Assembly: GCA_049692125.1 (NCBI GenBank)
Contig: JBAVOO010000057.1
Location: 2,421 to 66,420, forward strand
Direction of reading: 5' to 3'
Origin: Verrucomicrobiia bacterium
Lineage (GTDB): Bacteria; Verrucomicrobiota; Verrucomicrobiia; Limisphaerales; UBA11358
Length of the DNA: 64,000 nt
Shown here: positions 1-64,000 of the stretch, piece after piece
Layout: each line of letters starts with the position of its first letter
How positions within the stretch are numbered: the first letter of the stretch is position 1
The notes under the pieces: model-generated
What the model was told of the DNA's origin: nothing
What the model saw: only the letters and a program-made list of their open reading frames with translations
Databases searched by the model: none
Translations under genes and position numbers: made by a program

Positions 1-993
1 CGGCGGGAGGAAATTGGTCAGCAGCAATTGAAAGGCGTTGCCATAGAGGCCTACCCAGGGATTATTTACGAGCGCGCGGGGCCCTTCGAGTTTCGCCCCC
101 GACCAATCCCCGCATTGATGCACATTCACCATGGCCATCGGCAAAAAGGAAACCAGCGCCGCCAGCAGGATCACGAGGGTGGTGGCCGCCAGCCGGCGGC
201 GCAGCAGCGGGACGAGCGCAAAAATCAAAATCGCCCACGGTAGCAACAAAGGCAGGTTGCTGGGCTTCGCCCCGGTCAGGAGCGCCACGGCCAGGATCGA
301 ATACCACAAGTCCGCCAGCCGCCGCGAACCCCACGCGCGCGCGGCAAAATCCAGCGCGGCCAGCGCATAGACGGCGGGAAAAGTGTCATTGGCGATGCTG
401 CCGGCCTGGAGGAGAAAGGTGTAACCGGTGGGCAGCAGCCACATCCATTGCCAGGCGACTCGCGCTCGGACGCCCAGCCGCGTGAAGACGCTGAAAATCA
501 GTCCGGGCAAAAGCAGGAACGAAATGAAGTTGATGAGAAACAAGGCGCGGTCGGATTTGGTGAACAGCAGCAGCGGTGCGGTCAGCCATTCGATGCCGCA
601 GGCGCGGTCGTTCATCCGGACATTCGGCGTGTGAATCCACCACCATTGCCCGTGCGCGAGCCATTGCAACACGCGCGGCAGCCGATAATTCAACCCGGTG
701 TAATTGGTCGGCGCATACATGGCTCCGCCGAGAAAAATCAGAACCGCCAGCACGGCAAAGCCGAGTGGCAACGGCCGGCGAAACCGCCGCAGGATTTTTC
801 TTAAGCGCGAAGTTTTGTTGCCGGAAACGGATCCCAATTCCTTGCGGAAAAAGAAAACGAAGGCGGCGAAGGCGGCGAAAAGAATCGCATAGCCGGGGCG
901 ATTCAACTGCCCCAGCACGGACAGAGTCCAGCCCGCGGCAGTTGCGAGCGCGGAAACCCAAAGCCAGAGCCTGACGAGCGGAAGAAATGACAT
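1..993 (-). CDS. polytopic membrane protein, N-terminal 331 codons (3' end lies outside window); possibly GT-C-type glycosyltransferase
   Basis: Hand translation of the reverse strand from ATG at 993 stays open to position 1. It is absent from the ORF track because no stop falls in the window. Sequence MSFLPLVRLWLWVSALATAAGW...LLLFTKSDRALFLINFISFLLLPGLIF has many hydrophobic helices. Adjacent to glycosylation genes. Confidence 0.55.
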   Translation of the reverse strand, partial: MSFLPLVRLWLWVSALATAAGWTLSVLGQLNRPGYAILFAAFAAFVFFFRKELGSVSGNKTSRLRKILRRFRRPLPLGFAVLAVLIFLGGAMYAPTNYTGLNYRLPRVLQWLAHGQWWWIHTPNVRMNDRACGIEWLTAPLLLFTKSDRALFLINFISFLLLPGLIFSVFTRLGVRARVAWQWMWLLPTGYTFLLQAGSIANDTFPAVYALAALDFAARAWGSRRLADLWYSILAVALLTGAKPSNLPLLLPWAILIFALVPLLRRRLAATTLVILLAALVSFLPMAMVNVHQCGDWSGAKLEGPRALVNNPWVGLYGNAFQLLLTNFLPP

Positions 994-1212
994 TTTTACG
1001 CGGCGGCGACCGTAGGCGGATTTGCCTTGCGCGTCAAATGTTTTCTTCCCGCGCGCGCCGGTTTTTGAAAAGGCGGCCGGCCGGGTCAAAGAATGTTCAC
1101 CCTCGGGAATTATTTTATTACGCCGCCCAATCGGGGCCCCGGCTCAAATACGCTTGCAGTCCTGCGTCAGTCTGTTTCCATTGCGCCACTGCCTGTTGGG
1201 CAAAGAAAAATT

Positions 1213-2805
1213 ATGCACTGTGTCATCGGTTCCGGTCCCGCAGGCGTTGCCTGCGCCCGGGCGCTGCTCGCCCGCGGCGCGAACGTGTTGATGCTGGACG
1301 CCGGACTTGAATTGGAGCCGGAGCGCGCCCAAGTCGTCCGCGAACTCGCCTCCGTCAGGCCATCGGAATGGCGGCCCGGGCAGGTCGCCAAATTGAAAGA
1401 AGGCATGGCCGCCGGCGCCAAAGGCATTCCGCTCAAATTGATTTTCGGCTCGGACTATCCCTACCGCGAAACGGAACAGCACATTCCCTGGCAGGGACAG
1501 GGCGTGGGCCTTCGCCCCTCGCTGGCGCTGGGCGGCTTCAGCACCGTCTGGGGTGCGGCCATGCTGCCGTACCGGGACGCGGACCTGGACGACTGGCCCG
1601 TCAAAAACGTGGACCTGGAACAACATTACCGCGCCGTGACCGAATTCACCGGCCTGGCCGCGCAGCGCGACGATTTGGAGGAGCTGTTTCCGCTGCATTG
1701 CGACCATCCGCACACCCTGCAACCCAGCGGGCAGGCCGGTTTGCTTTCCAGCAACCTCAACCGCCATCGCGCCAAACTCCGGGACCGCGGCTGGCGGTTT
1801 GGCCGCGCGCGGCTGGCGGTGCGCGCCGCCGACTCGCCGGCGGGCATCGGCTGCGTCTATTGCGGCCTGTGCATGTATGGCTGCCCCTACGGCTGCATTT
1901 ATAACAGCGCCGACACGGTGAACGGATTGCGCCGGGAGAAACAATTCACGTATCAACGCGATGTCATTGTCACGGCGCTGCGCGAACAGGCCGGCGAAGT
2001 CATCGTCGAAGGTCATCACCGCCGGGCGCGCGCGCCGCTTTCGTTTGACGCAACCCGCGTTTATCTGGCCGCCGGCGTGATTTCCACCGCACAAATCCTG
2101 CTGCGCTCCCAGTCCGCCTACGACCGGCCATTGCGTCTGTGCGACAGCCAGTATTTTCTTTTTCCGCTGGTGCTGGGGCGGCGGACACGCGGCGTGCAGA
2201 CCGAGCCGCTTTGCACGTTGAGCCAGTTGTTCATTGAAATTTGCCGGCCGGAAATCAGCCGCCGCACCGTGCATCTGCAGGTTTACACCTACAGCGATTT
2301 GATCGGGCAGGCCGTGCGGAAAACGTTTGGACCGCTCGCGCGACCGCTGGAAATTCTGGCGCGGCAACTGGAGGAGCGCATGGTCATCATCCAGGGCTAT
2401 CTGCATTCCGACGAATCGCAGACCATTTCCCTGACCCTCAAACGCGGCGGCGCCGACGGCCCGGACTGCCTGCAGGTGGCCGCGCAACCGAACCCGGCGA
2501 CACGCCGCACGGTCAAACGGGTGCTGGGTGAAATGCTGCGAAACTCGCGGCGGCTCGGTGGAATGGTTCTGCCGCCGATGCTGCAAATGGCCGAGCCGGG
2601 CCGCGGGTTCCACAACGGCGGCTCGTTTCCCATGCGCGAAAAACCGGGCGCGTTTGAAAGCGACCGCCTCGGCCGGCCCCACGGCTGGTCGCGCGTTCAC
2701 GCGGTGGACGCGACGGTGCTGTCCAGCGTGCCCGCGACGACCATTACTTTTTCCGTGATGGCCAACGCCCACCGCATCGGCTGGGAGGCCGCCAAACTGG
2801 ATTGA
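1213..2805 (+). CDS. GMC-family FAD-dependent oxidoreductase with embedded CxxCxxCxxxCP (4Fe-4S-like) motif
   Basis: ATG at 1213 gives MHCVIGSGPAGVACARALLARGANVLMLDAG (GxGxxG FAD fold). CVYCGLCMYGCP motif. C-terminal HAVDATVLSSVPATTITFSVMANAHRIG is typical of the GMC C-terminal domain. Confidence 0.8.
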   Translation: MHCVIGSGPAGVACARALLARGANVLMLDAGLELEPERAQVVRELASVRPSEWRPGQVAKLKEGMAAGAKGIPLKLIFGSDYPYRETEQHIPWQGQGVGLRPSLALGGFSTVWGAAMLPYRDADLDDWPVKNVDLEQHYRAVTEFTGLAAQRDDLEELFPLHCDHPHTLQPSGQAGLLSSNLNRHRAKLRDRGWRFGRARLAVRAADSPAGIGCVYCGLCMYGCPYGCIYNSADTVNGLRREKQFTYQRDVIVTALREQAGEVIVEGHHRRARAPLSFDATRVYLAAGVISTAQILLRSQSAYDRPLRLCDSQYFLFPLVLGRRTRGVQTEPLCTLSQLFIEICRPEISRRTVHLQVYTYSDLIGQAVRKTFGPLARPLEILARQLEERMVIIQGYLHSDESQTISLTLKRGGADGPDCLQVAAQPNPATRRTVKRVLGEMLRNSRRLGGMVLPPMLQMAEPGRGFHNGGSFPMREKPGAFESDRLGRPHGWSRVHAVDATVLSSVPATTITFSVMANAHRIGWEAAKLD

Positions 2806-2905
2806 ATTGATTCACGGCAAATTGTATGTGGATTGGCAGGGCCGCGCGTCCGCACGGCCACCCGTGCGGCGCAGCAGCGCCGCCCTACCTTGGTTGGGTA
2901 ATGAC

Positions 2906-3796
2906 ATGAGCAACCCGATAAACGAAAAAACTTCGAGACCGGTTTGCGCGATCACCGGCGCCGGCGGTTACGTCGGCGGCTGCCTCAAAAATTTCTTCGC
3001 GTCGCGCGGCTGGGAAATTTTGGAACTGACCCGCCGGCCGAAGCCCGGCGCGCGGGCGGTGGCGTTTCAACTGGGCGCGGAAATTTCCCCGCCAGTGCTG
3101 GCCGGAGTGGCCGCGCTCGTTCATTGCGCGTATGACTTCAAGCCGTTGCGCCGGGAGGAAATTTGCGCGGTGAATGTGGAAGGGACGCGAAAAATTCTCC
3201 AGGCGGCGGGCGCGGCGGGCATCAAAAAAATCGCCTGCCTTTCCTCCATCAGCGCCTATGACGGTTGCCGGTCGCTTTACGGCCGGGCGAAACTGGAGAT
3301 CGAAAAAATCGCGCTGGACAACGGCGCGCTGGCGATCCGGCCCGGTCTGGTTTACGGCAGCGGCCCGGGCGGAATGTTCGGCAAACTGGCCGCCCAGGTC
3401 CGCAAGTCGTCCATAATTCCGATGATTGGCGACGGCTCGCAGATCCAATTCCTGGTTCACAACGAGGACCTGTCGGCGTTCATCGAAAAATTCGCCGCCG
3501 GGAAAATCCAGGTTGCGCCGCGCGTTTTGACCGCCGCGCACGGGCAGCCGTGGCCGTTCAAACAACTGCTGCTGGAAATCGCGCGTGGACTGGACAAAAA
3601 GGTAAAATTCATTCCGCTGCCCTGGCGGCTGGTCTGGGCCGGATTAAAATCGGCTGAAACGTGCGGGTTGCGATTGAATTTCCGCAGCGACAGCCTGGTG
3701 AGTTTGATGCATCAAAATCCCAGCCCGGATTTCGGGCCAAATGCGGAGGCCGGATTGATCTGCCGCCCGTTTCAGATTGAGACGCTGCAGTTCTAG
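2906..3796 (+). CDS. NAD-dependent epimerase/dehydratase (extended SDR)
   Basis: CAITGAGGYVGG Rossmann motif and YGRAK (YxxxK) catalytic motif. Start chosen at the in-frame ATG 2906 (MSNPINEK). Confidence 0.8.
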   Translation: MSNPINEKTSRPVCAITGAGGYVGGCLKNFFASRGWEILELTRRPKPGARAVAFQLGAEISPPVLAGVAALVHCAYDFKPLRREEICAVNVEGTRKILQAAGAAGIKKIACLSSISAYDGCRSLYGRAKLEIEKIALDNGALAIRPGLVYGSGPGGMFGKLAAQVRKSSIIPMIGDGSQIQFLVHNEDLSAFIEKFAAGKIQVAPRVLTAAHGQPWPFKQLLLEIARGLDKKVKFIPLPWRLVWAGLKSAETCGLRLNFRSDSLVSLMHQNPSPDFGPNAEAGLICRPFQIETLQF

Positions 3797-4986
3797 CCGC
3801 CCGGCGGCATCGGCGGTCGGCGCGACACGGTTTTCAATCCCAGGACGCTCATGAAGAAGCTCGAGAAAACGGACTGGATGCCGAGAACAATGAGTGTCAC
3901 CGCCGGAATCAGCCGCCGCAGATTGTCCTCCGGCGGCAGGAGGCCATAATCCGCCTGTCGCCAAATCCACAAGGCACGGACCAGCAAAATGGTTCCCGCC
4001 AGCAGAATGGCCAGGCCGAGCAGGATGCCCTTTTCGAGCGTGAAAACCTTGAACACGCGCGTGAGCTTCGGGTCATCCGGCAACAATCCCTCCGCAATGG
4101 CAAACACCTTGGTGTAGAACGCGAAGGCCACCAGTTGAAAGCCGATGATGACCGTCATGCAGGCGATGGCGAGCGTGCCGACATTGAACTCCACCGCGCC
4201 CAGGTGCAAATCCGCGAACGAAAGCGCGACCGAGGCGGCCAGTCCCAAGACCGACAGCAGCAGTCCGGGCACGAGAAACAGCCAGCGCGGCGAGTAAAGC
4301 AGCATGAACCGCAGATGCCGCCAGCCGTCGCGCCACGGCTTCAAATGCGGCGGGCGCGAACGTCCGTCCTTGTGCAGCGTAATGGGGACTTCGGTGATCT
4401 TAAGCCGCTTGAGCGTGGCCTTGATGACCATTTCCGACGCGAACTCCATGCCGGTCGTCTGCAAATCCATTTTTTCAAACGCCGCCCGGGTGAAGCCGCG
4501 CAGGCCGCAGTGAAAATCGCGTGCCGGGCATTTAAAAAAAAGCTGCCCGATGAACGACAGCACCGGGTTGCCAATCCATCGGTTTTTCCACGGCATCGCG
4601 CCAGGCATGATGGTTCCGCCGCCCATCGGCAGCCGGCAACCCATCACCAGTTCAAAGCCTTCCTGAAATTTTTTCACGAAACCGGTGATTTCGGAAAAAT
4701 CGTAGCTGTCGTCAGCGTCGCCCATGAGAATCCACGGACCTGCCGCGGCCCGGATGCCCCCGCACAACGCGCTGCCGTAGCCCTTCTCCTTCACCGGCAC
4801 GACCCGGGCGCCGAGCTTTTCGGCGATGGCCTGCGAACCGTCGGTGCTGCCGTTGTCGGCGACAATGATTTCCCCGCGCACGTCGGAACGCTGGATGCCA
4901 AATCGGGCCTTTTCGATGCACTGGGCAAGGGTTTCCGCCTCGTTCAGGCATGGCATGACGATGCTGAGTTCAATGGAGTCGGTCAT
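3793..4986 (-). CDS. family 2 glycosyltransferase with C-terminal transmembrane domain (polyprenyl-phosphate glycosyltransferase-like)
   Basis: SIVMPCLNEAETL, ADNGSTDGS and GDADDSYD (DxD) motifs, followed by about 4 hydrophobic helices in the C-terminal third. Confidence 0.85.
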   Translation of the reverse strand: MTDSIELSIVMPCLNEAETLAQCIEKARFGIQRSDVRGEIIVADNGSTDGSQAIAEKLGARVVPVKEKGYGSALCGGIRAAAGPWILMGDADDSYDFSEITGFVKKFQEGFELVMGCRLPMGGGTIMPGAMPWKNRWIGNPVLSFIGQLFFKCPARDFHCGLRGFTRAAFEKMDLQTTGMEFASEMVIKATLKRLKITEVPITLHKDGRSRPPHLKPWRDGWRHLRFMLLYSPRWLFLVPGLLLSVLGLAASVALSFADLHLGAVEFNVGTLAIACMTVIIGFQLVAFAFYTKVFAIAEGLLPDDPKLTRVFKVFTLEKGILLGLAILLAGTILLVRALWIWRQADYGLLPPEDNLRRLIPAVTLIVLGIQSVFSSFFMSVLGLKTVSRRPPMPPGG

Positions 4987-5185
4987 GAGTCAAGCTTACT
5001 TGAACGCCCGGTTATCTGGCGAGCATGGGTTTTATAACTTATCGCAACGGGACCAAATCCTCATCGAGCGCGACCTCGCCGTCGGCGGCGTGCAATGGAT
5101 ACAGCGCCGGTAGCGTACGCCCGGCACAGTTCAGGTGCGCAAAGAACCAAACCCAGAGGAGGACAGCCATTGGCATGATCCCGCA

Positions 5186-5911
5186 TCAGTTCCGCAGAAA
5201 GTTGTATTTGAAAATGCACCAAAAGGCGTGAACTCCGTCTGGCCAGCCGATTTTTTTGCCTTCCGCGTAAGTGCGCCCGTAATACGAAATCGCCACTTCG
5301 TAGATGCGCACCTTCAACCGGGCCATTTTAGACACCACTTCCGGCTCAAAACCAAAACGGTTCTCTTCAATTTTGATCTGTTGAATGATTTCGCGCCGGA
5401 AAACTTTGTAGCAGGCTTCCATGTCCGTCAGATTAAGGTTGGTGGCCATGTTGGAAAAGGTGGTCAGGAGGTTGTTGCCCACCGAGTGCCAGTAATACAA
5501 CACGCGATGCGCCCCGGCGCCCAGAAACCGCGAGCCAAACACCACATCCGCCTTGCCGGATAAAATCGGTACGAGCAGCCGGTGATATTCCGTCGGATCG
5601 TATTCCAAATCGGCATCTTGAACCATCACGACGGGCGCGATCGCCTGGGCGAACCCTGTGCGCAAGGCCGCGCCTTTGCCCTGGTTTTGATCGTGTCGCA
5701 CCAACTTGACCCGTGAATCGCCCTTCATGGCCGCCTGCAACTTCTCCCAAGTGCCGTCCGTGGAAGCGTCATCCACCACGACCAGTTGCTGGACCGGACG
5801 CTGCGACAGCACGACCTTGATGACTTCGGCAACCGTCGCCGCTTCATTGTAAACCGGCATGACGACCGAAAGACACGGTTCAATGTCGGCGTTCGATTTA
5901 ATTTCGCTCAT
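5186..5911 (-). CDS. family 2 glycosyltransferase (dolichol/polyprenol-phosphate mannosyltransferase-like)
   Basis: SVVMPVYNEAATV, VDDASTDGT and QDADLEYDP motifs. Start taken at MSEIK (5911); the ORF is open to 5956. Confidence 0.85.
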   Translation of the reverse strand: MSEIKSNADIEPCLSVVMPVYNEAATVAEVIKVVLSQRPVQQLVVVDDASTDGTWEKLQAAMKGDSRVKLVRHDQNQGKGAALRTGFAQAIAPVVMVQDADLEYDPTEYHRLLVPILSGKADVVFGSRFLGAGAHRVLYYWHSVGNNLLTTFSNMATNLNLTDMEACYKVFRREIIQQIKIEENRFGFEPEVVSKMARLKVRIYEVAISYYGRTYAEGKKIGWPDGVHAFWCIFKYNFLRN

Positions 5912-6161
5912 TTGACAATTTGACCAAAGCAGTTCGGTTTGAACTGAAACTGGCAAAAACCGCGGAGCGGTTCAACCCGCAAATTGCACGGCGTGATAAT
6001 CCGGTGCGGGTTCTGGGAGCGCTGGCGTCCCCGCTGGCGAGTGGATAATCTGTCGTCCGTAGCGAGCCGGCAGGACGCCGGCGCTCCCGGGAGGAAAGGT
6101 CACGGCCATGATCATTGGCAAATTCGCTTTTCTTTCCCGGCCGCCCTTTTACGCTGTGGTC

Positions 6162-6647
6162 ATGCCTTCATTCGACATTGTTTCGCAGGTCAACTCGATG
6201 GAAATCGAAAACGCCGTCAACCAGGCCAAAAAGGAACTGGCCAACCGCTTCGATTTCAAGGGCAGCCAGGCGGAAATTGTTTTGGAAAAAAACGAAATCA
6301 AGCTCTCCGCCGAAGACCAGTTCAAAATCAATGCGCTCGTGGAAATCGTCATGGGTCGGCTCGCCAGGCGCAACATCAGCCTGAAAAGCGTGGAAAAAGC
6401 CGGGCCGGACGTTTCCCCGCTCGGCCACGCGCGGCAGAGCATCAAGATCAAGCAGGGTATCGAATCCACCGTCGCCAAACAAATCACCGGGTTCATCCGC
6501 GACGGCAAATTCAAGGTCACCACGCAGATTCAGGGCGACGCCATCCGCGTGACCGGCAAAAGCCGGGACGAATTGCAGGCCGTCATCGCCGCCGTGCGAG
6601 CGAAGGAATTACCCGTGGCCGTGCAGTTTGTGAATTTTAGGGAGTGA
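6162..6647 (+). CDS. yajQ: YajQ-family nucleotide (c-di-GMP)-binding protein
   Basis: MPSFDIVSQVNSMEIENAVNQAKKELANRFDFKG... is near-canonical UPF0234/YajQ sequence, about 161 aa. Confidence 0.9.
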   Translation: MPSFDIVSQVNSMEIENAVNQAKKELANRFDFKGSQAEIVLEKNEIKLSAEDQFKINALVEIVMGRLARRNISLKSVEKAGPDVSPLGHARQSIKIKQGIESTVAKQITGFIRDGKFKVTTQIQGDAIRVTGKSRDELQAVIAAVRAKELPVAVQFVNFRE

Positions 6648-6655
6648 AAAATGAT

Positions 6656-7600
6656 ATGAAATGTCCCGTTTGCGAAGAAGAGCTTAATCAAGAACTCAAA
6701 GAATTATCCGGACGAAATGTTGTGCGGTTTTCCTGTGCAAATTGCGGCACATTTGACACATCTGATGTAGCTAATTCTTTGGTTATCGGCCTTGGGCAAA
6801 ATCCGATTAAGCGCGCGGTATTAAGTTATTCATTGCGTAAAATGCAGGCGAGCGGAACGCCTTATTTAAACGAGAGCCTTCTCAAGAAAATTATTGAGAA
6901 ACCACTGCCTACATTACCGGAACAATGTGACAATCTGATTTTGTGGTTGGGTAACAGCTTAAGTTTTGGCGGACACCGCATCTGGATAAATCCCCAGACA
7001 CATCGAGCTGTATTGGGGGCTGTAAATGCGTTTGCCTTCGGTCAAGTTATCCGTCACCTCGTGAAGCAGGATCTTATTGAGGTTGATATGAGAGACAATG
7101 GTCTATACGCGGCACATACGACATTGTCAGTTGATGGATGGGCCTATTATGAAAAACTCCGCCGAAATAATCCGCAAAGCCGAGTTGCGTTTATGGCGAT
7201 GCAATATGGCAATCAGGATTTAGATCGGCTCGTCAAAGATTTCTTTAAACCCGCTGTTGCCAAAACCGGTTTTGACTTGCGAAGACTGGACGAGAAACAA
7301 CGTGCAGGTCTCATTGATGATCGTCTCAGAGTTGAAATCCGAAATGCGCGGTTCATGATCGCCGACTTAACAGACGACAATGAAGGCGCATACTGGGAGG
7401 CGGGTTTCGCTGAAGGCTTAAACAAGCCGGTCATCTTCATTTGTGAGAAAGCAAAATTTAAGGAGAAGAAAACTCACTTTGATACAAACCACCATTTGAC
7501 GGTTCAATGGGATAAAGACGCACCACAAGGCGCAGCCGAAGAGCTCCAGGCCACTATCAGAGCTACCTTGCCGGACGAAGCACGAATGACTGATGATTGA
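6656..7600 (+). CDS. Zn-ribbon / winged-helix-like / nucleoside 2-deoxyribosyltransferase-like (SLOG/TIR-like fold) protein
   Basis: N-terminal CPVC...CANC. C-terminal VAFMAMQYG...FMIADLTDDNEGAYWEAGFAEGLNKPVIFI matches the NDT-type signature (D.G..wE.G.A...KPV). AT-rich gene in a GC-rich context. GGGAG RBS about 12 nt upstream of ATG 6656. Confidence 0.6.
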   Translation: MKCPVCEEELNQELKELSGRNVVRFSCANCGTFDTSDVANSLVIGLGQNPIKRAVLSYSLRKMQASGTPYLNESLLKKIIEKPLPTLPEQCDNLILWLGNSLSFGGHRIWINPQTHRAVLGAVNAFAFGQVIRHLVKQDLIEVDMRDNGLYAAHTTLSVDGWAYYEKLRRNNPQSRVAFMAMQYGNQDLDRLVKDFFKPAVAKTGFDLRRLDEKQRAGLIDDRLRVEIRNARFMIADLTDDNEGAYWEAGFAEGLNKPVIFICEKAKFKEKKTHFDTNHHLTVQWDKDAPQGAAEELQATIRATLPDEARMTDD

Positions 7601-7616
7601 ACGGCCTGCCAAGAAT

Positions 7617-9011
7617 TCAAATCTCCACCGTCTGCTTGTATTCCGGCACGAGGACCTCTGCTTTCGGTTTCATGGCGCGCAAGGTTTCGGCATGAGCCAG
7701 GCATTGCGATTCTTCGCCGTGGATGCAGACGATTTTTTTGATGTCGCCGGAAATCTTCTCAACGTATCGCTTCAGCTCGCTTTTGTCCGCATGGCCGGAG
7801 TAGGTGTCGAGTGAAACAATTTTGGCGCGCACCGGCTGTGGTTCACCGAAAATATTCACCGGGTTCTGTCCGGCCACAATCTGCGCGCCCAGCGTGTGTT
7901 CCGCACAATAACCGATGAACAGAATCAGGTTCTTTGGATCGCTGATGTGATTTTTGAGATGATGTCGGATGCGCCCGGCTTCGCACATGCCCGATGCGCT
8001 GATGATGATGGCCGGTTCCTTCAAATCGTTCAGCTTCATCGAGTTTGCGACCTCACGGATGTAAGTCAGGTTTTCCATGCCGAAGGGGTTCGCCTTCTCG
8101 TGCAGGAATTGGTTGGTGCTGTCGTTGAAACATTCCGGGTGCAGGCGGTAAATCTCCGTGGCGTTCACACTCAACGGGCTGTCCACAAAAATCGGCGCGC
8201 GCGGCAATTTGCCCGCGAGCGTGAGCTGGTTCAGCACGTAAACAATCTGCTGCGTGCGCCCGACCGAAAACGCCGGGATGATGACCTTGCCTTTTTGATT
8301 CAAGGTCTCCAGCACAAGCCGGCCAACGGTCTGGTCGGCGTCGATGCGCACGGCGTGTTCGCGTCCGCCGTAGGTGGATTCAATCTGCAGATAATCCACG
8401 TTTTCGGTCGGTTGCGGGTCGCGGAGAATTTCATCGTTGCCGCGGCCCACGTCGCCACTAAACAGGTGACGGAATTTTCGATTGCCTTCGCGCACATCCA
8501 CAATGACCTGCGCCGCGCCCAGAATGTGTCCGGCGTCGCGAAACGTGATGGTGACGCCGTCCACAACCAGAAAGGGGCGTTCGTAACTGACGGCGACGAA
8601 TTGATGCAACGTTTTCTCCGCGTCAGGGATGGTGTAAAGCGGCTCGACCGGCGGGAGTTTTTTCTTCGCCCGCTGTTTCGAGACGAACGCGGCGTCGTCC
8701 ATCTGGATATGCGCCGAATCCACGAGCATGATGCTGCAAAGATCGCGCGTGGCGAAGGTGCAGTGGATGTTGCCGGTGTAGCCCTGCCGGACCAGGTTCG
8801 GCAGGTTGCCCGCGTGATCAATGTGCGCGTGGCTCAACACCACGGCGTCCACCTGCTTGGGGTCGAATGGAAAACAACAATTGCGCTGGATGGATTCCTC
8901 GCGGCGGCCCTGGAACAAACCACATTCAAGCAACCACCGCTTGCCGTTGACCTCGAACAGATACATCGAGCCGGTCGTGGTGCGTGTTGCGCCGAAGCAG
9001 TGGATTTGCAT
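7617..9011 (-). CDS. MBL-fold beta-CASP ribonuclease/hydrolase
   Basis: HAHIDHAGNLP (HxHxDH) motif, beta-CASP-type length of 464 aa, C-terminal RNA-specificity-like region. Confidence 0.85.
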   Translation of the reverse strand: MQIHCFGATRTTTGSMYLFEVNGKRWLLECGLFQGRREESIQRNCCFPFDPKQVDAVVLSHAHIDHAGNLPNLVRQGYTGNIHCTFATRDLCSIMLVDSAHIQMDDAAFVSKQRAKKKLPPVEPLYTIPDAEKTLHQFVAVSYERPFLVVDGVTITFRDAGHILGAAQVIVDVREGNRKFRHLFSGDVGRGNDEILRDPQPTENVDYLQIESTYGGREHAVRIDADQTVGRLVLETLNQKGKVIIPAFSVGRTQQIVYVLNQLTLAGKLPRAPIFVDSPLSVNATEIYRLHPECFNDSTNQFLHEKANPFGMENLTYIREVANSMKLNDLKEPAIIISASGMCEAGRIRHHLKNHISDPKNLILFIGYCAEHTLGAQIVAGQNPVNIFGEPQPVRAKIVSLDTYSGHADKSELKRYVEKISGDIKKIVCIHGEESQCLAHAETLRAMKPKAEVLVPEYKQTVEI

Positions 9012-9094
9012 GGGGCAATCGTGGTGCGTGTTGCGTGTTGCGTCAAGAAAATGGCTGCGGCCTTGGCATTCGGCAAAGATGGTTCAGCCGAAAA

Positions 9095-9198
9095 CTGAAA
9101 TCCGAAATGTCGATGCCGGCCCAACGAAACCATTCCTCCGTCGTTTTGTTTTCCAACCCGGGAATTCGGATTTCTTTCGGGTTTCGGGTTTCGGGCTT
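9095..9198. repeat. MITE/REP-like element with GAAATCCGAAAT / ATTCGGATTTC inverted arms (copy 1 of 3)
   Basis: Left arm ctgaaatccgaaat, right arm gaattcggatttctttcgggtttcgggtttcgggctt. The core gccggcccaac is shared with the copy at 51.8 kb. Confidence 0.65.
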
Positions 9199-9202
9199 AA
9201 TC

Positions 9203-9421
9203 TCAACTGTGCCGGTAAGTGATGCGCGCCTTGTTCAAATCGTAGGGGGACATCTCGACGTTGACCTTGTCGCCGACGCTGATGCGGATGAAATTTTTGC
9301 GCAGCTTGCCGGAGATATGTGCGAGCACTTCGTGACCGTTGGGCAGCGCCACACGAAACATCGTGCCGGGCAGCACTTGTGTAACGTTTCCACTTAATTC
9401 AATTGGCTCTTCTTTAGCCAC
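9203..9421 (-). CDS. infA: translation initiation factor IF-1
   Basis: GTG start gives (M)[70 protein letters not shown], canonical IF-1, 72 aa. Confidence 0.9.
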
Positions 9422-9537
9422 TATATGTCGTTGAATTATAAAAAGTAATACCATTCGCCCCACGAAAAATCAATTCATTTTCGCCGCAAAAATTCAGTGG
9501 ACATCCGCCGCCGTTTCGATAAAGTCACCGTAATCTT

Positions 9538-9795
9538 ATGAAAAATGACAATATTACAACTGCTTTGAATCTCGTGCTGGCGGTGCTGGCGATTTTGGGC
9601 GTGATTTTCGCGTTGCAGACGTTTTTCCGCACGCGCGAGTTGCGCTCCCTTCAAATGCAGGCAACCCAGGCCAACGGCTACAGCATGGCCGTCGAATCGC
9701 TCGCCAATGACGCATTCGCTTACAGCCAGAAAAATCCAAATCCGGACATTCTCCGTATCCTGCAGCTCACTCAAGCCAAACCCGCCAACCGCTAA
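9538..9795 (+). CDS. hypothetical small membrane protein
   Basis: ATG ORF with one clear TM helix (ALNLVLAVLAILGVIFAL). No family recognised. Confidence 0.4.
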   Translation: MKNDNITTALNLVLAVLAILGVIFALQTFFRTRELRSLQMQATQANGYSMAVESLANDAFAYSQKNPNPDILRILQLTQAKPANR

Positions 9796-9800
9796 TTGCC

Positions 9801-10151
9801 ATGAACGAATCTGAAACAAATCTTTCCGTGCAAACCGAAATGATGGATCAGATTGTCGCTTTGCGACATCAGGTTTTCACGCTGCTGCTCGCGCTCGTCG
9901 TGGTCAGCGGCACGCTCACCGTCGTTTTGTATCGGCAGGCCAGACTTACCGGCAAAGACATTGAGGCCATCAAACCGCAAGCCACAAAAATCATTCAGGC
10001 CTTCGCCCAAAGACGCGCGGGCATGGAAAATTTCGTAAAACAACTCACGGCCTACGGCAGCACGCACCCCGACTTCCAGCCGATTCTAAGAAAATACGGG
10101 ATTGTGGAGCAACCCGCCACCGCGCCTGCCGCGCCTAAAACTAAGAAGTAG
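9801..10151 (+). CDS. hypothetical small membrane protein
   Basis: ORF starts 6 nt after the previous one. One TM helix (VFTLLLALVVVSGTLTVVLY). No family recognised. Confidence 0.45.
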   Translation: MNESETNLSVQTEMMDQIVALRHQVFTLLLALVVVSGTLTVVLYRQARLTGKDIEAIKPQATKIIQAFAQRRAGMENFVKQLTAYGSTHPDFQPILRKYGIVEQPATAPAAPKTKK

Positions 10152-10566
10152 TCGGCACCAGCCGCGCGCCGCAGTTCGGACAAAAATTCGACTGCGGCGG
10201 ACAACTCTTGCCGCAACCGGAGCAATCCGTGTGCGCTTCCTTGTGCCGCCGATGGATGATGAGATTCCGGGTATAAGGAATCCAGGCGACGGCGTAGGCG
10301 AAAATAAAAACGGAATCCCGCTTGTGCAGCGAATAAGCCAGCATCAGCAGTGAACCCGCCAGGCTCAACCACCAGAACGCCGTCGGCACGACCACGCGTT
10401 TTTTCTTTTCGGTGGCATACCATTGGATGTAAAAACGCGCGCAGAACACCAGGTTGCCCAGCCAGCCGATGACCTTCCAAAAACCCCAATCAATGCCGAG
10501 CAGTTTGCCATTGTGCCAGATGAGGTCATGCCAGACTAAATTCGTGAGCCAATCCATGATGGCCAC
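10141..10566 (-). CDS. lipid-A-disaccharide synthase N-terminal (LAB_N) domain membrane protein with C-terminal zinc ribbon
   Basis: GWLGNLVFCARFYIQWYATEKKKRVVVPTAFWWLSLAGSLLMLAYSLHKRDSVFI matches the LAB_N signature. C-terminal CSGCGKSC...CPNCG. Confidence 0.65.
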   Translation of the reverse strand: MAIMDWLTNLVWHDLIWHNGKLLGIDWGFWKVIGWLGNLVFCARFYIQWYATEKKKRVVVPTAFWWLSLAGSLLMLAYSLHKRDSVFIFAYAVAWIPYTRNLIIHRRHKEAHTDCSGCGKSCPPQSNFCPNCGARLVPTTS

Positions 10567-10610
10567 AGCTTAAACCTGTGACCGCCCAAACCGAAAGCGC
10601 AAAGCGCGAC

Positions 10611-10817
10611 TCAACCGCCTGCGACGATTTTTACAATTTCCAGCCGGTCGCCCGCGTTAAGCCGGCGCCGGGAAAATTCCGACGGGGCGACCGCCTCGCC
10701 GTTGTGCTCCACCACCACGCTGCGCGGCAACAGCTTTTGCGCCACCAGAAATTCCTCAATCGAGCACGGCAGCTTCGCCTCGATCGGCTTTCCGTTGGCG
10801 GTGACAAACGAATTCAT
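10611..10817 (-). CDS. thiS: sulfur carrier protein ThiS
   Basis: 68 aa ending ...LEIVKIVAGG (C-terminal GG). Sits downstream of thiH, and its ATG overlaps the upstream stop (ATGA). Confidence 0.8.
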   Translation of the reverse strand: MNSFVTANGKPIEAKLPCSIEEFLVAQKLLPRSVVVEHNGEAVAPSEFSRRRLNAGDRLEIVKIVAGG

Positions 10818-11257
10818 GGCTTTACAAAATCGTTTGAGACGCTGTTGAAAATGATGTCGTCCTTGTCGCCAAAAGTTTGATTGGGACCGGCAGAAAAGAG
10901 GGTGAAGCAATTAGTCCCGTCAAAAACAATTTTGTAAGGTGTCTTCCAAGGATCGATCAATTCGCCATTTTTGTTTGTTGAATCAACGCCCAAATTAAAT
11001 AGTCGCAATTTCTTAGGATTGTCTCCAACTAAAGTTCTTACGACGCTCGCGTTTTCACCGGTCGGATAATTTCCAAAAATCGATTTGTATTCTTCCATGC
11101 CTGCGCCCAATTGACTTTCATCCACGCGAGCGCGTGGAACTTTTCGCGGACCGCCACCAGCCAAAAAGGGGAAAACAAAACAGTACAAACACGCCCACAA
11201 TAATGCGAGGCCCACGATAACTATGACAACGCTTTGTTTGAGGTTGTATTCTTTCAT
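10814..11257 (-). CDS. GspG-like (type II secretion pseudopilin G C-terminal domain) membrane protein lacking a canonical prepilin leader
   Basis: One N-terminal TM helix. YKSIFGNYPTGEN...IDPWKTPYKIVFDG...LFSAGPNQTFGDKDDIIF resembles the T2SS-G domain (DPWGxPY ... S.G.DG..gT.DDI). AT-rich. ATGA overlaps at both ends. Confidence 0.65.
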   Translation of the reverse strand: MKEYNLKQSVVIVIVGLALLWACLYCFVFPFLAGGGPRKVPRARVDESQLGAGMEEYKSIFGNYPTGENASVVRTLVGDNPKKLRLFNLGVDSTNKNGELIDPWKTPYKIVFDGTNCFTLFSAGPNQTFGDKDDIIFNSVSNDFVKP

Positions 11258-12456
11258 GCCGTGAGCGCCGCGTCCCAATCCTTCCACACCGGCTCGTAAC
11301 CCAGCCGCCGGATCAACTCTGCCACTTCGCCGGCGGAACGTTCGTCGGCAATCTGAAACTGTCCGGTCGCGTTCGTCGCGTTTTCCGGCGTTGGCGCCCA
11401 TTCGCTGGCGCCGGACGCGAGTTCCACAATCCGTCCGCGCTCGGTGTGATGAATCTTCTCCTTGCCCGCGCCGGTGTAACCGCCGGGTTCGGTGTGGCTG
11501 CCCGCGCTCATCATCGTCACGCCCAGCGGAATCAGCCCGTCGCGCAACTTCGCCGGTTCGCGCGTCGAAAGCACCAGCCCGACATCGGGAAACATCAAAC
11601 GAAACGCGCAGACGAGTTGCGCCAGGTCGCGGTCGGTCATGTGCGTGAGCGGCTGGAATTCGCCCGCGCACGGACGCAGCCGCGGCAGGGAAATGGTCAA
11701 CTGCGCCTTCCAGCAATTCCGCAGCAGATAATCTGCATGCGCCGCCACGCTGATGGCCTCGAACCGCCAGTCGGCCAGGCCGTACAGCGGGCTGATGCCG
11801 AGCCGCCGGAATCCCGCCGCGTAGCCGCGCTCCGGCGTTTCGAGCCGCCAGTCAAAATTCCGTTTCGGCCCGGCGGTGTGCATGTCCGCATAAACCTTGC
11901 GGTCGTAGGTTTCCTGATAAACCACCAGCCCGTCCGCACCCGCTTCGACGAGCGGCTGATAATCCTCTGTCTCCATCGGCCCGACTTCGAGCGAGATGCC
12001 CGGCCAGTCGCGATGCAGCACGGTGATGCAATCCTTGAGATAATTGTTGGAAACGAACTTCGGATGTTCCCCCGCGACCAGCAGGATGTTGCGGAAGCCT
12101 TGCGCCTTGATTGCGTCCGCCTCGCGTTTCACCTCCTCCAGCGACAAGGTGACGCGCAGGATCGGGTTGTCGCGCGAGAAGCCGCAGTATTTGCAATTAT
12201 TGATGCACTCGTTGGAAAGGTAAAGCGGCGCGAACAGGCGGATGACCTTGCCGAAGCGTTGCTGCGTCGCCGCGTGCGATTGCCGGCCCATGTGTTCCAG
12301 CAATTCCCCGCCCGCCGGCGAAATCAAATGGGCGAAATCGGCAAGCGACAATTTTGTTTTCGCCAGGCTCTCGCGCACGGCCTGGATGCCGGCCGACTGC
12401 GAACGCTTCACGAGCGATTCCAGCGGCAACGAATTGAATTCAGCGACAAAACTCAC
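11254..12456 (-). CDS. thiH: 2-iminoacetate synthase ThiH (radical SAM)
   Basis: CINNCKYCGFSRDNP radical-SAM motif. About 400 aa from the GTG at 12456 (VSFVAEFNSL). The ORF track extends to 12585. Confidence 0.85.
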   Translation of the reverse strand: MSFVAEFNSLPLESLVKRSQSAGIQAVRESLAKTKLSLADFAHLISPAGGELLEHMGRQSHAATQQRFGKVIRLFAPLYLSNECINNCKYCGFSRDNPILRVTLSLEEVKREADAIKAQGFRNILLVAGEHPKFVSNNYLKDCITVLHRDWPGISLEVGPMETEDYQPLVEAGADGLVVYQETYDRKVYADMHTAGPKRNFDWRLETPERGYAAGFRRLGISPLYGLADWRFEAISVAAHADYLLRNCWKAQLTISLPRLRPCAGEFQPLTHMTDRDLAQLVCAFRLMFPDVGLVLSTREPAKLRDGLIPLGVTMMSAGSHTEPGGYTGAGKEKIHHTERGRIVELASGASEWAPTPENATNATGQFQIADERSAGEVAELIRRLGYEPVWKDWDAALTA

Positions 12457-12602
12457 GACACCAACGTACCAAATCGACGGGCAAAGTCGAGGCGAGCTTG
12501 GCATTGCGCAACGGGCGTGGTTTGTGAAACATTGGCGCGGGCGAATTTCACATGGCAGCCAAAATTCCAGTTCGGCAGCACACACGCCCGACGGCGTCGG
12601 TC

Positions 12603-13841
12603 ATGATCCTCGGCGTCGGGTCGTTCGCGCACAGCATCGGGCGGGCGCTGGCGGACGCGGGCGCGAAGGTCTCAACCTATCTCACCCGCAATTACGGCCA
12701 CTTCCCGCCGTCGCTGGTCGGACCAACATTTTCGCGCGACGCGTTTCCCAGCCCGGTTCCGCTCATCAAGAAAAACGGCGTGGAGGTCGTCATTCCCCAA
12801 TCCATTGATTGGGCGCTGGCGCCCTGGGCGGAGGACTTGTTGCAGTCAGGCGCCGGCATTTTCAGTCCCGTGCGCGAGGCGATGCGCATCGAGCGCGAGC
12901 GCGACTTCGCCCGCAAGCTGTGTGCCGATTTTAAAATCCCCTTTCCGCAGGCCTACGTTGCCTCAAACCTTCCGGAGGCCGAAAAAATCCTGGTGAATCA
13001 CCCGCAACCGTTTGTCATTAAAAATCCGCTTTGCTCGCCGACCAGCCCAATCCACACGATCCTCTGCGAGACGGTCGAGGACACGCGCGCGTGGCTGCGG
13101 CACGTCAATTATGCCGAGGGTGTTTTTCTGCAGGAATACCTCGGTCGCGCCGAGGTGGGGCACATCGTGCTCGTGAGCGGCGGCGAGATTTATTCGCTGG
13201 TCACGAACCAGGAATACAAATACGCCTTCAATGGCAACCAGGGCGTTGTGGCCGGCGCGCCGCTCGGCGGGCTGGTCGAACGCGATCCGGACGACAAATA
13301 CGGCCTGGCGCGAAAACTCATCCATCCACTGCTGCCGTGGTTGCGCGCGGCAAAATTCAACGGCCCGTTGCAGGTCACCGCCATCAAGCGGGGCGGCCAA
13401 TGGCACGTCATCGAATACAATGTCCGCATCGGGGTCACCTCCGGCCCGATGATTTTGCGGATGCTGAAAAATCCGGCGGAGATTGTTTTGCGGACCGCGC
13501 AGAACCGGAAGCTGGACCTGCAGTTCAACGAGAAACTCAATTTCGGCTGTTCGCTCACGCTGGCCGGTTACGGCTATCCCTTCATCCAGGTGCGCAGCCC
13601 GCATCTGCCGCTGGAAGAGGACGGGAAATTCGATTGCGACGTTTGGTGGAACGAAGTGGCCCGCGGCGCGGATCAAAAGCTCATGTCCACCGGCCATCGC
13701 ATTGCGGACGTGATTGCACTGGCGCCCAGGCTCGACGCGGCGATTGCCAGGGCTTACGCGAACATCCGCAAAATCCGGGTGGTCGGAAGCTATTTCCGGA
13801 CGGACATCGGGAAAAGTTTATGGCCGCCGGGCGCCATCTGA
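12603..13841 (+). CDS. divergent PurD-like ATP-grasp ligase
   Basis: Overall PurD-like layout (MILGVGSFAHS..., ...ERERDFARKLCADFKIPFP..., ...HVIEYNVRIGVTSGP...). The canonical ADGLAAGKGV and GPNTGGMG motifs are not conserved. Confidence 0.65.
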   Translation: MILGVGSFAHSIGRALADAGAKVSTYLTRNYGHFPPSLVGPTFSRDAFPSPVPLIKKNGVEVVIPQSIDWALAPWAEDLLQSGAGIFSPVREAMRIERERDFARKLCADFKIPFPQAYVASNLPEAEKILVNHPQPFVIKNPLCSPTSPIHTILCETVEDTRAWLRHVNYAEGVFLQEYLGRAEVGHIVLVSGGEIYSLVTNQEYKYAFNGNQGVVAGAPLGGLVERDPDDKYGLARKLIHPLLPWLRAAKFNGPLQVTAIKRGGQWHVIEYNVRIGVTSGPMILRMLKNPAEIVLRTAQNRKLDLQFNEKLNFGCSLTLAGYGYPFIQVRSPHLPLEEDGKFDCDVWWNEVARGADQKLMSTGHRIADVIALAPRLDAAIARAYANIRKIRVVGSYFRTDIGKSLWPPGAI

Positions 13842-15575
13842 ATTCCCCTGATGTTTTAACACATCGGCCTTGTGTTCGTGTATCGCTGCGCGCTTGAAGT
13901 TGTCCACGGACTTGAAATACGCAGCGAGTTCGCGTTGCAGTTCATATTCGACCGTTTCGCGTTGAAGCGAACGTTTCGACCAGACAAAGCCCAGCGCCGC
14001 CAAGCCGGCCAGCAAGGCGATGATTCCCGCCGGATTGGCCCGGGTCAGACCCAGGGCTCCGCGCGCCAGACCGCATCCACAAAGACCGGCAAACAGGACC
14101 AAACCGCATGACAATATCGCCATGCAATTCCGCAGCAGCCATTGCGAAACAGCGGCAAACCGGCCGGTCACCGGAGGGAAAGTCGGCGGCAGGCACACCG
14201 CCGGCAGGATGGCCTGTAGTTTCGCGTTGCGCAGCACCTGCAAGGTCACCTGTGGATCCGGACGCACGGTGGGCGGTTCAAGCAAATCGCGTTCGTCGCC
14301 GCTGGTCATGAAAGTGGCGATGCGTTCCTCGACCGCCAGGTTCATCATGCGGGTGGGGATCAGAAGATTGTCCACCACAATTTGTGAAATCCGGCAAAAG
14401 CCAAAAAAAATGACGCCGGCAAAAACCAGCGGCAACAGCGTCACCGCCCACTTTGAGAATTGGCCGCGGATCCACAACTGCGAAAGCAGCACGGTTGTAA
14501 AAAGACTGGCGATGACAAAAACATTTAATACGTCCATGTAGCGGCTGGCTGGAATCACCTCGCCATAATTCGCCCGGCCATAAGCCAGGCCGGCGGATTG
14601 CAACACGCCCCATAGCCCAAAGGTCAGAAGAAATTCAGCCGCCCGCGGCTCCTGAAAATTTGGCCGAAAATACAGCGCGACCAACCAAGCCAGGGGCAGG
14701 GGAATCAGGCATACCATTTCCGGAACGTTGAAGAATGGCCAGGTCAGATTGCGCGCCAGGGCGGAGGTAAATTGCATTAACGTTTGCGCCCGCAGGAGGC
14801 GGTCGTCTTCCATCGTCACACTCAGCGCCGCACCCAGTCCAATGACCGCCAGACACGAACCCAACGTGATTAAATTTCCTCTCTCCATCCGCTGCTGTTT
14901 GATGGTGCGCAAAACCGTCAATCCGCCGACTGCCATGGGAGCCAGCAAACCTGAAGCCATGGTAAACAAACCCATGGTCGCCGCCGCCAGTCCCAGCCAC
15001 CAACTCCAACCGCCCGGCCGGCCAAATCCAAGTCCGACCAGTGTCGCCAACGAAGTGATGTCGAGGAGATAGAGTTGGGAATTAAACGCCCAAATCGTGT
15101 TTTCCCCGGCATAGGGCAGCGCGAAAAATGGCGCCAGCAGAAAACAGATGAACCACCCGCTCTTCCGCCCCAGAAAATCCCACAAGCAAAAGGCCAGTCC
15201 GCAAACGAAAGCCGCGTGGATGAATGCGTTGATCGTCATCTGCAACAACGGCTCCCATCGCCCGTTCAGCCAGATGACGCTCAGATCCAGCAGGCGCGTG
15301 AAGAGAATTCGATGTTCATTATGGGCCGCAAAAAAGTCCTTCCACGTCAGATGACCCTCCACCCAGGGTCTGAAAAACCGTTCCGCTTCATGCCACTGAT
15401 CCCATAATGGCAATGGTGATCCGTAAAGCTGCACCACCCATAATTTGGCCCCCAGCACGACCAAAAACAACGCGGCCAGCCATGCGCTGAAATGTTTGAA
15501 CAAATCGCTCGTCGGGTTCGTTGGCCTGGTCATTTCGAGAAGCCTTGCTGGGACATGAACCCATGTCAATTTCAA
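13818..15575 (-). CDS. large polytopic membrane protein (paralog 1; GT-C-like?)
   Basis: 585-aa ORF with more than 10 hydrophobic helices and the first-loop motif WDQWHEAERFFRPW...HNEHRILFTRLLD. Paralogous to the next gene. Confidence 0.7.
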   Translation of the reverse strand: MKLTWVHVPARLLEMTRPTNPTSDLFKHFSAWLAALFLVVLGAKLWVVQLYGSPLPLWDQWHEAERFFRPWVEGHLTWKDFFAAHNEHRILFTRLLDLSVIWLNGRWEPLLQMTINAFIHAAFVCGLAFCLWDFLGRKSGWFICFLLAPFFALPYAGENTIWAFNSQLYLLDITSLATLVGLGFGRPGGWSWWLGLAAATMGLFTMASGLLAPMAVGGLTVLRTIKQQRMERGNLITLGSCLAVIGLGAALSVTMEDDRLLRAQTLMQFTSALARNLTWPFFNVPEMVCLIPLPLAWLVALYFRPNFQEPRAAEFLLTFGLWGVLQSAGLAYGRANYGEVIPASRYMDVLNVFVIASLFTTVLLSQLWIRGQFSKWAVTLLPLVFAGVIFFGFCRISQIVVDNLLIPTRMMNLAVEERIATFMTSGDERDLLEPPTVRPDPQVTLQVLRNAKLQAILPAVCLPPTFPPVTGRFAAVSQWLLRNCMAILSCGLVLFAGLCGCGLARGALGLTRANPAGIIALLAGLAALGFVWSKRSLQRETVEYELQRELAAYFKSVDNFKRAAIHEHKADVLKHQGNSDGARRP

Positions 15576-15656
15576 CGACGCAAGTCCGCAAACGCTTAAT
15601 GGGAAATGCCGGCGGGCGCAAAAGGGACGGCGCCAATTCGTGAAACTTGCCGGTCG

Positions 15657-17603
15657 TCACCCGGCATCAAAATTCCGGCCCGACCAGACCCACGCCAGCG
15701 CAACCAGTCCGGCCAATAAAACAAGCAATTCAACCAAGCCGTGGTTCGAAAAAAGAGTTTTTCCGATGATGCAGCGAACCACACCCCATCCGGAAAGCAA
15801 GACACCCAATCCCAGACCGGACAATAAAATGACGACCGCGTGGTTGAGCAGCAAAAGCGCGTAATAGGAAAGGCGTCCCCATTGGTTGATTTCGCCCACC
15901 GCCACCCAAATGTCATGATTTTGATTGGTGACTTCCAGGCGGAATGGGTTTTGGGGCGCCGACACCATGATCACCTGCCACCGCCCGGTGATTTCCGGGC
16001 GCAGTTCAATTCTGCGACCGGTGGATTGTTCCACCAACTGAAGGCTGACACCTTCCAGCCTGGGCCCGCAGCATAATTTCAGGCTCAGTTTTGGCAACGT
16101 GGCCCACAGTGGTTTGCTGACAAAATGCCCGGTCACGGCCACTCCGTTTGAGCAATTACCCCACACGGGCACGAATTCCTGCTCTGGTGTTCCGGGCGGG
16201 CAACCATTCAGAACCATTGAGGCATCGGACTTTTCGTCTCTTTCCAGTTTTAATGGCGGACGGCAGGCGGCAGGCATAATCCTCAACAGGTTGGGATCGC
16301 GCAGCAATTCCACCAACACACCGGCATCCGGATACGGAACCTCCCCAAACGGCTTGTCCAGCAAACAAGCCGGATTGTCCGTGGCCACAAATGCCCGCAC
16401 ATTTTGCTCCTCAATCCGGCCCATCCGTCGGCTGAATTGCATGTAATTTTCCGCCTGGCCGCCGCCCATCGTTGCCCAGGAGATCCGCCACATTCCCAAA
16501 AACAAACAACCTGCCCAGGCCATCGCCAGCAGACCCACCAACGGTCGTGACAGCCGGCGATATTCGGTATTCTCTCCCAGAATGAACAAACTGGCCAGAC
16601 TCGCGACGGAGAGGGTGCAGAGGGTGTCCATGTATCGGCTGCTGTTGCCCAAGTGTGCGCGTCCATAAGCCAGGGCCGCGGCCTGCAGGAAACCCCAAAA
16701 GCCAAGGGTTAGAACAAATTCAGCCGACCGGGGGTCTTTGAAGTCCGACTGGAAGTATTTGACGACCGTGATCATCAGTGGCAGACAAAGGACCGACAGC
16801 AAGGCTGGCTGATTAATGAATGGCCATGCCAGATTGCCCAGCAGCGCTTCCCCAAATGTCAAAAACCGTCCAGCTCGATAATGCCCGTGTTTTTGAATGG
16901 CAACATCCAGGATCAGGCCGGAAATAAAAACCGCCAGACTGCAACCGAGAGTAACCCATTGAACCTGAACGGCGCCCCGCTGCTTTAACCGGCGAAGGAC
17001 CAGCAACCCGATGACGGCCAGGGAAGCCAACAAACCGGATCCCATCGTAAAAAGAGACATCACCGCCGTTGCCAGCCCGCAAAACCACCAGCCGCCACTC
17101 GGTGAACCGAACCCCAGTCCGATGATCGTGACCACCGAAAAAATACCCAGAAAATACACCTGTGATTGGAACCCGTGGATCGTGTTCTCGGCCGCAAACG
17201 GAAGCGCGAAAAACGGCATGAGCAAAAAACAGATCAATCCCTCATGTTTTCGACCGGTAAAAATCCACAGGCCATACGCCAGTCCGCAGGCATAGCCAGT
17301 GTGAATGAACGCGTTGATGACCATCTGCAGGATGGGGTCCCACTGGTGGTTGAGCCACAACTCCATCACGTCCAGCGCGCGGGTGAAAAAAATCCGGTGC
17401 TCATTATGCGGTGCAAACCATGCGCCCCACGTCAAATGCCCCTCCAGCCAGGGTTTGAATAAAAGCTTTGCTTCGTCTCATTGATCCCAGTAGGGAACAG
17501 CCGTTCCGTACACCTGGATCACCCAAAGTTTGGCCCCCAGCACCACCAGCAACAACGCCGACAACCACGCCGCAAGCCGCCGGTTGAAATTGTTGGACTG
17601 CAC
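15657..17603 (-). pseudogene. large polytopic membrane protein (paralog 2) interrupted by in-frame TGA at 17478-17480
   Basis: Track ORF 15657..17435 starts mid-protein. Hand translation upstream in the same frame gives (V)QSNNFNRRLAAWLSALLLVVLGAKLWVIQVYGTAVPYWDQ*DEAKLLFKPWLEGHLTWGAWF. This aligns with paralog 1 across the stop. Confidence 0.65.
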
Positions 17604-17773
17604 GCGACTGTGGTACTCATCAACCGTCCGCAAATCAAGAACGTCCGCGTTGGGGACAAACCACTGAACCTTTTCAAGGCTCGAGTGGATGCGTCTGAAA
17701 AACCGGTCGCGCCAAACACCATATTTTTCGTGTTATTTGGCACGATTCGTGGTTAAACAATTCCCGGCATTCA

Positions 17774-18958
17774 ATGGACTTTGATTCAACAAGTTTTCCG
17801 CTGCGACCGGCGTGGGTTGAAATTGACCTCGCACGGCTGCGCCGCAATCTTCAACTAATCCGCCGCGACCTGCCGCGCCATGTGCAGTTGCTGGCGGTCG
17901 TGAAGGACGAGGCCTACGGACATGGCGCGCTCGACGTGGCGCGCATCGCGCTCGAAGAAGGCGCGTGGGGCTTCGGCCTCAGCACGTTGGAAGAGGCGGT
18001 GGCGCTCCGCGACGCCGGCATCGCCGCGCCGTTGCTGCTGCTGGGCGAACGGCAGGAAGCCGAATTACCGTGGTGCGTGGAACACAATCTGACCGTCTGC
18101 GTCAATGAACCTCATACCGTCCGCAAACTCGCCCACGCGGCCACACATGCCGGCAAGCGTGTGCCGGTGCATCTGAAAATTCACACCGGCATGAGCCGCT
18201 TCGGCGTGCGTTGGGACGAGGCGTTGCCGCTCATCGAACAGATTGGCGCCGAGAAATCGCTGTGGCTCGAAGGCGTGATGACGCACTTCGCGCAATCCGA
18301 CGAAACGGACAAAACGTTTGCCAACCTTCAGTTCTCCCGTTTCAACGAGGTCCTCCAGGGCATGGCCGCGCGCGGCATCTCCGTGAAGCTGCGCCATGCC
18401 TGCAACAGCGGCGGGTTCCTCGATCTGCCGCACGCGCATCTCGACATGGTCCGCGTCGGCATTTTGATGTATGGCATTTTCCCATCGTCGGTCTGCCGGC
18501 GGATTCCCGGAATCGAGCCGGTCATGTCCGTGAAAGCGCGCATTGCGGCAATCCAAAAATTGAAACCCGGCGAAGTGGTCGGTTACGGCATGCGTTACGC
18601 CGCGCCGTCGGAGCGGCGGATTGCCGTGCTGCCCATCGGTTACGGCGACGGTTTTCCGCGTGTGCGCAACCAGGGCGGCGCGCTCATCCGCGGCCGGCGC
18701 GCCCCGCTCGTCGGCGGCATCGCGATGGACGCGCTGATGGTGGACATCACGGACATCCCTGAAGCGCAGATGTGGGACGAAGCCGTCATCATGGGCCGCC
18801 AGGGCAACGAGGAAATCACCGTGCATGACATGGCGAAACTGAAAAACTCGGTGAGCTACGAAGTGCTCACCAGCTGGCGGTTGCGCCTGCGGAGAAAATC
18901 CGTGAACGCCAAAACCACGCCGGCGAAAATTGCGGTCGAAGCCGCTGTCGCAAAATGA
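17774..18958 (+). CDS. alr: alanine racemase
   Basis: AVVKDEAYGHG PLP-lysine motif, typical length and C-terminal domain. Confidence 0.9.
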   Translation: MDFDSTSFPLRPAWVEIDLARLRRNLQLIRRDLPRHVQLLAVVKDEAYGHGALDVARIALEEGAWGFGLSTLEEAVALRDAGIAAPLLLLGERQEAELPWCVEHNLTVCVNEPHTVRKLAHAATHAGKRVPVHLKIHTGMSRFGVRWDEALPLIEQIGAEKSLWLEGVMTHFAQSDETDKTFANLQFSRFNEVLQGMAARGISVKLRHACNSGGFLDLPHAHLDMVRVGILMYGIFPSSVCRRIPGIEPVMSVKARIAAIQKLKPGEVVGYGMRYAAPSERRIAVLPIGYGDGFPRVRNQGGALIRGRRAPLVGGIAMDALMVDITDIPEAQMWDEAVIMGRQGNEEITVHDMAKLKNSVSYEVLTSWRLRLRRKSVNAKTTPAKIAVEAAVAK

Positions 18959-19758
18959 AACTCCTTTTCTCCGAACAAAACTCCGATTACGAGCATTACC
19001 AGTTTCCCTACGCCATTTGGGCCGTGCCGGAGGCGGGCGAAACGCCGTCGGACATCTTCAACGCCGGCTTCCTGCCGTCGTCGCGCAACCTTGACCGCTT
19101 TTACCTCTGCCGCCAGGTGCGCGTGAACCTCGCGAAGTTCAAGCCATCATCCGAAAACCGCCGCATCCTCCGCAAAGGCGCAGACATTGAGGTGAAGCTC
19201 GTGCCGCGCGACAAATATAATTACACGCAGGAGCGCCGTGAATTTTTCAAGACCTACGCCGACATCAAATTCGGCAAGGACGTGATGACATTCGAGCGGC
19301 TCGACGCATTGTTCGCTTCGCCCATCATTTCGCATCTGCTCGTGTTCACGGACACGAAGACCGGCGCGGAAGTCGGCGTGGCGACCCTTTATCTCGAAGG
19401 CAAGGCGCTGGCGTTTTACTATTACGCGTTTTACGACCTGAATTATTACGCGCGCAATCTGGGCATGTTCATGATGACCTCGGCGGCAGCGCTGTTTGCC
19501 GAGCGCGGTTTCAAGCACCTCTACCTCGGCACGTGCTATTCGCAAACGGCGCTCTACAAAACCCAGTTTGCCGGCGCGGAATTTTTCAACGGCTTCCGCT
19601 GGTCGGGCGACCTGGACGAATTGAAATTCATCATCAAGCGCGACAAAAAGGACCTCACCCAGCACCTGCTGGAAACCGAGGAATACCGCAAAGAATTTTA
19701 CGACGGAGACCTCGAAAAAATCCGCGCGGCGAGTGAATTTCGGGTCAAGGTGAAGTAA
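18955..19758 (+). CDS. arginyl/leucyl-tRNA-protein transferase family (ATE/Bpt-like)
   Basis: HLYLGTCYSQTALYKTQFAGAEFF resembles the ATE_C signature (YLGY....KM.YK..F.P.E). Start overlaps the alr stop. Confidence 0.6.
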   Translation: MKLLFSEQNSDYEHYQFPYAIWAVPEAGETPSDIFNAGFLPSSRNLDRFYLCRQVRVNLAKFKPSSENRRILRKGADIEVKLVPRDKYNYTQERREFFKTYADIKFGKDVMTFERLDALFASPIISHLLVFTDTKTGAEVGVATLYLEGKALAFYYYAFYDLNYYARNLGMFMMTSAAALFAERGFKHLYLGTCYSQTALYKTQFAGAEFFNGFRWSGDLDELKFIIKRDKKDLTQHLLETEEYRKEFYDGDLEKIRAASEFRVKVK

Positions 19759-19933
19759 GAACCTGTCGCCGTTGGAGGCGGCCCCGAGCACTCGCGATGC
19801 CCCTGAAGGCCCGGCCTTGATCTGGCCAGGCACTACAGCGAATTATCTTTGATCTGGTTGTTCGAGCCTGATTTCCGACCGGTGCATCGGATCATTTCGT
19901 TTGGCGCCCCAAGAATTCCTGGCAGGGCTTTTA

Positions 19934-20362
19934 TTAAGACGAAGCAGCAACAGGCCTGGATCCGGGTTTGCCCGGCGCTTTTGAGGCCCCCGACAGCTGA
20001 CACAGCAACTTTTCCACTTTTGAGACAAGTTGTTCTGCATCGAACGGTTTTATGACATAATCGGTGGCACCAGACTCATACCCGACGAGCCGGCTGATAT
20101 GGCTGCATAAACCGGTCAACATGAGAACCGGGATGGAGGCTGTGGCGGGATTCCCCCGCAAGGTTTCGCAAACAGCGAACCCGTCCAATTCGGGCATCAT
20201 CACATCCAGCACAATCAAATCGGGTGACACCGTCTGGGCCTTTTTGAGCGCGTCAATGCCATTGGTGGCCGTGCCAATGGCAAAACCTGCATTTTTTAAA
20301 GTGAAGCGTATCACTTCAAGCTGATCCGGGTCATCCTCCACCACCAGTATTTTTTTTCGCAT
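19934..20362 (-). CDS. stand-alone response regulator receiver (REC) protein
   Basis: MRKKILVVEDDPDQ...DLIVLDVMMPELDG...LMLT...DYVIKPF, a canonical CheY-like receiver. Confidence 0.85.
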   Translation of the reverse strand: MRKKILVVEDDPDQLEVIRFTLKNAGFAIGTATNGIDALKKAQTVSPDLIVLDVMMPELDGFAVCETLRGNPATASIPVLMLTGLCSHISRLVGYESGATDYVIKPFDAEQLVSKVEKLLCQLSGASKAPGKPGSRPVAASS

Positions 20363-20640
20363 AGGAACTTGGTTAACATGTGCAAACACGTTCAACGCCG
20401 AAAACACCACGGTACGGTGCAAATAAACGCCGGTCGCGAATTAGCATGAATTATGCCATCAATGGCCCAAAAGTTGACACCGCGCGCTTCCTTGTTTCAG
20501 GGAATCCGGGAACCGCGACAAAACCACCGACGCGAGCGGGTTTCGGATGAAAGTGGATTGAAACGTTACAGCAAAGACCGCAGAACAGGTTCAAAAAGGG
20601 TTCCGGCGAATTCACGCAGATCGGAAGTTTGCCAGGAAAA

Positions 20641-21993
20641 TCAGCCCGATTTTTTGTTGCATGCGTCTTTTAGACGTCTAATCAAGTCGGCAGGAACGCG
20701 AAATATAAACTCCTTACCTCGTTTACCTTTCTCCAGGAAATTGTGGTCGGACAGCGTCAAAAGGTCTGCCCGTGCAGTCGCATAGACCACATTATGCCGG
20801 GCGCGGTGTTCTGTAACGGTGTAACGTTGTCCCGGATGTTTCAGTGCGTGAACGAGAATTGCCTGTTGACGATGGTTTAGCCAATCCAGACGGTCAATGA
20901 ATCCCCGGCTTTCTTCGACTTCGTGCGTTTTATGGTCGATATAATCATGCAGTTCTCTGATCGCTTTTCGGATGACTTCCACCTGCTGAATGAGAAAATA
21001 AGTCAAATCGTTCTCATCCGTTTCCGCATACAGAAATGCCATGCCGTACTGAACAGGGGCTTTGAGAATGATTTTTGAAATGGAAATGAATTCAAACAGC
21101 CAAAAATCATTCCTCAGCATCGCCCAATAAAACAAAGCCCGCGCGGTGCGTCCGTTTCCATCAACAAACGGATGATCATAAGCCAGCCAGAAGTGCAGGA
21201 TGATGGCTCGAATCACGGGATTGATAAAACAATCGGGAGTTTCTCCGTTGGCAAAACGGCACATGGCTTCAAGGCGCGCCGGCAATTCCGACGCGGGAGG
21301 CGGAACATGGAAAACGGCTCCCTCAATTTGATCCCCAACATCGACCAGTTCATCCGGCCTTCGCAACCGTCCGGCGGCGTCGGGTTTGTCGAGCGCCCCC
21401 GCGCCAATCATGCGTTGCAGTTCAATCACGATTTCAGGCGTGAGCGGCGTTCCGCGCAACTCCCGGATGCGTTGCATGGTCAGATAATTATTGAGAATCA
21501 TCTGCTCGCCCTTGTCGCGCGGTCTGCGGCCGCTGCTCAACATTTGCTTGGCCACTTCGCGGGTGGTCGCCGCTCCCTCTAGCTGGCTGGAAGTGATGGC
21601 CTCCTCAAACAGCGAGCGCATCAAATAACGGTCCCGCGTTTGCGGGTTTGTCACCGGTTCGGTTGAACCGACGATGGCGCCCGACTTCTGGGCGATATGA
21701 TGAAGCTGTTCCGCCACAGAATCAGGGATGCTGAATTCAAACGGCCTCCCTTGTTTGTCTTTGAGGGGAATTTTCCGCCTGCCCGACATCCGCCGAAGTT
21801 TCATGGCCAGCCACCATTCTTCAGAAGACAACCCCAGCGGCGGAGTCCGGTGGCGCAATTCATCCCAGTGGAGGTATTCGTGTTTTTTCGGCGGCGTCTC
21901 GGTGGAGGCTTTGATGACCGCTTCCAACCGATTATGCTTCATCCCGTTCTTCAACAATTCATCGAACGGCTTTGGCTTGGCCGGAATTTTCAT
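20641..21993 (-). CDS. Fic-family protein (AMPylase-type) with N-terminal inhibitory-helix motif
   Basis: HPFVDGNGRTARALFYW Fic motif. The upstream ITSSQLEGAATT fits the (S/T)xxxE(G/N) inhibitory motif. Extended C-terminal tail. Confidence 0.9.
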   Translation of the reverse strand: MKIPAKPKPFDELLKNGMKHNRLEAVIKASTETPPKKHEYLHWDELRHRTPPLGLSSEEWWLAMKLRRMSGRRKIPLKDKQGRPFEFSIPDSVAEQLHHIAQKSGAIVGSTEPVTNPQTRDRYLMRSLFEEAITSSQLEGAATTREVAKQMLSSGRRPRDKGEQMILNNYLTMQRIRELRGTPLTPEIVIELQRMIGAGALDKPDAAGRLRRPDELVDVGDQIEGAVFHVPPPASELPARLEAMCRFANGETPDCFINPVIRAIILHFWLAYDHPFVDGNGRTARALFYWAMLRNDFWLFEFISISKIILKAPVQYGMAFLYAETDENDLTYFLIQQVEVIRKAIRELHDYIDHKTHEVEESRGFIDRLDWLNHRQQAILVHALKHPGQRYTVTEHRARHNVVYATARADLLTLSDHNFLEKGKRGKEFIFRVPADLIRRLKDACNKKSG

Positions 21994-22016
21994 ATTTTTA
22001 ACATTAAAGTGCCGTT

Positions 22017-22111
22017 GTTATCAAAATATTATCAAAATCTATTAAATTGATAGATTAAAAATCCGCCACCGTCAACTATCAAATTGATTGATTTTGATAG
22101 TTAATTGATAG
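22017..22111. promoter_or_regulatory. array of six TATCAA(A)/TTGATAG boxes immediately upstream of fic
   Basis: TATCAAA at about 22019, 22030 and 22077. TTGATAG at about 22047, 22094 and 22105. Includes the palindrome ctatcaaa-N9-tttgatag. AT-rich. Confidence 0.5.
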
Positions 22112-22292
22112 TTCCGTCGCTGAGAATTCCAGGCATGGTCACGTCCTGCATCGACGCGAGCGCGCTGCACGGGTGTCGGGCCGCGGAGCAGGTCAAAAAG
22201 GGTTTGGACGGAGTCATGCGGGTCGGGAGTTTGCCGAACGAAGGCAATGAGGCAAGCGAGTTTCGGGTGAAGGTGAAGCGAAAATTTGCGAC

Positions 22293-22709
22293 TTAAATAT
22301 TTAAGGAACGAATCAGCTCTGTGCTCGCTTCAGAATCGAAAGCTTTGGCTTCTAGTATCATTTGATACATGGAATTGATAAATTGTTCCGCTGCGGTTGC
22401 ATACAAAACGATAGCTATGTCTTTTTTCCCTTTTCTCCAAAAATTTACAGCCTCATTCAAAAACTCTTCGTCGATTGTCCAACATACTTTCATTTTCTGA
22501 ATGGCTTCGTGTTCGTGTTCCAAAATAAGACGGACCCATGTCTCTGGATTTTTGAGATGTTCTTCTTTGAGAATTTTCTGGCGAGCCAAAATCAAAAATA
22601 CGTTTGGAATTGCAAAATTGACAAGAGCTTTAGCTAAAGATTTTGGAATATGAACTTTCGTCGGAGATTTCATGTTGCTCACCAAACCACTTTCCAAAAT
22701 TCCCATCAA
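22293..22709 (-). CDS. hypothetical protein (AT-rich, no recognised family)
   Basis: 138-aa ORF kept open in AT-rich DNA. Same orientation as fic and the REC gene. Confidence 0.4.
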   Translation of the reverse strand: MMGILESGLVSNMKSPTKVHIPKSLAKALVNFAIPNVFLILARQKILKEEHLKNPETWVRLILEHEHEAIQKMKVCWTIDEEFLNEAVNFWRKGKKDIAIVLYATAAEQFINSMYQMILEAKAFDSEASTELIRSLNI

Positions 22710-22777
22710 GCATTATCGGTTCATTTGCGCTTTGTTCAGTTGAAGTTGCGCAGTTCATCGGCTATGCTGTTCCACCT

Positions 22778-24154
22778 ATGACTTTGACGGAAAAAATTCT
22801 TGCCCGGGCCGCCGGCAAGCCGCGCGTGCAGGCCGGCGACAACATCTGGGTGAACGCCGACGTGCTCATGACCCACGACGTTTGCGGGCCGGGCACAATC
22901 GGCGTGTTCAAGCGCGAATTCGGCAAGACCGCCATGGTCTGGGACAAAGCCAAAATCGTCATCATCCCCGACCACTACATTTTCACCGCCGACTCGCTCT
23001 CGAACCGCAACGTGGACATCCTCCGCGATTTCGTCCGCGAACAGGGCATCCCGTATTTCTACGACGTGATTGATAATCCGAACGGCTCGTGGAAGTTCGA
23101 TGCCGCCAGGGGCAATTTGAAACGGCAGTTTGGTTCGCATTACGCCGGCGTCTGTCACACGGCATTGCCGGCCAAGGGCCACACGCGGCCGGGCGAAATT
23201 TTGTTCGGCACCGACTCGCACACGTGCATGGCCGGCGCGTTCAATTTGTTCGCCACCGGCATCGGCAACACCGACGCCGGTTTCGTCATGGGCACCGGCA
23301 AGCTGCTCATCAAGGTTCCCGAAACGATGCATTTCCGGCTCGAAGGCCGGTTGCAGCCCGGCGTGATGGCCAAGGACGTGATCCTTCATTGCATCGGCGA
23401 AATTGGTTTCGACGGCGCAACGTATCGCGCCATGCAATTTGATGGCCCCGGCGCGGCGTCGCTTGCCATGGACGACCGTATGACCGTCGCCAACATGGCC
23501 ATCGAAGCGGGCGGCAAGAACTGCATTTTTGAATTCGATTCGCGCACGGCGGAATACGTGGACGCACGCGTGAAATTGAACGGCACGAAATCCGCCTACG
23601 AACCCGTCACGCCGGACAAAAAACAAAAGTTCGTCTATGAACTCGTCGTGAACCTCGACCGGCTCGAACCGACGGTGGCGTGTCATCCCAATCCCGGCCA
23701 GCGCAAGAAGGCGAAGGAGCTTGGCCACATCAAGCTCGACCGTGCCTACGTCGGCTCCTGCACCGGCGGCAAGACGAGCGACTTCGTTGAGTTCGCGCGC
23801 GTGTTGCGCGGGAAGCACGTCAAAATTGACACGTTCGGTGTGCCCGCGACACCGGAGATCGTCGGCGATTTGCAGACGACCTACTGGGGCAACCAGACGA
23901 TCTGGGAGATTCTTGTGAGCGCGGGCGTGCAAATGACGGAGAACGCCGGTTGCGCCGCGTGCCTCGGCGGGCCGGTGGACACGTTTGGCCGCATCAACAA
24001 GGCCGGCATCAAGTGCATCAGCGCCACCAACCGGAATTTCCCCGGTCGCATGGGCAACAAGGAATCGCAGGTGTTCCTCGCCTCACCGGCCACTGTGGCC
24101 GCGAGCGCGATTGCCGGAAAGATCGTGGACCCGCGCGAGTATTTGGAAAGTTAG
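22778..24154 (+). CDS. leuC: aconitase-family dehydratase large subunit (3-isopropylmalate/homoaconitate dehydratase, LeuC-like)
   Basis: MTLTEKILARAAGK...MTHDVCGPG...GTDSHTCMAGAFN...GSCTGG...NRNFPGRMG, aconitase catalytic motifs. Confidence 0.8.
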   Translation: MTLTEKILARAAGKPRVQAGDNIWVNADVLMTHDVCGPGTIGVFKREFGKTAMVWDKAKIVIIPDHYIFTADSLSNRNVDILRDFVREQGIPYFYDVIDNPNGSWKFDAARGNLKRQFGSHYAGVCHTALPAKGHTRPGEILFGTDSHTCMAGAFNLFATGIGNTDAGFVMGTGKLLIKVPETMHFRLEGRLQPGVMAKDVILHCIGEIGFDGATYRAMQFDGPGAASLAMDDRMTVANMAIEAGGKNCIFEFDSRTAEYVDARVKLNGTKSAYEPVTPDKKQKFVYELVVNLDRLEPTVACHPNPGQRKKAKELGHIKLDRAYVGSCTGGKTSDFVEFARVLRGKHVKIDTFGVPATPEIVGDLQTTYWGNQTIWEILVSAGVQMTENAGCAACLGGPVDTFGRINKAGIKCISATNRNFPGRMGNKESQVFLASPATVAASAIAGKIVDPREYLES

Positions 24155-24189
24155 AAACATTTGCGAGCGCGCGCCGGCACGCCAGCCAA

Positions 24190-24912
24190 TCACTTCCGGC
24201 TGAACCCATCCAGTTCGGCGATGAAGGCATCCGAGCCACCACGAGAGTATCCCACCTGCCGTCCGATTTCCTTGCCCGAAGAGTTCAACACCACCAGCGT
24301 GGGAAAACCGCTGACGCGAAATCTGTCTTTTAGCTCCTGATTGGCCTGCTCGAGCACGCTGCTTTGCATCGTGTGGCGCGGGAAGTCCGCCAACACCAGC
24401 ACCAGTTTGCTTTCGGCATAGGCGGCGAACTTGCCGGTTGACAACACATCTTCGTCAAATTTGATGCACCACGGACACCAGTCGGAACCGGTGAAGTCAA
24501 TGAGCACCATTTTGTTTCCCGCCTTGGCACGGGCCAGGGCCTGGGGAAAGTCCAGACTCCAGGTCAGTCCTGATGCCTGCACCAGGCTTTCGCCAGCCAG
24601 TGGTTGGGAAGAAGATTTGCCGACCACCTGATTGTGGAATTGGGTGTTGGCCGCAGCCTGCTTTTGTTCCACTTCGCTTGCCTTCGTCGGATTGTAACCG
24701 AAATGCTTCTGTAGCTCCGGGGAAAGTTGCTTTAATTTCGCATTGCCCATCCCGCCAGCGTAAGTGAAATAAATGTCCGTGGCGGTGACAGTCGTAACGG
24801 TCACATTGCTATAAGTATTGATGCCCGCCTTGAGTACCGGCAGCTTTTCATCCGCCCGCGCGACCCAGACCGCAACGATCAAACTGAACGCGATGAAACC
24901 TTTGGCGCGCAT
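24190..24912 (-). CDS. secreted thioredoxin-fold protein
   Basis: Signal peptide MRAKGFIAFSLIVAVWVARA. The motif DFTGSDWCPWC contains a CxxC. Confidence 0.75.
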   Translation of the reverse strand: MRAKGFIAFSLIVAVWVARADEKLPVLKAGINTYSNVTVTTVTATDIYFTYAGGMGNAKLKQLSPELQKHFGYNPTKASEVEQKQAAANTQFHNQVVGKSSSQPLAGESLVQASGLTWSLDFPQALARAKAGNKMVLIDFTGSDWCPWCIKFDEDVLSTGKFAAYAESKLVLVLADFPRHTMQSSVLEQANQELKDRFRVSGFPTLVVLNSSGKEIGRQVGYSRGGSDAFIAELDGFSRK

Positions 24913-24920
24913 ATTCCTAT

Positions 24921-26210
24921 TTACTTCGCCAGATTCGCGCCGAGCAGATAAATCGTGAACGTCGTCCCTTCGCCTGGCCGCGTGTGAACGTGTAATGCGC
25001 CTTTCCCTTCCTTGATGAGCCGTTGCACGATGTTGAGACCGAGGCCGGTCCCCTGGCGCGGGCCTTTGGTGGTGAAGTAAGGCTGGAAAATTTTCGGCAG
25101 CACTTCCGCCGGGATGCCGGGCCCGGTGTCGCGCACCCACAACTTCACCAGCGGAGCGGTATTGTCCATGCTCTCGACGTTCAGCAACCGGTCGTTTGGC
25201 CCGTCCTTGAACTTGGTCAAATCGAGCGGCTCGCGCAAAATTTCACCGCCGACCTCGACGCGATGACTCATCGGCGCGCATTGAAAGGCGTTGACGGTGA
25301 GGTTCAGCAAAATCTGGATGACGTCGGTCCCGTTCATTTTGACGCCAAGGTCTTCGGCCATCGGCTGAACGCCGAATTCGTTGTCGCTCCGGCCGGGATG
25401 AACGCGGATGAGTTGTTCGAGGTCTTTGAACAATTGATTCACGCTCACACGCGGGGCTTCCTCCGATTGGCGGCGGAGAAAACCGAGGTAGCGCCGGGAA
25501 ATTTCCACGCAATTCCCCACCTGCCGCGCGATGATGCGCAGGCGGTCCTTGATGAATTCCAGGTCCTCCATTTCCAGCCGTGAATTGCGATTGAGCCGCT
25601 GGTTGAGCACCTGCACGAAACCGGAAATGACCGTCAACGGGCCGTTGATGTCGTGGATGATGCTGGCGTAAATATCGCCGCGCGTTTTGGCAATTTGCTC
25701 CTCGACCTTCTGGTTTTGCAGTTCGGAAAGCAATTCCTGCACTTTTTCGGCGCTGCTGTGAATTTCGCTTTCGAGCGTGCGCCGTTGCATCGCCTGGCTG
25801 ACGGCGGCGCGGATCGTGGCTAGGTCGAACGGCTTGTTGATGTAATCGCACGCGCGCAGCCGCAACGCCTGACGAATCGTATCCGTCGTTTCAAACGCCG
25901 TCATCATGATCACCTCGGTGCTCGGGTTCACGTATTTGAGGCGTTCCAAAACTTCGATGCCCGACATGCCGGCCATGCGAATGTCCAGCACCGCCACGTC
26001 AATGGGATGCTTCTGCGCCAGCTCAATCGCCGTTGGCCCGTCCTCGGCCATCAGCATATTGTATTCGTCCTTGAAAATGACCCGCAGCGACTGCCGCGGC
26101 CCGTCCTCATCGTCCACCACCAGCAACGTGCCGCGGCGTTTGCGAAACGTCGTGCTGTCCCCCTCAACGGGATTGCTCTTGGCAATCAATGGTTCTGTGG
26201 TCAAAGCCAT
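24921..26210 (-). CDS. hybrid response-regulator/histidine kinase
   Basis: N-terminal REC (LLVVDDEDG...VLDIRMAGMSG...KPF), H-box IIHDINGPL, C-terminal HATPase (DTGPGI...GTGLGL). Confidence 0.85.
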   Translation of the reverse strand: MALTTEPLIAKSNPVEGDSTTFRKRRGTLLVVDDEDGPRQSLRVIFKDEYNMLMAEDGPTAIELAQKHPIDVAVLDIRMAGMSGIEVLERLKYVNPSTEVIMMTAFETTDTIRQALRLRACDYINKPFDLATIRAAVSQAMQRRTLESEIHSSAEKVQELLSELQNQKVEEQIAKTRGDIYASIIHDINGPLTVISGFVQVLNQRLNRNSRLEMEDLEFIKDRLRIIARQVGNCVEISRRYLGFLRRQSEEAPRVSVNQLFKDLEQLIRVHPGRSDNEFGVQPMAEDLGVKMNGTDVIQILLNLTVNAFQCAPMSHRVEVGGEILREPLDLTKFKDGPNDRLLNVESMDNTAPLVKLWVRDTGPGIPAEVLPKIFQPYFTTKGPRQGTGLGLNIVQRLIKEGKGALHVHTRPGEGTTFTIYLLGANLAK

Positions 26211-26286
26211 GTCCGGAAATCAACCTTTCTATTCAATTCAAGCAAAGACGTTGAATGGCGCTACTTTACTCCAATTTTTTTTGCCC

Positions 26287-27606
26287 TCAAGAACAAACCA
26301 ACCGCACCCGCAGCATTTCCAATGCCTGCCACGCCGTGACTTCCTTGAATGTCCCGCGTTCATAAGGATTAAGTTTGCGCTCAACCGCCGTTCCAGACTC
26401 TCCGGCCAGCCCGATGAAAACCGTCCCCACCGGTTTTTCCTTTGTTCCGCCGTCCGGCCCGGCGATGCCCGTGACGGCAAGGGCAAAATCCGCGCCAGTT
26501 TGTTGGCGTGCGCCTTCGGCCATTTCGCGCGCCACCGCTTCGCTCACCGCGCCGTGGGCCGCCAGCGTTTCAGCGCGAACGCCAAGAAATTTCCGCTTCG
26601 ATTCATTGCTGTAAGTCACGAATCCACCCAGAAAAACCGCCGACGCGCCCGGCACATTCGTCACGCAATGCGCGAGGCGACCACCGGTGCAGGACTCGGC
26701 CAGTGCCAAAGTTTTCTTCCGTCCGGTCAAAAGCCGGACGACGACCGTTTCCATTTCCTCATCGTCAAAACCGTAAATTTGCGCGCCCAGAATTTTTTGA
26801 ACGACCGCTTCCGCCGCGCGGACAATTTTCTTGCCGTTCCCGCCGCGCGCCGACAATCGCACGTCCACCTGCCCCGTCCGCGCGCAATAGCCGATTTCCA
26901 GCCCGGCAGCCACAAGTGCGCCCAACGGCGCCGCGATTTTTTCCTGCACCAGAGACTCGGCGATGCCGCTCGTCCGCAACGTGCGGCAGATAAACGGCGC
27001 ATCCAGCGGGAATTCGCGCCGGAGCAATGGCACGACAAAATTGTCGAACATCGGGCGCAACTCGCGCGGCGGGCCGGGCAGCATCACCAGCCATTTGGCG
27101 TCTTGGTTCTGGGCCATTGGGTCTGGGGAAATCCGCTCGCTGGTTTGCGGCTTCCCAGACGCTAGACCCCAGACGCCAGACCCAACTTTCATCGCCAGCC
27201 CCGGCGCGGTGCCGTTCGGATTGGCCAGCACCAACGCGTCTTCGGGCACCAGTGCCTGGACTTCGTTGTTTTTCGGCATCGGCAGGTTGCGCGCCGCAAA
27301 ACGCCTCTGGATGTGGTCGAGCACCGCGTCGTCGAGCCGCAATTTTTTGCCGAGAAGCTTCGCAATCAAATCCCGCGTCAAATCATCGGAAGTTGGGCCG
27401 AGCCCGCCGGTGGTGACGATCAAATCCGCGCGGTTCAAAGCTTCACGAACGGCGGATTGGATGTCGTGCGCCGTGTCCGGCACGGCCACCTGGCGTGTCA
27501 CGACATAACCGAGATCGGCGAGGTGGCGGCAGAGCCATTGCTGGTGCGTGTTGAGCACGCGACCGAGCATCAATTCGCTGCCGGTGTTGAGTAGTTCGAT
27601 GTTCAC
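26287..27606 (-). CDS. cinA: CinA-family competence/damage-inducible protein (MoCF + PncC-like amidohydrolase)
   Basis: NIELLNTGSELMLGRVLNTHQ...TTGGLGPTSDDLT. C-terminal CinA domain ESCTGG. GTG start at 27606. Confidence 0.85.
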   Translation of the reverse strand: MNIELLNTGSELMLGRVLNTHQQWLCRHLADLGYVVTRQVAVPDTAHDIQSAVREALNRADLIVTTGGLGPTSDDLTRDLIAKLLGKKLRLDDAVLDHIQRRFAARNLPMPKNNEVQALVPEDALVLANPNGTAPGLAMKVGSGVWGLASGKPQTSERISPDPMAQNQDAKWLVMLPGPPRELRPMFDNFVVPLLRREFPLDAPFICRTLRTSGIAESLVQEKIAAPLGALVAAGLEIGYCARTGQVDVRLSARGGNGKKIVRAAEAVVQKILGAQIYGFDDEEMETVVVRLLTGRKKTLALAESCTGGRLAHCVTNVPGASAVFLGGFVTYSNESKRKFLGVRAETLAAHGAVSEAVAREMAEGARQQTGADFALAVTGIAGPDGGTKEKPVGTVFIGLAGESGTAVERKLNPYERGTFKEVTAWQALEMLRVRLVCS

Positions 27607-27736
27607 CCGCGGGAGTTTCCGCGCCGGGACGATGCGTGGCAAGTTTTTGCGTTTGGAATCCGGCCTTCACGCGGCAAAAAAACAAGGCCGCTCGGACCGT
27701 CCCGCCGGGCGGGACGGAACTCCAAACAACCGTGCT

Positions 27737-28588
27737 TCACTGTTCTCTGGGCGGTCTGGGCTTGCGGATTTCGGCATTGAAGTTCCCGGTGATGTAACTT
27801 TTCTCGGCGTCCGGCGTGCACAGATAAACTTTCCCCGGCAGATGATTGTTGTCCAGCAGGCCGAACTCGATCCGCAGCGCGTAGCCGTTCGTGAAATTTT
27901 CCCGCAGGGACAGGTTGCCTTCCTTCCAACGCAATATGACACGCGCCGCCTTTTCCGCGTTGGTGGCGACATTGATGGACTGTCCGGTGAGCGCTTCGGG
28001 CAACACACCGCCGAAATTGATCATCGCGCCCAAATCCGTCGCGCCGCGCAACGTCAGCAGGCCCCCCTGCAAAATCGCGCGGTCGCAAATAAAGTCCCGT
28101 CCGTGGATGCGCCCCGCCACTGTCGAATCAGGAATCGTCACTGCGGCGAGATCCAACATCCAACTCGCATCATTTGCCGGCGGTGCGACGACGACGGGTT
28201 TGGGCGGTGGCGGCGGCCTGACGGGCTTTTGAGGTTGGGATGGCCCTGGCGCGCCTTGCCCGCCGGCGGACTTGAAAATCCTTCCATGGAACGCAAACAA
28301 GACCGCCGCTGCGACGCAGAACAAAACGATAAAAATAATCGCCGGCAGGGGAAAACTTTTTTCGGGCATGGGCGCGGGCATCGCCTCCACATTCGCCACC
28401 ACGGTCGGAATGGGACGTTCGCCCACTTTCGTGCCCGTTAAGATAAATTTCGGGTCGTCCGTCGCGGGCGCTTGCGGGGCGGTGATTTTCTGGAAGCACG
28501 TCGGGCATTCCATCACCGTGCCGCTCTGCGACGAGTCGCACTTCATGTGCTGGCCGCACACCGGACATGCATATTTGAATTCGCTCAT
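27737..28588 (-). CDS. hypothetical zinc-ribbon membrane protein
   Basis: CPVCGQH...CPTC, one TM helix, Pro-rich linker. No family recognised. Confidence 0.55.
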   Translation of the reverse strand: MSEFKYACPVCGQHMKCDSSQSGTVMECPTCFQKITAPQAPATDDPKFILTGTKVGERPIPTVVANVEAMPAPMPEKSFPLPAIIFIVLFCVAAAVLFAFHGRIFKSAGGQGAPGPSQPQKPVRPPPPPKPVVVAPPANDASWMLDLAAVTIPDSTVAGRIHGRDFICDRAILQGGLLTLRGATDLGAMINFGGVLPEALTGQSINVATNAEKAARVILRWKEGNLSLRENFTNGYALRIEFGLLDNNHLPGKVYLCTPDAEKSYITGNFNAEIRKPRPPREQ

Positions 28589-28808
28589 GGCTGTCTGACA
28601 AACATTTCATATCCGCCGGCATTCGGCAACGCGGTTTTTTATCGTCTCAATCCTGGTCCTAATCTTAATCGTAATCATTGGTTCAAAGCCGATTAAGATG
28701 ACGAGGGCGATTATGATTAAGATTTTGCCTCGTGTTTGTGGTTGAATTTTGCCGCCGCATCTCAAAACCTGTGTTCATCCGCGTTCATCAGCGGTTTAAT
28801 TAAAGCTC

Positions 28809-30185
28809 ATGAAAAAAATCTCTCCCATTTCCCGCAGCGGGCGGTTCGCGCATGAGGTGAGCGCGGACGTCGCGCAATTCACCGAATCCATCTCCTTCGA
28901 CCGCCGACTCTGGCGGCACGACATCCTCGGCTCGCTCGCGCACGTCAAAATGCTCCAGAAAATCGGCGTGCTGACCAAAAAGGAATTGCGCACCATCATC
29001 CGTGGCCTGAACCAAATCGCCAAGGAAATCGCCGCCGGCAAATTCAAGTGGAAACCTGAACTCGAAGACGTTCACATGAATATCGAGGCCGCGTTGACGA
29101 GACGCGTCCCAGCGGGGGCAAAACTGCACACCGCCCGCTCCCGCAATGACCAAGTTGCTCTCGACCTGCGCCTCTGGCTGCGCGACGAAATCGTAATTTT
29201 GCTTGGGGGAATCGCCGATTTGCAGCGCGCGTTGGTTTCGCTTGGCGAGAAAAACGCCGATGTCCTAATACCTGGCTACACGCATCTCCAACGTGCCCAG
29301 CCCGTTTATCTCGCGCACCATCTGCTCGCTTACGTCGAGATGCTGGAGCGCGACTGTGAACGTCTTTGGGACTGCCACTCGCGCGTAAACGTCTGCCCGC
29401 TCGGCAGTGGCGCGCTTGCCGGCTCGACTCGGCAGTTGGATCGCGAACTCGTTGCCAAAACGCTCGGCTTCGTGGACACGAGCGGCAAACCGCGCGTTTC
29501 ACAAAATTCCATGGACGCCGTCAGCGACCGCGATTTCGCCGTCGAATTTTGCGCCGCCGCCGCGTTGCTCGCCGTTCACATTTCGCGGCTCGCGGAGGAT
29601 TTGATTTTCTGGGCCAGCGCGGAATTCGATTTCATCAAAATTGCCGATGCCTACACCACCGGCTCATCAATGATGCCACAAAAGAAGAACCCGGACGTGG
29701 CGGAACTCGCGCGCGGCAAATCGGGCCGGGTCATTGGCAACCTCGTCGCGTTGCTCACGCTGTTGAAAGGGTTGCCGATGACCTACAACCGCGATTTGCA
29801 GGAGGACAAGGAACGGCTCTTCGACACCGCCGATACCATGCACGCGACTGTGCGTATCGTCGCCGCGATGCTACGGAATACGAAAGTAAATCGCGCCAAA
29901 TGCGCCAAAGCTGCGAATGACTCAGCGTTACTGGCAACCGACCTCGCGGATTATCATTCCCAGCAGTCGCTTGCCCCCCGCACAGAAGCAATTTTGCACG
30001 AACTTTTATATGCCGACCAGTATGCCAAGTATTCTGATCCGGCTACAGGAGAAATGAAACAGCCTATCAAATTACCGAGCGAAGCTGAAGAGGATGATTT
30101 GCTGCGTCGTTTCTATCAAATCCAAGCCTCTCGTGAAAAATCAAAGATGACTGCAACGTCTTCAAAAGCAAAAAAAAATATCTAA
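28809..30185 (+). pseudogene. argH: argininosuccinate lyase, first 381 codons fused to an unrelated AT-rich 77-codon tail
   Basis: Canonical ArgH up to ...ALLATDLAD (SRNDQV, GYTHLQRAQP, GSSMMPQKKNPD). After codon 381 the sequence (YHSQQSLAPRTEAILHELL...) no longer resembles ArgH. Confidence 0.85.
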
Positions 30186-30487
30186 AAAGCTAGGAAACAG
30201 AAGCTGTTCAGAAAGATTATCGTTTTGGGCAAGAAAAAGAATAGCGGCTAGAGGATTTTCCGCCATCTTGCCAATTGCTTCGCTACTTCCTTTGTTCCCG
30301 GTGCGCCAATCAAATTCCGCCGCGTCATCGCACGTTGCAAATCGAAAACGCCAGGCGTATCGCGGCCAAATTTTTCGTTTACGGATACCCATTCCTCGCG
30401 CGACAGTTTGTTGAGCTGCTTGCGCGATTTTTCGGCCAACGCCACGGCTGCACCGACTGCATGATGCGCCTGCCGGAAAGTCCCTTT
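29952..30487. other. 536-bp segment apparently inverted relative to ancestral order, bounded by imperfect 12-bp inverted repeat GAYCTYGCGGAT
   Basis: gacctcgcggat at 29940-29951 and atccgcaagatc at 30488-30499. The base composition switches at both junctions. Confidence 0.7.
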
Positions 30488-30760
30488 ATCCGCAAGATCT
30501 CGATTAACGCAGATATAGAATGCACGGATGGGATACTCGCGAAAACTCCCATCTGGGTGACGGACTTTCTTTTTTTCACCTTTCTTCCATCGAGGAAAAA
30601 TAACAGTTGGTTTTGATCTAAAAAGTGGAATGTATCGCTGGAAACTAAATTCCAAAATTATAGGCTGTAAGTAAAATCCCCTCTGTAAGGAACAAAGTGA
30701 CTGTGGCATGACCTTGCGATAAACAGTCAAGCCATTAGATTTTTTCTTGCCAACCACCAC
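30248..30760 (-). pseudogene. argH: chimeric ORF: AT-rich 91-codon 5' part fused to the ArgH C-terminal 79 codons (30251-30487)
   Basis: C-terminal ...DLADKGTFRQAHHAVGAAVALAEKSRKQLNKLSREEW...NLIGAPGTKEVAKQLARWRKIL matches the ArgH C-terminal consensus (LAD...KG.PFR.AHH.VG), on the opposite strand from the argH 5' part. Confidence 0.8.
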
Positions 30761-30800
30761 GGCTCTTAAAACTAGAGATTAATGACTCCCTGCAAAGAAG

Positions 30801-31163
30801 TCATATTGTTATTTTGGTCTTCTCTGGTAAGGGAGCGGGGCAACATTTAAGCAGCACTGAAAGCGGATCAAATTTCTTCATGCACTTTTTCAAATCCGCA
30901 GGCTTTGAAATTTCAGCTTGATAGTCCCGTTCAATGGCGGCAATTGGCCCTCCAAAGACTCTCCTCGCATCAGCCATAAAATCAGCCTTATAAATTTGCT
31001 GATTGGCTATACAATGCATAGCCACAATCCCGTATTTGTTTTTTGGAACGGGATGCGTGCAGTTTTGGTTTTTTTTCACTATAATGGGCCAATTTCTAAT
31101 TGGCCTTATGCCGGTTTCTTTTCTTTTGTTCGTTTTCGATGCCAATGCTCTCACACAATTCAA
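30801..31163 (-). CDS. hypothetical protein (AT-rich island)
   Basis: 120-aa ORF open in AT-rich DNA. No family recognised. Confidence 0.35.
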   Translation of the reverse strand: MNCVRALASKTNKRKETGIRPIRNWPIIVKKNQNCTHPVPKNKYGIVAMHCIANQQIYKADFMADARRVFGGPIAAIERDYQAEISKPADLKKCMKKFDPLSVLLKCCPAPLPEKTKITI

Positions 31164-31399
31164 ACGTTAAATCGTGCTAAACTCAATAGCATAAATTACG
31201 CCGAATCATGAAAAGAGCAAAACTGGCTTCTATTCAAACAAACCTTTAAAAAACTGTCAACCATTTTTGTCCACATTTTATTCACATTTTGACACAGTTT
31301 GCAACTCGGATTTACACATGGTCGTCCCTGTCCGCAAGCTTTTTTGACAGCATAATCCAATGCTGGCATTTATTGACTATTCCGTGTTTCATTTCCCCA

Positions 31400-31525
31400 A
31401 TGGCATCCGAACCAAAAGAATTGTTGGGTGATTTGCTCAAGGCGACGTCGCGCTCGTTTTATCTGATCCCGCTTTGCGGGACATGGCTGCCGGCGGCGGT
31501 GCATCCGCAAATCGGCCTTGCGTGA
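31400..31525 (+). pseudogene. remnant copy A of the 5' end of the squalene-synthase-like gene
   Basis: MASEPKELLGDLLKATSRSFYL...PQIGLA* parallels MAGTTNDLLRDTSRSFYLTLRVLPAAVRPQIGLAYLL of the intact gene. Nucleotide repeat about 31430-31522. Confidence 0.65.
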
Positions 31526-31529
31526 TTAG

Positions 31530-31871
31530 ATGAAATTGCCCAATGCAAACAAAGCCATTGTCGAGCGCGACAAAATCCTGGTTTATCTGCTGAACCCGGA
31601 ACATCGGATCGGCGCGAGCAAGGCGCAATTTTTCACCAAGTTCGGTTTCAGCGCGGAGAAATGGGAACAACTGGCCAAGGCGTTGCTGGTTCATGGCCAA
31701 ACACATGACGTGAAGCGGATGCATGAGACGGATTTTGGCCCGCGTTACGAAGTTGAAGGCGCATTGAAAACGCCCGACGGTCGCGAGCCGATTATTCGTT
31801 CGGTCTGGCAATGGGATAAAGGCACAGTTGCGCCAAGATTGATAACAGCCTATCCTTTGGAGGCGAGATGA
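31530..31871 (+). CDS. DUF6883-like protein
   Basis: ILVYLLNPEHRIGASKAQFFTKFGF...DGREPIIRSVWQWDKG...PRLITAYP matches my recollection of DUF6883. Overlaps the next ORF by 4 nt. Confidence 0.6.
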   Translation: MKLPNANKAIVERDKILVYLLNPEHRIGASKAQFFTKFGFSAEKWEQLAKALLVHGQTHDVKRMHETDFGPRYEVEGALKTPDGREPIIRSVWQWDKGTVAPRLITAYPLEAR

Positions 31872-32101
31872 AGATCAAAGAACATGATTGCGTGGTGTTG
31901 ACGCGTGACCTGCCGGATGAAGATTTGAAGGCTGGTGACGTGGGCACGGTGGTCCACATTCATAAGGGCGGCGTGGCTTACGAAGTGGAATTTGTCACGC
32001 TCACGGGCAAAACCATCGCTGTTGCCACGGTGGAAGCTTCCCATTTGCGTCCGGTTGGTCAACGTGACATCAACCATGTCCGCGAGTTGGCCATCGCATA
32101 G
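31868..32101 (+). CDS. DUF4926-like protein
   Basis: MKIKEHDCVVLTRDLPDEDLKAGDVGTVVHIHKGGVAYEVEFVTLTGKTIAV is a typical DUF4926 pattern. Confidence 0.6.
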   Translation: MKIKEHDCVVLTRDLPDEDLKAGDVGTVVHIHKGGVAYEVEFVTLTGKTIAVATVEASHLRPVGQRDINHVRELAIA

Positions 32102-32202
32102 CTTCGATTTGCTCAAGGCGAGGTCGCGCTCGTTTTATCTGACGTTGGCGTGCTGCCCGCCGCCGCGCGCCGCAATTCGGCCTCGCCTACCTGCTCGCGT
32201 AG
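32088..32202 (+). pseudogene. remnant copy B of the 5' end of the squalene-synthase-like gene (frameshifted)
   Basis: gatttgctcaaggcgaggtcgcgctcgttttatctgacgttggcgtgctgcccgccgcc...cggcctcgcctacctgctcgcg is near-identical to 32667-32762, with a 1-nt indel and a stop. Confidence 0.65.
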
Positions 32203-32223
32203 TCGTGAAAAATGCTTTAAGAT

Positions 32224-32517
32224 TCAGACTGTGGCGAGCTTTGCCTTTTTGCGCCAGGCGCGCTCGGCAAATTTGCGGGCTTCCTTCGCGCCGCGCAGCA
32301 GGCAGTCGGAACTGATGTCGCAATCGAGCTTCGGCCAATAGACCGAGGTGTGGCAAATCTCAAAATCGGCGCGCTCACGCCGCGTGGCGAGTTGCAGCGT
32401 GGGATAAAACGACAGCGGCACGCTCACCGTTCGCCCATCTTCCAAGCCTAATGTCAGCCGTTCGTCGGTGATTTGCACCGAGGTCACGTCCGGCGGCGGA
32501 TGGTTATTCAGTTTCAT
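32224..32517 (-). CDS. DUF2442-like protein
   Basis: VTSVQITDERLTLGLEDGRTVSVPLSFYPTLQLATRRERADFEICHTSVYWPKLDCDISSDCLL is a typical DUF2442 pattern. Confidence 0.6.
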   Translation of the reverse strand: MKLNNHPPPDVTSVQITDERLTLGLEDGRTVSVPLSFYPTLQLATRRERADFEICHTSVYWPKLDCDISSDCLLRGAKEARKFAERAWRKKAKLATV

Positions 32518-32648
32518 TCCATGCCTCGATCAATCTCGCTTCGCTAGATATGATTACGTCTGCGCTGGAAGGTTGGCAAGGCGCCAACCCAAGATTTCGT
32601 GACTTTAGCTGGCGCGAATGGCAGGAAGATTTATTCTTGGCGAAACAA

Positions 32649-33668
32649 ATGGCCGGGACAACAAACGATTTGCTCCGCGACACGTCGCGCTCGTTTTATC
32701 TGACGTTGCGCGTGCTGCCGGCTGCCGTGCGCCCGCAAATCGGCCTCGCCTATCTGCTCGCACGCACCACCGACACCATCGCCGATACCGAACTCGTTCC
32801 CGTCGAACAACGGCTTGACGCGCTCAAAAGGTTGCGCGAACGGATTTTGGGCTCGTCCACCGCGCCGCTGAATTTCAGTGAACTGGCGAAACATCAAGGT
32901 TCGCCCGCCGAAGCTGCCTTGCTGGAAAAAGTCGAGGACAGCCTCACGCTGCTGCAAACCCTTTCGCCCGCCGACCAGCAACTGGTCCGCACCGTCCTCA
33001 ACACCATCACGGGCGGACAGGAACTGGACCTGCGCCGGTTCGCCGGCGCGTCCGCCGGAAAAATTGTCGCGCTGGAAACCGCCGACCAGCTCGACGATTA
33101 CACCTGGCGCGTCGCCGGCTGCGTCGGCGAATTCTGGACGAAGATGTGCCGGGCGCATCTGTTTCCGAAGGTGCGGCTGGACGACGCGCAACTGCTGGCG
33201 GATGGCGTCCGGTTTGGCAAAGGATTGCAACTGGTGAACATCCTGCGCGATTTGCCGGCGGATTTAAAAAAGGGCCGCTGCTATCTGCCCGCGGACAAGC
33301 TGGAGCAGGCGGGATTGATTCCGGCGGTTTTGCTGTCGCCGGTGAACGAGGTGAAATTCCGTCCACTATTTCACGAATATCTCGACCGCGTCGAATCGCA
33401 CCTGGCCGCGGGCTGGGCCTATACGAACACGCTGCCGTTCGGCCAGGTCCGCGTGCGGCTGGCCTGCGCGTGGCCGATTTTGATTGGCATGAAAACGATT
33501 GAAAGACTGCGCGCCGGCAGCGTGCTTGACCTGCAGCAGGGCGTCAAAATTTCCCGGGCCGAAGTGCGCGGGATTTTGCTGCGTTCAACACTGGCTTACC
33601 CGCTGCCGGAGGTGTGGCGAAAATTGTTTTCCACGACTGGAAAAGCTGTTGCATCCGGTGAGAAATAG
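32649..33668 (+). CDS. squalene/phytoene synthase family protein (HpnC/HpnD-like)
   Basis: SRSFYLTLRVLP, YTWRVAGCVGEF and NILRDLPADLKKGRCYLP motifs of the SQS_PSY family. Start at MAGTTNDLL. Confidence 0.8.
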   Translation: MAGTTNDLLRDTSRSFYLTLRVLPAAVRPQIGLAYLLARTTDTIADTELVPVEQRLDALKRLRERILGSSTAPLNFSELAKHQGSPAEAALLEKVEDSLTLLQTLSPADQQLVRTVLNTITGGQELDLRRFAGASAGKIVALETADQLDDYTWRVAGCVGEFWTKMCRAHLFPKVRLDDAQLLADGVRFGKGLQLVNILRDLPADLKKGRCYLPADKLEQAGLIPAVLLSPVNEVKFRPLFHEYLDRVESHLAAGWAYTNTLPFGQVRVRLACAWPILIGMKTIERLRAGSVLDLQQGVKISRAEVRGILLRSTLAYPLPEVWRKLFSTTGKAVASGEK

Positions 33669-33683
33669 GCGTAGAAAAACGTC

Positions 33684-34733
33684 ATGCAAATTCCCAAGTT
33701 GTTGCCCACGGTTTGCGCGGCGGTTTTCTGTGCGAGTTTCATTTCCGTCCGCGCGGACGACACTCCGGTTCAGGCCGCCGCGCGCGGGGCTTTGGAACAA
33801 AAGATGAGCGAATTGGATACGCAACAAACCCAAGCGCCGCCATTTGTCGTCCTGCCTTCCGGCGCCGTGGAGGTGCAACCAAGCCGGCCCATAACCAATA
33901 CCGTCCCCGCACAAACACCAAAACCGGCGGCCACGGCAACAACGCCCAAGCCAACCCCGATGCCCGCTGCGCCCGTTGCGCCTGAACCAAAAAGTCCGCT
34001 GGCAGAGCTTACACCCGCCACATCGCCGCCAGCCGAAACCAAGCTGGCACCGATGACGACTCCGGTCGAACCGGCTACAGCAGCGACAACCACTTTGGAA
34101 ACCAACGCTGCCCCGGCGGCTTCCGGAACGACGCCCGCTGCGCCCGTTGCGCCTGAGCCAAAAAGTCCGCCGGCAGAGCTTGCACCCGCCACTCCGCCGC
34201 CGCAAGTTGAGCCGGAGGCCCCGGCCGCCGCCACTCCAGCCGCTCCGACAACTTCTGAATCAACAACGACGGGCACAAAAGCAGTTCAACCAACCGCGAC
34301 AACTCCCGCACCGGCGGAAACCCAACCCTCGGCCCCGGCCCCGGAAACGATGCCTGCGCCCGGCGCGGAAGCGGCTCAACCCGCGACAAACACAGTTGCC
34401 CCAACCCCCGCGCCGCCCATCTCTCCGGTACCCGCTCCTGTCGCAACGCAGCCGGCGGTTCCTGCAATCACACCCGCGCCGGGCACAGTTCCTCAAAGTC
34501 CCGCGATGCCCGCCACGATAAAAGTCAAACCCGGCGTGATGAGCGCAACGAACCAGATCAACGCAATTTATACAGGAAAAGAACTGGGCTTGAAGCCAAT
34601 TGAATCGCCGCTACTGCCGGTTTCCGCAGCCCAACAGGCGCAACTGCAAGCCTTGCTCGCAAAATACAAGGCCAACCAGATCACGCCGGAGGAGTACCAC
34701 AAACAGCGCGCGGAAATCCTGGCCCAGCCATAA
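33684..34733 (+). CDS. secreted Pro/Ala/Thr-rich protein with SHOCT-like C-terminus
   Basis: Signal peptide, low-complexity PAPT repeats including a duplicated PAAPVAPEPKSP.AEL.PAT.PP unit, C-terminal LLAKYKANQITPEEYHKQRAEIL. Confidence 0.6.
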   Translation: MQIPKLLPTVCAAVFCASFISVRADDTPVQAAARGALEQKMSELDTQQTQAPPFVVLPSGAVEVQPSRPITNTVPAQTPKPAATATTPKPTPMPAAPVAPEPKSPLAELTPATSPPAETKLAPMTTPVEPATAATTTLETNAAPAASGTTPAAPVAPEPKSPPAELAPATPPPQVEPEAPAAATPAAPTTSESTTTGTKAVQPTATTPAPAETQPSAPAPETMPAPGAEAAQPATNTVAPTPAPPISPVPAPVATQPAVPAITPAPGTVPQSPAMPATIKVKPGVMSATNQINAIYTGKELGLKPIESPLLPVSAAQQAQLQALLAKYKANQITPEEYHKQRAEILAQP

Positions 34734-34750
34734 AACTGCGATTCCATCCG

Positions 34751-34784
34751 CCCGCCGGATGCGCACGTCCGGCGGGTTTTTTAT
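34751..34784 (+). terminator. rho-independent terminator
   Basis: cccgccgga-tgcgcacg-tccggcggg (9-bp GC stem) followed by tttttt, 18 nt after the stop codon. Confidence 0.75.
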
Positions 34785-34829
34785 TGCAAACCTTGAACTT
34801 TGAACTCTGAACCCTAAACTTCAGAGGTT

Positions 34830-36128
34830 ATGCATGATTTTCGTTATGTCGGCAACCGGCTGTTTTGCGAAGGCGCCGCCGTCGAGTCGCTCGCGCGCAA
34901 GTTTGGCACGCCACTTTACGTTTATTCGCAGCGCACGTTGACTGAAAATTTCCAAAAACTCGACGCGGCCCTGTCGCCGGTGAATCATCTCGTCTGTTTC
35001 TCCGTCAAATCCAATTCCAACCGGTCTGCACTGCGCGCGCTGGCGAATCTCGGCAGCGGCTTTGACATCGTCAGCGGCGGTGAATTACAGCGGGTCATCG
35101 CGGCGGGGGGCGGCCCGCGCCGATGTGTCTTCGCCGGCGTCGGCAAAACGGAAGACGAAATTGAATTTGCCCTGCGGCAGGGCGTTTATTCCTTCAATGC
35201 CGAGAGCGAACCGGAATTGCAGCGCATCAACCGCGTTGCCGCTCGCCTCAGGAAAATCGCGCCCATCGCCGTGCGCGTGAACCCGGGCGTGGACGCCTGC
35301 ACGCACGCGAAAATCACAACCGGCACTTATGAAAACAAGTTTGGCATTCAATTCGAGCAGGTCGAAGGCGTTTATGCCCGCGCGAGCAAACTGAAAAATC
35401 TGCGGCTGCGCGGCCTGCAAATGCACATCGGCTCGCAAATCACCGAAGCGGCACCGTTTGAACAGGCGGTGCGCAAAGTCCTGCCGCTTTTGAAACGGTT
35501 GCAGGAAAAATACCCGCTGGAATTTTTCAGCGTCGGCGGCGGTCTCGGCATTGTCTATAAACCCGCGCTCGCCAGCGGCGCGGCCGCCTGGTGGAAAACT
35601 TCCGCGGCGAAAAATATTTTGACCCCGCAAAAATACGCCGCGCGGCTGATCCCGCTGCTCCAGCCGCTCCGCTTGAAAATTCTCATTGAGCCGGGACGCT
35701 TTATCGCCGGCAACGCGGGCATTCTGGTCACGCGCGTCGAATTTGTGAAAAAAACCGGCCGGAAAAATTTCGTCATCGTGGACGCCGCGATGAACGACTT
35801 GATTCGTCCGGCGTTTTACGACGCCTACCACGAAATCGTGCCGCTCACCCGCAAAAATGGCGCGCTAATTTCTTCCGATGTGGTCGGGCCGATTTGCGAA
35901 TCCAGTGACTTTTTTTGCAAAGACCGCCCGTTGCCAAAAGCCGGCGAGGGCGATTATCTCGCGCTCTTGAGCGCGGGTGCGTACGGTTTTGCCCAGGCGT
36001 CGAATTACAACACCCGGCCCCGGGCCGCCGAAATTTTGGTGAATGGCCGGCGCGCCGCCGTCGCGCGCGAACGCCAGCCGGTCAAGGAAATTTGGTCGGG
36101 CGAAAAAGTTGTGGCATGGTTGAAGTAG
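34830..36128 (+). CDS. lysA: diaminopimelate decarboxylase
   Basis: FSVKSNSN (PLP Lys), GFDIVSGGEL, and a typical group IV decarboxylase C-terminus (ESSDFF...GAYG). Confidence 0.9.
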   Translation: MHDFRYVGNRLFCEGAAVESLARKFGTPLYVYSQRTLTENFQKLDAALSPVNHLVCFSVKSNSNRSALRALANLGSGFDIVSGGELQRVIAAGGGPRRCVFAGVGKTEDEIEFALRQGVYSFNAESEPELQRINRVAARLRKIAPIAVRVNPGVDACTHAKITTGTYENKFGIQFEQVEGVYARASKLKNLRLRGLQMHIGSQITEAAPFEQAVRKVLPLLKRLQEKYPLEFFSVGGGLGIVYKPALASGAAAWWKTSAAKNILTPQKYAARLIPLLQPLRLKILIEPGRFIAGNAGILVTRVEFVKKTGRKNFVIVDAAMNDLIRPAFYDAYHEIVPLTRKNGALISSDVVGPICESSDFFCKDRPLPKAGEGDYLALLSAGAYGFAQASNYNTRPRAAEILVNGRRAAVARERQPVKEIWSGEKVVAWLK

Positions 36129-36132
36129 AATT

Positions 36133-37326
36133 GTGAACAACGAATTTTCCATTGCGGCGCACTGGCCGGGCGGTTTCGATGAAGCCGGCCTGCGGCAGTG
36201 GGCGGAAGACCTGCGCCACCAGCTGCTCGCGCCACAAGTCTCGCTCGGCCTCGTGTTCATGTCGCCGAAATTTTTCCCGTTCGCCAGGCAGGCGCTGGAA
36301 ATTTTGCGCGTTCACGCCCGGATTCCGCTGCTCGCGGGCTGTTCGAGCACCGGACTGATTGCCGGCACGCAGGAAATTGAAGACGCGACCGGACTGGTGC
36401 TCGCGCTTTATTCGCTGCCCGGCGCGGAATTGAAGGATTTTCGTTTCACGCAGGAACAGGTCGAGGAGGCCAACGGCCCCGGCTACTGGCACCTGGAGAC
36501 CGGCGTCGAACCGGCGCGCACCAATGGCTGGCTCGTTTTCATTGACCCGTTCCATCTCGACGCGGAAAGCTGGATTCGTTCGTGGAACGAGGCCTATGCG
36601 CCGCTGCCCGCGCTCGGCGGTCTGGCCAGCGGCATTCCCCACCAGCAAACAACGCAGGTTTATCTGAACGGCGGCGTGTTTGAGGACGGCGGCGTGGCCA
36701 TTTCGGTCGGCGGCGACGTGCAACTGACCGGCGTCATTTCACAAGGTTGCACCCCCATCGGCGAAACGTGGACGCTCACGCGCGTGGAAAAAAATTTGAT
36801 TCATCAAATCGCCAACCGGCCCGCCTATTCCGTGCTGGCGGAGACGTTTCAAAAACTTCCGCCGCCCGAACAGCAAAAGGCCCGGGGCAACCTGTTCATC
36901 GGCCTGGTCGTCAACGAATACCTCGAAGATTTCCATCGCGGCGATTTTCTGGTGCGCAACCTCATCGGTGGTGACCCGCAGTCCGGCGTGCTGGCCGTCG
37001 GCACGTTGCCGCGCGCGGGGCAAACCATGCAGTTCCAGCGGCGCGACGCCGGCGCGGCGACCGAGGACATGAACGAACTGCTCGCGCGCGCGAAAAAACA
37101 AATTGGGAGCGCGACGATTTACGGCGGCTGCCTCTGCTGTTGCAACGGCCGCGGGAAGCACTTGTTTGGCTGCGCGAACCACGATGTCGAACTCGTGCAG
37201 GGACGGCTCGGCCCGCTCGGACTCTCGGGATTTTTCTGCAACGGCGAAATCGGGCCTGTCGGCGAAAAAAACTTTCTCCACGGCTACACCGCGTCGCTCG
37301 CGCTGTTTGTGAAAAAACAACCGTAG
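36133..37326 (+). CDS. FIST-domain sensory protein
   Basis: LGLVFMSPKF...LLAGCSSTGLIAG (FIST_N-like) and ...GFFCNGEIGPVGEKNFLHGYTASLALF (FIST_C-like). Confidence 0.7.
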   Translation: MNNEFSIAAHWPGGFDEAGLRQWAEDLRHQLLAPQVSLGLVFMSPKFFPFARQALEILRVHARIPLLAGCSSTGLIAGTQEIEDATGLVLALYSLPGAELKDFRFTQEQVEEANGPGYWHLETGVEPARTNGWLVFIDPFHLDAESWIRSWNEAYAPLPALGGLASGIPHQQTTQVYLNGGVFEDGGVAISVGGDVQLTGVISQGCTPIGETWTLTRVEKNLIHQIANRPAYSVLAETFQKLPPPEQQKARGNLFIGLVVNEYLEDFHRGDFLVRNLIGGDPQSGVLAVGTLPRAGQTMQFQRRDAGAATEDMNELLARAKKQIGSATIYGGCLCCCNGRGKHLFGCANHDVELVQGRLGPLGLSGFFCNGEIGPVGEKNFLHGYTASLALFVKKQP

Positions 37327-37399
37327 GCCGCCCGGAACATTGCGGTGGGGAATAATTCGCCATTGCTTTTGCCCGCTGGCACGTCATGCTCCAAACGGA

Positions 37400-37828
37400 A
37401 TGTCCCCAGCGGAACCATCATCCGAGACGAATCGCCCCGCGCAACCCCGGGAACCGGGCGGCGGACGCCGGCGCGGACATCGCGGCGGACGCGGACGCGG
37501 TCCGCGCCGGGCCGGTCCCACCTTGCAGCCGGCACAGCCGACGGGCATGCCTTCCGAAGAAGCGCCCGCGCCCGGACAAAAATCTCCAGCCCCGGCTCAT
37601 GCCCGGACGGTCCCTTCCGCCATCAGCCAGGCCGTGAACGAAGTGATGCAAATTGTCGAATCCTTGAGACAGGCGCTCAATCAAATGGAGGATGTTTTGG
37701 AACTGGTCGAACACGCCGAGCGGCAAAAGCTCGCCGACGAACGCGAAATTGAATCACTGCGCCGCGCTTTGCGCCAGTTGCAACAGCCGAGAAGCGGTCG
37801 GGGCGAACGGCGCGAACACGACGTTTGA
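37400..37828 (+). CDS. hypothetical Arg/Pro-rich protein with C-terminal coiled coil
   Basis: ORF 37340..37828. The start is uncertain. No family recognised. Confidence 0.35.
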   Translation: MSPAEPSSETNRPAQPREPGGGRRRGHRGGRGRGPRRAGPTLQPAQPTGMPSEEAPAPGQKSPAPAHARTVPSAISQAVNEVMQIVESLRQALNQMEDVLELVEHAERQKLADEREIESLRRALRQLQQPRSGRGERREHDV

Positions 37829-37897
37829 AGTGATTCTTCCGTGCAGAAATGGACGCTGGGACCAGCTCTCGGGGGGCAAGGTGGCGGCCAGTCTGAA

Positions 37898-38072
37898 CCT
37901 GAAATCCGAAATCCGAAGGGCGAAATCCGAAAGAAGCCCGAAAAACTGAGTGCGGTTGAGATTCCAGGCTGGGGTTTCGCGCCGAACAAAACCGGCCACC
38001 CTTGGTGCCGGAGTTTCGACCTTCGGGCTTCGGATTTCTTTCGGATTTCGGATTTTGAACTTCGGATTTCAG
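37898..38072. repeat. MITE/REP-like element with GAAATCCGAAAT-type inverted arms (copy 2 of 3)
   Basis: Left arm cctgaaatccgaaatccgaagggcgaaatccgaaagaagcccgaa. Right arm ttcgggcttcggatttctttcggatttcggattttgaacttcggatttcag. Confidence 0.7.
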
Positions 38073-38246
38073 ATTTGCCCAGTGCCGACTTTCGCTCCGG
38101 GCGGCTGGAAGCCGCCCTCTACGTCAGGCGGGATGCCTGACGCTGCGGACCGGTGGCAGTGCCTGGTTGCAACCCGCCAGTTCCAAACGCGAACAGTTAT
38201 GCTTGATTCCATTGCGTGGGCAAAGATAATCTCCCCCCCGATCACC

Positions 38247-40030
<1,784 letters not shown>

Positions 40031-40045
40031 TCTGACCAGGCCAAT

Positions 40046-42310
<2,265 letters not shown>

Positions 42311-42475
42311 TGAACCGCCAGCGTCGAACTTCCAATGAGGATGCCATCGGTTTGAGGTTCGATGTTGGATGCCTGCCGGGTCATCGCTTCCGAGCAACGG
42401 CCGGTTCGGTGTTCGATGTTCTCTGCTCTTCAAATTTGCATCGTCTCTGCCACAAAGCCGCGATAAACTTTCCGC

Positions 42476-43237
42476 ATGTTATCCGCCAAACCCTGGCGTG
42501 GGGAAGCCGTGCTCCAGTTTTGCGGGGCGCAGCTTCTCTGCTTTTGTCTCGGCCTGACGATTGCCGGCCTGCTGCAAAAGGCCGGGCTGGCCGCGTTCCA
42601 GCCGCCGGACGGTTTTGGCGCGGTGCTGCTGGGCACGCTGGGTTTTCAGGGGGCGGCCTGGCTGCTCATTTTATTTTTTTTGCGGCAACATCAAGCTGGC
42701 TGGCGTGAAGCCCTGGGTTTTCGCGGGCCGCAATTGCCGCGCGCGCTGCTCCTGGCCATGTTGGTCGTCGTCATCCTTTTGCCCGTTGCGTTGGGATTGC
42801 AACAGGTTTCGGCGGCCGTGCTGACAAAACTTGGCTGGCCGCCGGAAGAGCAGACCGCCGTGATGCTGCTGGCCAACACGAAATCGTGGTGGATGCGGGT
42901 TTATCTCAGCGGGTTCGCCGTCGTGCTCGCGCCGGTGGCCGAGGAATTTATTTTTCGGGGCATGTTGTATCCGTTCGTCAAACAACTCGGCTGGCCGCGG
43001 CTGGCGTGGTTCGGCGTCAGCTTCGCGTTTGCTTTGGTTCATGACGATGCCGCGACGTTCGTGCCGCTGGTTGTGCTGGCACTCGCGTTGACGTGGCTTT
43101 ACGAAAAAACGGACAACCTGCTCGCGCCCATTGCCGCGCACAGCCTGTTCAATATGGCGAACCTCGTGTTGCTGCATTTTGAAGAGCCGGTGAACCAGTT
43201 TTTACAAAAGTTTGAACACGTCCTTCATCTGACATGA
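42476..43237 (+). CDS. CPBP-family intramembrane glutamic endopeptidase
   Basis: [16 protein letters not shown] and AHSLFN motifs. Multiple TM helices. Confidence 0.8.
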
Positions 43238-44169
43238 ACGAATTTGAACTCATCGCGCGCCTGACAAAATCGCTGCCGACGAACCCAAACGTCGTGATCG
43301 GCGCGGGCGATGATTGCGCCGTGCTCGATTTCGGGCTGCCGGACAAATGGCTGCTGTTCAAAACGGATGCAATCGTCGAAGGCGTTCATTTTACCAAAGA
43401 CACGCCGCCGGAAAAAATCGGCCGCAAGGCCCTGGCCCGCGCCCTCAGTGACATCGCCGCGATGGCCGGCACGCCCACCGCCGCGCTCGTGACCATCGCG
43501 CTGCCGCCCAAGTTCGATGTGAAATTCGTCGAAGCCATTTACGACGGCATGAGGGCGCTGGCGCAAAAGCATGGCGTGGCCATCGTCGGCGGCGAAACGA
43601 CGGCGAATCCGGAGCGCATTTTGATTTCCATTGCCCTGCTCGGTTTTGCGCCACGTGGAAAAGCGGTGCTGCGTTCCGGCGCAAAAACCGGCGATGCCAT
43701 TTTTGTGACGGGTGAACTCGGCGGTTCGCTGGCGGGCAAACACCTGGAATTTGAGCCGCGCCTGACCGAGGCGCGCTGGCTCGCGGAAAACTTTTCCCTT
43801 CACGCCATGATTGATTTGAGCGACGGACTGGCGGGCGATTTGCGGCACATTTTGAAAGCCAGTCACGTCGGCGCGGAATTGCTCAAAACGGCCATTCCCA
43901 TCAGCCGCGCGGCGAAATTGCGGGCGAAGGAAAGTTCCTCCGCCAAACCCCCGTTCGTCGCGGCGTTGACCGAGGGCGAGGATTTTGAACTGTTGTTCAC
44001 GGTGGCGGGCGCCGACACAGTGAAATTGCCCGACGCGTGGAAAAAACAATTTCCGAAACTGAAATTGAGTTGCCTCGGCAAAATCACGGCGGGGGGAGGC
44101 GTCACAATTCGCGACCAAACCGGCGCCCAACCGCTTGCCGCCCATGGCTACGTTCATTTTGCGTCTTAA
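43234..44169 (+). CDS. thiL: thiamine-monophosphate kinase
   Basis: GDDCAVL, TDAIVEGVHF and LSDIAAMAGTP motifs. Confidence 0.85.
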   Translation: MNEFELIARLTKSLPTNPNVVIGAGDDCAVLDFGLPDKWLLFKTDAIVEGVHFTKDTPPEKIGRKALARALSDIAAMAGTPTAALVTIALPPKFDVKFVEAIYDGMRALAQKHGVAIVGGETTANPERILISIALLGFAPRGKAVLRSGAKTGDAIFVTGELGGSLAGKHLEFEPRLTEARWLAENFSLHAMIDLSDGLAGDLRHILKASHVGAELLKTAIPISRAAKLRAKESSSAKPPFVAALTEGEDFELLFTVAGADTVKLPDAWKKQFPKLKLSCLGKITAGGGVTIRDQTGAQPLAAHGYVHFAS

Positions 44170-44174
44170 CGTAG

Positions 44175-44418
44175 CGCGGGCATCCCGCCGGCTCCGGAAA
44201 GACATGACGCGGCCGGGTTGCAACCCAATCTTTTTGGACTGCGGCGGGAAGCGAAGCGCCACGCCGCTTTGGAAGCTCGGTCCGCAGTCGAAAAGCGGTG
44301 TCGCCGCTGCGCTCTGCCACCGCAGTCCAAAACCCTCGTGGCGCACGAGGGTTCTGACAGATGGCACTGCGAAACGTTCCGAAGACGCTGCCGTTGGCTG
44401 GGCAGGCAGGATGCCCGC
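44175..44418. repeat. about 245-bp MITE-like element with terminal inverted repeat GCGGGCATCC/GGATGCCCGC
   Basis: The terminal 10-bp inverted repeats enclose several internal hairpins (e.g. ggactgcggcgg..., ccaccgcagtcc). Fills the thiL-tsaE intergenic region. Confidence 0.55.
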
Positions 44419-44431
44419 CTTACTTTGATTT

Positions 44432-44872
44432 ATGGCCACGTTCATTTCGCATAGTCCGGCGGAAACCGGGTCGCTCGGCGAGCGCTGGGGGCGCGCGGCG
44501 CAACGCGGACTGGTCGTCGGCTTGTCCGGCGATTTGGGCGCGGGTAAAACTCAGCTCGTGAAGGGCCTCGCGCGCGGACTCGGCATCACGGCGCGGGTGC
44601 ATTCGCCAACGTTCACGCTGGTGAACGAATATGGCGGCGGGCGGCTGCGGCTGTTTCATCTGGATTTGTACCGGCTCGAAACGCGCGGGCAAATTGTGTC
44701 CGCCGGGCTGGAGGAATTCCTGCAACCGGATGGCGTGACGGTGATTGAATGGGCGGAGCGGTGGATAAATTGTGGATTGCGGATTGCAGATTGCGGATTG
44801 TTCAAGCAGGCGAACATTGACATTGTCGGCGAAATGGAACGGCGGATTATTTATGACGATTTTGGCGCTTGA
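44432..44872 (+). CDS. tsaE: tRNA t6A37 biosynthesis ATPase TsaE
   Basis: GDLGAGKTQLVKGLARGLGI...SPTFTLVNEY. Confidence 0.8.
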   Translation: MATFISHSPAETGSLGERWGRAAQRGLVVGLSGDLGAGKTQLVKGLARGLGITARVHSPTFTLVNEYGGGRLRLFHLDLYRLETRGQIVSAGLEEFLQPDGVTVIEWAERWINCGLRIADCGLFKQANIDIVGEMERRIIYDDFGA

Positions 44873-45533
44873 ATTTTCATCCGGGCAAAGAAGTGTCGCG
44901 GTCGTGCGCCGTCGCGCGGGCGAGGCTTCGTTCGTCGCCAGCGAGGTGGTTGAAACCGGCGCCGGCGGAACGCGGGCGCTGGGGATGATTGAAGGCGCAC
45001 TGCGCGAAGCCGGTCTGGAACGCGAGCAGATTGAAGTGCTGGCCATTGGTCTTGGTCCCGGTTCCTATACCGGCATCCGGGTCGCGCTTGCGGTGGCGCA
45101 AGGGTGGCAACTGGCGTCCCGCCCTGGCGGGATGAAGTTGCTCGGCGTGAGCAGCGCGGAATGTGTGGCGGCGCAGGCGCAGGCGGAAAACATTTCCGGC
45201 CGCGTGAACGTGGTGATTGACGCGCAACGGAATGAATTCTATCTGGCGGCGTACGAAATTTCGGCGGCCGGCTGGCGGGAAATCGGGCCGCTGCGGATTT
45301 TGACGCGGGCGGAGGTTGAATCACGGGCCGGCGCGAAAGAAACCTTGATCGGGCCGGAGGTGACACGATGGTTTCCAAATGGCCGGATGGTTTTCCCGCG
45401 CGCGGCGATGTTGGGACAACTCGCCTTGGACCGAAACGATTTTGCCGCGGGCGACAAGCTGGAGCCGATTTATTTGCGGGAAACGAATTTTGTGAAGGCG
45501 CCGCCAAGCCGGCGAACTGCGCCTTGCCCCTGA
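44853..45533 (+). CDS. tsaB: tRNA t6A37 biosynthesis protein TsaB
   Basis: MTILALEFSS...IGLGPGSYTGIRVALAVAQGW. Confidence 0.8.
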   Translation: MTILALEFSSGQRSVAVVRRRAGEASFVASEVVETGAGGTRALGMIEGALREAGLEREQIEVLAIGLGPGSYTGIRVALAVAQGWQLASRPGGMKLLGVSSAECVAAQAQAENISGRVNVVIDAQRNEFYLAAYEISAAGWREIGPLRILTRAEVESRAGAKETLIGPEVTRWFPNGRMVFPRAAMLGQLALDRNDFAAGDKLEPIYLRETNFVKAPPSRRTAPCP

Positions 45534-45818
45534 GAGTTTTTGGTTCTGCTTGAAGCACCTGGCGCGCTGCGACCGCTGTCAAATTTCAGGACAGGGAGGG
45601 TTGGCGTGACCAAGGGCAACCGTCCGGCAGACGGTGCTTCAAAAGTTAATTTGGCGTGGCGTTGGCAGTCTTCAGCGCGCTGGCGAGCCGGGACACGCGA
45701 CACAACGGGCAAGGGCTGTAAATAAGGACATTCCCCCTCATGATGGCACGAGCCATGCTAAAAACCATTAATCTGGTGCGCAAGAGACGCCATTAGCGAA
45801 AACTCAAATTCATCCATT

Positions 45819-46322
45819 ATGGTGGTTCATTTTAAACAGGCCGGCAAGCGGAATGCCGTCACCGCGTTCACGTTGCTGGAAGTCATGATTGGGTTCGTCA
45901 TTTTCGGACTGGTGGTTACGGGGATGATTTACGGATACGTGCAGGCCAACCGGCTGACGGAATGGAGTTCGCAGTCGCTGGCGGCCATGTCGTATGCGTC
46001 GCAGGGGATGGAGCAGATGCGCTCGGCGCAGTGGTGTGCAGAGGAGTACTCCACAGCCAACGGGCAGGGAACCACGGACGTGTTGCCAATTACGAATCAG
46101 CCTGATGGGACCTGGGGGTTTTGGACCAATCAGGTTGACACACTGGACATTCCGACAACTGGAAGCCTGATCAATGTTACGAACTACATCTACGTCACGT
46201 GTATTTCATCCAGCCCGCCGCTGAGGCGAATCGTCTCGCAAGTTGTGTGGACCTTCCGGCTGACCGGTAAAATGTTCACCAACACCATGGTTTCCCTGCG
46301 CGCCCCCGACCAGCTCCAATGA
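45819..46322 (+). CDS. prepilin-type N-terminal cleavage/methylation domain protein (pseudopilin)
   Basis: AFTLLEVMIGFVIFGLVV class-III signal motif. Confidence 0.75.
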   Translation: MVVHFKQAGKRNAVTAFTLLEVMIGFVIFGLVVTGMIYGYVQANRLTEWSSQSLAAMSYASQGMEQMRSAQWCAEEYSTANGQGTTDVLPITNQPDGTWGFWTNQVDTLDIPTTGSLINVTNYIYVTCISSSPPLRRIVSQVVWTFRLTGKMFTNTMVSLRAPDQLQ

Positions 46323-46978
46323 ATCTTTTCAAAAACATCCAAAACCGGGCGCGTCGGAGAAACGTCCGCGGGTTCACACTGGTGGAAATGGTGGTCACGG
46401 TTTGGGTCTTCCTGTTTGTCTTCACCGGCGTGATGGTCGCCGTTCAAATTTTCGGGTTGCGCATTTATACGGTGGCGGCAACCAAGCTGGTGGCCACCAC
46501 CGGTGGCCGCCAGGCGCTGAATCAAATCCGGGACCAAATCCGGGAGGGGAAAATGGTTTATGTCGGGAACTGTTCCGCTCCCCTCTACTCTTCCTTCACG
46601 CTCATTGGGACGACAAACTCGCAGCAGGGCAACGCGCTGATAATTTATCCCACCACGAACACGGGCTGGTGCTCGATTTACTATCTGGACACCAGCACCA
46701 CGACCAATCGCTTGCTGCAATTTAACGTGTCCAATAACGTCACCACCTACACCAACACCCTGGCCAAGTATCTTACCAACCAAATCGTTTTCGATGCCAG
46801 GGACTGGAAGAACACCATTCTGACGAACGACCAAAGTTTGGATAATCGTTTGCTCATAGAAGTGACAATGCAATTTTCGCAATGGGAATACCCCATCGCT
46901 TTTGTTGGCGGGGTTGGTCTCAACGCTTACGATTATTATCAACTGCGCACGCGGGTCTTCCGTCGCGAGTGGAACTGA
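46319..46978 (+). CDS. prepilin-type N-terminal cleavage/methylation domain protein (pseudopilin)
   Basis: RGFTLVEMVVTVWVFLFVF motif. Start overlaps the upstream stop. Confidence 0.75.
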   Translation: MNLFKNIQNRARRRNVRGFTLVEMVVTVWVFLFVFTGVMVAVQIFGLRIYTVAATKLVATTGGRQALNQIRDQIREGKMVYVGNCSAPLYSSFTLIGTTNSQQGNALIIYPTTNTGWCSIYYLDTSTTTNRLLQFNVSNNVTTYTNTLAKYLTNQIVFDARDWKNTILTNDQSLDNRLLIEVTMQFSQWEYPIAFVGGVGLNAYDYYQLRTRVFRREWN

Positions 46979-46995
46979 AAGCACAAAGGAGGTTT

Positions 46996-49053
46996 ATGCA
47001 AACTTTATCCAGACTCATACGGCGGAACCGCCGGGGTTACGCGTTGATCATCATCATGTGTTTTTTGGGCGCCTGTCTGGTCGTCTTTGCCAGCATGATG
47101 TATTTGATCACCAGCAATGCCCGCGTGACCGCGCGGAACAACCAGTTCAACATGAGTGAATCCGCCGCGGAAGCCGCCACCGAAAAGGTCCTTGCCCAAA
47201 TGAATTACGACTTCGTCGCCCAAAGTCTCTCGAACAGCGGGGCCTATTACGGCAGCATGATTCCCACTACGAACATAAATCAGCAGCCGCACTGGCCCAT
47301 CAACGATCAGGCGAGCTGGCCCGTCCAATATGCCTATACCGCCACCAACGGCAACCCGAACCAGATCAGCGTCTGGATGGGTCCATGGACCACCAACACG
47401 GTGCCTCTGAACTCGCAATACACGAATTTGTATGGTTTGGTGCAGCCTTGCACCATCACCGCTACCGCCACGCCGATCTCCACCAACGTGTCTTACGCCG
47501 TGCCGGCCACCGTCAGCGAGTCAATTCAATTCGCCTCCATCCCCCTCTTTCAATTCGCCATATTCTATAATATGAATCTGGAAATTGCCGCCGCCCAGAC
47601 TTTGAACATCGTTGGTCCAGTGTGGTCCAATGCCGGCCTTTGGTCGGGGTCAACCACCGTCACCTTCGCAAATACGGTTTCCGCCGTCGGAATAGCCACC
47701 AATGGCGCCAGTGATCCTTTTTGCACCGGTTATACCGGCAGCGGCAAATCCACTTACTCAATGGCAGGCCAGCCGACCTCCGGCAACGATCATATAACCA
47801 TGCCGATCGGCACCAACAATAATCCTGCCGCCGTCGAAGCGATCATCAACCTTCCGCCTTCCGCCTATGCCATGAACTCGGCGGCGGCCTTTACGACCAA
47901 CGGCCAGATTTATCTCGCCAACGCCGCCGATCTCTACCTCACCAACTTTCCCAACGGCACCAATTGGGGCACGCTCAGGCCCAATTGCACCAACACTGTG
48001 TATTTTCAGAGTAATGCATGCATGATTCTGTATTATCAGGATGCGAATTCAGCAGGAGCACCCCCCTATCTGACCCAGATACCGTATGATTTTTACCTTT
48101 TGAAGACTAATTACGGCGGCAACGTCGCCACCTATTTCACCAACTATGTCGTCACAAATGGATTTTATGGCAGCCTAAACACTAACCATTTTAATTGTTT
48201 TTCGAACGTCCAATACGCCGGCTATTCGTTTTTGACGAATGTTCTCTTCTACGACTGGCGCGAAGGTTGGAATGGAGCCTCCGGCCCGCCGAAGGCGGTT
48301 CAAGCCGTCCAGATTGACATCACAAAATTCAACATTTGGCTCACCAACAGTGCGGCCACCAATAACGGAATCTCCTACAACACCCAATGCGACTTACCCA
48401 GTCACAAATCCCATCCGATTGACTCCATTTACGTTTATAACGCCGTTCCTTTGACCGGCACGACCCTCCCGGCCGTGCGCCTCGTCAACGGAAGCATATT
48501 GCCGTCGCAAACAGCACCCTACGGCTTCACCGTCGCCACGGCGATGGCGTTGTATGTGTGGGGCAACTACAACGCGTCAAACACCTCCGGCTCGTCTCTC
48601 GGCCAAAACAGCACCACCTACACCTGGCCTGCCGGGCTGATGGGCGACGCCATTACCATTCTTTCAACCAGTTGGAATGATACCAACAGCACTGCTGCCA
48701 AAATATCAACTGATACCAGTGGCGGTCCGTCAGCCGGCTCAGGCTCAACCACCGTTAACGCAGCAATCCTCGCAGGCATTGTCCAATCAACCAACTCAAA
48801 CTATAGCGGCGGGGTGGAAAATTTTCTCCGTACGCTGGAGAATTGGAGCAGTGCCACCTTGTGGTATAACGGCTCCATTGTGGTCATGTTCCCCAGCCAA
48901 TATGCGACAAATTCCTGGCAGCAAACCGGCAACTATTACACCGCACCCAACCGCAAGTGGGCTTTCGACACGAATTTTGAGGCGCAAGTCGGGCTGCCGC
49001 CAATGACGCCGCAAGCCAAGGGTGTCATCCGCGCCAACTGGCTTGATTACTAA
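46996..49053 (+). CDS. large (685 aa) membrane-anchored, Asn/Thr/Tyr-rich pilus/secretion-associated protein (PilX/GspK-like N-terminus)
   Basis: RRGYALIIIMCFLGACLVVFASMMYLITSNARVTARN resembles a PilX_N/GspK N-terminus. The remainder is beta-rich low complexity. Confidence 0.55.
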   Translation: MQTLSRLIRRNRRGYALIIIMCFLGACLVVFASMMYLITSNARVTARNNQFNMSESAAEAATEKVLAQMNYDFVAQSLSNSGAYYGSMIPTTNINQQPHWPINDQASWPVQYAYTATNGNPNQISVWMGPWTTNTVPLNSQYTNLYGLVQPCTITATATPISTNVSYAVPATVSESIQFASIPLFQFAIFYNMNLEIAAAQTLNIVGPVWSNAGLWSGSTTVTFANTVSAVGIATNGASDPFCTGYTGSGKSTYSMAGQPTSGNDHITMPIGTNNNPAAVEAIINLPPSAYAMNSAAAFTTNGQIYLANAADLYLTNFPNGTNWGTLRPNCTNTVYFQSNACMILYYQDANSAGAPPYLTQIPYDFYLLKTNYGGNVATYFTNYVVTNGFYGSLNTNHFNCFSNVQYAGYSFLTNVLFYDWREGWNGASGPPKAVQAVQIDITKFNIWLTNSAATNNGISYNTQCDLPSHKSHPIDSIYVYNAVPLTGTTLPAVRLVNGSILPSQTAPYGFTVATAMALYVWGNYNASNTSGSSLGQNSTTYTWPAGLMGDAITILSTSWNDTNSTAAKISTDTSGGPSAGSGSTTVNAAILAGIVQSTNSNYSGGVENFLRTLENWSSATLWYNGSIVVMFPSQYATNSWQQTGNYYTAPNRKWAFDTNFEAQVGLPPMTPQAKGVIRANWLDY

Positions 49054-49066
49054 TGTATAATGTAAA

Positions 49067-50278
49067 ATGAAAACGACGCAAACTTTGAAGATTGCCTGTC
49101 TGCTGTGTGTGATGGCGCTGCAAGCGGCCACCAGCGGAGGTCAAACCGTGACCAAGGTTGCCGCCGGAGGCTACTTCAGCCTGTTTCTCAAGAGCGATGG
49201 CAGTCTGTGGGCCATGGGCGATAACAGCTATGGCGAGTTGGGCGACGGCACTTACAACCAGGCCGACCTGCCCGAACAAATTGTGGCCAGCAACATCACG
49301 GCGATTGCCGGGGGAGGCTACTATAGCCTGTTTCTCCAAAGCGATGGCAGTCTGTGGGCCATGGGCGACAACGGCGCTGGCCAGTTGGGCGACGGCACTT
49401 ACAACCAGACCAATCTGCCCGAGCAGATTGTGGCCAGCAACGTCACGGCGATTGCCGCCGGATATAAACACAGTCTGTTTCTCAAGAGCAACGGCAGTCT
49501 GTGGGCCATGGGCTACAATGCCTCTGGCCAGTTGGGCGACGGCACTGACAACAACACCAACCGACCCAAGCAGATTGTGGCCAGCAACGTCACGGCGATT
49601 GCCGCCGGATATAAACACAGTCTGTTTCTCAAGAGCGACGGCAGCCTGTGGGCCATGGGCTACAATGCCTCTGGCCAGTTGGGCGACGGCACTTACAACC
49701 AGACCAACCGGCCCGAGCAGATTGTGGCCAGCAATGTCACGGCGATTGCCGCCGGATACAACCACAGCCTGTTTCTCAAGAGCGACGGCAGCCTGTGGGC
49801 CATGGGCGACAACGACGCCGGCGAGTTGGGCGACGGCACTTACAATCAGGCCACCCTGCCCGAGCAGATTGTGGCCACCAACGTCACGGCGATTGCCGGA
49901 GGAAGCGACCACAGCCTGTTTCTCCAAAGCGACGGCAGCCTGTGGGCCATGGGCGACAACAGCTATGGCCAGTTGGGCGACGGCACCACTGATAACGACA
50001 ACTACAACACCAACCTTCCCGAACAGATTGTGGGCGGTCCAAGCGTGCCCCCGGGCTACAATCAAATCTCCGGCCAGCTTTTGGGGACGGGCGACATGCA
50101 GTTGTCCTTTGTGGGCGTCGCCGTAGCGAATTACGCGCTGGATCGTTCCTTCAGCCTGACATCGCCCAACTGGGTGCCGCAGTTGACCAATTCCACCGAC
50201 GCGGGCGGGGTGCTGGTGTTCACCAACACGCCCGATCCAACCACCACCGATTTCTGGCGCATCCGCTCCGTGCCCTAG
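49067..50278 (+). CDS. secreted RCC1-repeat (beta-propeller) protein
   Basis: Signal peptide plus about six tandem units of HSLFLKSDGSLWAMG.N..GQLGDGT. Confidence 0.8.
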   Translation: MKTTQTLKIACLLCVMALQAATSGGQTVTKVAAGGYFSLFLKSDGSLWAMGDNSYGELGDGTYNQADLPEQIVASNITAIAGGGYYSLFLQSDGSLWAMGDNGAGQLGDGTYNQTNLPEQIVASNVTAIAAGYKHSLFLKSNGSLWAMGYNASGQLGDGTDNNTNRPKQIVASNVTAIAAGYKHSLFLKSDGSLWAMGYNASGQLGDGTYNQTNRPEQIVASNVTAIAAGYNHSLFLKSDGSLWAMGDNDAGELGDGTYNQATLPEQIVATNVTAIAGGSDHSLFLQSDGSLWAMGDNSYGQLGDGTTDNDNYNTNLPEQIVGGPSVPPGYNQISGQLLGTGDMQLSFVGVAVANYALDRSFSLTSPNWVPQLTNSTDAGGVLVFTNTPDPTTTDFWRIRSVP

Positions 50279-50648
50279 CTTCAGCCAACCAACAGTTGCC
50301 ACGACCAAACCAGCGGGCGAAACAGGCCCATTCTGCAAACCATGCGCCGGACGGTTTTTCTTGCGGGCGTTTTGTTTGTGCAAGTGCTGGTTGACCGCGT
50401 TTGTCACCTTGACCAGCCCCGCCCGGTCTTTGACCGGTTCCGGCAGTTCTGACGCCGCAAAGAACCTGATGCCGTTCGGCGGCGGATTGCCGGGCGGCTT
50501 GAGCCGGCGCGCGGCAACGGGAATCGGCGCATCATGCGGCTGGCAATTCAACCCCCACGCCGCCTGCGCCGCCATCAGGCAGGCAGAGATATATGGCTTT
50601 GCCTGATTAAAAACTCTGCTTCGCTTTGTCCTTTCCTGCGCATAAGCT

Positions 50649-51746
50649 GTGCGCGTGAAAGCCGCCATCCTGCACGGCAGGGAAAAAATTCAAATTGAGG
50701 ACGTCGCGCCGCCCGCGCTCAAACCGGGCGAAGTCCGCATCCGCATCGAAGCCGCGCTTACCTGCGGCACGGATTTGAAGGTTTTCAAACGCGGTTATCA
50801 TGCCAAAATGATAGTGCCCCCCGCCGTCTTCGGCCATGAACTCGCCGGCGTCATTTCAGAAATCGCCCCCCTCGCCCCATCCCTCTCCCCGCCCAGCGGG
50901 GAGAGGGTGGCCGCCAGGCCGGGTGAGGGGTTGCCAAACATTTGGTCTGTGGGCGACCGCGTGGTCGTCGCGAATTCCGCGCCGTGCGGCGGCTGTTTTC
51001 ATTGCCGCGCCGGTCAGGAAAATCTTTGCGAAGACCTGTTGTTTCTCAACGGCGCTTACGCTGAATCCATCGCCGTTCCCGCGCGGCTCGTCCAAAAAAA
51101 TCTCCTGCGCCTCAAGCCGGAAACCCATTTCCGCGACGCCGCGCTCGTCGAACCGCTGGCCTGCGTCGTGCAAGGCGTCGAGGACACGCAACTGCGCGCC
51201 GGACAAAACGTGCTGGTCATCGGCGCCGGGCCGATTGGTTTGATGTTCGTCGTGCTGGCCAAAAATCTCGGCGGCCACGTCACCGTCGCCGGCCGGCGCG
51301 CACCACGACTGGAAGCCGCGCAACGGCTCGGCGCAAATCAGGTCGTGGACATCGGCGACGGCAGCGGATTGGTCACCAAAGTTCGCGAAGCAACGAAGAC
51401 GCATTTTGACGCAGTGATTGAGGCCGTTGGCCAGCCGGTGGTTTGGGAAGCCGCCGCGCACCTGGTGCGCAAAGGCGGCACGGTGAATTTTTTTGGCGGC
51501 TGCCCGTCCGGCACCACCATCACGCTCGACACGACGCTCATCCATTATTCCAACCTCACTCTGCTCGCGAGTTTCCATCACACGCCGCGCACGATCCGGC
51601 GGGCGTTGGAATTCATCGAAACGGGCGTGGTTCGCGCGGCGGATTTTGTGGATGGCGAATGTCCGCTCTCGCAGTTGCCGGAGTTGTTCAAATCCATGGC
51701 CGCGGGCAATCGTGTCATCAAAACGTTGATCCGCGTGCAGGAGTGA
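50649..51746 (+). CDS. zinc-dependent medium-chain alcohol/polyol dehydrogenase
   Basis: CGTDLKVF...GHELAGV...CGGCFHCRAGQENLC...VIGAGPIGL. Confidence 0.85.
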   Translation: MRVKAAILHGREKIQIEDVAPPALKPGEVRIRIEAALTCGTDLKVFKRGYHAKMIVPPAVFGHELAGVISEIAPLAPSLSPPSGERVAARPGEGLPNIWSVGDRVVVANSAPCGGCFHCRAGQENLCEDLLFLNGAYAESIAVPARLVQKNLLRLKPETHFRDAALVEPLACVVQGVEDTQLRAGQNVLVIGAGPIGLMFVVLAKNLGGHVTVAGRRAPRLEAAQRLGANQVVDIGDGSGLVTKVREATKTHFDAVIEAVGQPVVWEAAAHLVRKGGTVNFFGGCPSGTTITLDTTLIHYSNLTLLASFHHTPRTIRRALEFIETGVVRAADFVDGECPLSQLPELFKSMAAGNRVIKTLIRVQE

Positions 51747-51798
51747 AAATTGCGGAACGAGGCTTGCCGCCCCGGAGCAAAGACCTGCGGGCCTTGAC

Positions 51799-51949
51799 GG
51801 AATTCCGAATGCCGAATGTCGAAATCCGAAATCCCGCAAAGCGGGACGGACTCCGAGGTCCGAAACAATCCAATGGCCGGCCCAACTTTCGGCCTTCGGG
51901 TTTCGAGGTTCGGGCTTCCTTCGGAATTCGGATTTCGAGCTTCGGATTT
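51799..51949. repeat. MITE/REP-like element with GAAATCCGAAAT-type inverted arms (copy 3 of 3)
   Basis: Left arm ggaattccgaatgccgaatgtcgaaatccgaaatc. Right arm ...cttcggaattcggatttcgagcttcggattt. Core ggccggcccaac. Confidence 0.7.
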
Positions 51950-51953
51950 TAAA

Positions 51954-53522
51954 TCACCGCTTCAAAAAATCCTCCAGGGCTCCCTGCATTTTCTGCAGGT
52001 CGGGCAGGTTGACATACATCATGTGGCCGGCGTCGAACTCGGCGTAGGTGATGTTGGTGCGGTAGGCGGCATCAAGCTGCATGTGTTCCAGCGCGTAGTG
52101 CATCGTGTCAATCGGGCAGACCAGGTCGCACCGTCCGCCCAGCACGAGCAGCCGCATGTAAGGATTCTGGTTCATCGTGCCGGCGAGCTTTTCCCCGGCG
52201 TTGGCGTAGTTGTTGTAGACACCGTAATTCCACGGCTGCACGCCGACCAGAATTTCATAAGGCAAATCATCCTCGAATTTTAATTCCTGGCGCGCGTAGG
52301 CGTTCATTGCCGCCGCGAACGGTCCGTAAGTCGCCGCGTAGGACGGATCGAAATCGGGATGCGGTGCAGCCGGGTCGTCGTCGCGTCCGGTGATGCGCGC
52401 GTCGTAATCGCCGAGGATCAAGCCCTGATCGTGCAGCAATTGCTTGCGGAACACGCCGCTGCCCACCCGCAGATGGTTGTCTTCGATGACTTGCGGTTTC
52501 AAGCCGGTGAGCCGCGCGAGTTCGGCAACGGCTTTTTTGCGTTCATCGGTGGAAAGCGAATCGCCCCGTTGCAGGGCGGCGGGGTATTCGCCCCGGGCAA
52601 ATTCGCGCGCTTCGGCGAGCGCCTTGGGCAGATCGGATTGCAAATCGGGCGGCAGTTTTTTGTGGAAATGCGCCGCCGCCGTGTAGGCGGGCAAATAGAG
52701 CGGGTAGGGCGCGTCGTTGCCCGGATTGTTCCGGATGGCCGCAAAATCCAGAACGCCGGAAACGAAAATCAACCCGTTCAAATACATCCCGTAACGCGAG
52801 CGCAAGTGGTCGGCGAGCCCCGCCGCGCGAAAAACACCGTAGCTTTCGCCGCAGAGATATTTCGGCGAGAGCCAGCGTTCGTGCCGCGTCGTCCAGAGCC
52901 GGATGAATTCGCCGACGGAATCGAGATCGGCGGAATCACCGAAAAATTGATCGGGCTTTTCGTCTTTAACCGGGCGGCTGAAACCGGTGGCGACCGGATC
53001 GATGAACACCAGATCGCTGCCGTCCAAAATGGAATACTCGTTGTCCACGAGGCCGAAGGGCAGCGGCGGCAAGGTGCCGTCCTCGTTCATTTTCACGCGG
53101 CGCGGGCCGAGCGCGCCGAGGTGCAGCCACACGGACGACGAGCCGGGCCCGCCATTGAAGCAAAACGTGACGGGCCGCGTGGCCGGGTTGGTCTGGCCGG
53201 TGCGCGTGTAAGCGACGTAAAAAACCGACGCGCGGGAAGTGCCGTCGGTTTTGAGAATGGGCAACATTCCGGTTTCCGCAACGTAAGTCACGCGCTGGCC
53301 GGCGATGGCCACGGTGTTCGTCGTGAAGACCGGCTTGTGTGTGGCATCGGGAATCGTCGCGGCTTCAACTTTCGCGGCCGGCGGCCCGTTGGTGCCCGCC
53401 GTCGCTTCGCTTTGGCGCGGCGAGCCGGCGGCGGGCGAATTGGTCGGGTTGATTTTGGGCGCCTCGGCGGCGCGCAGGCCGGCGGCGAAGGCCAGGAGCA
53501 GAATCCAGCTATATTTTTTCAT
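51954..53522 (-). CDS. secreted S10-family serine carboxypeptidase
   Basis: Signal peptide, FCFNGGPGSSSVW and CGESYG motifs. Confidence 0.8.
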   Translation of the reverse strand: MKKYSWILLLAFAAGLRAAEAPKINPTNSPAAGSPRQSEATAGTNGPPAAKVEAATIPDATHKPVFTTNTVAIAGQRVTYVAETGMLPILKTDGTSRASVFYVAYTRTGQTNPATRPVTFCFNGGPGSSSVWLHLGALGPRRVKMNEDGTLPPLPFGLVDNEYSILDGSDLVFIDPVATGFSRPVKDEKPDQFFGDSADLDSVGEFIRLWTTRHERWLSPKYLCGESYGVFRAAGLADHLRSRYGMYLNGLIFVSGVLDFAAIRNNPGNDAPYPLYLPAYTAAAHFHKKLPPDLQSDLPKALAEAREFARGEYPAALQRGDSLSTDERKKAVAELARLTGLKPQVIEDNHLRVGSGVFRKQLLHDQGLILGDYDARITGRDDDPAAPHPDFDPSYAATYGPFAAAMNAYARQELKFEDDLPYEILVGVQPWNYGVYNNYANAGEKLAGTMNQNPYMRLLVLGGRCDLVCPIDTMHYALEHMQLDAAYRTNITYAEFDAGHMMYVNLPDLQKMQGALEDFLKR

Positions 53523-53713
53523 TGGCAGTTCTTCGTTTTGCGTCGGGAAAAATGCGCTTTCGTCCCCTGAAACGCAAGTGGTGTGTCGAACCGGTCGTCA
53601 TTTTGCGGGCAACCCGGAACCCCGGCAATCTGGGACCGACTTGCCAGGACCGGTTCAGCCGTCGCACGCGGAAGTGGCCGTCTTGCCTTGGTCGCGGTGA
53701 ATCAGATTCTGCT

Positions 53714-56572
53714 TTATGGGCGGGTGATCCGCAGCCGGATGAAGCCGGCGGCGGACGACCTGACCGGCGTGTTGTCGTGAACCTGCAGGAGGGTTGGAGT
53801 GTTTTGGTCAATGGTGGTTCCATTGGTTGTCCAAAGCGTTGTCAGGTTATCGGTCACTTCGATGAGGAACGTGACATCGGTGGCGCTCGGGTTCTTGGGC
53901 ACGGTCAGACGGAGGTATCCGGTGCTGATGTCGCCGAAGATGGGGTTGGCGGCAGGAACAAGCGGATCCAGGCCCAGGGCGTATTTGAGCAGGTTGGGCA
54001 TGCCGTCGCTGGTTGCGATGGCCGTGTCGGCGGCCACACCGCTGTCGCCGGTGGTTCCGAACCATTGCAACCGCCAAAACTGGATGGGGGCGAGGGGAAT
54101 GACCGTGGTTGGGTCGCTGGCGTTATCATTCCCCGTATTGATTTCACCACCGCCGGAAACAGTTGCGACGTTGGTCAGGCTGGAAGCAGCGTTGGTGGAA
54201 ACGTTCACAATGACGGTGATGGGCGGGTAACCCGCGCCGGGGGCCAGACTTTCAGACCGGGTGCAGGTGAGCGTGCCCAGATCGGTCGCCCAACCGGCGC
54301 CGCTGATGGCCGTGGCCGTAAGCCCGGCAGGAAGCGCGTCAACCACACTCACCGATCCGACGGTGGCTGCGGTGCCGTTGTTTGTAACGGTGACGGTATA
54401 GGTGTCACCACTGTCGCCCTGGGTGAAACTTCCCGCGTGAGTCAGGGAGATGACAAGGTCGGGGAACGAGGTAATGACCGGTGAGATCGTGCCCTGGACG
54501 GCAAAGTCCAGCGCCGTGCTGCTGGCCACGTCGAAAACATACCACGTGCCCGAAGCGCCGCCGCCGTAATTGACGATGCGGAAGGTGACATTGGTGCCCG
54601 GGCCGACGTTTTGGAGGGCGGCAATTCCGGTCAGGTTGATCGGACTTAAAGAAGCTCCGCCACTGGTGTTGGTAGGGTAGGATAATGAGGTAATGTCGGT
54701 GAACGCTCCCGAACCGATTTGATACTGCAACACACCGCTGGCCGGACCGGTGGCCGAGCGCCGATAATCGAATTCGCTGATGGCGGCATAGGATACCGTG
54801 TAACCACTATTGGCCGCTGCGCTGAAGGTGATAAATTGGTTGGCGGCGACAGCCGCTGCGGCAGTGGAACCCGTAAAAGCATTGCCTCCCCAAGCCCGCG
54901 CTGCGCCGGTGCCGCTGGTGCCCACCCCTGAACCGCGCGTCAGCCCTCCCACCAGGAGGTTGGCCGCGTTGGTTGTGGGTGACAGCGGTGAAGGACCATA
55001 ATTACCGTTACCACCCGGAAGACTGCTCACGTCCCAGCCGAACAAAGTGGAAACGCTGCCGCTGACCACTGATGCATTAATGGCGGTGACGTCGTCGGCC
55101 AGGTTGTTCGCCGGGTTGACATCACCGCCGCCGGCGACCGTGGCGATGTTGGTGACACTGGCGGGGGCATTGGAAGCGACATTTACGGTGACGACGATGG
55201 GTGGATAGCTCGCCCCCGCGAACAAGGCATTGGAACGCGTGCAGGTGAGCGTGCCCAGATCCGTCGTCCAGCCGACCCCGCTGATCGCAGTGGCGGCAAG
55301 CCCGGCGGGCAGCGCATCAACCACGGTGATCGTGCCGGTCGAGGCCAGATCGCCGGCATTGGTGACCGTAATGGTGTAGGTATCCCCGGTGTCGCGTTGG
55401 GAAAAGTTGCCGAAATGGGTTGTGGTGACCGCCAGATCAACGGTTGAACCGGTCACGATGAAACCGTTGGAACTGACGACCGTGCCCGTGGGTGTCGTGA
55501 CGCTGATTTGGCCGGCGGTGGAATCGGCGGGCACCGTGGCGGTGATCTGGGTGCCCGAATTCACGTCATAGGCCGCACTCACACCATCGAACGTGACCTC
55601 CGAGGCGGAACTGAAGTTCGTACCGCTGACGATGACGGTGGCGCCGACGGCACCACTCGCCGGGGAAAAGCCGGTGATGACCGGTGGCGCATTGTTCTGG
55701 CCATCCACCTCGTTGCGGAGCGCGGAGGCAATGTCCGGCGGCAGGGCGGTGAAGAACGTAAAACCAGTGTCCACTTCGATCTGTCTGGCGGAGGTAATGT
55801 AATTCTGCCAGGTGCTGCTCACGGAATTGCTGTTGGGGATTTTCAAGGAAATCACCCGGGTGGCCGCCGTAATCCGGCTTAAAGCCGTGTCGGCACCGGG
55901 CGGAACCACCACGACAATTTTCCAGGTATAAGCCGGAACAAAAACCCTTTGACTGGGCTGGATCAGCGAACCATCAAAGCCGCTGGGGCCGCAAATGATC
56001 ATTAATTCATCGCCGGACAATGCCAGCGTTCGGCAATAATCTTCGAAGTTTCCCCATACACCCTCATTATTATCGGGCGCCTGCGGGATGATGTTCGACA
56101 TCAAAAAGACCAGCGCGTTATCCGTGTCATTATCAGTCCGGTCAGCCGAGGGACACATGTGACCGCGGTCATAGCCCGCTCCACTATAGTCGGTGGGGGT
56201 CACTTCGTAAAAACCCGATGGCAGGCTCGTATCGGTGATGAAATCAGGGGAACGTCCGCTGGAACCGAGGTCACTGGCGGTCAGATCCCAGCTCGCCCAG
56301 TTGGGTTCGCCCAGAACATCGCTGTAATCGATGGCCTCGACCGTGCGCTGAATCAGGTAATGATTATGATCGTTCGTGTCGGCGGTGGCGCCGCTGGGAT
56401 TGCCCAATTGCATCTGCAATGTGGCGTCAATGACGGCTCTTGCCTGCGGGATGGTGGCGAACAGCGCCCATGCGCCCATCAAGACCAGAAACAAATTCCG
56501 TGCGGAGCGCTTGAAAACGGTTTTTTTCAATTGGAGGGGAGATTGGATTTCCTGCGGTCTTTCAAAAAACAA
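53714..56572 (-). CDS. secreted DNA/RNA non-specific endonuclease fused to IPT/TIG and two DUF11-like repeat modules
   Basis: DRGHMCPSADR...SNIIPQAPDNNEGVWGNFE (Serratia NucA-type motif). ITGFSPASGAVGATVIVSGTNF (IPT). Duplicated modules at aa 378-492 and 705-819. Confidence 0.85.
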   Translation of the reverse strand: MFFERPQEIQSPLQLKKTVFKRSARNLFLVLMGAWALFATIPQARAVIDATLQMQLGNPSGATADTNDHNHYLIQRTVEAIDYSDVLGEPNWASWDLTASDLGSSGRSPDFITDTSLPSGFYEVTPTDYSGAGYDRGHMCPSADRTDNDTDNALVFLMSNIIPQAPDNNEGVWGNFEDYCRTLALSGDELMIICGPSGFDGSLIQPSQRVFVPAYTWKIVVVVPPGADTALSRITAATRVISLKIPNSNSVSSTWQNYITSARQIEVDTGFTFFTALPPDIASALRNEVDGQNNAPPVITGFSPASGAVGATVIVSGTNFSSASEVTFDGVSAAYDVNSGTQITATVPADSTAGQISVTTPTGTVVSSNGFIVTGSTVDLAVTTTHFGNFSQRDTGDTYTITVTNAGDLASTGTITVVDALPAGLAATAISGVGWTTDLGTLTCTRSNALFAGASYPPIVVTVNVASNAPASVTNIATVAGGGDVNPANNLADDVTAINASVVSGSVSTLFGWDVSSLPGGNGNYGPSPLSPTTNAANLLVGGLTRGSGVGTSGTGAARAWGGNAFTGSTAAAAVAANQFITFSAAANSGYTVSYAAISEFDYRRSATGPASGVLQYQIGSGAFTDITSLSYPTNTSGGASLSPINLTGIAALQNVGPGTNVTFRIVNYGGGASGTWYVFDVASSTALDFAVQGTISPVITSFPDLVISLTHAGSFTQGDSGDTYTVTVTNNGTAATVGSVSVVDALPAGLTATAISGAGWATDLGTLTCTRSESLAPGAGYPPITVIVNVSTNAASSLTNVATVSGGGEINTGNDNASDPTTVIPLAPIQFWRLQWFGTTGDSGVAADTAIATSDGMPNLLKYALGLDPLVPAANPIFGDISTGYLRLTVPKNPSATDVTFLIEVTDNLTTLWTTNGTTIDQNTPTLLQVHDNTPVRSSAAGFIRLRITRP

Positions 56573-57717
56573 CGATGGTGTGACCTTTCAATGAAGGATT
56601 GACGCGAAATAGTTGCTGCCGGGTGGCGAGACAGGGAAAATCAGGCAAACATTGACTCAAGTCGATTGTTGCACACAATAAAATTACGGTTGGAGGCCGC
56701 AGGCGGCCGGGGCGGGGGGCGAAGGAAGTTGAAAACGTGCTGTGGGTGTCCGGCCGCGTGACATTGTCCGTCCGCGGGTTCGCAGTGCCACTGTTCGCCG
56801 GCGAATCGAAATTTTGGGCGTGCGTTCCACCGCCCATTAAAACCCGCGCCGACACCGGTTGCGTCGAAATAATCGCTGCGATGATTCCAAAAACAACCCA
56901 CCTTTTTTGCAATCCCAATCCCAAATACAACCGGGATTTTTTCAAGGCTTAAATAAATCTATGTCGAATCATTGTTGCTTCAAATATCCGCCCGGCGAAG
57001 GCGATTGTCGAGCCAATTCCTTGGCGCGGCCGCTCAAAAGACGCGACCGGGCACTCCCAATGTAGCGGCAACCATCCTTGGCTGCCGTATCGCCCGGCTT
57101 CCAGTCAGGGTTTACTGCGTGCGGATGCGGAAGAATTTCAACGGTTCGGTGGCGTGGGTGTTCGGGGTGTAATTGTAATTCTTCGCCATCAGATTTGTCC
57201 CCACGGCAGTCCACGCCGCTTCGACGCGCGAAATGAAGGCGGTCCGGGCATTTCCAGCGTCTCGTCACTGCGGAGGGTGAAGCGGGCTGTCGCCCGCGCC
57301 CCGCTGCCATTTTCGCGAGCCTCAAGCATACGTCGAGGAAGCCAGGCCGTTTGACGGACAAGTGTCGTTCGAATTCCGTGAAAATGTGAACAACTTTTAG
57401 GTGAAATAAATGCTTGCCATCGTCCGCAAACGGTGTAAAAATCTCTTCAACTGGGGATGGTGAGTCTGGGTCGAAATGCAAACGGAAGCGGTTCGGTTTT
57501 GTCAGAAACATGAAGAAACGTGAAAGCAGCGGGGCGGTTCGGGGAAGAGTTTTGCCGGATATTGATCCCGGCGAGAGCGGCAAAACATGACTCAATTGTT
57601 TCCAAAATGTCACGCAGGCCCGGCGCGTTTGGTGTAAGATTCAACCGCAAACGTCATTATGCCTGAAACTCAAATAAAATCAACCAGCCAGAGAAAACAT
57701 TCAAACCAGAACGACCT

Positions 57718-59919
57718 ATGAAAAAAATAACAACCTTTGTCATCCTTTCATTTTTTGCCGCCCTGTCCGCGCGGGCAACGGTGCTTTTCCATGACACATT
57801 GAGTTACCCGAACGGATGTATTGAATCCGACGGCCTTTGGTATGCCTACACCCCGGCAACGCCTCATCTGGACGCCTTTGTGACGAATGATCTTTTGATT
57901 CTCAATCAAAACAATTATGACGGCGTCGCGGCGCCATCCAACAATTTCACCAATACTCCGGGAAACACGATTGTGTTTGAGAGCTTTACCATCAATGTCA
58001 GCACGCTGCCGACGGCCAATGGCGGTTACTTCGCCAATTTCAAGGACACCACCAATGACTATGTTGGCCACATTTTTATTGCCACCAAAGGTACGGTCGT
58101 GCCTGGAACCTATCGGTTGGGCGTTGATAATGCCGCCACTTCTTCGTCTGCGACTGGGGTTGCATTTTTCCCGTTGGATTTGGCCACCGGCATCACCTAT
58201 CAGGTGGTTTGCAGTTACGATGTGAACACTGGTGATCCATATCCCAACTCAACCCTTTGGGTCAATCCAGTTACGATAAACGATTACAACGTTTATGGGA
58301 CCGATCTTGTAACCAATCCCCTTCAAGTGAACATAGTGATTTCGCAGGTTGCTTTCAGCCAATACACCGATCAGGGTGTGGCCGCGATCGGCAATGTCAT
58401 TGTTGGCACAACCTTCGGCGATGTTCAAATCAATACTCCTCAAATTCCAGTGATTGGCATCGGACCGCAAAGCACCAATATTTATTCAGGTAACAATCTG
58501 ACGCTTTATGTGGCGGCGTCCGGCCTTGGCCAGTTGAGCTATCAATGGCTTTCCAATAGCGTTCCGCTTTCCGACGGCACATACGTTTCAGGCTCGGTGT
58601 CCAATGTGCTCGCTTTGACCTATCTGCAACACACCGCCAATTACAGCGTGGTTGTTTCCAACTCGGCGGGCAGCGTTACCAGCGCGGTGGCCGTGGTTAC
58701 GGTTAACACCAACCTCACGCCGCCGTTTTTCACCGCCCAGCCGTATGGTGCCACCAACACCCTCGGTTCCACCATCACGTTGAGTGCGCTTGCCAGTGGC
58801 ACCGGGCCGTTGACTTATCAGTGGTATTTTGAACCGGCCAGTGGCGGCGGTTTTAGTTCTGTGTCGGGACAAACCAGTTCGACCTTGTCCCTGGCCAACG
58901 CCAATTTCTTGGAATCGGGATACTATTATGTTCAAGCCAGCGGCGGCGCTGGCAGCCCTACAAACAGCGCAACCGTCACTGTGCTGGTCGTGCCGCCGGC
59001 AACGGTAACGATTGGCTACCTGCACAGTTTTCTGACCAATAATCCCCCCAGTAATAATTATTATCCCAACGGCTCAACGATGTATAATGTTCAGGGTGTG
59101 GTTACGTCTTTTGGTGAAGAGATGTCACAAACTTACTCTGAGTTCTTTATTCAAGATGGGACGGGCGGTGCGCTGGTATATCTTAATGGATTCGGCAACA
59201 CCAACATACTGCCCGCTGGCACCCTGGTGCTTGTGACGGGTGAAGTGGAGGAGTATTATGGAGAAGTGGAAGTGGTTCTGGCCAACCCCACCAACATAAA
59301 TGTAGTCAGTTACAACAACCCGCTGCCGGCGCCCGCGGCGCTCAACCTTCCGTTGATGGCAACCAATCCGATGGGCACTTATGGAATAAACATCCAATGT
59401 TCCCTGGTCACAATTACCAATGCGTATCTTTACTCCTCGTCATCGGGCGCTGCAGTCAGCGGCAATTTCCCGACTAATTCCCACACGGCACTGTATGCGT
59501 TTGCCCAACCCTATTCGGCCGGCCAAACGTATATGGAGATTTACGTTTATACTTATACCAACGCTGTGAACCAGTTAAACACCAATTTCTTCGGCAAACC
59601 GATACCCAGCCGTGCTTATCAAGTGACCGGGGAGATGGGGATATACAGCGTCACCGCACCCGAAATTTATCCGACGCGTTATACGGATTTTGTCACCACT
59701 ACGAACGCGCCCTTTGCGGTCGGCTTGACCGTAAGCAATGGCGTTTCCCAACTGACCTGGCCGGCGGGGGTGGCCGGCTCGACTTACAGCGTCTATAGCG
59801 CCACGAACCTCCTCGGCCCGTGGACGCAGACCTTTGGGTTGGGTTATTATCCGAGCACCGGCATTTATACTGTGACCAATGCTGCCGCCACCCAGTTCTA
59901 TAAGGTCAGCACGCCATGA
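57718..59919 (+). CDS. secreted surface protein with Ig-like (I-set) repeats and an OB-fold-like module
   Basis: Signal peptide. Two I-set-like units (...LTLYVAASGLGQLSYQWLSN...YSVVVSNSAGSVTS). The YNVQGVVTSF...FFIQDGTGGALVYL...GEVEEYYGEVEV module resembles that of ExeM/NucH-type extracellular nucleases. Confidence 0.6.
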   Translation: MKKITTFVILSFFAALSARATVLFHDTLSYPNGCIESDGLWYAYTPATPHLDAFVTNDLLILNQNNYDGVAAPSNNFTNTPGNTIVFESFTINVSTLPTANGGYFANFKDTTNDYVGHIFIATKGTVVPGTYRLGVDNAATSSSATGVAFFPLDLATGITYQVVCSYDVNTGDPYPNSTLWVNPVTINDYNVYGTDLVTNPLQVNIVISQVAFSQYTDQGVAAIGNVIVGTTFGDVQINTPQIPVIGIGPQSTNIYSGNNLTLYVAASGLGQLSYQWLSNSVPLSDGTYVSGSVSNVLALTYLQHTANYSVVVSNSAGSVTSAVAVVTVNTNLTPPFFTAQPYGATNTLGSTITLSALASGTGPLTYQWYFEPASGGGFSSVSGQTSSTLSLANANFLESGYYYVQASGGAGSPTNSATVTVLVVPPATVTIGYLHSFLTNNPPSNNYYPNGSTMYNVQGVVTSFGEEMSQTYSEFFIQDGTGGALVYLNGFGNTNILPAGTLVLVTGEVEEYYGEVEVVLANPTNINVVSYNNPLPAPAALNLPLMATNPMGTYGINIQCSLVTITNAYLYSSSSGAAVSGNFPTNSHTALYAFAQPYSAGQTYMEIYVYTYTNAVNQLNTNFFGKPIPSRAYQVTGEMGIYSVTAPEIYPTRYTDFVTTTNAPFAVGLTVSNGVSQLTWPAGVAGSTYSVYSATNLLGPWTQTFGLGYYPSTGIYTVTNAAATQFYKVSTP

Positions 59920-59940
59920 TGGCGGGGCCGGAATTGCATT

Positions 59941-60858
59941 ATGCATACCAGAATCAATGCGTCGGGCGTGAATGCCGCCGTCAAACGGCGCGCATTCACG
60001 CTCATTGAACTGTTGGTCGTCATTGCCATCATCGCCATTCTGGCGGCGCTGATCCTGCCGGCACTGGCCAAGGCCAAAGCCAAGGCCAAACAGATCAGTT
60101 GCGTTTCCAATCTGCGGCAGTGGGGACTGACCATCCAAATGTATTCCCCGGACAACAACGACGGCATACCGCGCGATGGAATGGACGTCGGGGGCACGTA
60201 TCCCAATTCCGGCAGCGGTGGCGATGGAACCCCCGGCGATTCTAACGCTTGGTTTTATCTGTTGCCGACGCTGGTAGGGGATAAAAATTTGGCCGCTTAT
60301 TACAGTGACTTCACTAGTGCGCGAGGCGGGGGGGCCACCAAGGCAACCCTTTATATGCCCTTTCCCGGCGGCAGGGGGCCTATTTGGGAATGTCCCGCTG
60401 CCAGCATGTCTTTGGCTACGGTTGCTGGAGTTGGCGGTGGCACTCCTTTGTCTGGGAACGGTGCGGACGGTTTTTTTAGTTATGACATGAACATTGACCT
60501 GAAAAAAGATCCGAGCAATTCGAGTGGAACAGTAAATCTGGCATATCCTCAAATGCCCAAGATGACCACTTTTAGACAACCGACCGCGACGGTCTTCATG
60601 TTTGATTGCGTCTTTGATCCGGTCACTGAGGTTGTCAATGCCTCACCTAGTTTCAATTCGGTCAATCCGGCAAATCGGCAACGCAGTTTCGCTGCGCGGC
60701 ATAACAGCGGTGGTATAATTAACTTTTTTGACGGTCACGCTTATTATTTCAAAGACACCTACGTCACAAACAATCCTTCCAGCGGCGGCGAAAACGAGCC
60801 ATTGGTGTCCGACATTATTTGGGACGTGCCGTATCGCGCGTCAAATCCTTCAAATTGA
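59941..60858 (+). CDS. prepilin-type N-terminal cleavage/methylation protein, DUF1559-like
   Basis: [28 protein letters not shown]-terminal [10 protein letters not shown] motif. Confidence 0.8.
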
Positions 60859-60968
60859 CCGGGTTCGCCTTTCTGGTCCAGTCCAGGGTTGGAACGGTTT
60901 TGGCCCCCCGAGGTAAAAACCCGAAAAGCGTAACCGTAAGTGCTTGATTTAGGGCGGTTCCCTCTTTC

Positions 60969-61088
60969 ATGTAGCGCAGACATTCTTGTCTGCGGGTTTG
61001 CGGGACATTCTTGTCCCGTGTTCCATCCGTACGAAAGTGGCGACTGGAAAGTCGCCAGAACCCGCAGGCTGGAAAGCCTGCGCTACAT
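60969..61088. repeat. compound REP element (four stem-loops inside an outer ATGTAGCGCAG/CTGCGCTACAT inverted repeat)
   Basis: Hairpins gcagacattcttgtctgc, gggacattcttgtccc, ggcgactggaaagtcgcc and gcaggctggaaagcctgc. Confidence 0.65.
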
Positions 61089-61166
61089 CATAACTGTATA
61101 CGCTCTAATGAGAATTTTCCGCCGTGTTCAAAAATTGAGATGCACCGCCCGGCAGGCCAGCGTAAG

Positions 61167-62519
61167 TCAAAAGAGCCGGGGCGAAAACCTGTAATCCTTT
61201 GCCAGAAGTTCGCGAACGATTTCCACTGACAATTCTTCCGCAAGCTTTCCATCATCCACGTCCCGGGCGATATCCTTTAGCGGCACAAAAGTGCCGCTTA
61301 AAGCCGTGCCCCGTCCGTCGAAAAATTCCTCACCGCTCAAAGCGATGGCAGCGTCGTCGGTTTTTGCCTTCCACTCATAAACGATGGCGACGCGCTTTTG
61401 AGTTCCTTCGCCGCCGCGTCCGGAATAAACAGCTCCCCGCAGTTTTAGTTCGTGAGGCTCAAGGCCAAGCCGCAATCCCTCTTGAATCTCTCTCCTGGCG
61501 CATTGTAAAATTGAGTCTCCGCCGGCTTCGTCTTCCTTTCGCACGGGTCCGCCGGTCCAGATAACCATCTTCTCGTTCAGCGGGTTTTGGCCGGTCCGTT
61601 CTTTCCGGCGGAGGCGCAACACCCGGCCACTTTTACTGCGGACGACAACCACGGGGAGTGCCTGAACCCGGGTTTTATCCGCCTCCACCTCTTCCCTGGG
61701 CTTGAAATTGCCTGATTTGACAAACAACCCAACCAGGGCGGCGGCTTCCGAAGAATTCAAACACCTCCTGCCGGCAAACGTCCGGATGACGTCCTCTTCC
61801 GGCAATGTGAGAACATCCTCGCAAAGGTGTTCCTCGATGACATTCAGCGCCAGATTCGCCACTGCTTCAGCAATCTGTTTGGCCCCGCCCTTTCGTTCGG
61901 CTGAGGTGTCAATTTCGAAAATCCGGAATTCCTGCTTCAAACTTTGGGATGTCTTTCGGGTCGTGTTTAACATCCGGGCCAGAACCTTTTTATTCATAAT
62001 CGGGCCTTCCTGGCGCTCGACCGGCAAAAGTCCCTTTTCCCGCTGCATCGCATCTTCGGGTGACGCCATCATTACGAAGACCGCCGAAATACGCCTGCGC
62101 CAATCCGCCATCCTCAGAAAACTCTCGATCACCTGGCGTTCCTCCGGACGAATCCGCTCCAGACGCTCCATCAGTCTGAGCCAGCAAAGAGCATCAAACA
62201 GGCCCTGATCCAAAATCAATATGTCCGGGTCGTCGAATCCGGGCGGGTTTTGTGTTTTTTCCAGAATTTGCGCCAGCGTCGTGCAAGCCGTCCAAACATT
62301 GAAATTTGAGCGCGTCTGTTCCCGGAACGGGCATGGGGAAGTTCGTTCATTGACGATTTCGACCCGGAATCCGCACCGCCTCAAGAAAGCTTGAAGCGCG
62401 TTCGACGCCGATGTTTTGCCGGCTTTGGGAAGTCCGGCAAATTCAAATATAACCGGTTTGCGAGCGCCATGGAAGCGTTCGGCGACGTTTTCTGCACGAA
62501 TTTGCAATTCTGTTTTCAT
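61167..62519 (-). CDS. P-loop kinase-like domain fused to Nudix-like hydrolase domain
   Basis: Walker A FAGLPKAGKTS and ILILDQG (Walker-B-like) in the N-terminal about 230 aa. The C-terminal part has GGPVRKEDEAGGDSILQCARREIQEGLRL, which resembles a (spaced) Nudix box. Confidence 0.6.
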   Translation of the reverse strand: MKTELQIRAENVAERFHGARKPVIFEFAGLPKAGKTSASNALQAFLRRCGFRVEIVNERTSPCPFREQTRSNFNVWTACTTLAQILEKTQNPPGFDDPDILILDQGLFDALCWLRLMERLERIRPEERQVIESFLRMADWRRRISAVFVMMASPEDAMQREKGLLPVERQEGPIMNKKVLARMLNTTRKTSQSLKQEFRIFEIDTSAERKGGAKQIAEAVANLALNVIEEHLCEDVLTLPEEDVIRTFAGRRCLNSSEAAALVGLFVKSGNFKPREEVEADKTRVQALPVVVVRSKSGRVLRLRRKERTGQNPLNEKMVIWTGGPVRKEDEAGGDSILQCARREIQEGLRLGLEPHELKLRGAVYSGRGGEGTQKRVAIVYEWKAKTDDAAIALSGEEFFDGRGTALSGTFVPLKDIARDVDDGKLAEELSVEIVRELLAKDYRFSPRLF

Positions 62520-62898
62520 TCGGGAAAATCCTTGTGCTCTTCAGCCTGACGATTTTGGTCGCGGATGTCAATGGACAGATAAAATCCCAAGCAATATCCC
62601 GACCGGTTGTTGCGGCTGACGTTCGGGCCAGCCGGAAAGCTGCTGGAGTTTAAAAAGATCGGTTGAAGTTGACGGGGCCGCGTAAAGCTTCCACCGTCGT
62701 TCCGCAAAGCGGGACTATGGTGGACAGGTCGCCACGCGGCGAGCCGGCGCGACGAAGGGTTTAATGTTTCGGACGCCCCGGCGGTGCGTCCCTGCCCAAA
62801 ATAATTCGTGTCAATTCGCGCAATTCGCGTAAAAAAACGTTTGAGTTCACACCGGCTTTCTGCTTTAGCCCGGCGCGCACCGGCATTAACTTCGCGCC

Positions 62899-63190
62899 AT
62901 GGTTCAACCCTGGCACCTGCCGCTGCTTTTCAGGACGGGTCTCGTGGCCGGATTTGTGGATTCGGTCGCCGGCGGCGGCGGCTTGATCAACCTGCCGGTG
63001 CTGATGAATCTGGGGATTGACCCCAAGCTCGCCCTCGGCACGAACAAACTCCAGGCCACGTTCGGCTCCGGCAGCGCCTCGTGGCATTACGCCCGCGCCG
63101 GAACGGTGTCGCCGTCAGATTGCAAATTCGGATTTGCCGTCACCTTCCTTGGCGCGGCGCTGGGCACGTGGCTCGTGCAGCAGTGGCGCA
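62899..63190 (+). pseudogene. TauE/SafE (TSUP) family permease, N-terminal fragment only
   Basis: GFVDSVAGGGGLINLPVLMNLGIDPKLALGTNKLQATFGSGSA is the typical TSUP N-terminus. Homology and hydrophobicity are lost after about 95 aa, whereas the family is about 250 aa. Confidence 0.55.
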
Positions 63191-63479
63191 GTTCGGTCGC
63201 GTGTGCCGTCAATACGCCGGCAACCGCGCCCAAAATGACAAGCCCCGGCCGGGTAGGTTGCTCCGCCGACCGGGACTGGAATAATGAAGCAGCGTGCAGG
63301 TTACTGGCAGACTAACTGAAGATCAATATGCCCGGCGGTGATGCCGCCGCGTGCGCTTCGCCAAATACCGCGAAGCAAATCCAATGGGTCAAAGTTCAAC
63401 CGCGTCACCTGCGCCTGCGCGTGTTCATTGCTCGTTCGCCCGGCGACAAGTTTTGCACTCGGCGACATGGTTCTCGCAT

Positions 63480-63824
<345 letters not shown>

Positions 63825-64000
63825 TCAACTGCACCTGCGTTTGGCTGAACCACACCCGTTTAGCAACGGCGATGCCAGCCGGGGCAACCATCAGGCAAAT
63901 ATCTGCAAAGTGCCCAATTTATAAAGGTTTTTGGGGGTGTTAATAATTTGGTGTCGTTCAAAAACCCCCGCCATCTCTGTGTCCTTTTGCCCAGCCGATA

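What the first reader, a model, noticed from the sequence alone, without database searches (positions are those of the whole stretch)
29940..30499. argH is split: its last 79 codons lie inverted about 300 bp downstream, with a 12-bp inverted repeat at both junctions
**What the sequence shows**
- The + strand ORF is canonical argininosuccinate lyase up to ...ATDLAD (codon 381, nt 29951). It then continues as an unrelated AT-rich tail (YHSQQSLAPRTEAILH...KKNI*).
- The missing ArgH C-terminus (KGTFRQAHHAVGAAVALAEK...IGAPGTKEVAKQLARWRKIL*) is encoded on the opposite strand at 30487-30251. There it is fused in frame behind a 91-codon AT-rich ORF that also ends ...RDLAD.
- Both junctions carry the same dodecamer in inverted orientation: gacctcgcggat at 29940-51, and the reverse complement of 30488-99, which reads gatcttgcggat.
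- Base composition flips exactly at both junctions.

**Interpretation**
- Flipping the 536-bp segment 29952-30487 would recreate two ORFs at once. One is a 460-aa ArgH of normal length. The other is a 168-aa AT-rich ORF convergent with it.
- This could be a fixed inactivating inversion (arginine auxotrophy), a reversible inversion switch toggling an essential biosynthetic gene, or an assembly artefact.

**Caveats**
- The rebuilt ArgH would read LADKG, whereas the consensus as I recall it is LADYLVxKG. The event may therefore not be perfectly reciprocal.
- I see no recombinase gene nearby.
Basis: partly seen in the sequence, partly recalled or inferred. Interest (0 to 1): 0.8.

Follow-up and report, generated by a model that had tools for sequence, protein, structure and literature searches.

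The report
Ancient inversion split argH in two
An old, fixed DNA inversion swapped the tail ends of the arginine-synthesis gene argH and a neighbouring phage gene, and a whole clade of peat-soil Verrucomicrobiota has kept both hybrid genes under selection, so the enzyme probably works in two pieces rather than being dead or switchable.

Summary
The + ORF 28809-30185 is ArgH (Lyase_1) up to ...TDLADY, followed by a foreign tail. The ArgH C-terminal domain (ASL_C2) lies inverted at 30493-30251, fused behind a foreign 89-codon head.

It is not an assembly artefact. The same split locus occurs in at least 6 independent assemblies of this strain and in 8 diverged lineages with conserved synteny.

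It is not a switch:
- Only one orientation is ever seen.
- The 12-bp repeat is not conserved.
- No recombinase lies nearby.

The foreign head and tail are the two halves of one ~300-aa phage-associated orphan protein ('X'). Intact X homologues (40-55% identical) cover both halves collinearly.

Junction DNA across lineages shows an exactly reciprocal exchange at a 4-bp microhomology (ATCT): argH ...TAT CT|C GTG... with X ...GAT CT|T TTC.... The inverted segment is therefore 29958-30493.

All four segments are under purifying selection:
- ArgH-N: omega 0.11-0.12, the same as in intact relatives.
- ArgH-C: 0.30-0.37, against 0.15 in intact genes.
- X-N: 0.31.
- X-C: 0.36.

Best reading: an ancient gene fission by inversion that left a two-piece argininosuccinate lyase. 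Function is inferred, not shown.

The parts
28809..29957 (+). argH-derived part of the first hybrid gene: 383 codons covering the Lyase_1 domain and the first helix of ArgH domain 3 (...ATDLADY plus the former Leu codon, now His)
   Evidence: Pfam Lyase_1 E 3e-77. It is 85% identical to intact relatives over residues 1-391. Catalytic signatures RSRNDQ, GYTHLQRAQP and GSSMMPQKKNP are intact. Omega is 0.11-0.12, equal to intact orthologues.
29958..30185 (+). X-C tail of the first hybrid gene: 75 codons plus stop, taken from the middle of phage-associated gene X (SQQSLAPRTEAILHELLYADQYAK...). The distal third of X is deleted in this lineage.
   Evidence: Collinear with residues ~108-190 of intact X proteins P0147-P0155. 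Conserved in all 8 split lineages, omega 0.36 with CI 0.27-0.48. GC 0.43.
29952..29960 (+). Left junction. Ancestral TAT CTT|TTC (argH Tyr-Leu joined to X Phe) is now TAT CAT TCC.
   Evidence: Junction DNA of 8 lineages compared with intact argH (GAT TAT CTC GTG CGC) and intact X (CGT GAT CTT TTC CAG).
29958..30493 (.). The inverted segment (536 bp here; about 0.8 kb in lineages that keep the long X-C)
   Evidence: Both flanks and both ends are collinear with intact argH and intact X only after the segment is flipped.
30186..30247 (.). 62-bp spacer between the two convergent stop codons
   Evidence: In L012, L176 and L178 the two ORFs instead abut or overlap by 4 nt.
30248..30493 (-). argH-derived part of the second hybrid gene: the last 81 codons of ArgH (rest of domain 3, ASL_C2) plus stop
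   Evidence: Pfam ASL_C2 E 6e-11. It is 73% identical to intact relatives. 40 of 46 highly conserved ArgH sites keep the same consensus residue. Omega is 0.30-0.37 against 0.15 in intact genes.
30494..30760 (-). X-N head of the second hybrid gene: 89 codons from the beta-sheet part of X, with a new GTG start at 30760-30758
   Evidence: Collinear with residues ~20-107 of intact X. A start codon (GTG or ATG) sits at the same position in the other lineages. Omega 0.31, CI 0.22-0.43. GC 0.40.
30491..30499 (-). Right junction. Ancestral GAT CTC|GTG (X Asp-Leu joined to argH Val) is now GAT CTT GCG.
   Evidence: L178 still reads GAT CTG GTG CGC AAA GGA (..NRDL|VRKG..).
29940..29951 (+).
30488..30499 (-). 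Specific to this strain.
   Evidence: Other lineages read DLAH, DLAR, DLAQ or DLVR here.
30804..30881 (-). Remnant of X's native N-terminus (MKKFDPLSVLLKCCPAPLPEKTKITI), now out of frame with the hybrid gene and cut off by a stop
   Evidence: Matches the MKEFDPHLVLLQCCPNPL... start of intact X.

Best explanation
Shown:
- In an ancestor of a clade of uncultured peat and soil Verrucomicrobiota, argH was followed by a convergent gene X. X is a ~300-aa orphan protein otherwise found next to phage genes.
- A single reciprocal inversion, with its crossover inside a 4-bp microhomology (ATCT), exchanged the 3' parts of the two genes with no base lost or gained.
- The result is two hybrid genes: ArgH(1-383)::X-C on the + strand and X-N::ArgH(384-end) on the - strand.
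- The inversion became fixed and has been inherited by at least 8 lineages (dS up to about 1.5).
- Later changes followed. A new start codon arose inside X-N. One codon was deleted next to the junction (KGMPFR to KGTFR). X lost its own N-terminus, and in several lineages, including this window, its distal third.
- All four segments have stayed open reading frames under purifying selection. ArgH-N is constrained exactly as in genomes with an intact argH.

Inferred:
- argH was not inactivated.
- The catalytic body (ArgH-N) still works as argininosuccinate lyase.
- The remaining four helices of domain 3 are supplied in trans by the second hybrid protein, giving a two-piece enzyme.
- The retained X halves may help the two chains find each other.

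It is neither an on/off switch nor an artefact.
For: Independence:
- The exact 458-aa protein occurs on 16 contigs from ENA, NCBI and Logan assemblies, always next to the 170-aa gene.
- The 4 kb around the inversion is 100% identical across these assemblies, while the flanks differ by up to 86 SNPs.

Clade:
- Eight diverged lineages show the same convergent pair in the same synteny.
- 22 clusters of X-N::ASL_C2 proteins share the same junction.

Inversion model:
- Intact X proteins of 303-318 aa cover 96-99% of a rebuilt X, collinearly across the junction.
- Rebuilt ArgH aligns end to end with solved ArgH structures.

Reciprocity and microhomology:
- The left junction keeps X's CTT and the right junction keeps argH's CTC, as predicted for a crossover within ATCT.

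Selection:
- ArgH-N omega is 0.119 in split lineages and 0.127 in intact ones.
- ArgH-C omega is 0.365 in split lineages and 0.149 in intact ones.
- Pooled over independent pairs: 0.107 (CI 0.089-0.129), 0.30 (0.21-0.42), 0.31 (0.22-0.43) and 0.36 (0.27-0.48).
- A neutral 170-codon ORF survives substitutions alone with P of about 0.007 at 0.3 substitutions per site.
- ArgH-C keeps the ArgH conservation pattern.
- The strongly modified ArgH-C of the L007/L175 sublineage is itself constrained (omega 0.15).

Break position:
- In X the break falls in a loop between the beta-sheet and a long helix of a confident one-body model (pLDDT 86, pTM 0.82).
- In ArgH it falls a few residues before the KGMP stretch that follows the DLADYLV segment. 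That this stretch is a turn is my own reading of ArgH structures and was not measured here; one search is a sequence alignment.
Against: - No expression, activity or interaction data exist. Function is inferred from selection only.
- ArgH-C evolves about 2.5 times faster than in intact genes. One sublineage has lost the conserved GAPGT...W C-terminal motif and gained an insertion. The C piece may therefore be only loosely needed, or may be doing something else.
- I could not check whether these genomes carry a second, intact argH.
- dS differs between ArgH-N and the other segments, and one contig is a mosaic. Recombination with other lineages therefore occurs and could in principle lower omega in ArgH-N.
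- The split lineages cluster in the ArgH-N tree, but monophyly has weak bootstrap support (8 of 200).
- The AlphaFold model of ArgH-N::X-C was unusable (pLDDT 42).
Confidence: 0.6

Rival explanations
1. The same ancient fixed inversion occurred, but ArgH-N::X-C works on its own: domain 3 is dispensable or is replaced by the helical X-C tail. The X-N::ArgH-C hybrid is kept for some other, unknown role or is decaying slowly.
For: - ArgH-N stays fully constrained even in the sublineage whose ArgH-C has lost conserved C-terminal motifs.
- ArgH-C omega is 2.5 times higher than in intact genes.
- All catalytic signatures lie in the N piece.
- The X-C tail is helical in the intact-X model.
Against: - ArgH-C keeps an open frame in more than 20 clusters. 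Its omega is 0.3 with an upper CI of 0.42, and 40 of 46 conserved ArgH sites are retained.
- The modified form is itself under strong constraint (omega 0.15, L007-L175).
- From my own knowledge, not tested here: human ASL mutations in this domain reduce activity.
Confidence: 0.22
2. The inversion inactivated argH. The lineage is an arginine auxotroph or uses another argH copy, and the pieces are relics.
For: - The gene is physically broken.
- The C piece shows relaxed constraint.
- A second copy could not be excluded.
- One lineage carries a 21-aa tandem duplication in the RSRNDQ region.
Against: - No stop or frameshift occurs in either hybrid ORF in 8 lineages at dS of about 0.3-1.5. The one apparent exception, L186, is a noisy contig with 36 gaps in 7.3 kb.
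- ArgH-N omega equals that of intact orthologues.
- Neutral survival of the ORFs is below 1% per lineage.
Confidence: 0.1
3. A reversible, recombinase-driven inversion switch (an intragenic inverton) toggles argH on and off.
For: - A short inverted repeat sits at both junctions in this strain.
- The exchange is conservative and reciprocal.
- Intragenic invertons exist in other bacteria (bioRxiv 10.1101/2023.03.11.532203).
Against: - The same orientation appears in every assembly and every lineage.
- The restored 460-aa and 168-aa proteins are absent from 15 billion sequences.
- None of the 120 best ArgH homologues carries the KGTFR scar.
- The repeat is not conserved and is no better than chance pairs nearby.
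- No recombinase was found within 10 kb either side or among 20 other large ORFs of the window.
- The flipped state would restore a degenerate X.
Confidence: 0.03
4. An assembly or amplification artefact, that is, a mis-joined contig.
For: Short microhomology at both junctions is also typical of chimeric reads.
Against: - Different assemblers, samples and archives give the same structure.
- It is inherited with sequence divergence by 8 lineages, with compensating changes such as a new start codon and a codon deletion.
Confidence: 0.01

Closest known systems
Prokaryotic gene fission (split genes whose products assemble into one enzyme), e.g. fusion/fission families surveyed in Archaea (PMC11237513) and the split protein genes of Nanoarchaeum equitans (own knowledge)
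   Same: One ancestral enzyme is encoded as two non-overlapping, collinear pieces. Both are kept as ORFs under selection in a whole clade.
   Different: Here the cause is visible: a local inversion. Each ArgH piece is fused to half of an unrelated phage protein, giving reciprocal hybrids. The pieces are convergent neighbours. I found no earlier report of a split ArgH in three of the five literature searches; the other two were for general context.
Intragenic invertons / invertible DNA switches (bioRxiv 10.1101/2023.03.11.532203)
   Same: A DNA inversion with one end inside a coding sequence changes which proteins are encoded.
   Different: There are no conserved inverted repeats, no invertase, and only one orientation in all data. 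The event is fixed over evolutionary time and followed by secondary mutations. It is a one-off illegitimate event rather than a programmed switch.
Split DnaE with split inteins in cyanobacteria (own knowledge)
   Same: Two halves of an essential enzyme are encoded separately, on opposite strands. Each carries a foreign extension at the break, and those extensions associate.
   Different: Neither hybrid has a Hint/intein domain. No Cys/Ser/Thr or His-Asn splice-junction residues are present. The extensions are the two halves of an ordinary phage protein that exists intact elsewhere. No splicing is implied.
Reciprocal fusion genes made by inversions in eukaryotes (e.g. EML4-ALK; inversion-born chimeric genes in Drosophila) (own knowledge)
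   Same: An inversion with breakpoints in two oppositely oriented genes yields two reciprocal chimeric genes.
   Different: This is a bacterial case involving an essential biosynthetic gene, and both reciprocal products are preserved by selection for a long time.
Engineered protein-fragment complementation (split DHFR or GFP aided by interacting tags) (own knowledge)
   Same: It would work like this if the X halves hold the ArgH fragments together.
   Different: This case is natural and unproven. Association of the X halves is inferred only from a one-body AlphaFold model of intact X.

Membership tests
Argininosuccinate lyase (ArgH, fumarase/aspartase superfamily) | Lyase_1 catalytic domain with the signatures RSRNDQ, (G)YTHLQRAQP and GSSxMPQKKNP | tested here: met
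   Lyase_1 E 3e-77. The motifs are present in the window and in all 8 lineages.
Argininosuccinate lyase (ArgH, fumarase/aspartase superfamily) | C-terminal domain (ASL_C2) on the same polypeptide | tested here: not met
   ASL_C2 is found only on the 170-aa minus-strand protein. There is no other ArgH C-terminus in the 64 kb.
Argininosuccinate lyase (ArgH, fumarase/aspartase superfamily) | Catalytic activity (argininosuccinate to arginine plus fumarate) | not testable with these tools
   Only indirect evidence: omega of the N piece equals that of intact orthologues.
Functional split gene (gene fission) | Two pieces collinear with the intact orthologue, non-overlapping, together covering it | tested here: met
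   Residues 1-383 plus 384-end, with a single codon lost.
Functional split gene (gene fission) | Both pieces maintained as ORFs under purifying selection across lineages | tested here: met
   Omega 0.11 for the N piece and 0.30 for the C piece, with CIs below 0.5. No disrupted ORFs in 8 lineages.
Functional split gene (gene fission) | The pieces associate and reconstitute activity | not testable with these tools
   No multimer prediction or experiment was available.
Invertible DNA switch / intragenic inverton | Conserved inverted repeats flanking the invertible segment | tested here: not met
   The 10-of-12 repeat is specific to this strain, and the nearby background holds 21 similar pairs.
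Invertible DNA switch / intragenic inverton | Site-specific recombinase (invertase) encoded nearby | tested here: not met
   None among the Pfam-annotated genes within 10 kb either side, nor among 20 other large ORFs of the window. The whole genome was not searched.
Invertible DNA switch / intragenic inverton | Both orientations present in a population | tested here: not met
   Only the inverted form appears in all assemblies. The restored proteins are absent from the 15-billion-sequence collection, and no homologue carries the scar. Raw reads could not be examined.
Split intein / protein trans-splicing | Hint/intein domain halves at the break, with nucleophile and His-Asn junction residues | tested here: not met
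   No intein or Hint match at E up to 0.1. The junctions read ..DYH|SQQ.. and ..NRDL|ADKG... The extensions are collinear with an intact non-intein protein.
Pseudogene | Frameshifts or stops, and omega approaching 1 | tested here: not met
   The fragmented copy in L186 lies on an indel-rich contig.
Protein X family (orphan, phage-associated) | ~300-aa protein: N-terminal beta-sheet, loop, long helix, helical C-terminal part; motifs FYICVNR and PRTE.IAHELLYADQYAK | tested here: met
   X-N plus X-C of the window align collinearly with P0147-P0155. The family has 37 clusters in 1.84 billion representatives. Members lie next to portal and capsid genes or a P63C gene. There are no Pfam, PHROG, PADLOC or Foldseek matches.

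The most novel reading that the evidence does not exclude
This would be a natural protein-fragment complementation system. The two halves of a domesticated phage protein, each fused to one fragment of argininosuccinate lyase by a single reciprocal inversion, re-associate and hold the split enzyme together. That would explain why selection has preserved all four segments, including the otherwise useless X halves, across a whole clade.
Probability: 0.3. Interest if true: 0.85.

Novelty: new variant of a known kind. Interest (0 to 1): 0.62.

Why it matters
- It is a rare case in which the mutational origin of a bacterial gene fission can be read base by base: a reciprocal inversion at a 4-bp microhomology with a phage gene.
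- Both reciprocal hybrid genes survived under selection for a long time.
- If the two chains do reconstitute ArgH, a core biosynthetic enzyme of the fumarase/aspartase fold tolerates being cut inside domain 3. It would also show that fragments of an unrelated gene can be co-opted as start, stop and possibly docking modules.
- Practically, genome-based metabolic reconstructions would score these Verrucomicrobiota as lacking a complete argH, hence as arginine auxotrophs, which is probably wrong.
- It also marks the argH-SQS_PSY interval as a hotspot for mobile and defence genes in this clade.

Tried and rejected
- AlphaFold of ArgH-N::X-C with the 5 available split sequences gave pLDDT 42. It was unusable, so I ran no further search on it.
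- Foldseek of the good intact-X model against PDB and BFVD gave nothing significant, only weak OB-fold/SSB-like hints at probability 0.3 or less.
- Pfam, PHROGs and PADLOC gave no family for X or its distant relatives.
- The search for related loci with the hybrid alignment was swamped by intact argH, because one search pattern came from the ArgH part. It did yield the intact controls and two more split contigs. A specific junction pattern then found one GTDB representative with the split, the SPRUCE 68 MAG.
- tblastn for X in about 158 intact-argH loci found none. The pre-inversion state (argH followed by intact X) was therefore not recovered. Intact X genes lie elsewhere, in phage-like contexts.
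- The promoter and terminator scan was uninformative.
- Five literature searches found no report of a split ArgH. The last two were aimed at general context (gene fission, invertons) rather than at ArgH.
- P0122/L186 at first looked like a decaying argH-N. It is an indel-rich contig, with 36 gap openings in 7.3 kb.
- A staggered-break or duplication origin of the DLAD repeat was rejected. A crossover at the first D-L of ArgH predicts ..TDL|FQQ.., which is not observed.
- The intein idea was rejected.
Full report
**1. The observation**

The sequence is as described.
- The + ORF 28809-30185 (458 aa) reads as ArgH up to ...ATDLADY, then continues with an AT-rich tail.
- The - ORF 30760-30248 (170 aa) has an AT-rich head followed by KGTFRQAHHAVG...WRKIL.
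- Pfam finds Lyase_1 (E 3e-77) but no C-terminal domain in the first ORF. It finds ASL_C2 (E 6e-11, residues 94-145) in the second.
- Flipping the segment in silico gives a 460-aa protein with both domains. It aligns over its whole length with solved ArgH structures (E 1e-124), apart from a small gap at the junction.
- GC content steps from 0.58 to 0.43 and from 0.55 to 0.40 at the two junctions.
- No other ArgH C-terminus exists in the 64 kb.
- The dodecamer pair exists (10 of 12). As a degenerate pattern it is unique to these two sites in the window.
- As an inverted repeat it is ordinary, however. Twenty-one pairs of equal or better quality lie in the same 1.5 kb.

**2. Not an artefact, and not private to one strain**

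- The exact 458-aa protein is encoded on 16 contigs from ENA, NCBI and Logan assemblies. Every contig shown has the 170-aa ASL_C2 gene convergent next to it.
- These contigs are 100% identical to the window over the 4 kb around the inversion, with one SNP in one contig. They differ by up to 86 mismatches over about 20 kb of flank, so they are independent samples of one population.
- A search with the rebuilt 168-aa ORF then returned about 22 clusters of 135-250-aa proteins with the same architecture and the same junction...FYICVNRDLA[DHQRNY]KGTFRQAHH....
- Their contigs show the same convergent pair, a Lyase_1 gene of 458-591 aa facing an X-N::ASL_C2 gene. The synteny is also the same: aconitase, thioredoxin, sensor kinase, CinA, a zinc-ribbon protein, then argH facing the hybrid gene, then squalene/phytoene synthase.
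- In all, eight diverged lineages carry it. One GTDB species representative, the peat MAG 'SPRUCE 68', also has it.
- Relatives with intact argH are annotated Verrucomicrobiota, Limisphaerales or Candidatus Angelobacter, from peat and soil.

**3. What the foreign sequences are**

- In three lineages (L012, L176, L178) the tail after DLADY is about 190 aa long.
- A rebuilt protein made of X-N plus this long tail finds intact proteins of 303-318 aa (P0147-P0155). They are 40-55% identical and cover 96-99% of it.
- The alignment is collinear across the junction...FYICVNRDL|FQP... then PRTE.IAHELLYADQYAK....
- Head and tail are therefore the two halves of one gene, which I call X.
- X is a small orphan family, with 37 clusters at 50% identity among 1.84 billion representatives.
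- X has no Pfam, PHROG or PADLOC match and no significant structural neighbour.
- Intact copies lie next to a phage portal (DUF4055) and a capsid-like gene, or next to a P63C-domain gene. X is thus a phage or island gene.
- X was not found downstream of intact argH in about 158 related loci. The pre-inversion arrangement itself was not recovered.

**4. How the break happened**

Sequences compared:
- Intact sister genes read argH ...GAT TAT CTC GTG CGC AAA GGC ATG CCG TTC CGG....
- Intact X reads ...CGT GAT CTT TTC CAG CC....
- In the split lineages the left junction reads ...GAC TAT CTT TTC CAA CAG... (L012, L176).
- The right junction reads ...CGR GAT CTC GCG CGC AAA GGA ACC TTC... in most lineages, and GAT CTG GTG CGC AAA GGA GCC in L178.

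Interpretation:
- Each product is exactly one partner up to A-T-C-T and the other partner afterwards.
- The third base of the Leu codon fits this: X's T on the left, argH's C on the right.
- The exchange was therefore reciprocal, with no base lost or gained, inside a 4-bp microhomology.
- In window coordinates the inverted segment is 29958-30493.
On the right it is X's own D-L followed by A-D, derived from argH's V-R. Other lineages have AH, AR, AQ or VR at these positions.

Changes shared by the split lineages after the event:
- Loss of one codon next to the junction (KGMPFR to KGTFR).
- A GTG or ATG start at the same internal position of X-N.

X itself degenerated:
- Its native N-terminus is frameshifted off in the window (30881-30804).
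- Its distal third is deleted in five of the eight lineages, including this one.

A conservative exchange at so short a core fits illegitimate recombination. An integrase or topoisomerase acting on a pseudo-site is possible but not shown.

**5. Is the broken gene dead?**

No signs of decay were found.

| Segment | Omega, split lineages (pairwise) | Omega, intact relatives | Pooled omega, four independent pairs (95% CI) |
|---|---|---|---|
| ArgH-N | 0.119 (28 pairs, dS about 0.9) | 0.127 (165 pairs) | 0.107 (0.089-0.129) |
| ArgH-C | 0.365 | 0.149 | 0.30 (0.21-0.42) |
| X-N | not summarised | not computed | 0.31 (0.22-0.43) |
| X-C | not summarised | not computed | 0.36 (0.27-0.48) |

Pairwise values come and pooled values.

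- In simulation, a neutral 170-codon ORF stays open with P of about 0.007 at 0.3 substitutions per site, counting substitutions alone. The 458-codon ORF essentially never stays open.
- Both ORFs are nonetheless open in all eight lineages.
- The one fragmented copy (L186) lies on a contig with 36 gap openings in 7.3 kb, which indicates assembly noise.
- All catalytic signatures lie in the N piece and are intact.
- ArgH-C keeps the ArgH conservation pattern. Of 46 sites that are at least 95% conserved in intact genes, 40 keep the same consensus residue and 24 do so at 80% or more.
- One sublineage (L007, L175 and relatives) has an insertion and a rewritten last 17 residues. That modified form is itself strongly constrained (omega 0.15).

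**6. Mechanism proposed**

Shown: an ancient, fixed, reciprocal inversion produced two hybrid genes, and selection maintains both.

Inferred:
- ArgH-N::X-C remains the catalytic body of argininosuccinate lyase.
- X-N::ArgH-C supplies the rest of domain 3 in trans.

On break position:
- In ArgH the break falls a few residues before the KGMP stretch that follows the DLADYLV segment. From my own knowledge of ArgH structures, that stretch is a turn after the first helix of domain 3. This was not measured here.
- In X the break falls in the loop (residues 105-116) between a five-stranded sheet (23-104) and a long helix (117-144). The model is confident and treats the chain as one body (pLDDT 86, pTM 0.82).
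- Those are the kinds of positions at which proteins tolerate being split.
- The part of X-C that every lineage retains is the part adjacent to the sheet.

This suggests, but does not show, that the X halves re-associate and help the two ArgH chains to dock.

**7. Rivals**

- (a) The N piece may work alone, with the second hybrid doing something else. The faster evolution of ArgH-C and the degenerate C-terminus in one sublineage favour this. Continued constraint on ArgH-C argues against it.
- (b) Relic genes, with auxotrophy or a second argH. Omega and ORF integrity contradict this, but I could not inspect whole genomes.
- (c) A reversible switch. This is contradicted in four ways:
  - Every assembly and lineage shows a single orientation.
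  - The restored proteins are absent from a 15-billion-protein collection, and none of the 120 best ArgH homologues carries the KGTFR scar.
  - The repeat is not conserved.
  - No recombinase was found within 10 kb either side or among 20 further large ORFs.
- (d) An artefact. This is excluded.

**8. Caveats**

- dS is often higher in ArgH-N than in the other three segments for the same pair of lineages. One contig joins a window-identical tail to a different ArgH-N end.
- Homologous recombination between lineages therefore occurs around this locus. This blurs the tree: monophyly of the eight lineages is recovered in only 8 of 200 bootstraps, although they do cluster with two intact sisters.
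- Recombination could also contribute to the low omega of ArgH-N.
- No expression or biochemical evidence is available.

**9. Comparison with known systems**

- It works like a gene fission that yields a two-subunit enzyme (general surveys: PMC11237513).
- It was made in the way reciprocal fusion genes arise by inversion in eukaryotes.
- It superficially resembles an intragenic inverton (bioRxiv 10.1101/2023.03.11.532203). It fails each defining feature of that class that could be tested here.
- It resembles split-intein genes in carrying foreign extensions at the break, but has no intein features.
- I found no report of a split ArgH.
- I rate it a new variant of a known kind, of moderate to high interest. 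The interest would rise sharply if the X halves prove to be the glue.

Noticed in passing
L015:6270-8562: In an intact-argH relative (SPRUCE 359 MAG), a 158-aa PIN-like ORF follows argH directly. Next comes an ORF (6775-7113) whose end repeats the last ~35 residues of ArgH, a direct duplicate of the argH 3' end. An AT-rich 476-aa gene then precedes SQS_PSY. This looks like an element integrated into the 3' end of argH.
   Followed up: partly
L102:4283-6105: In the closest intact relative, the space between argH and SQS_PSY holds three things: a 271-aa TIR-like protein, a duplicated 5' end of SQS_PSY, and a Y1/REP-type transposase-like ORF. The argH-SQS_PSY interval is an accessory-gene hotspot in this clade.
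   Followed up: no
L012:4416-6191 (also L013, L014, L185): One split lineage carries an in-frame tandem duplication of about 21 aa inside ArgH-N, around the RSRNDQ signature (..GKPHTGRSRNDQADLDIGAKLHTGRSRNDQVALD..). The same gene length is seen in three JGI samples, and the duplication itself in the L012 and SPRUCE 68 MAG sequences.
   Followed up: partly
window:31530-32517: A DUF6883 (31530-31871) plus DUF4926 (31868-32101) gene pair and a DUF2442 gene (32224-32517, minus strand) lie between the hybrid gene and SQS_PSY. They are small toxin-antitoxin-like genes in the same variable island.
   Followed up: no
window:30801-31163 (-): A 120-aa ORF upstream of the hybrid gene is conserved in other split loci, and in P0129 it is fused in frame to the hybrid. 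Its end is the frameshifted native N-terminus of X. It could be leftover X leader or promoter sequence, or another phage remnant.
   Followed up: partly
window:28809-30760 versus L009, L176, L007, L175; L186: Synonymous divergence differs two- to four-fold between ArgH-N and the adjacent segments for the same lineage pair. One contig is a mosaic, with a window-identical X-C tail on a different ArgH-N end. This suggests homologous recombination between lineages at this locus.
   Followed up: partly
window:7617-9011 (-): A 464-aa metallo-beta-lactamase/beta-CASP ribonuclease has as its best NCBIfam hit 'type VII CRISPR-associated Cas14', at 392 bits against a cut-off of 800. It is probably an ordinary CPSF/RNase J-like enzyme.
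   Followed up: no
L183:2313-6930: An intact X gene sits directly upstream of a phage portal (DUF4055) and a Gp13-like capsid gene. That is roughly where terminase or head-assembly genes usually lie, a hint to X's original role.
   Followed up: no

Follow-up and report, generated by a model that had tools for sequence, protein, structure and literature searches.

The junction between argH and the squalene/phytoene-synthase-family gene (sqs, hpnC/D-like) in a clade of uncultured Limisphaerales, Verrucomicrobia of soil and peat, appears to be a hot spot where small integrase-free cassettes insert and are moved by recombination in a duplicated gene start; we hold this reading with about even confidence. 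The window (the whole 64,000-nt stretch of DNA that was analysed) holds two such cassettes between three copies, A, B and C, of the sqs 5' end (Table 1). Each cassette combines cargo with an sqs start that replaces the resident one. Once it has inserted, the resident start (promoter, ATG and the initial ~32-41 codons) is left upstream as a truncated leader ORF, and the live sqs uses the cassette-supplied start. Repeated insertion builds arrays such as the A-cassette 1-B-cassette 2-C layout.

Table 1. Features of the argH-sqs junction and of the second duplicated gene end in the window.
Feature	Position	Strand	Remarks
argH, split	28809-30760		left border of the hot spot; N part on + strand, C-terminal domain on - strand
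argH N part	28809-30185	+	foreign low-GC tail
argH C-terminal ASL_C2 domain	within ORF 30248-30760	-	Pfam
Leader ORF of copy A	31400-31525	+	ATG 31400, TGA 31523-31525; product MASEPKELLGDLLKATSRSFYL...GLA, then stop
Copy A, repeat segment	31430-31522	+	displaced sqs 5' end, within the leader ORF
Hairpin TCCCGCTTTGCGGGA	31467-31481	+	15 nt, perfect; directly after core ...TTTTATCTGA; net in-frame +9 nt
Cassette 1	31526-32105	+	DUF6883 + DUF4926; right end holds replacement sqs start (ATG 32076)
DUF6883 gene	31530-31871	+	Pfam E=7e-36
DUF4926 gene	31868-32101	+	Pfam E=5e-23; 4-nt ATGA overlap with DUF6883 gene
Copy B	32076-32202	+	repeat segment 32106-32199; sqs 5' end brought by cassette 1
Cassette 2	32203-32543	-	short 3' flank, DUF2442, DUF4160 remnant
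DUF2442 gene	32224-32517	-	Pfam E=3e-15
DUF4160 remnant	32504-32543	-	last 12 codons of mostly deleted DUF2442 partner
5' leader of live sqs	32544-32648	+	travels with the DUF2442 cassette
Live sqs	32649-33668	+	Pfam SQS_PSY E=5e-51
Copy C	32667-32762	+	inside live sqs
Second, mirrored site	18955-22296	+	3' end of gene 18955-19758 recurs at ~20575-20633 and ~22180-22296
Response regulator	19934-20422	-	between second-site copies
Fic/DOC gene	20641-21993	-	between second-site copies

The first ~95 nt of the conserved coding sequence of sqs are present in three direct copies of the same orientation, as a sequence-only reading of this DNA had reported, and alignment, a unique shared 20-mer and profile matches agree on this point. 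The 20-mer GTCGCGCTCGTTTTATCTGA is identical in A, B and C and has no other occurrence in the 64 kb (no match in 100 shuffles). With a profile of 169 sqs 5' ends, copy A was detected at E=8e-13 and copy B at E=2e-17. Chance similarity or an assembly artefact of mixed strains is effectively refuted by these matches, since no identical 20-mer would be expected three times, and by the recovery of the same layout in independent ENA, NCBI MAG and Logan assemblies and of related arrays in many species. One observation in favour of an artefact is a related metagenome contig, L184, whose alternative arrangement probably reflects a chimeric join at the DUF2442/DUF4160 boundary, or else a recombinant there.

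Copy A is probably the native sqs 5' end, displaced, to judge by its N-terminal class, which is that of the near relatives P0013-P0026 and of locus L014, where the argH-sqs gap is short (217 nt). An in-frame change of +9 nt has given this copy a perfect hairpin. Copy B has its own ATG, out of frame with the DUF4926 gene whose 3' end contains it, and its protein begins MSASWPSHSFDLLKA...; the live sqs of P0071/L011 and of P0047 begin with the counterpart, MSA(S/N)W(P/Q)SRNFDLLKA. Copy B had been described as nearly identical to the live gene with a 1-nt indel. It is a repeat of the same segment, but it shares 86% identity with copy C and has been knocked out by two 1-nt deletions, with a TAG at 32200 in the ancestral frame. 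Identity of copy B to the sqs of other genomes is higher, at 91-93%. Target-site duplication by a staggered cut was rejected on this ground, as copies of the same genome are not mutual closest relatives; at argH, too, displaced fragments differ from the live 3' end of the same genome.

The empty site, which the sequence-only reading had proposed to search for, was found in relatives, where argH is followed directly by sqs and its stop codon lies 4-9 nt ahead of the sqs ATG. This spacing is the ancestral state. Both one-cassette states were also identified: locus L011 has cassette 1 alone, beside a live sqs with the N-terminus of copy B, and in L100 cassette 2 is the only one and follows an A-type fragment. 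The empty site and the two intermediates bear out serial insertion at the sqs 5' end, with a new 5' end acquired each time and old ends left upstream. An order in which the copy furthest upstream would always be the oldest insertion was not upheld: the arrangement in L100 raises the possibility that an already displaced fragment received cassette 1. Displaced sqs 5' fragments were detected in ~17 further loci. They share the strand of sqs and precede the live gene in every case, and not one continues beyond about +105 in the conserved segment. Cargo in these loci includes VapBC, IS200/RAYT-like genes, and defence-like TIR and KAP genes.

Pfam searches confirmed the cargo expected in the window, a DUF6883/DUF4926 pair between A and B and a DUF2442 gene on the opposite strand between B and C. 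Cassette 1 was found again in L011 (91% identity) and in L130. A complete DUF4160/DUF2442 pair occupies the same position as cassette 2 in L016, L059, L093, L118 and L172. With respect to type II toxin-antitoxin organization, the DUF6883 and DUF4926 genes overlap by 4 nt and DUF4160 and DUF2442 are paired in relatives; PADLOC gave no match, and the two sets are putative toxin-antitoxin-like pairs. The leader of the live sqs, from about 32600 on, is also present in some cassette-free relatives. ATG 32649 is more likely to be the sqs start codon than ATG 32550. Look-up of the ORF at 46882-49053 returned no record.

Each main cargo type carries its own sqs start. DUF4926 cargo is paired with MSASW..., VapC cargo with (M/V)NSDLNNLL or a variant (MPVNFALN in L133), and DUF2442/DUF4160 cargo with MAGTxNDLL (10 lineages), while the IS200-like Y1_Tnp gene is paired with MQMPxxLT/MPKxLN starts in nine of 10 loci. 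Identity of the DUF2442 cassette over the 10 lineages is 91.5% +/- 2.2%, compared with 74.7% +/- 11.8% for the rest of their sqs. The cassette is far more alike than the host gene, which indicates horizontal spread into the same site.

It could be argued that the duplications are not mobile, each having arisen once by homology-facilitated illegitimate recombination or as a transformation merodiploid and then having been passed on by vertical descent or long-flank recombination. The junctions are cargo-type-specific and differ between types, and transformation is known to yield one-anchor insertions and merodiploids. Nevertheless, we regard such an origin as improbable: the same cassette with an identical fragment junction lies beside differing resident start classes, lineages sharing a cassette have sqs that are only 58-94% identical, and both single-cassette intermediates exist. 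The distribution of fragment ends also speaks against it. Although the ends vary in position, all 12 distinct junction types lie no further than ~105 nt into the conserved segment; by our calculation, the chance of this in a gene of ~1,020 nt is about 1e-11 if junctions were uniform. Six of the 12 types cluster between about +97 and +105, and a CGTGA(A/T) motif is common to several. Pure homologous recombination does not predict such a preferred boundary, which calls for an arm of common ancestry or else a step that is site-specific.

The hairpin of copy A provides a marker within the repeat. It was found only in displaced fragments and never in a live sqs, and is present also in L011, L024, L096, L100, L106 and L133. 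Two resident-start classes and six junction types accompany it, and three cargo types exist in both hairpin-bearing and hairpin-free versions. The marker has been reassorted with start classes and junction types, which implies exchanges on both sides of it. This pattern, read from sequence comparison, favours homologous recombination in the ~100-nt segment over a single fixed att crossover.

Site-specific integration is the alternative to which we give most weight, although we consider it rather unlikely. Here sqs ~+100 would be the attB of a tyrosine or serine recombinase, and the cassettes would be non-autonomous satellites mobilised in trans by an integrase from another locus, or what deletion has left of larger islands with an integrase, whose toxin-antitoxin genes resisted loss. 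The junction cluster and its common motif are consistent with such a site, as is the left end of the DUF2442 cassette, which is sharp, at its stop codon, in three unrelated left contexts. Direct gene-end repeats flank the inserts and the gene is regenerated by element sequence, as in gene-end att islands. Known elements give further precedent. It has been shown that IMEVchUSA3 and the SXT/R391 ICEs, which use dusA and prfC, insert in the 5' coding region and bring a promoter of their own with about 35 new N-terminal codons, so that the gene stays functional and the old 5' end remains at the other junction (PMC8409611). The view that a protein-gene 5' end is a non-standard integration site was therefore overstated. 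These elements are, however, 10-100 kb in size and have their own integrase and excision factor and one short crossover core; the cassettes described here are 0.5-2 kb, and their exchange points appear to be variable. In tycheposons, successive integrations push older elements inward and scatter partial target copies (bioRxiv 10.1101/2020.12.28.424599). The sqs array resembles them in its tandem accretion at one site with partial target copies left behind; tycheposons and tRNA islands use a tRNA target and tyrosine recombinases, whereas the array occupies the start of a protein gene and showed no integrase.

One argument against site-specific integration comes from the recombinase search. No recombinase was detected at the sqs site in ~170 related loci, the ~17 with displaced fragments included (contigs with 6-10 kb flanks). 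None, intI included, was found in the window, where Pfam tables covered about 2.5-19, 22.5-43 and 42-64 kb, with Pfam scans of the main ORFs lying between, or in the relatives checked. The only integrase nearby among the loci examined, in L169, abuts a partial tRNA and so belongs to an adjacent tRNA att site rather than being the cognate enzyme. The sqs core was not found in viral contigs, and the cassette region had no match in plasmid and phage collections. Duplications at three gene ends would demand three specificities. The idea of a classical gene-end att site with a cognate integrase was not supported, in view of the lack of a recombinase at the site, the variable fragment ends and the apparent exchange on both sides of the hairpin. 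Change-point and correlation analyses were also used to seek a cargo-linked end inside sqs. Conservation of its first ~105 nt is too high for direct crossover mapping, and nt 106-220 track the host gene (r=0.91), which is compatible with both main models.

The repeat itself was examined for nucleotide-level signals. An attC-like fold was rejected, as single-strand DNA z-scores for A, B and C on both strands (-0.35 to -1.56) were not significant, and no Rfam family was found across 29900-33000. Synonymous-codon entropy in sqs codons 1-37 is only modestly lower than elsewhere (0.54 vs 0.66), which argues against a strong extra element beyond coding constraint.

Involvement of HUH enzymes of the IS200/RAYT type was also considered; Y1 transposases would nick hairpin DNA and mobilise neighbouring segments, including pieces of the sqs 5' end. 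Y1_Tnp is the commonest cargo (10 loci, E=4.7e-24), and REP-like hairpins are located at many junctions and inside displaced fragments. Transposition in the IS200/IS605 family, however, produces no duplication, which is the hallmark here. The Y1 gene is cargo in those 10 relatives but is absent from the site in the window and in many array-bearing loci, and the toxin-antitoxin cassettes have no recognisable terminal hairpins. We consider this explanation very improbable.

Duplicated gene ends are not restricted to sqs. At the left border of the hot spot, the argH split seen in the window is kept in L100/L101 and L150, and ~100-nt duplications of the same kind affect the argH 3' end in L012, L013, L015 and L172. 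Pfam assigned no family to the low-GC ORF beside argH, reconstructed un-inverted. The second, mirrored site in the window was detected by eye and repeat search; a tblastn scan of the window for duplicated gene ends recovered the sqs case alone. One truncated and one complete copy flank the insert at sqs, at the argH 3' end and at gene 18955-19758, as in insertion-duplication. The occurrence of such duplications at argH and at a second gene points to a general mechanism that is not sqs-specific.

Under the preferred reading of recombination in a duplicated gene start, cassettes would enter, leave and be reshuffled by recombination in the ~100 nt of conserved 5' coding sequence that each brings along as a direct repeat. 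The likeliest route would be host homologous recombination, which would make a dedicated recombinase unnecessary. It could proceed as a Campbell-type single crossover of a proposed excised circle, or as a double crossover of linear donor DNA, one arm being the displaced fragment and the other the live gene. In Campbell-type insertion-duplication, a circular DNA with a gene-end fragment is integrated by host homologous recombination to give a truncated copy, the insert and a complete copy, which is functional only if the cloned fragment contains the gene end. The product is identical in form to the arrays described here; neither a circular nor an excised form was seen in the present contigs. 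Campbell-type integration is a laboratory technique, used for gene targeting, and an occasional outcome with plasmids; chromosomal cassette arrays are not known to be built by it naturally and repeatedly.

The displaced fragment is often in frame and ends at, or a few nt ahead of, the first cargo ATG; the leader ORF stops 4-5 nt before the cargo ATG in L011, L112, L133 and copy A (4 nt between its TGA and the DUF6883 ATG). Such positions suggest that cargo is probably expressed from the old sqs promoter and start site. In this respect the array is similar to integron arrays, including attC clusters without an integrase, in which small, often toxin-antitoxin-type cassettes have a repeated boundary and the resident promoter may express the first cassette. 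Unlike integrons, it has no intI, its boundary is the coding sequence of a housekeeping gene without a significant single-strand fold, and its cassettes lie in both orientations. Minimal mobile elements of Neisseria are described as alternative cassettes without mobility genes, located at one place between conserved genes and exchanged by homologous recombination (PMC3787668, PMC1797815); the arms there are different flanking genes and the cassettes replace one another. In the present case one gene end is the source of both arms, so that cassettes can add and stack.

Many hot spots for defence and toxin-antitoxin genes between conserved genes show no mobility gene. The argH-sqs junction is a readable case, with an empty site, both one-cassette states, the two-cassette state, ~12 junction types and an internal exchange marker. 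If cassettes move by host recombination via a duplicated gene end, this would be a simple and general route of island growth. For annotation, a short "pseudogene" piece of a gene's start or end beside small accessory genes can flag such a site, and the true start codon of a live gene may be cassette-encoded. We put forward tentatively, as a possibility, that these are recombinase-free, self-propagating cassettes, in which a ~100-nt gene-end copy would act both as a portable homology arm and as a replacement start or stop. Host recombination alone would then add, stack, excise and swap them at several gene ends across species, and the start left behind would become a leader ORF that expresses the cargo. 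If true, this would be a general integrase-free way to build toxin-antitoxin and defence islands.

The conserved start of sqs, a gene of the squalene/phytoene-synthase family, is present in the window as three direct copies, designated A, B, and C from upstream to downstream (Table). Within each copy lies the same 20-nt core, GTCGCGCTCGTTTTATCTGA, absent elsewhere in the 64 kb; no match was obtained in 100 shuffles. A sqs 5′-end profile (169 sequences) matched both A (E = 8e-13) and B (E = 2e-17), and the three copies recognized in the sequence-only reading were thus borne out. B had been described as nearly identical, with a 1-nt indel; it is a true copy, but its identity to C is 86% and it carries two 1-nt deletions. 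An in-frame +9-nt change in A produces a perfect 15-nt hairpin. The cargo between the copies was found as claimed: Pfam searches identified a DUF6883 (E = 7e-36) and DUF4926 (E = 5e-23) pair with overlapping stop and start codons between A and B (cassette 1), and DUF2442 on the opposite strand (E = 3e-15) between B and C (cassette 2).

Positions of the features discussed, in the window or in related argH-sqs loci (L numbers)
Feature	Locus	Position (nt)	Remark
Copy A	window	31430-31522	direct repeat of conserved sqs start; 41-codon ORF, own ATG 31400, TGA stop 31523
Hairpin in A	window	31467-31481
Copy B	window	32106-32199	direct repeat of conserved sqs start; own ATG 32076, within DUF4926 3′ end in a different frame
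Copy C	window	32667-32762	inside live sqs, whose start is most likely ATG 32649, matching the start in homologues
Split argH	window	28809-30760	junctions 29941-29952 and 30489-30500
Displaced argH 3′ ends	L012	8929-9023
	L013	8429-8532
	L015	4978-5071
	L172	1378-1512
Gene with weak ATE_C match	window	18955-19758	duplication block 18955-22296
Its repeated 3′ end	window	about 22180-22296	last ~35 codons, with stop
	window	about 20575-20633	partial
Motif TCCCGCNNNGCGGGA	window	27700, 31467, 51832, 62700
GIY-YIG gene	L020	83-808
Contig identical to window up to DUF4160 deletion point	L184	3950-5002
Tandem duplication, ~1.36 kb	L014	5860-8594	5′-most 234 nt of argH and the gene upstream of it
Gene after sqs	window	33684-34733	proline/alanine/threonine-rich protein
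Tandem 147-nt units	window	49147-50034	at least 5 copies, 76-84% identical, in a long ORF
Adjacent minus-strand paralogues	window	13818-15575, 15657-17435	N-termini about 63% identical

The arrangement of the window recurs in independent ENA assemblies, NCBI MAGs, and Logan assemblies, as established by exact-protein look-ups, and the related locus L185 is collinear with it at 99.97% identity. We surveyed 160 related loci (80 species genomes and 80 metagenome contigs), all of which are MAGs or metagenome contigs, some (MFD bins) with frameshifts typical of long-read error. The order argH then sqs is widely kept. The empty site looked for in relatives was found: in many species only 4-9 nt separate the argH stop from the sqs ATG, and this empty, operon-like arrangement is probably ancestral. 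In the clade near the window the gap is filled by 0.6-2.8 kb of variable DNA. L011 has the order argH, DUF4062, an A-like fragment, DUF6883/DUF4926, and live sqs, whose start (MSASWPSRNFDLLKA) is the one kept in copy B. L100 has the low-GC island of the window, then a class-2 A-type fragment with the hairpin, extending to about +105 of the conserved segment, the same DUF2442 cassette with the same DUF4160 deletion, and live sqs; cassette 1 is absent. Both one-cassette states therefore exist, and the array in the window is a combination of the two. Beyond the DUF4160 deletion point, metagenome contig L184 carries an intact DUF4160 belonging to a different lineage, together with an unrelated Zincin_1 gene. 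This contig is probably a chimeric assembly; the alternative is a recombinant at the cassette.

Among homologues of the window sqs protein with 78-92% identity, the residues preceding the invariant TSRSFYLTLRVLP fall into discrete classes that track the upstream cargo. Live sqs starts with MQMPxxLT or MPKxLN behind an IS200-like Y1 transposase (Pfam E = 4.7e-24; 9/10 loci), with MSASW... behind DUF4926 (the ATG lying within the DUF4926 3′ end), with (M/V)NSDLNNLL behind VapC (PIN; L112/L115, L129) or MPVNFALN in L133, and with MAGTxNDLL plus a common 5′ leader behind DUF2442/DUF4160 (10 lineages). The 16-residue start of A, MxxxxKELLGDLLKA, resembles starts in empty-site species and is also present in near relatives of the window and in L014, which has a short argH-sqs gap (217 nt); for these reasons A is most likely the original sqs start of this lineage. 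Regeneration of the 5′ end at each insertion, as first proposed, was upheld: insertion is serial, each cassette brings its own sqs start, and the old starts are retained. The likeness to tandem accretion at a gene-end att site holds for serial insertion at the sqs 5′ end; a single fixed crossover seems less likely, since exchange points apparently vary.

With a profile search, about 17 further loci proved to contain additional sqs 5′ fragments, each of them lying on the strand of the live gene and upstream of it; one more, of 51 nt, was spotted by eye in L016. About 12 junction types were distinguished, none past about +105 and six ending at about +97 to +105. CGTGA(A/T) is common to the junctions of A, B, L011, L100, L112, L118, L130, and L133. 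Cargo of one type has the same junction, with different resident starts alongside: class-2 in A and MPxALN in L011 for DUF6883/4926, class-4 in B and class-2-like in L118 and L100 for DUF2442, with resident starts also differing for VapBC (L112 vs. L133) and REP2/RAYT2 (L020, L110, and L131 vs. L096). The 15-nt hairpin, which follows ...TTTTATCTGA, is confined to displaced fragments and was seen beside resident starts of two classes and at junctions of six types; three cargo types exist in both hairpin and hairpin-free versions. Since the change is complex, we infer that the hairpin arose once, and a single origin in such varied contexts implies reassortment by exchanges on both its sides. The hairpin motif TCCCGCNNNGCGGGA has four matches in the window (0.5 expected) and occurs in 22 related loci; in L011 and L131, among others, it lies within the 5′ leader of a displaced fragment. 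It resembles a mobile hairpin of the REP or terminator kind.

Over 10 lineages, DNA identity of the DUF2442 cassette is 91.5% ± 2.2%, and that of the sqs bulk only 74.7% ± 11.8%. By this DNA comparison, cassettes are shown to have spread horizontally into one and the same site. Three unrelated left contexts all give way to the conserved block precisely at the stop codon of DUF2442; homologues at least 86% identical again lie directly upstream of sqs, and one 77% homologue pair is located at a different locus. That the arrays were founded by one-off illegitimate events and passed on by ordinary inheritance afterwards seems to us improbable. Other hot-spot cargo includes TIR_2 (PADLOC PDC-S66, ThsB-like), a KAP NTPase (PDC-S20, E = 4e-95), a HEPN-like Hypoth_Ymh protein, DUF4062, PIN/antitoxin pairs, and a GIY-YIG (T5orf172) protein with homing-endonuclease-associated repeats. 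A GIY-YIG gene (T5orf172/MUG113) is situated between argH and a displaced sqs start in L020, L148, L149, and L151. A free-standing homing nuclease could stimulate recombination at the hot spot.

Gene-end duplication is not restricted to sqs. L012, L013, L015, and L172 each have, downstream of inserted cassettes, a displaced copy of the argH 3′ end (95-135 nt, stop included), the neighboring cassette being a PIN/antitoxin pair in the first three; this is the 3′-end counterpart of the sqs fragments at the opposite border of the same hot spot. In a second, mirrored case in the window, the 3′ end of a gene with a weak ATE_C match recurs twice downstream, with a response regulator and a low-GC Fic/DOC gene between the copies; the relative L173 has the alanine racemase gene without the duplication block following it. 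Three gene ends thus carry ~100-nt duplications around accessory genes.

The window argH is itself split, as by reciprocal inversion at DLAD codons, and this is also seen in L100/L101 and L150 (about 84% nt identity to the window over 2.9 kb). A 458-aa ORF joins the lyase core to a foreign low-GC tail, and a 170-aa minus-strand ORF joins a foreign low-GC N-terminus to the ASL_C2 domain. The two chimeric ORFs remain intact and collinear even in lineages whose sqs identity is only 75-89%, so the split is old and has been maintained; an artefact or fresh inversion was rejected. The reconstructed un-inverted foreign ORF matched no Pfam family. Elsewhere in the window, the gene after sqs contains an internal 171-nt repeat (73 nt at 92% identity) and encodes 349-526 aa in relatives, and the adjacent paralogues have no Pfam family in relatives.

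No recombinase was found in the window by Pfam tables and scans, in agreement with the integrase-free window reported initially. At the sqs site of the surveyed loci a recombinase in cis is absent: no integrase, resolvase, or DDE transposase was found in any locus, apart from an IS630-like ORF (by eye) and the Y1 genes present as cargo. Mobilization by an HUH enzyme is given very little credence. An integrase in L169 was rejected as the cognate enzyme and assigned instead to the att site of the partial tRNA gene that it adjoins. The sqs core was not found in viral contigs, and the cassette region had no match in plasmid and phage collections.

We give an even chance to exchange inside the conserved ~100-nt segment through host homologous recombination. 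A cassette between a displaced fragment and the live gene would loop out as a circle with one hybrid repeat, which would re-enter any copy of the segment; alternatively, linear DNA would enter a naive genome, the fragment and the gene acting as the two arms. The MAGs and metagenome contigs examined contained no excised form. Homologous recombination would explain why one cargo and junction are found beside various resident starts, how the hairpin was reassorted, why one-cassette intermediates of two kinds exist, why cassette 1 apparently landed in an already displaced fragment, and why three gene ends show the same pattern. Neither the upper limit at about +105 nor the common CGTGA(A/T) is expected from homologous recombination alone; they reflect either descent of many arms from a single ancestral duplication or a step that is site-specific, performed by a recombinase in trans or by an ancestral integrase-borne element. 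Because of this limit and motif, and because integrative elements targeting dusA and prfC replace a similar number of codons by means of an integrase (PMC8409611), such a step is kept as a tentative, rather unlikely candidate.

The sqs cassettes share their outcome with these 5′-end elements and the arrays with tycheposons, which accrete in tandem at tRNA genes (bioRxiv 10.1101/2020.12.28.424599); the product has the form of a Campbell-type insertion-duplication, and Neisseria minimal mobile elements likewise lack mobility genes. Unlike these systems, the cassettes are tiny and integrase-less and stack instead of replacing one another, one protein-gene end supplies both arms as copies, exchange points appear to vary, and the start left behind may be a leader ORF. 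Displaced fragments are often in frame and end at the junction, with TGA in A, L011, and L100, TAG in B, and TAA in the REP2 type; the leader stop precedes the cargo ATG by 4-5 nt in A, L011, L112, and L133. Annotation suggests a toxin-antitoxin role for the cargo, and the old sqs promoter and start site may be reused for its expression.
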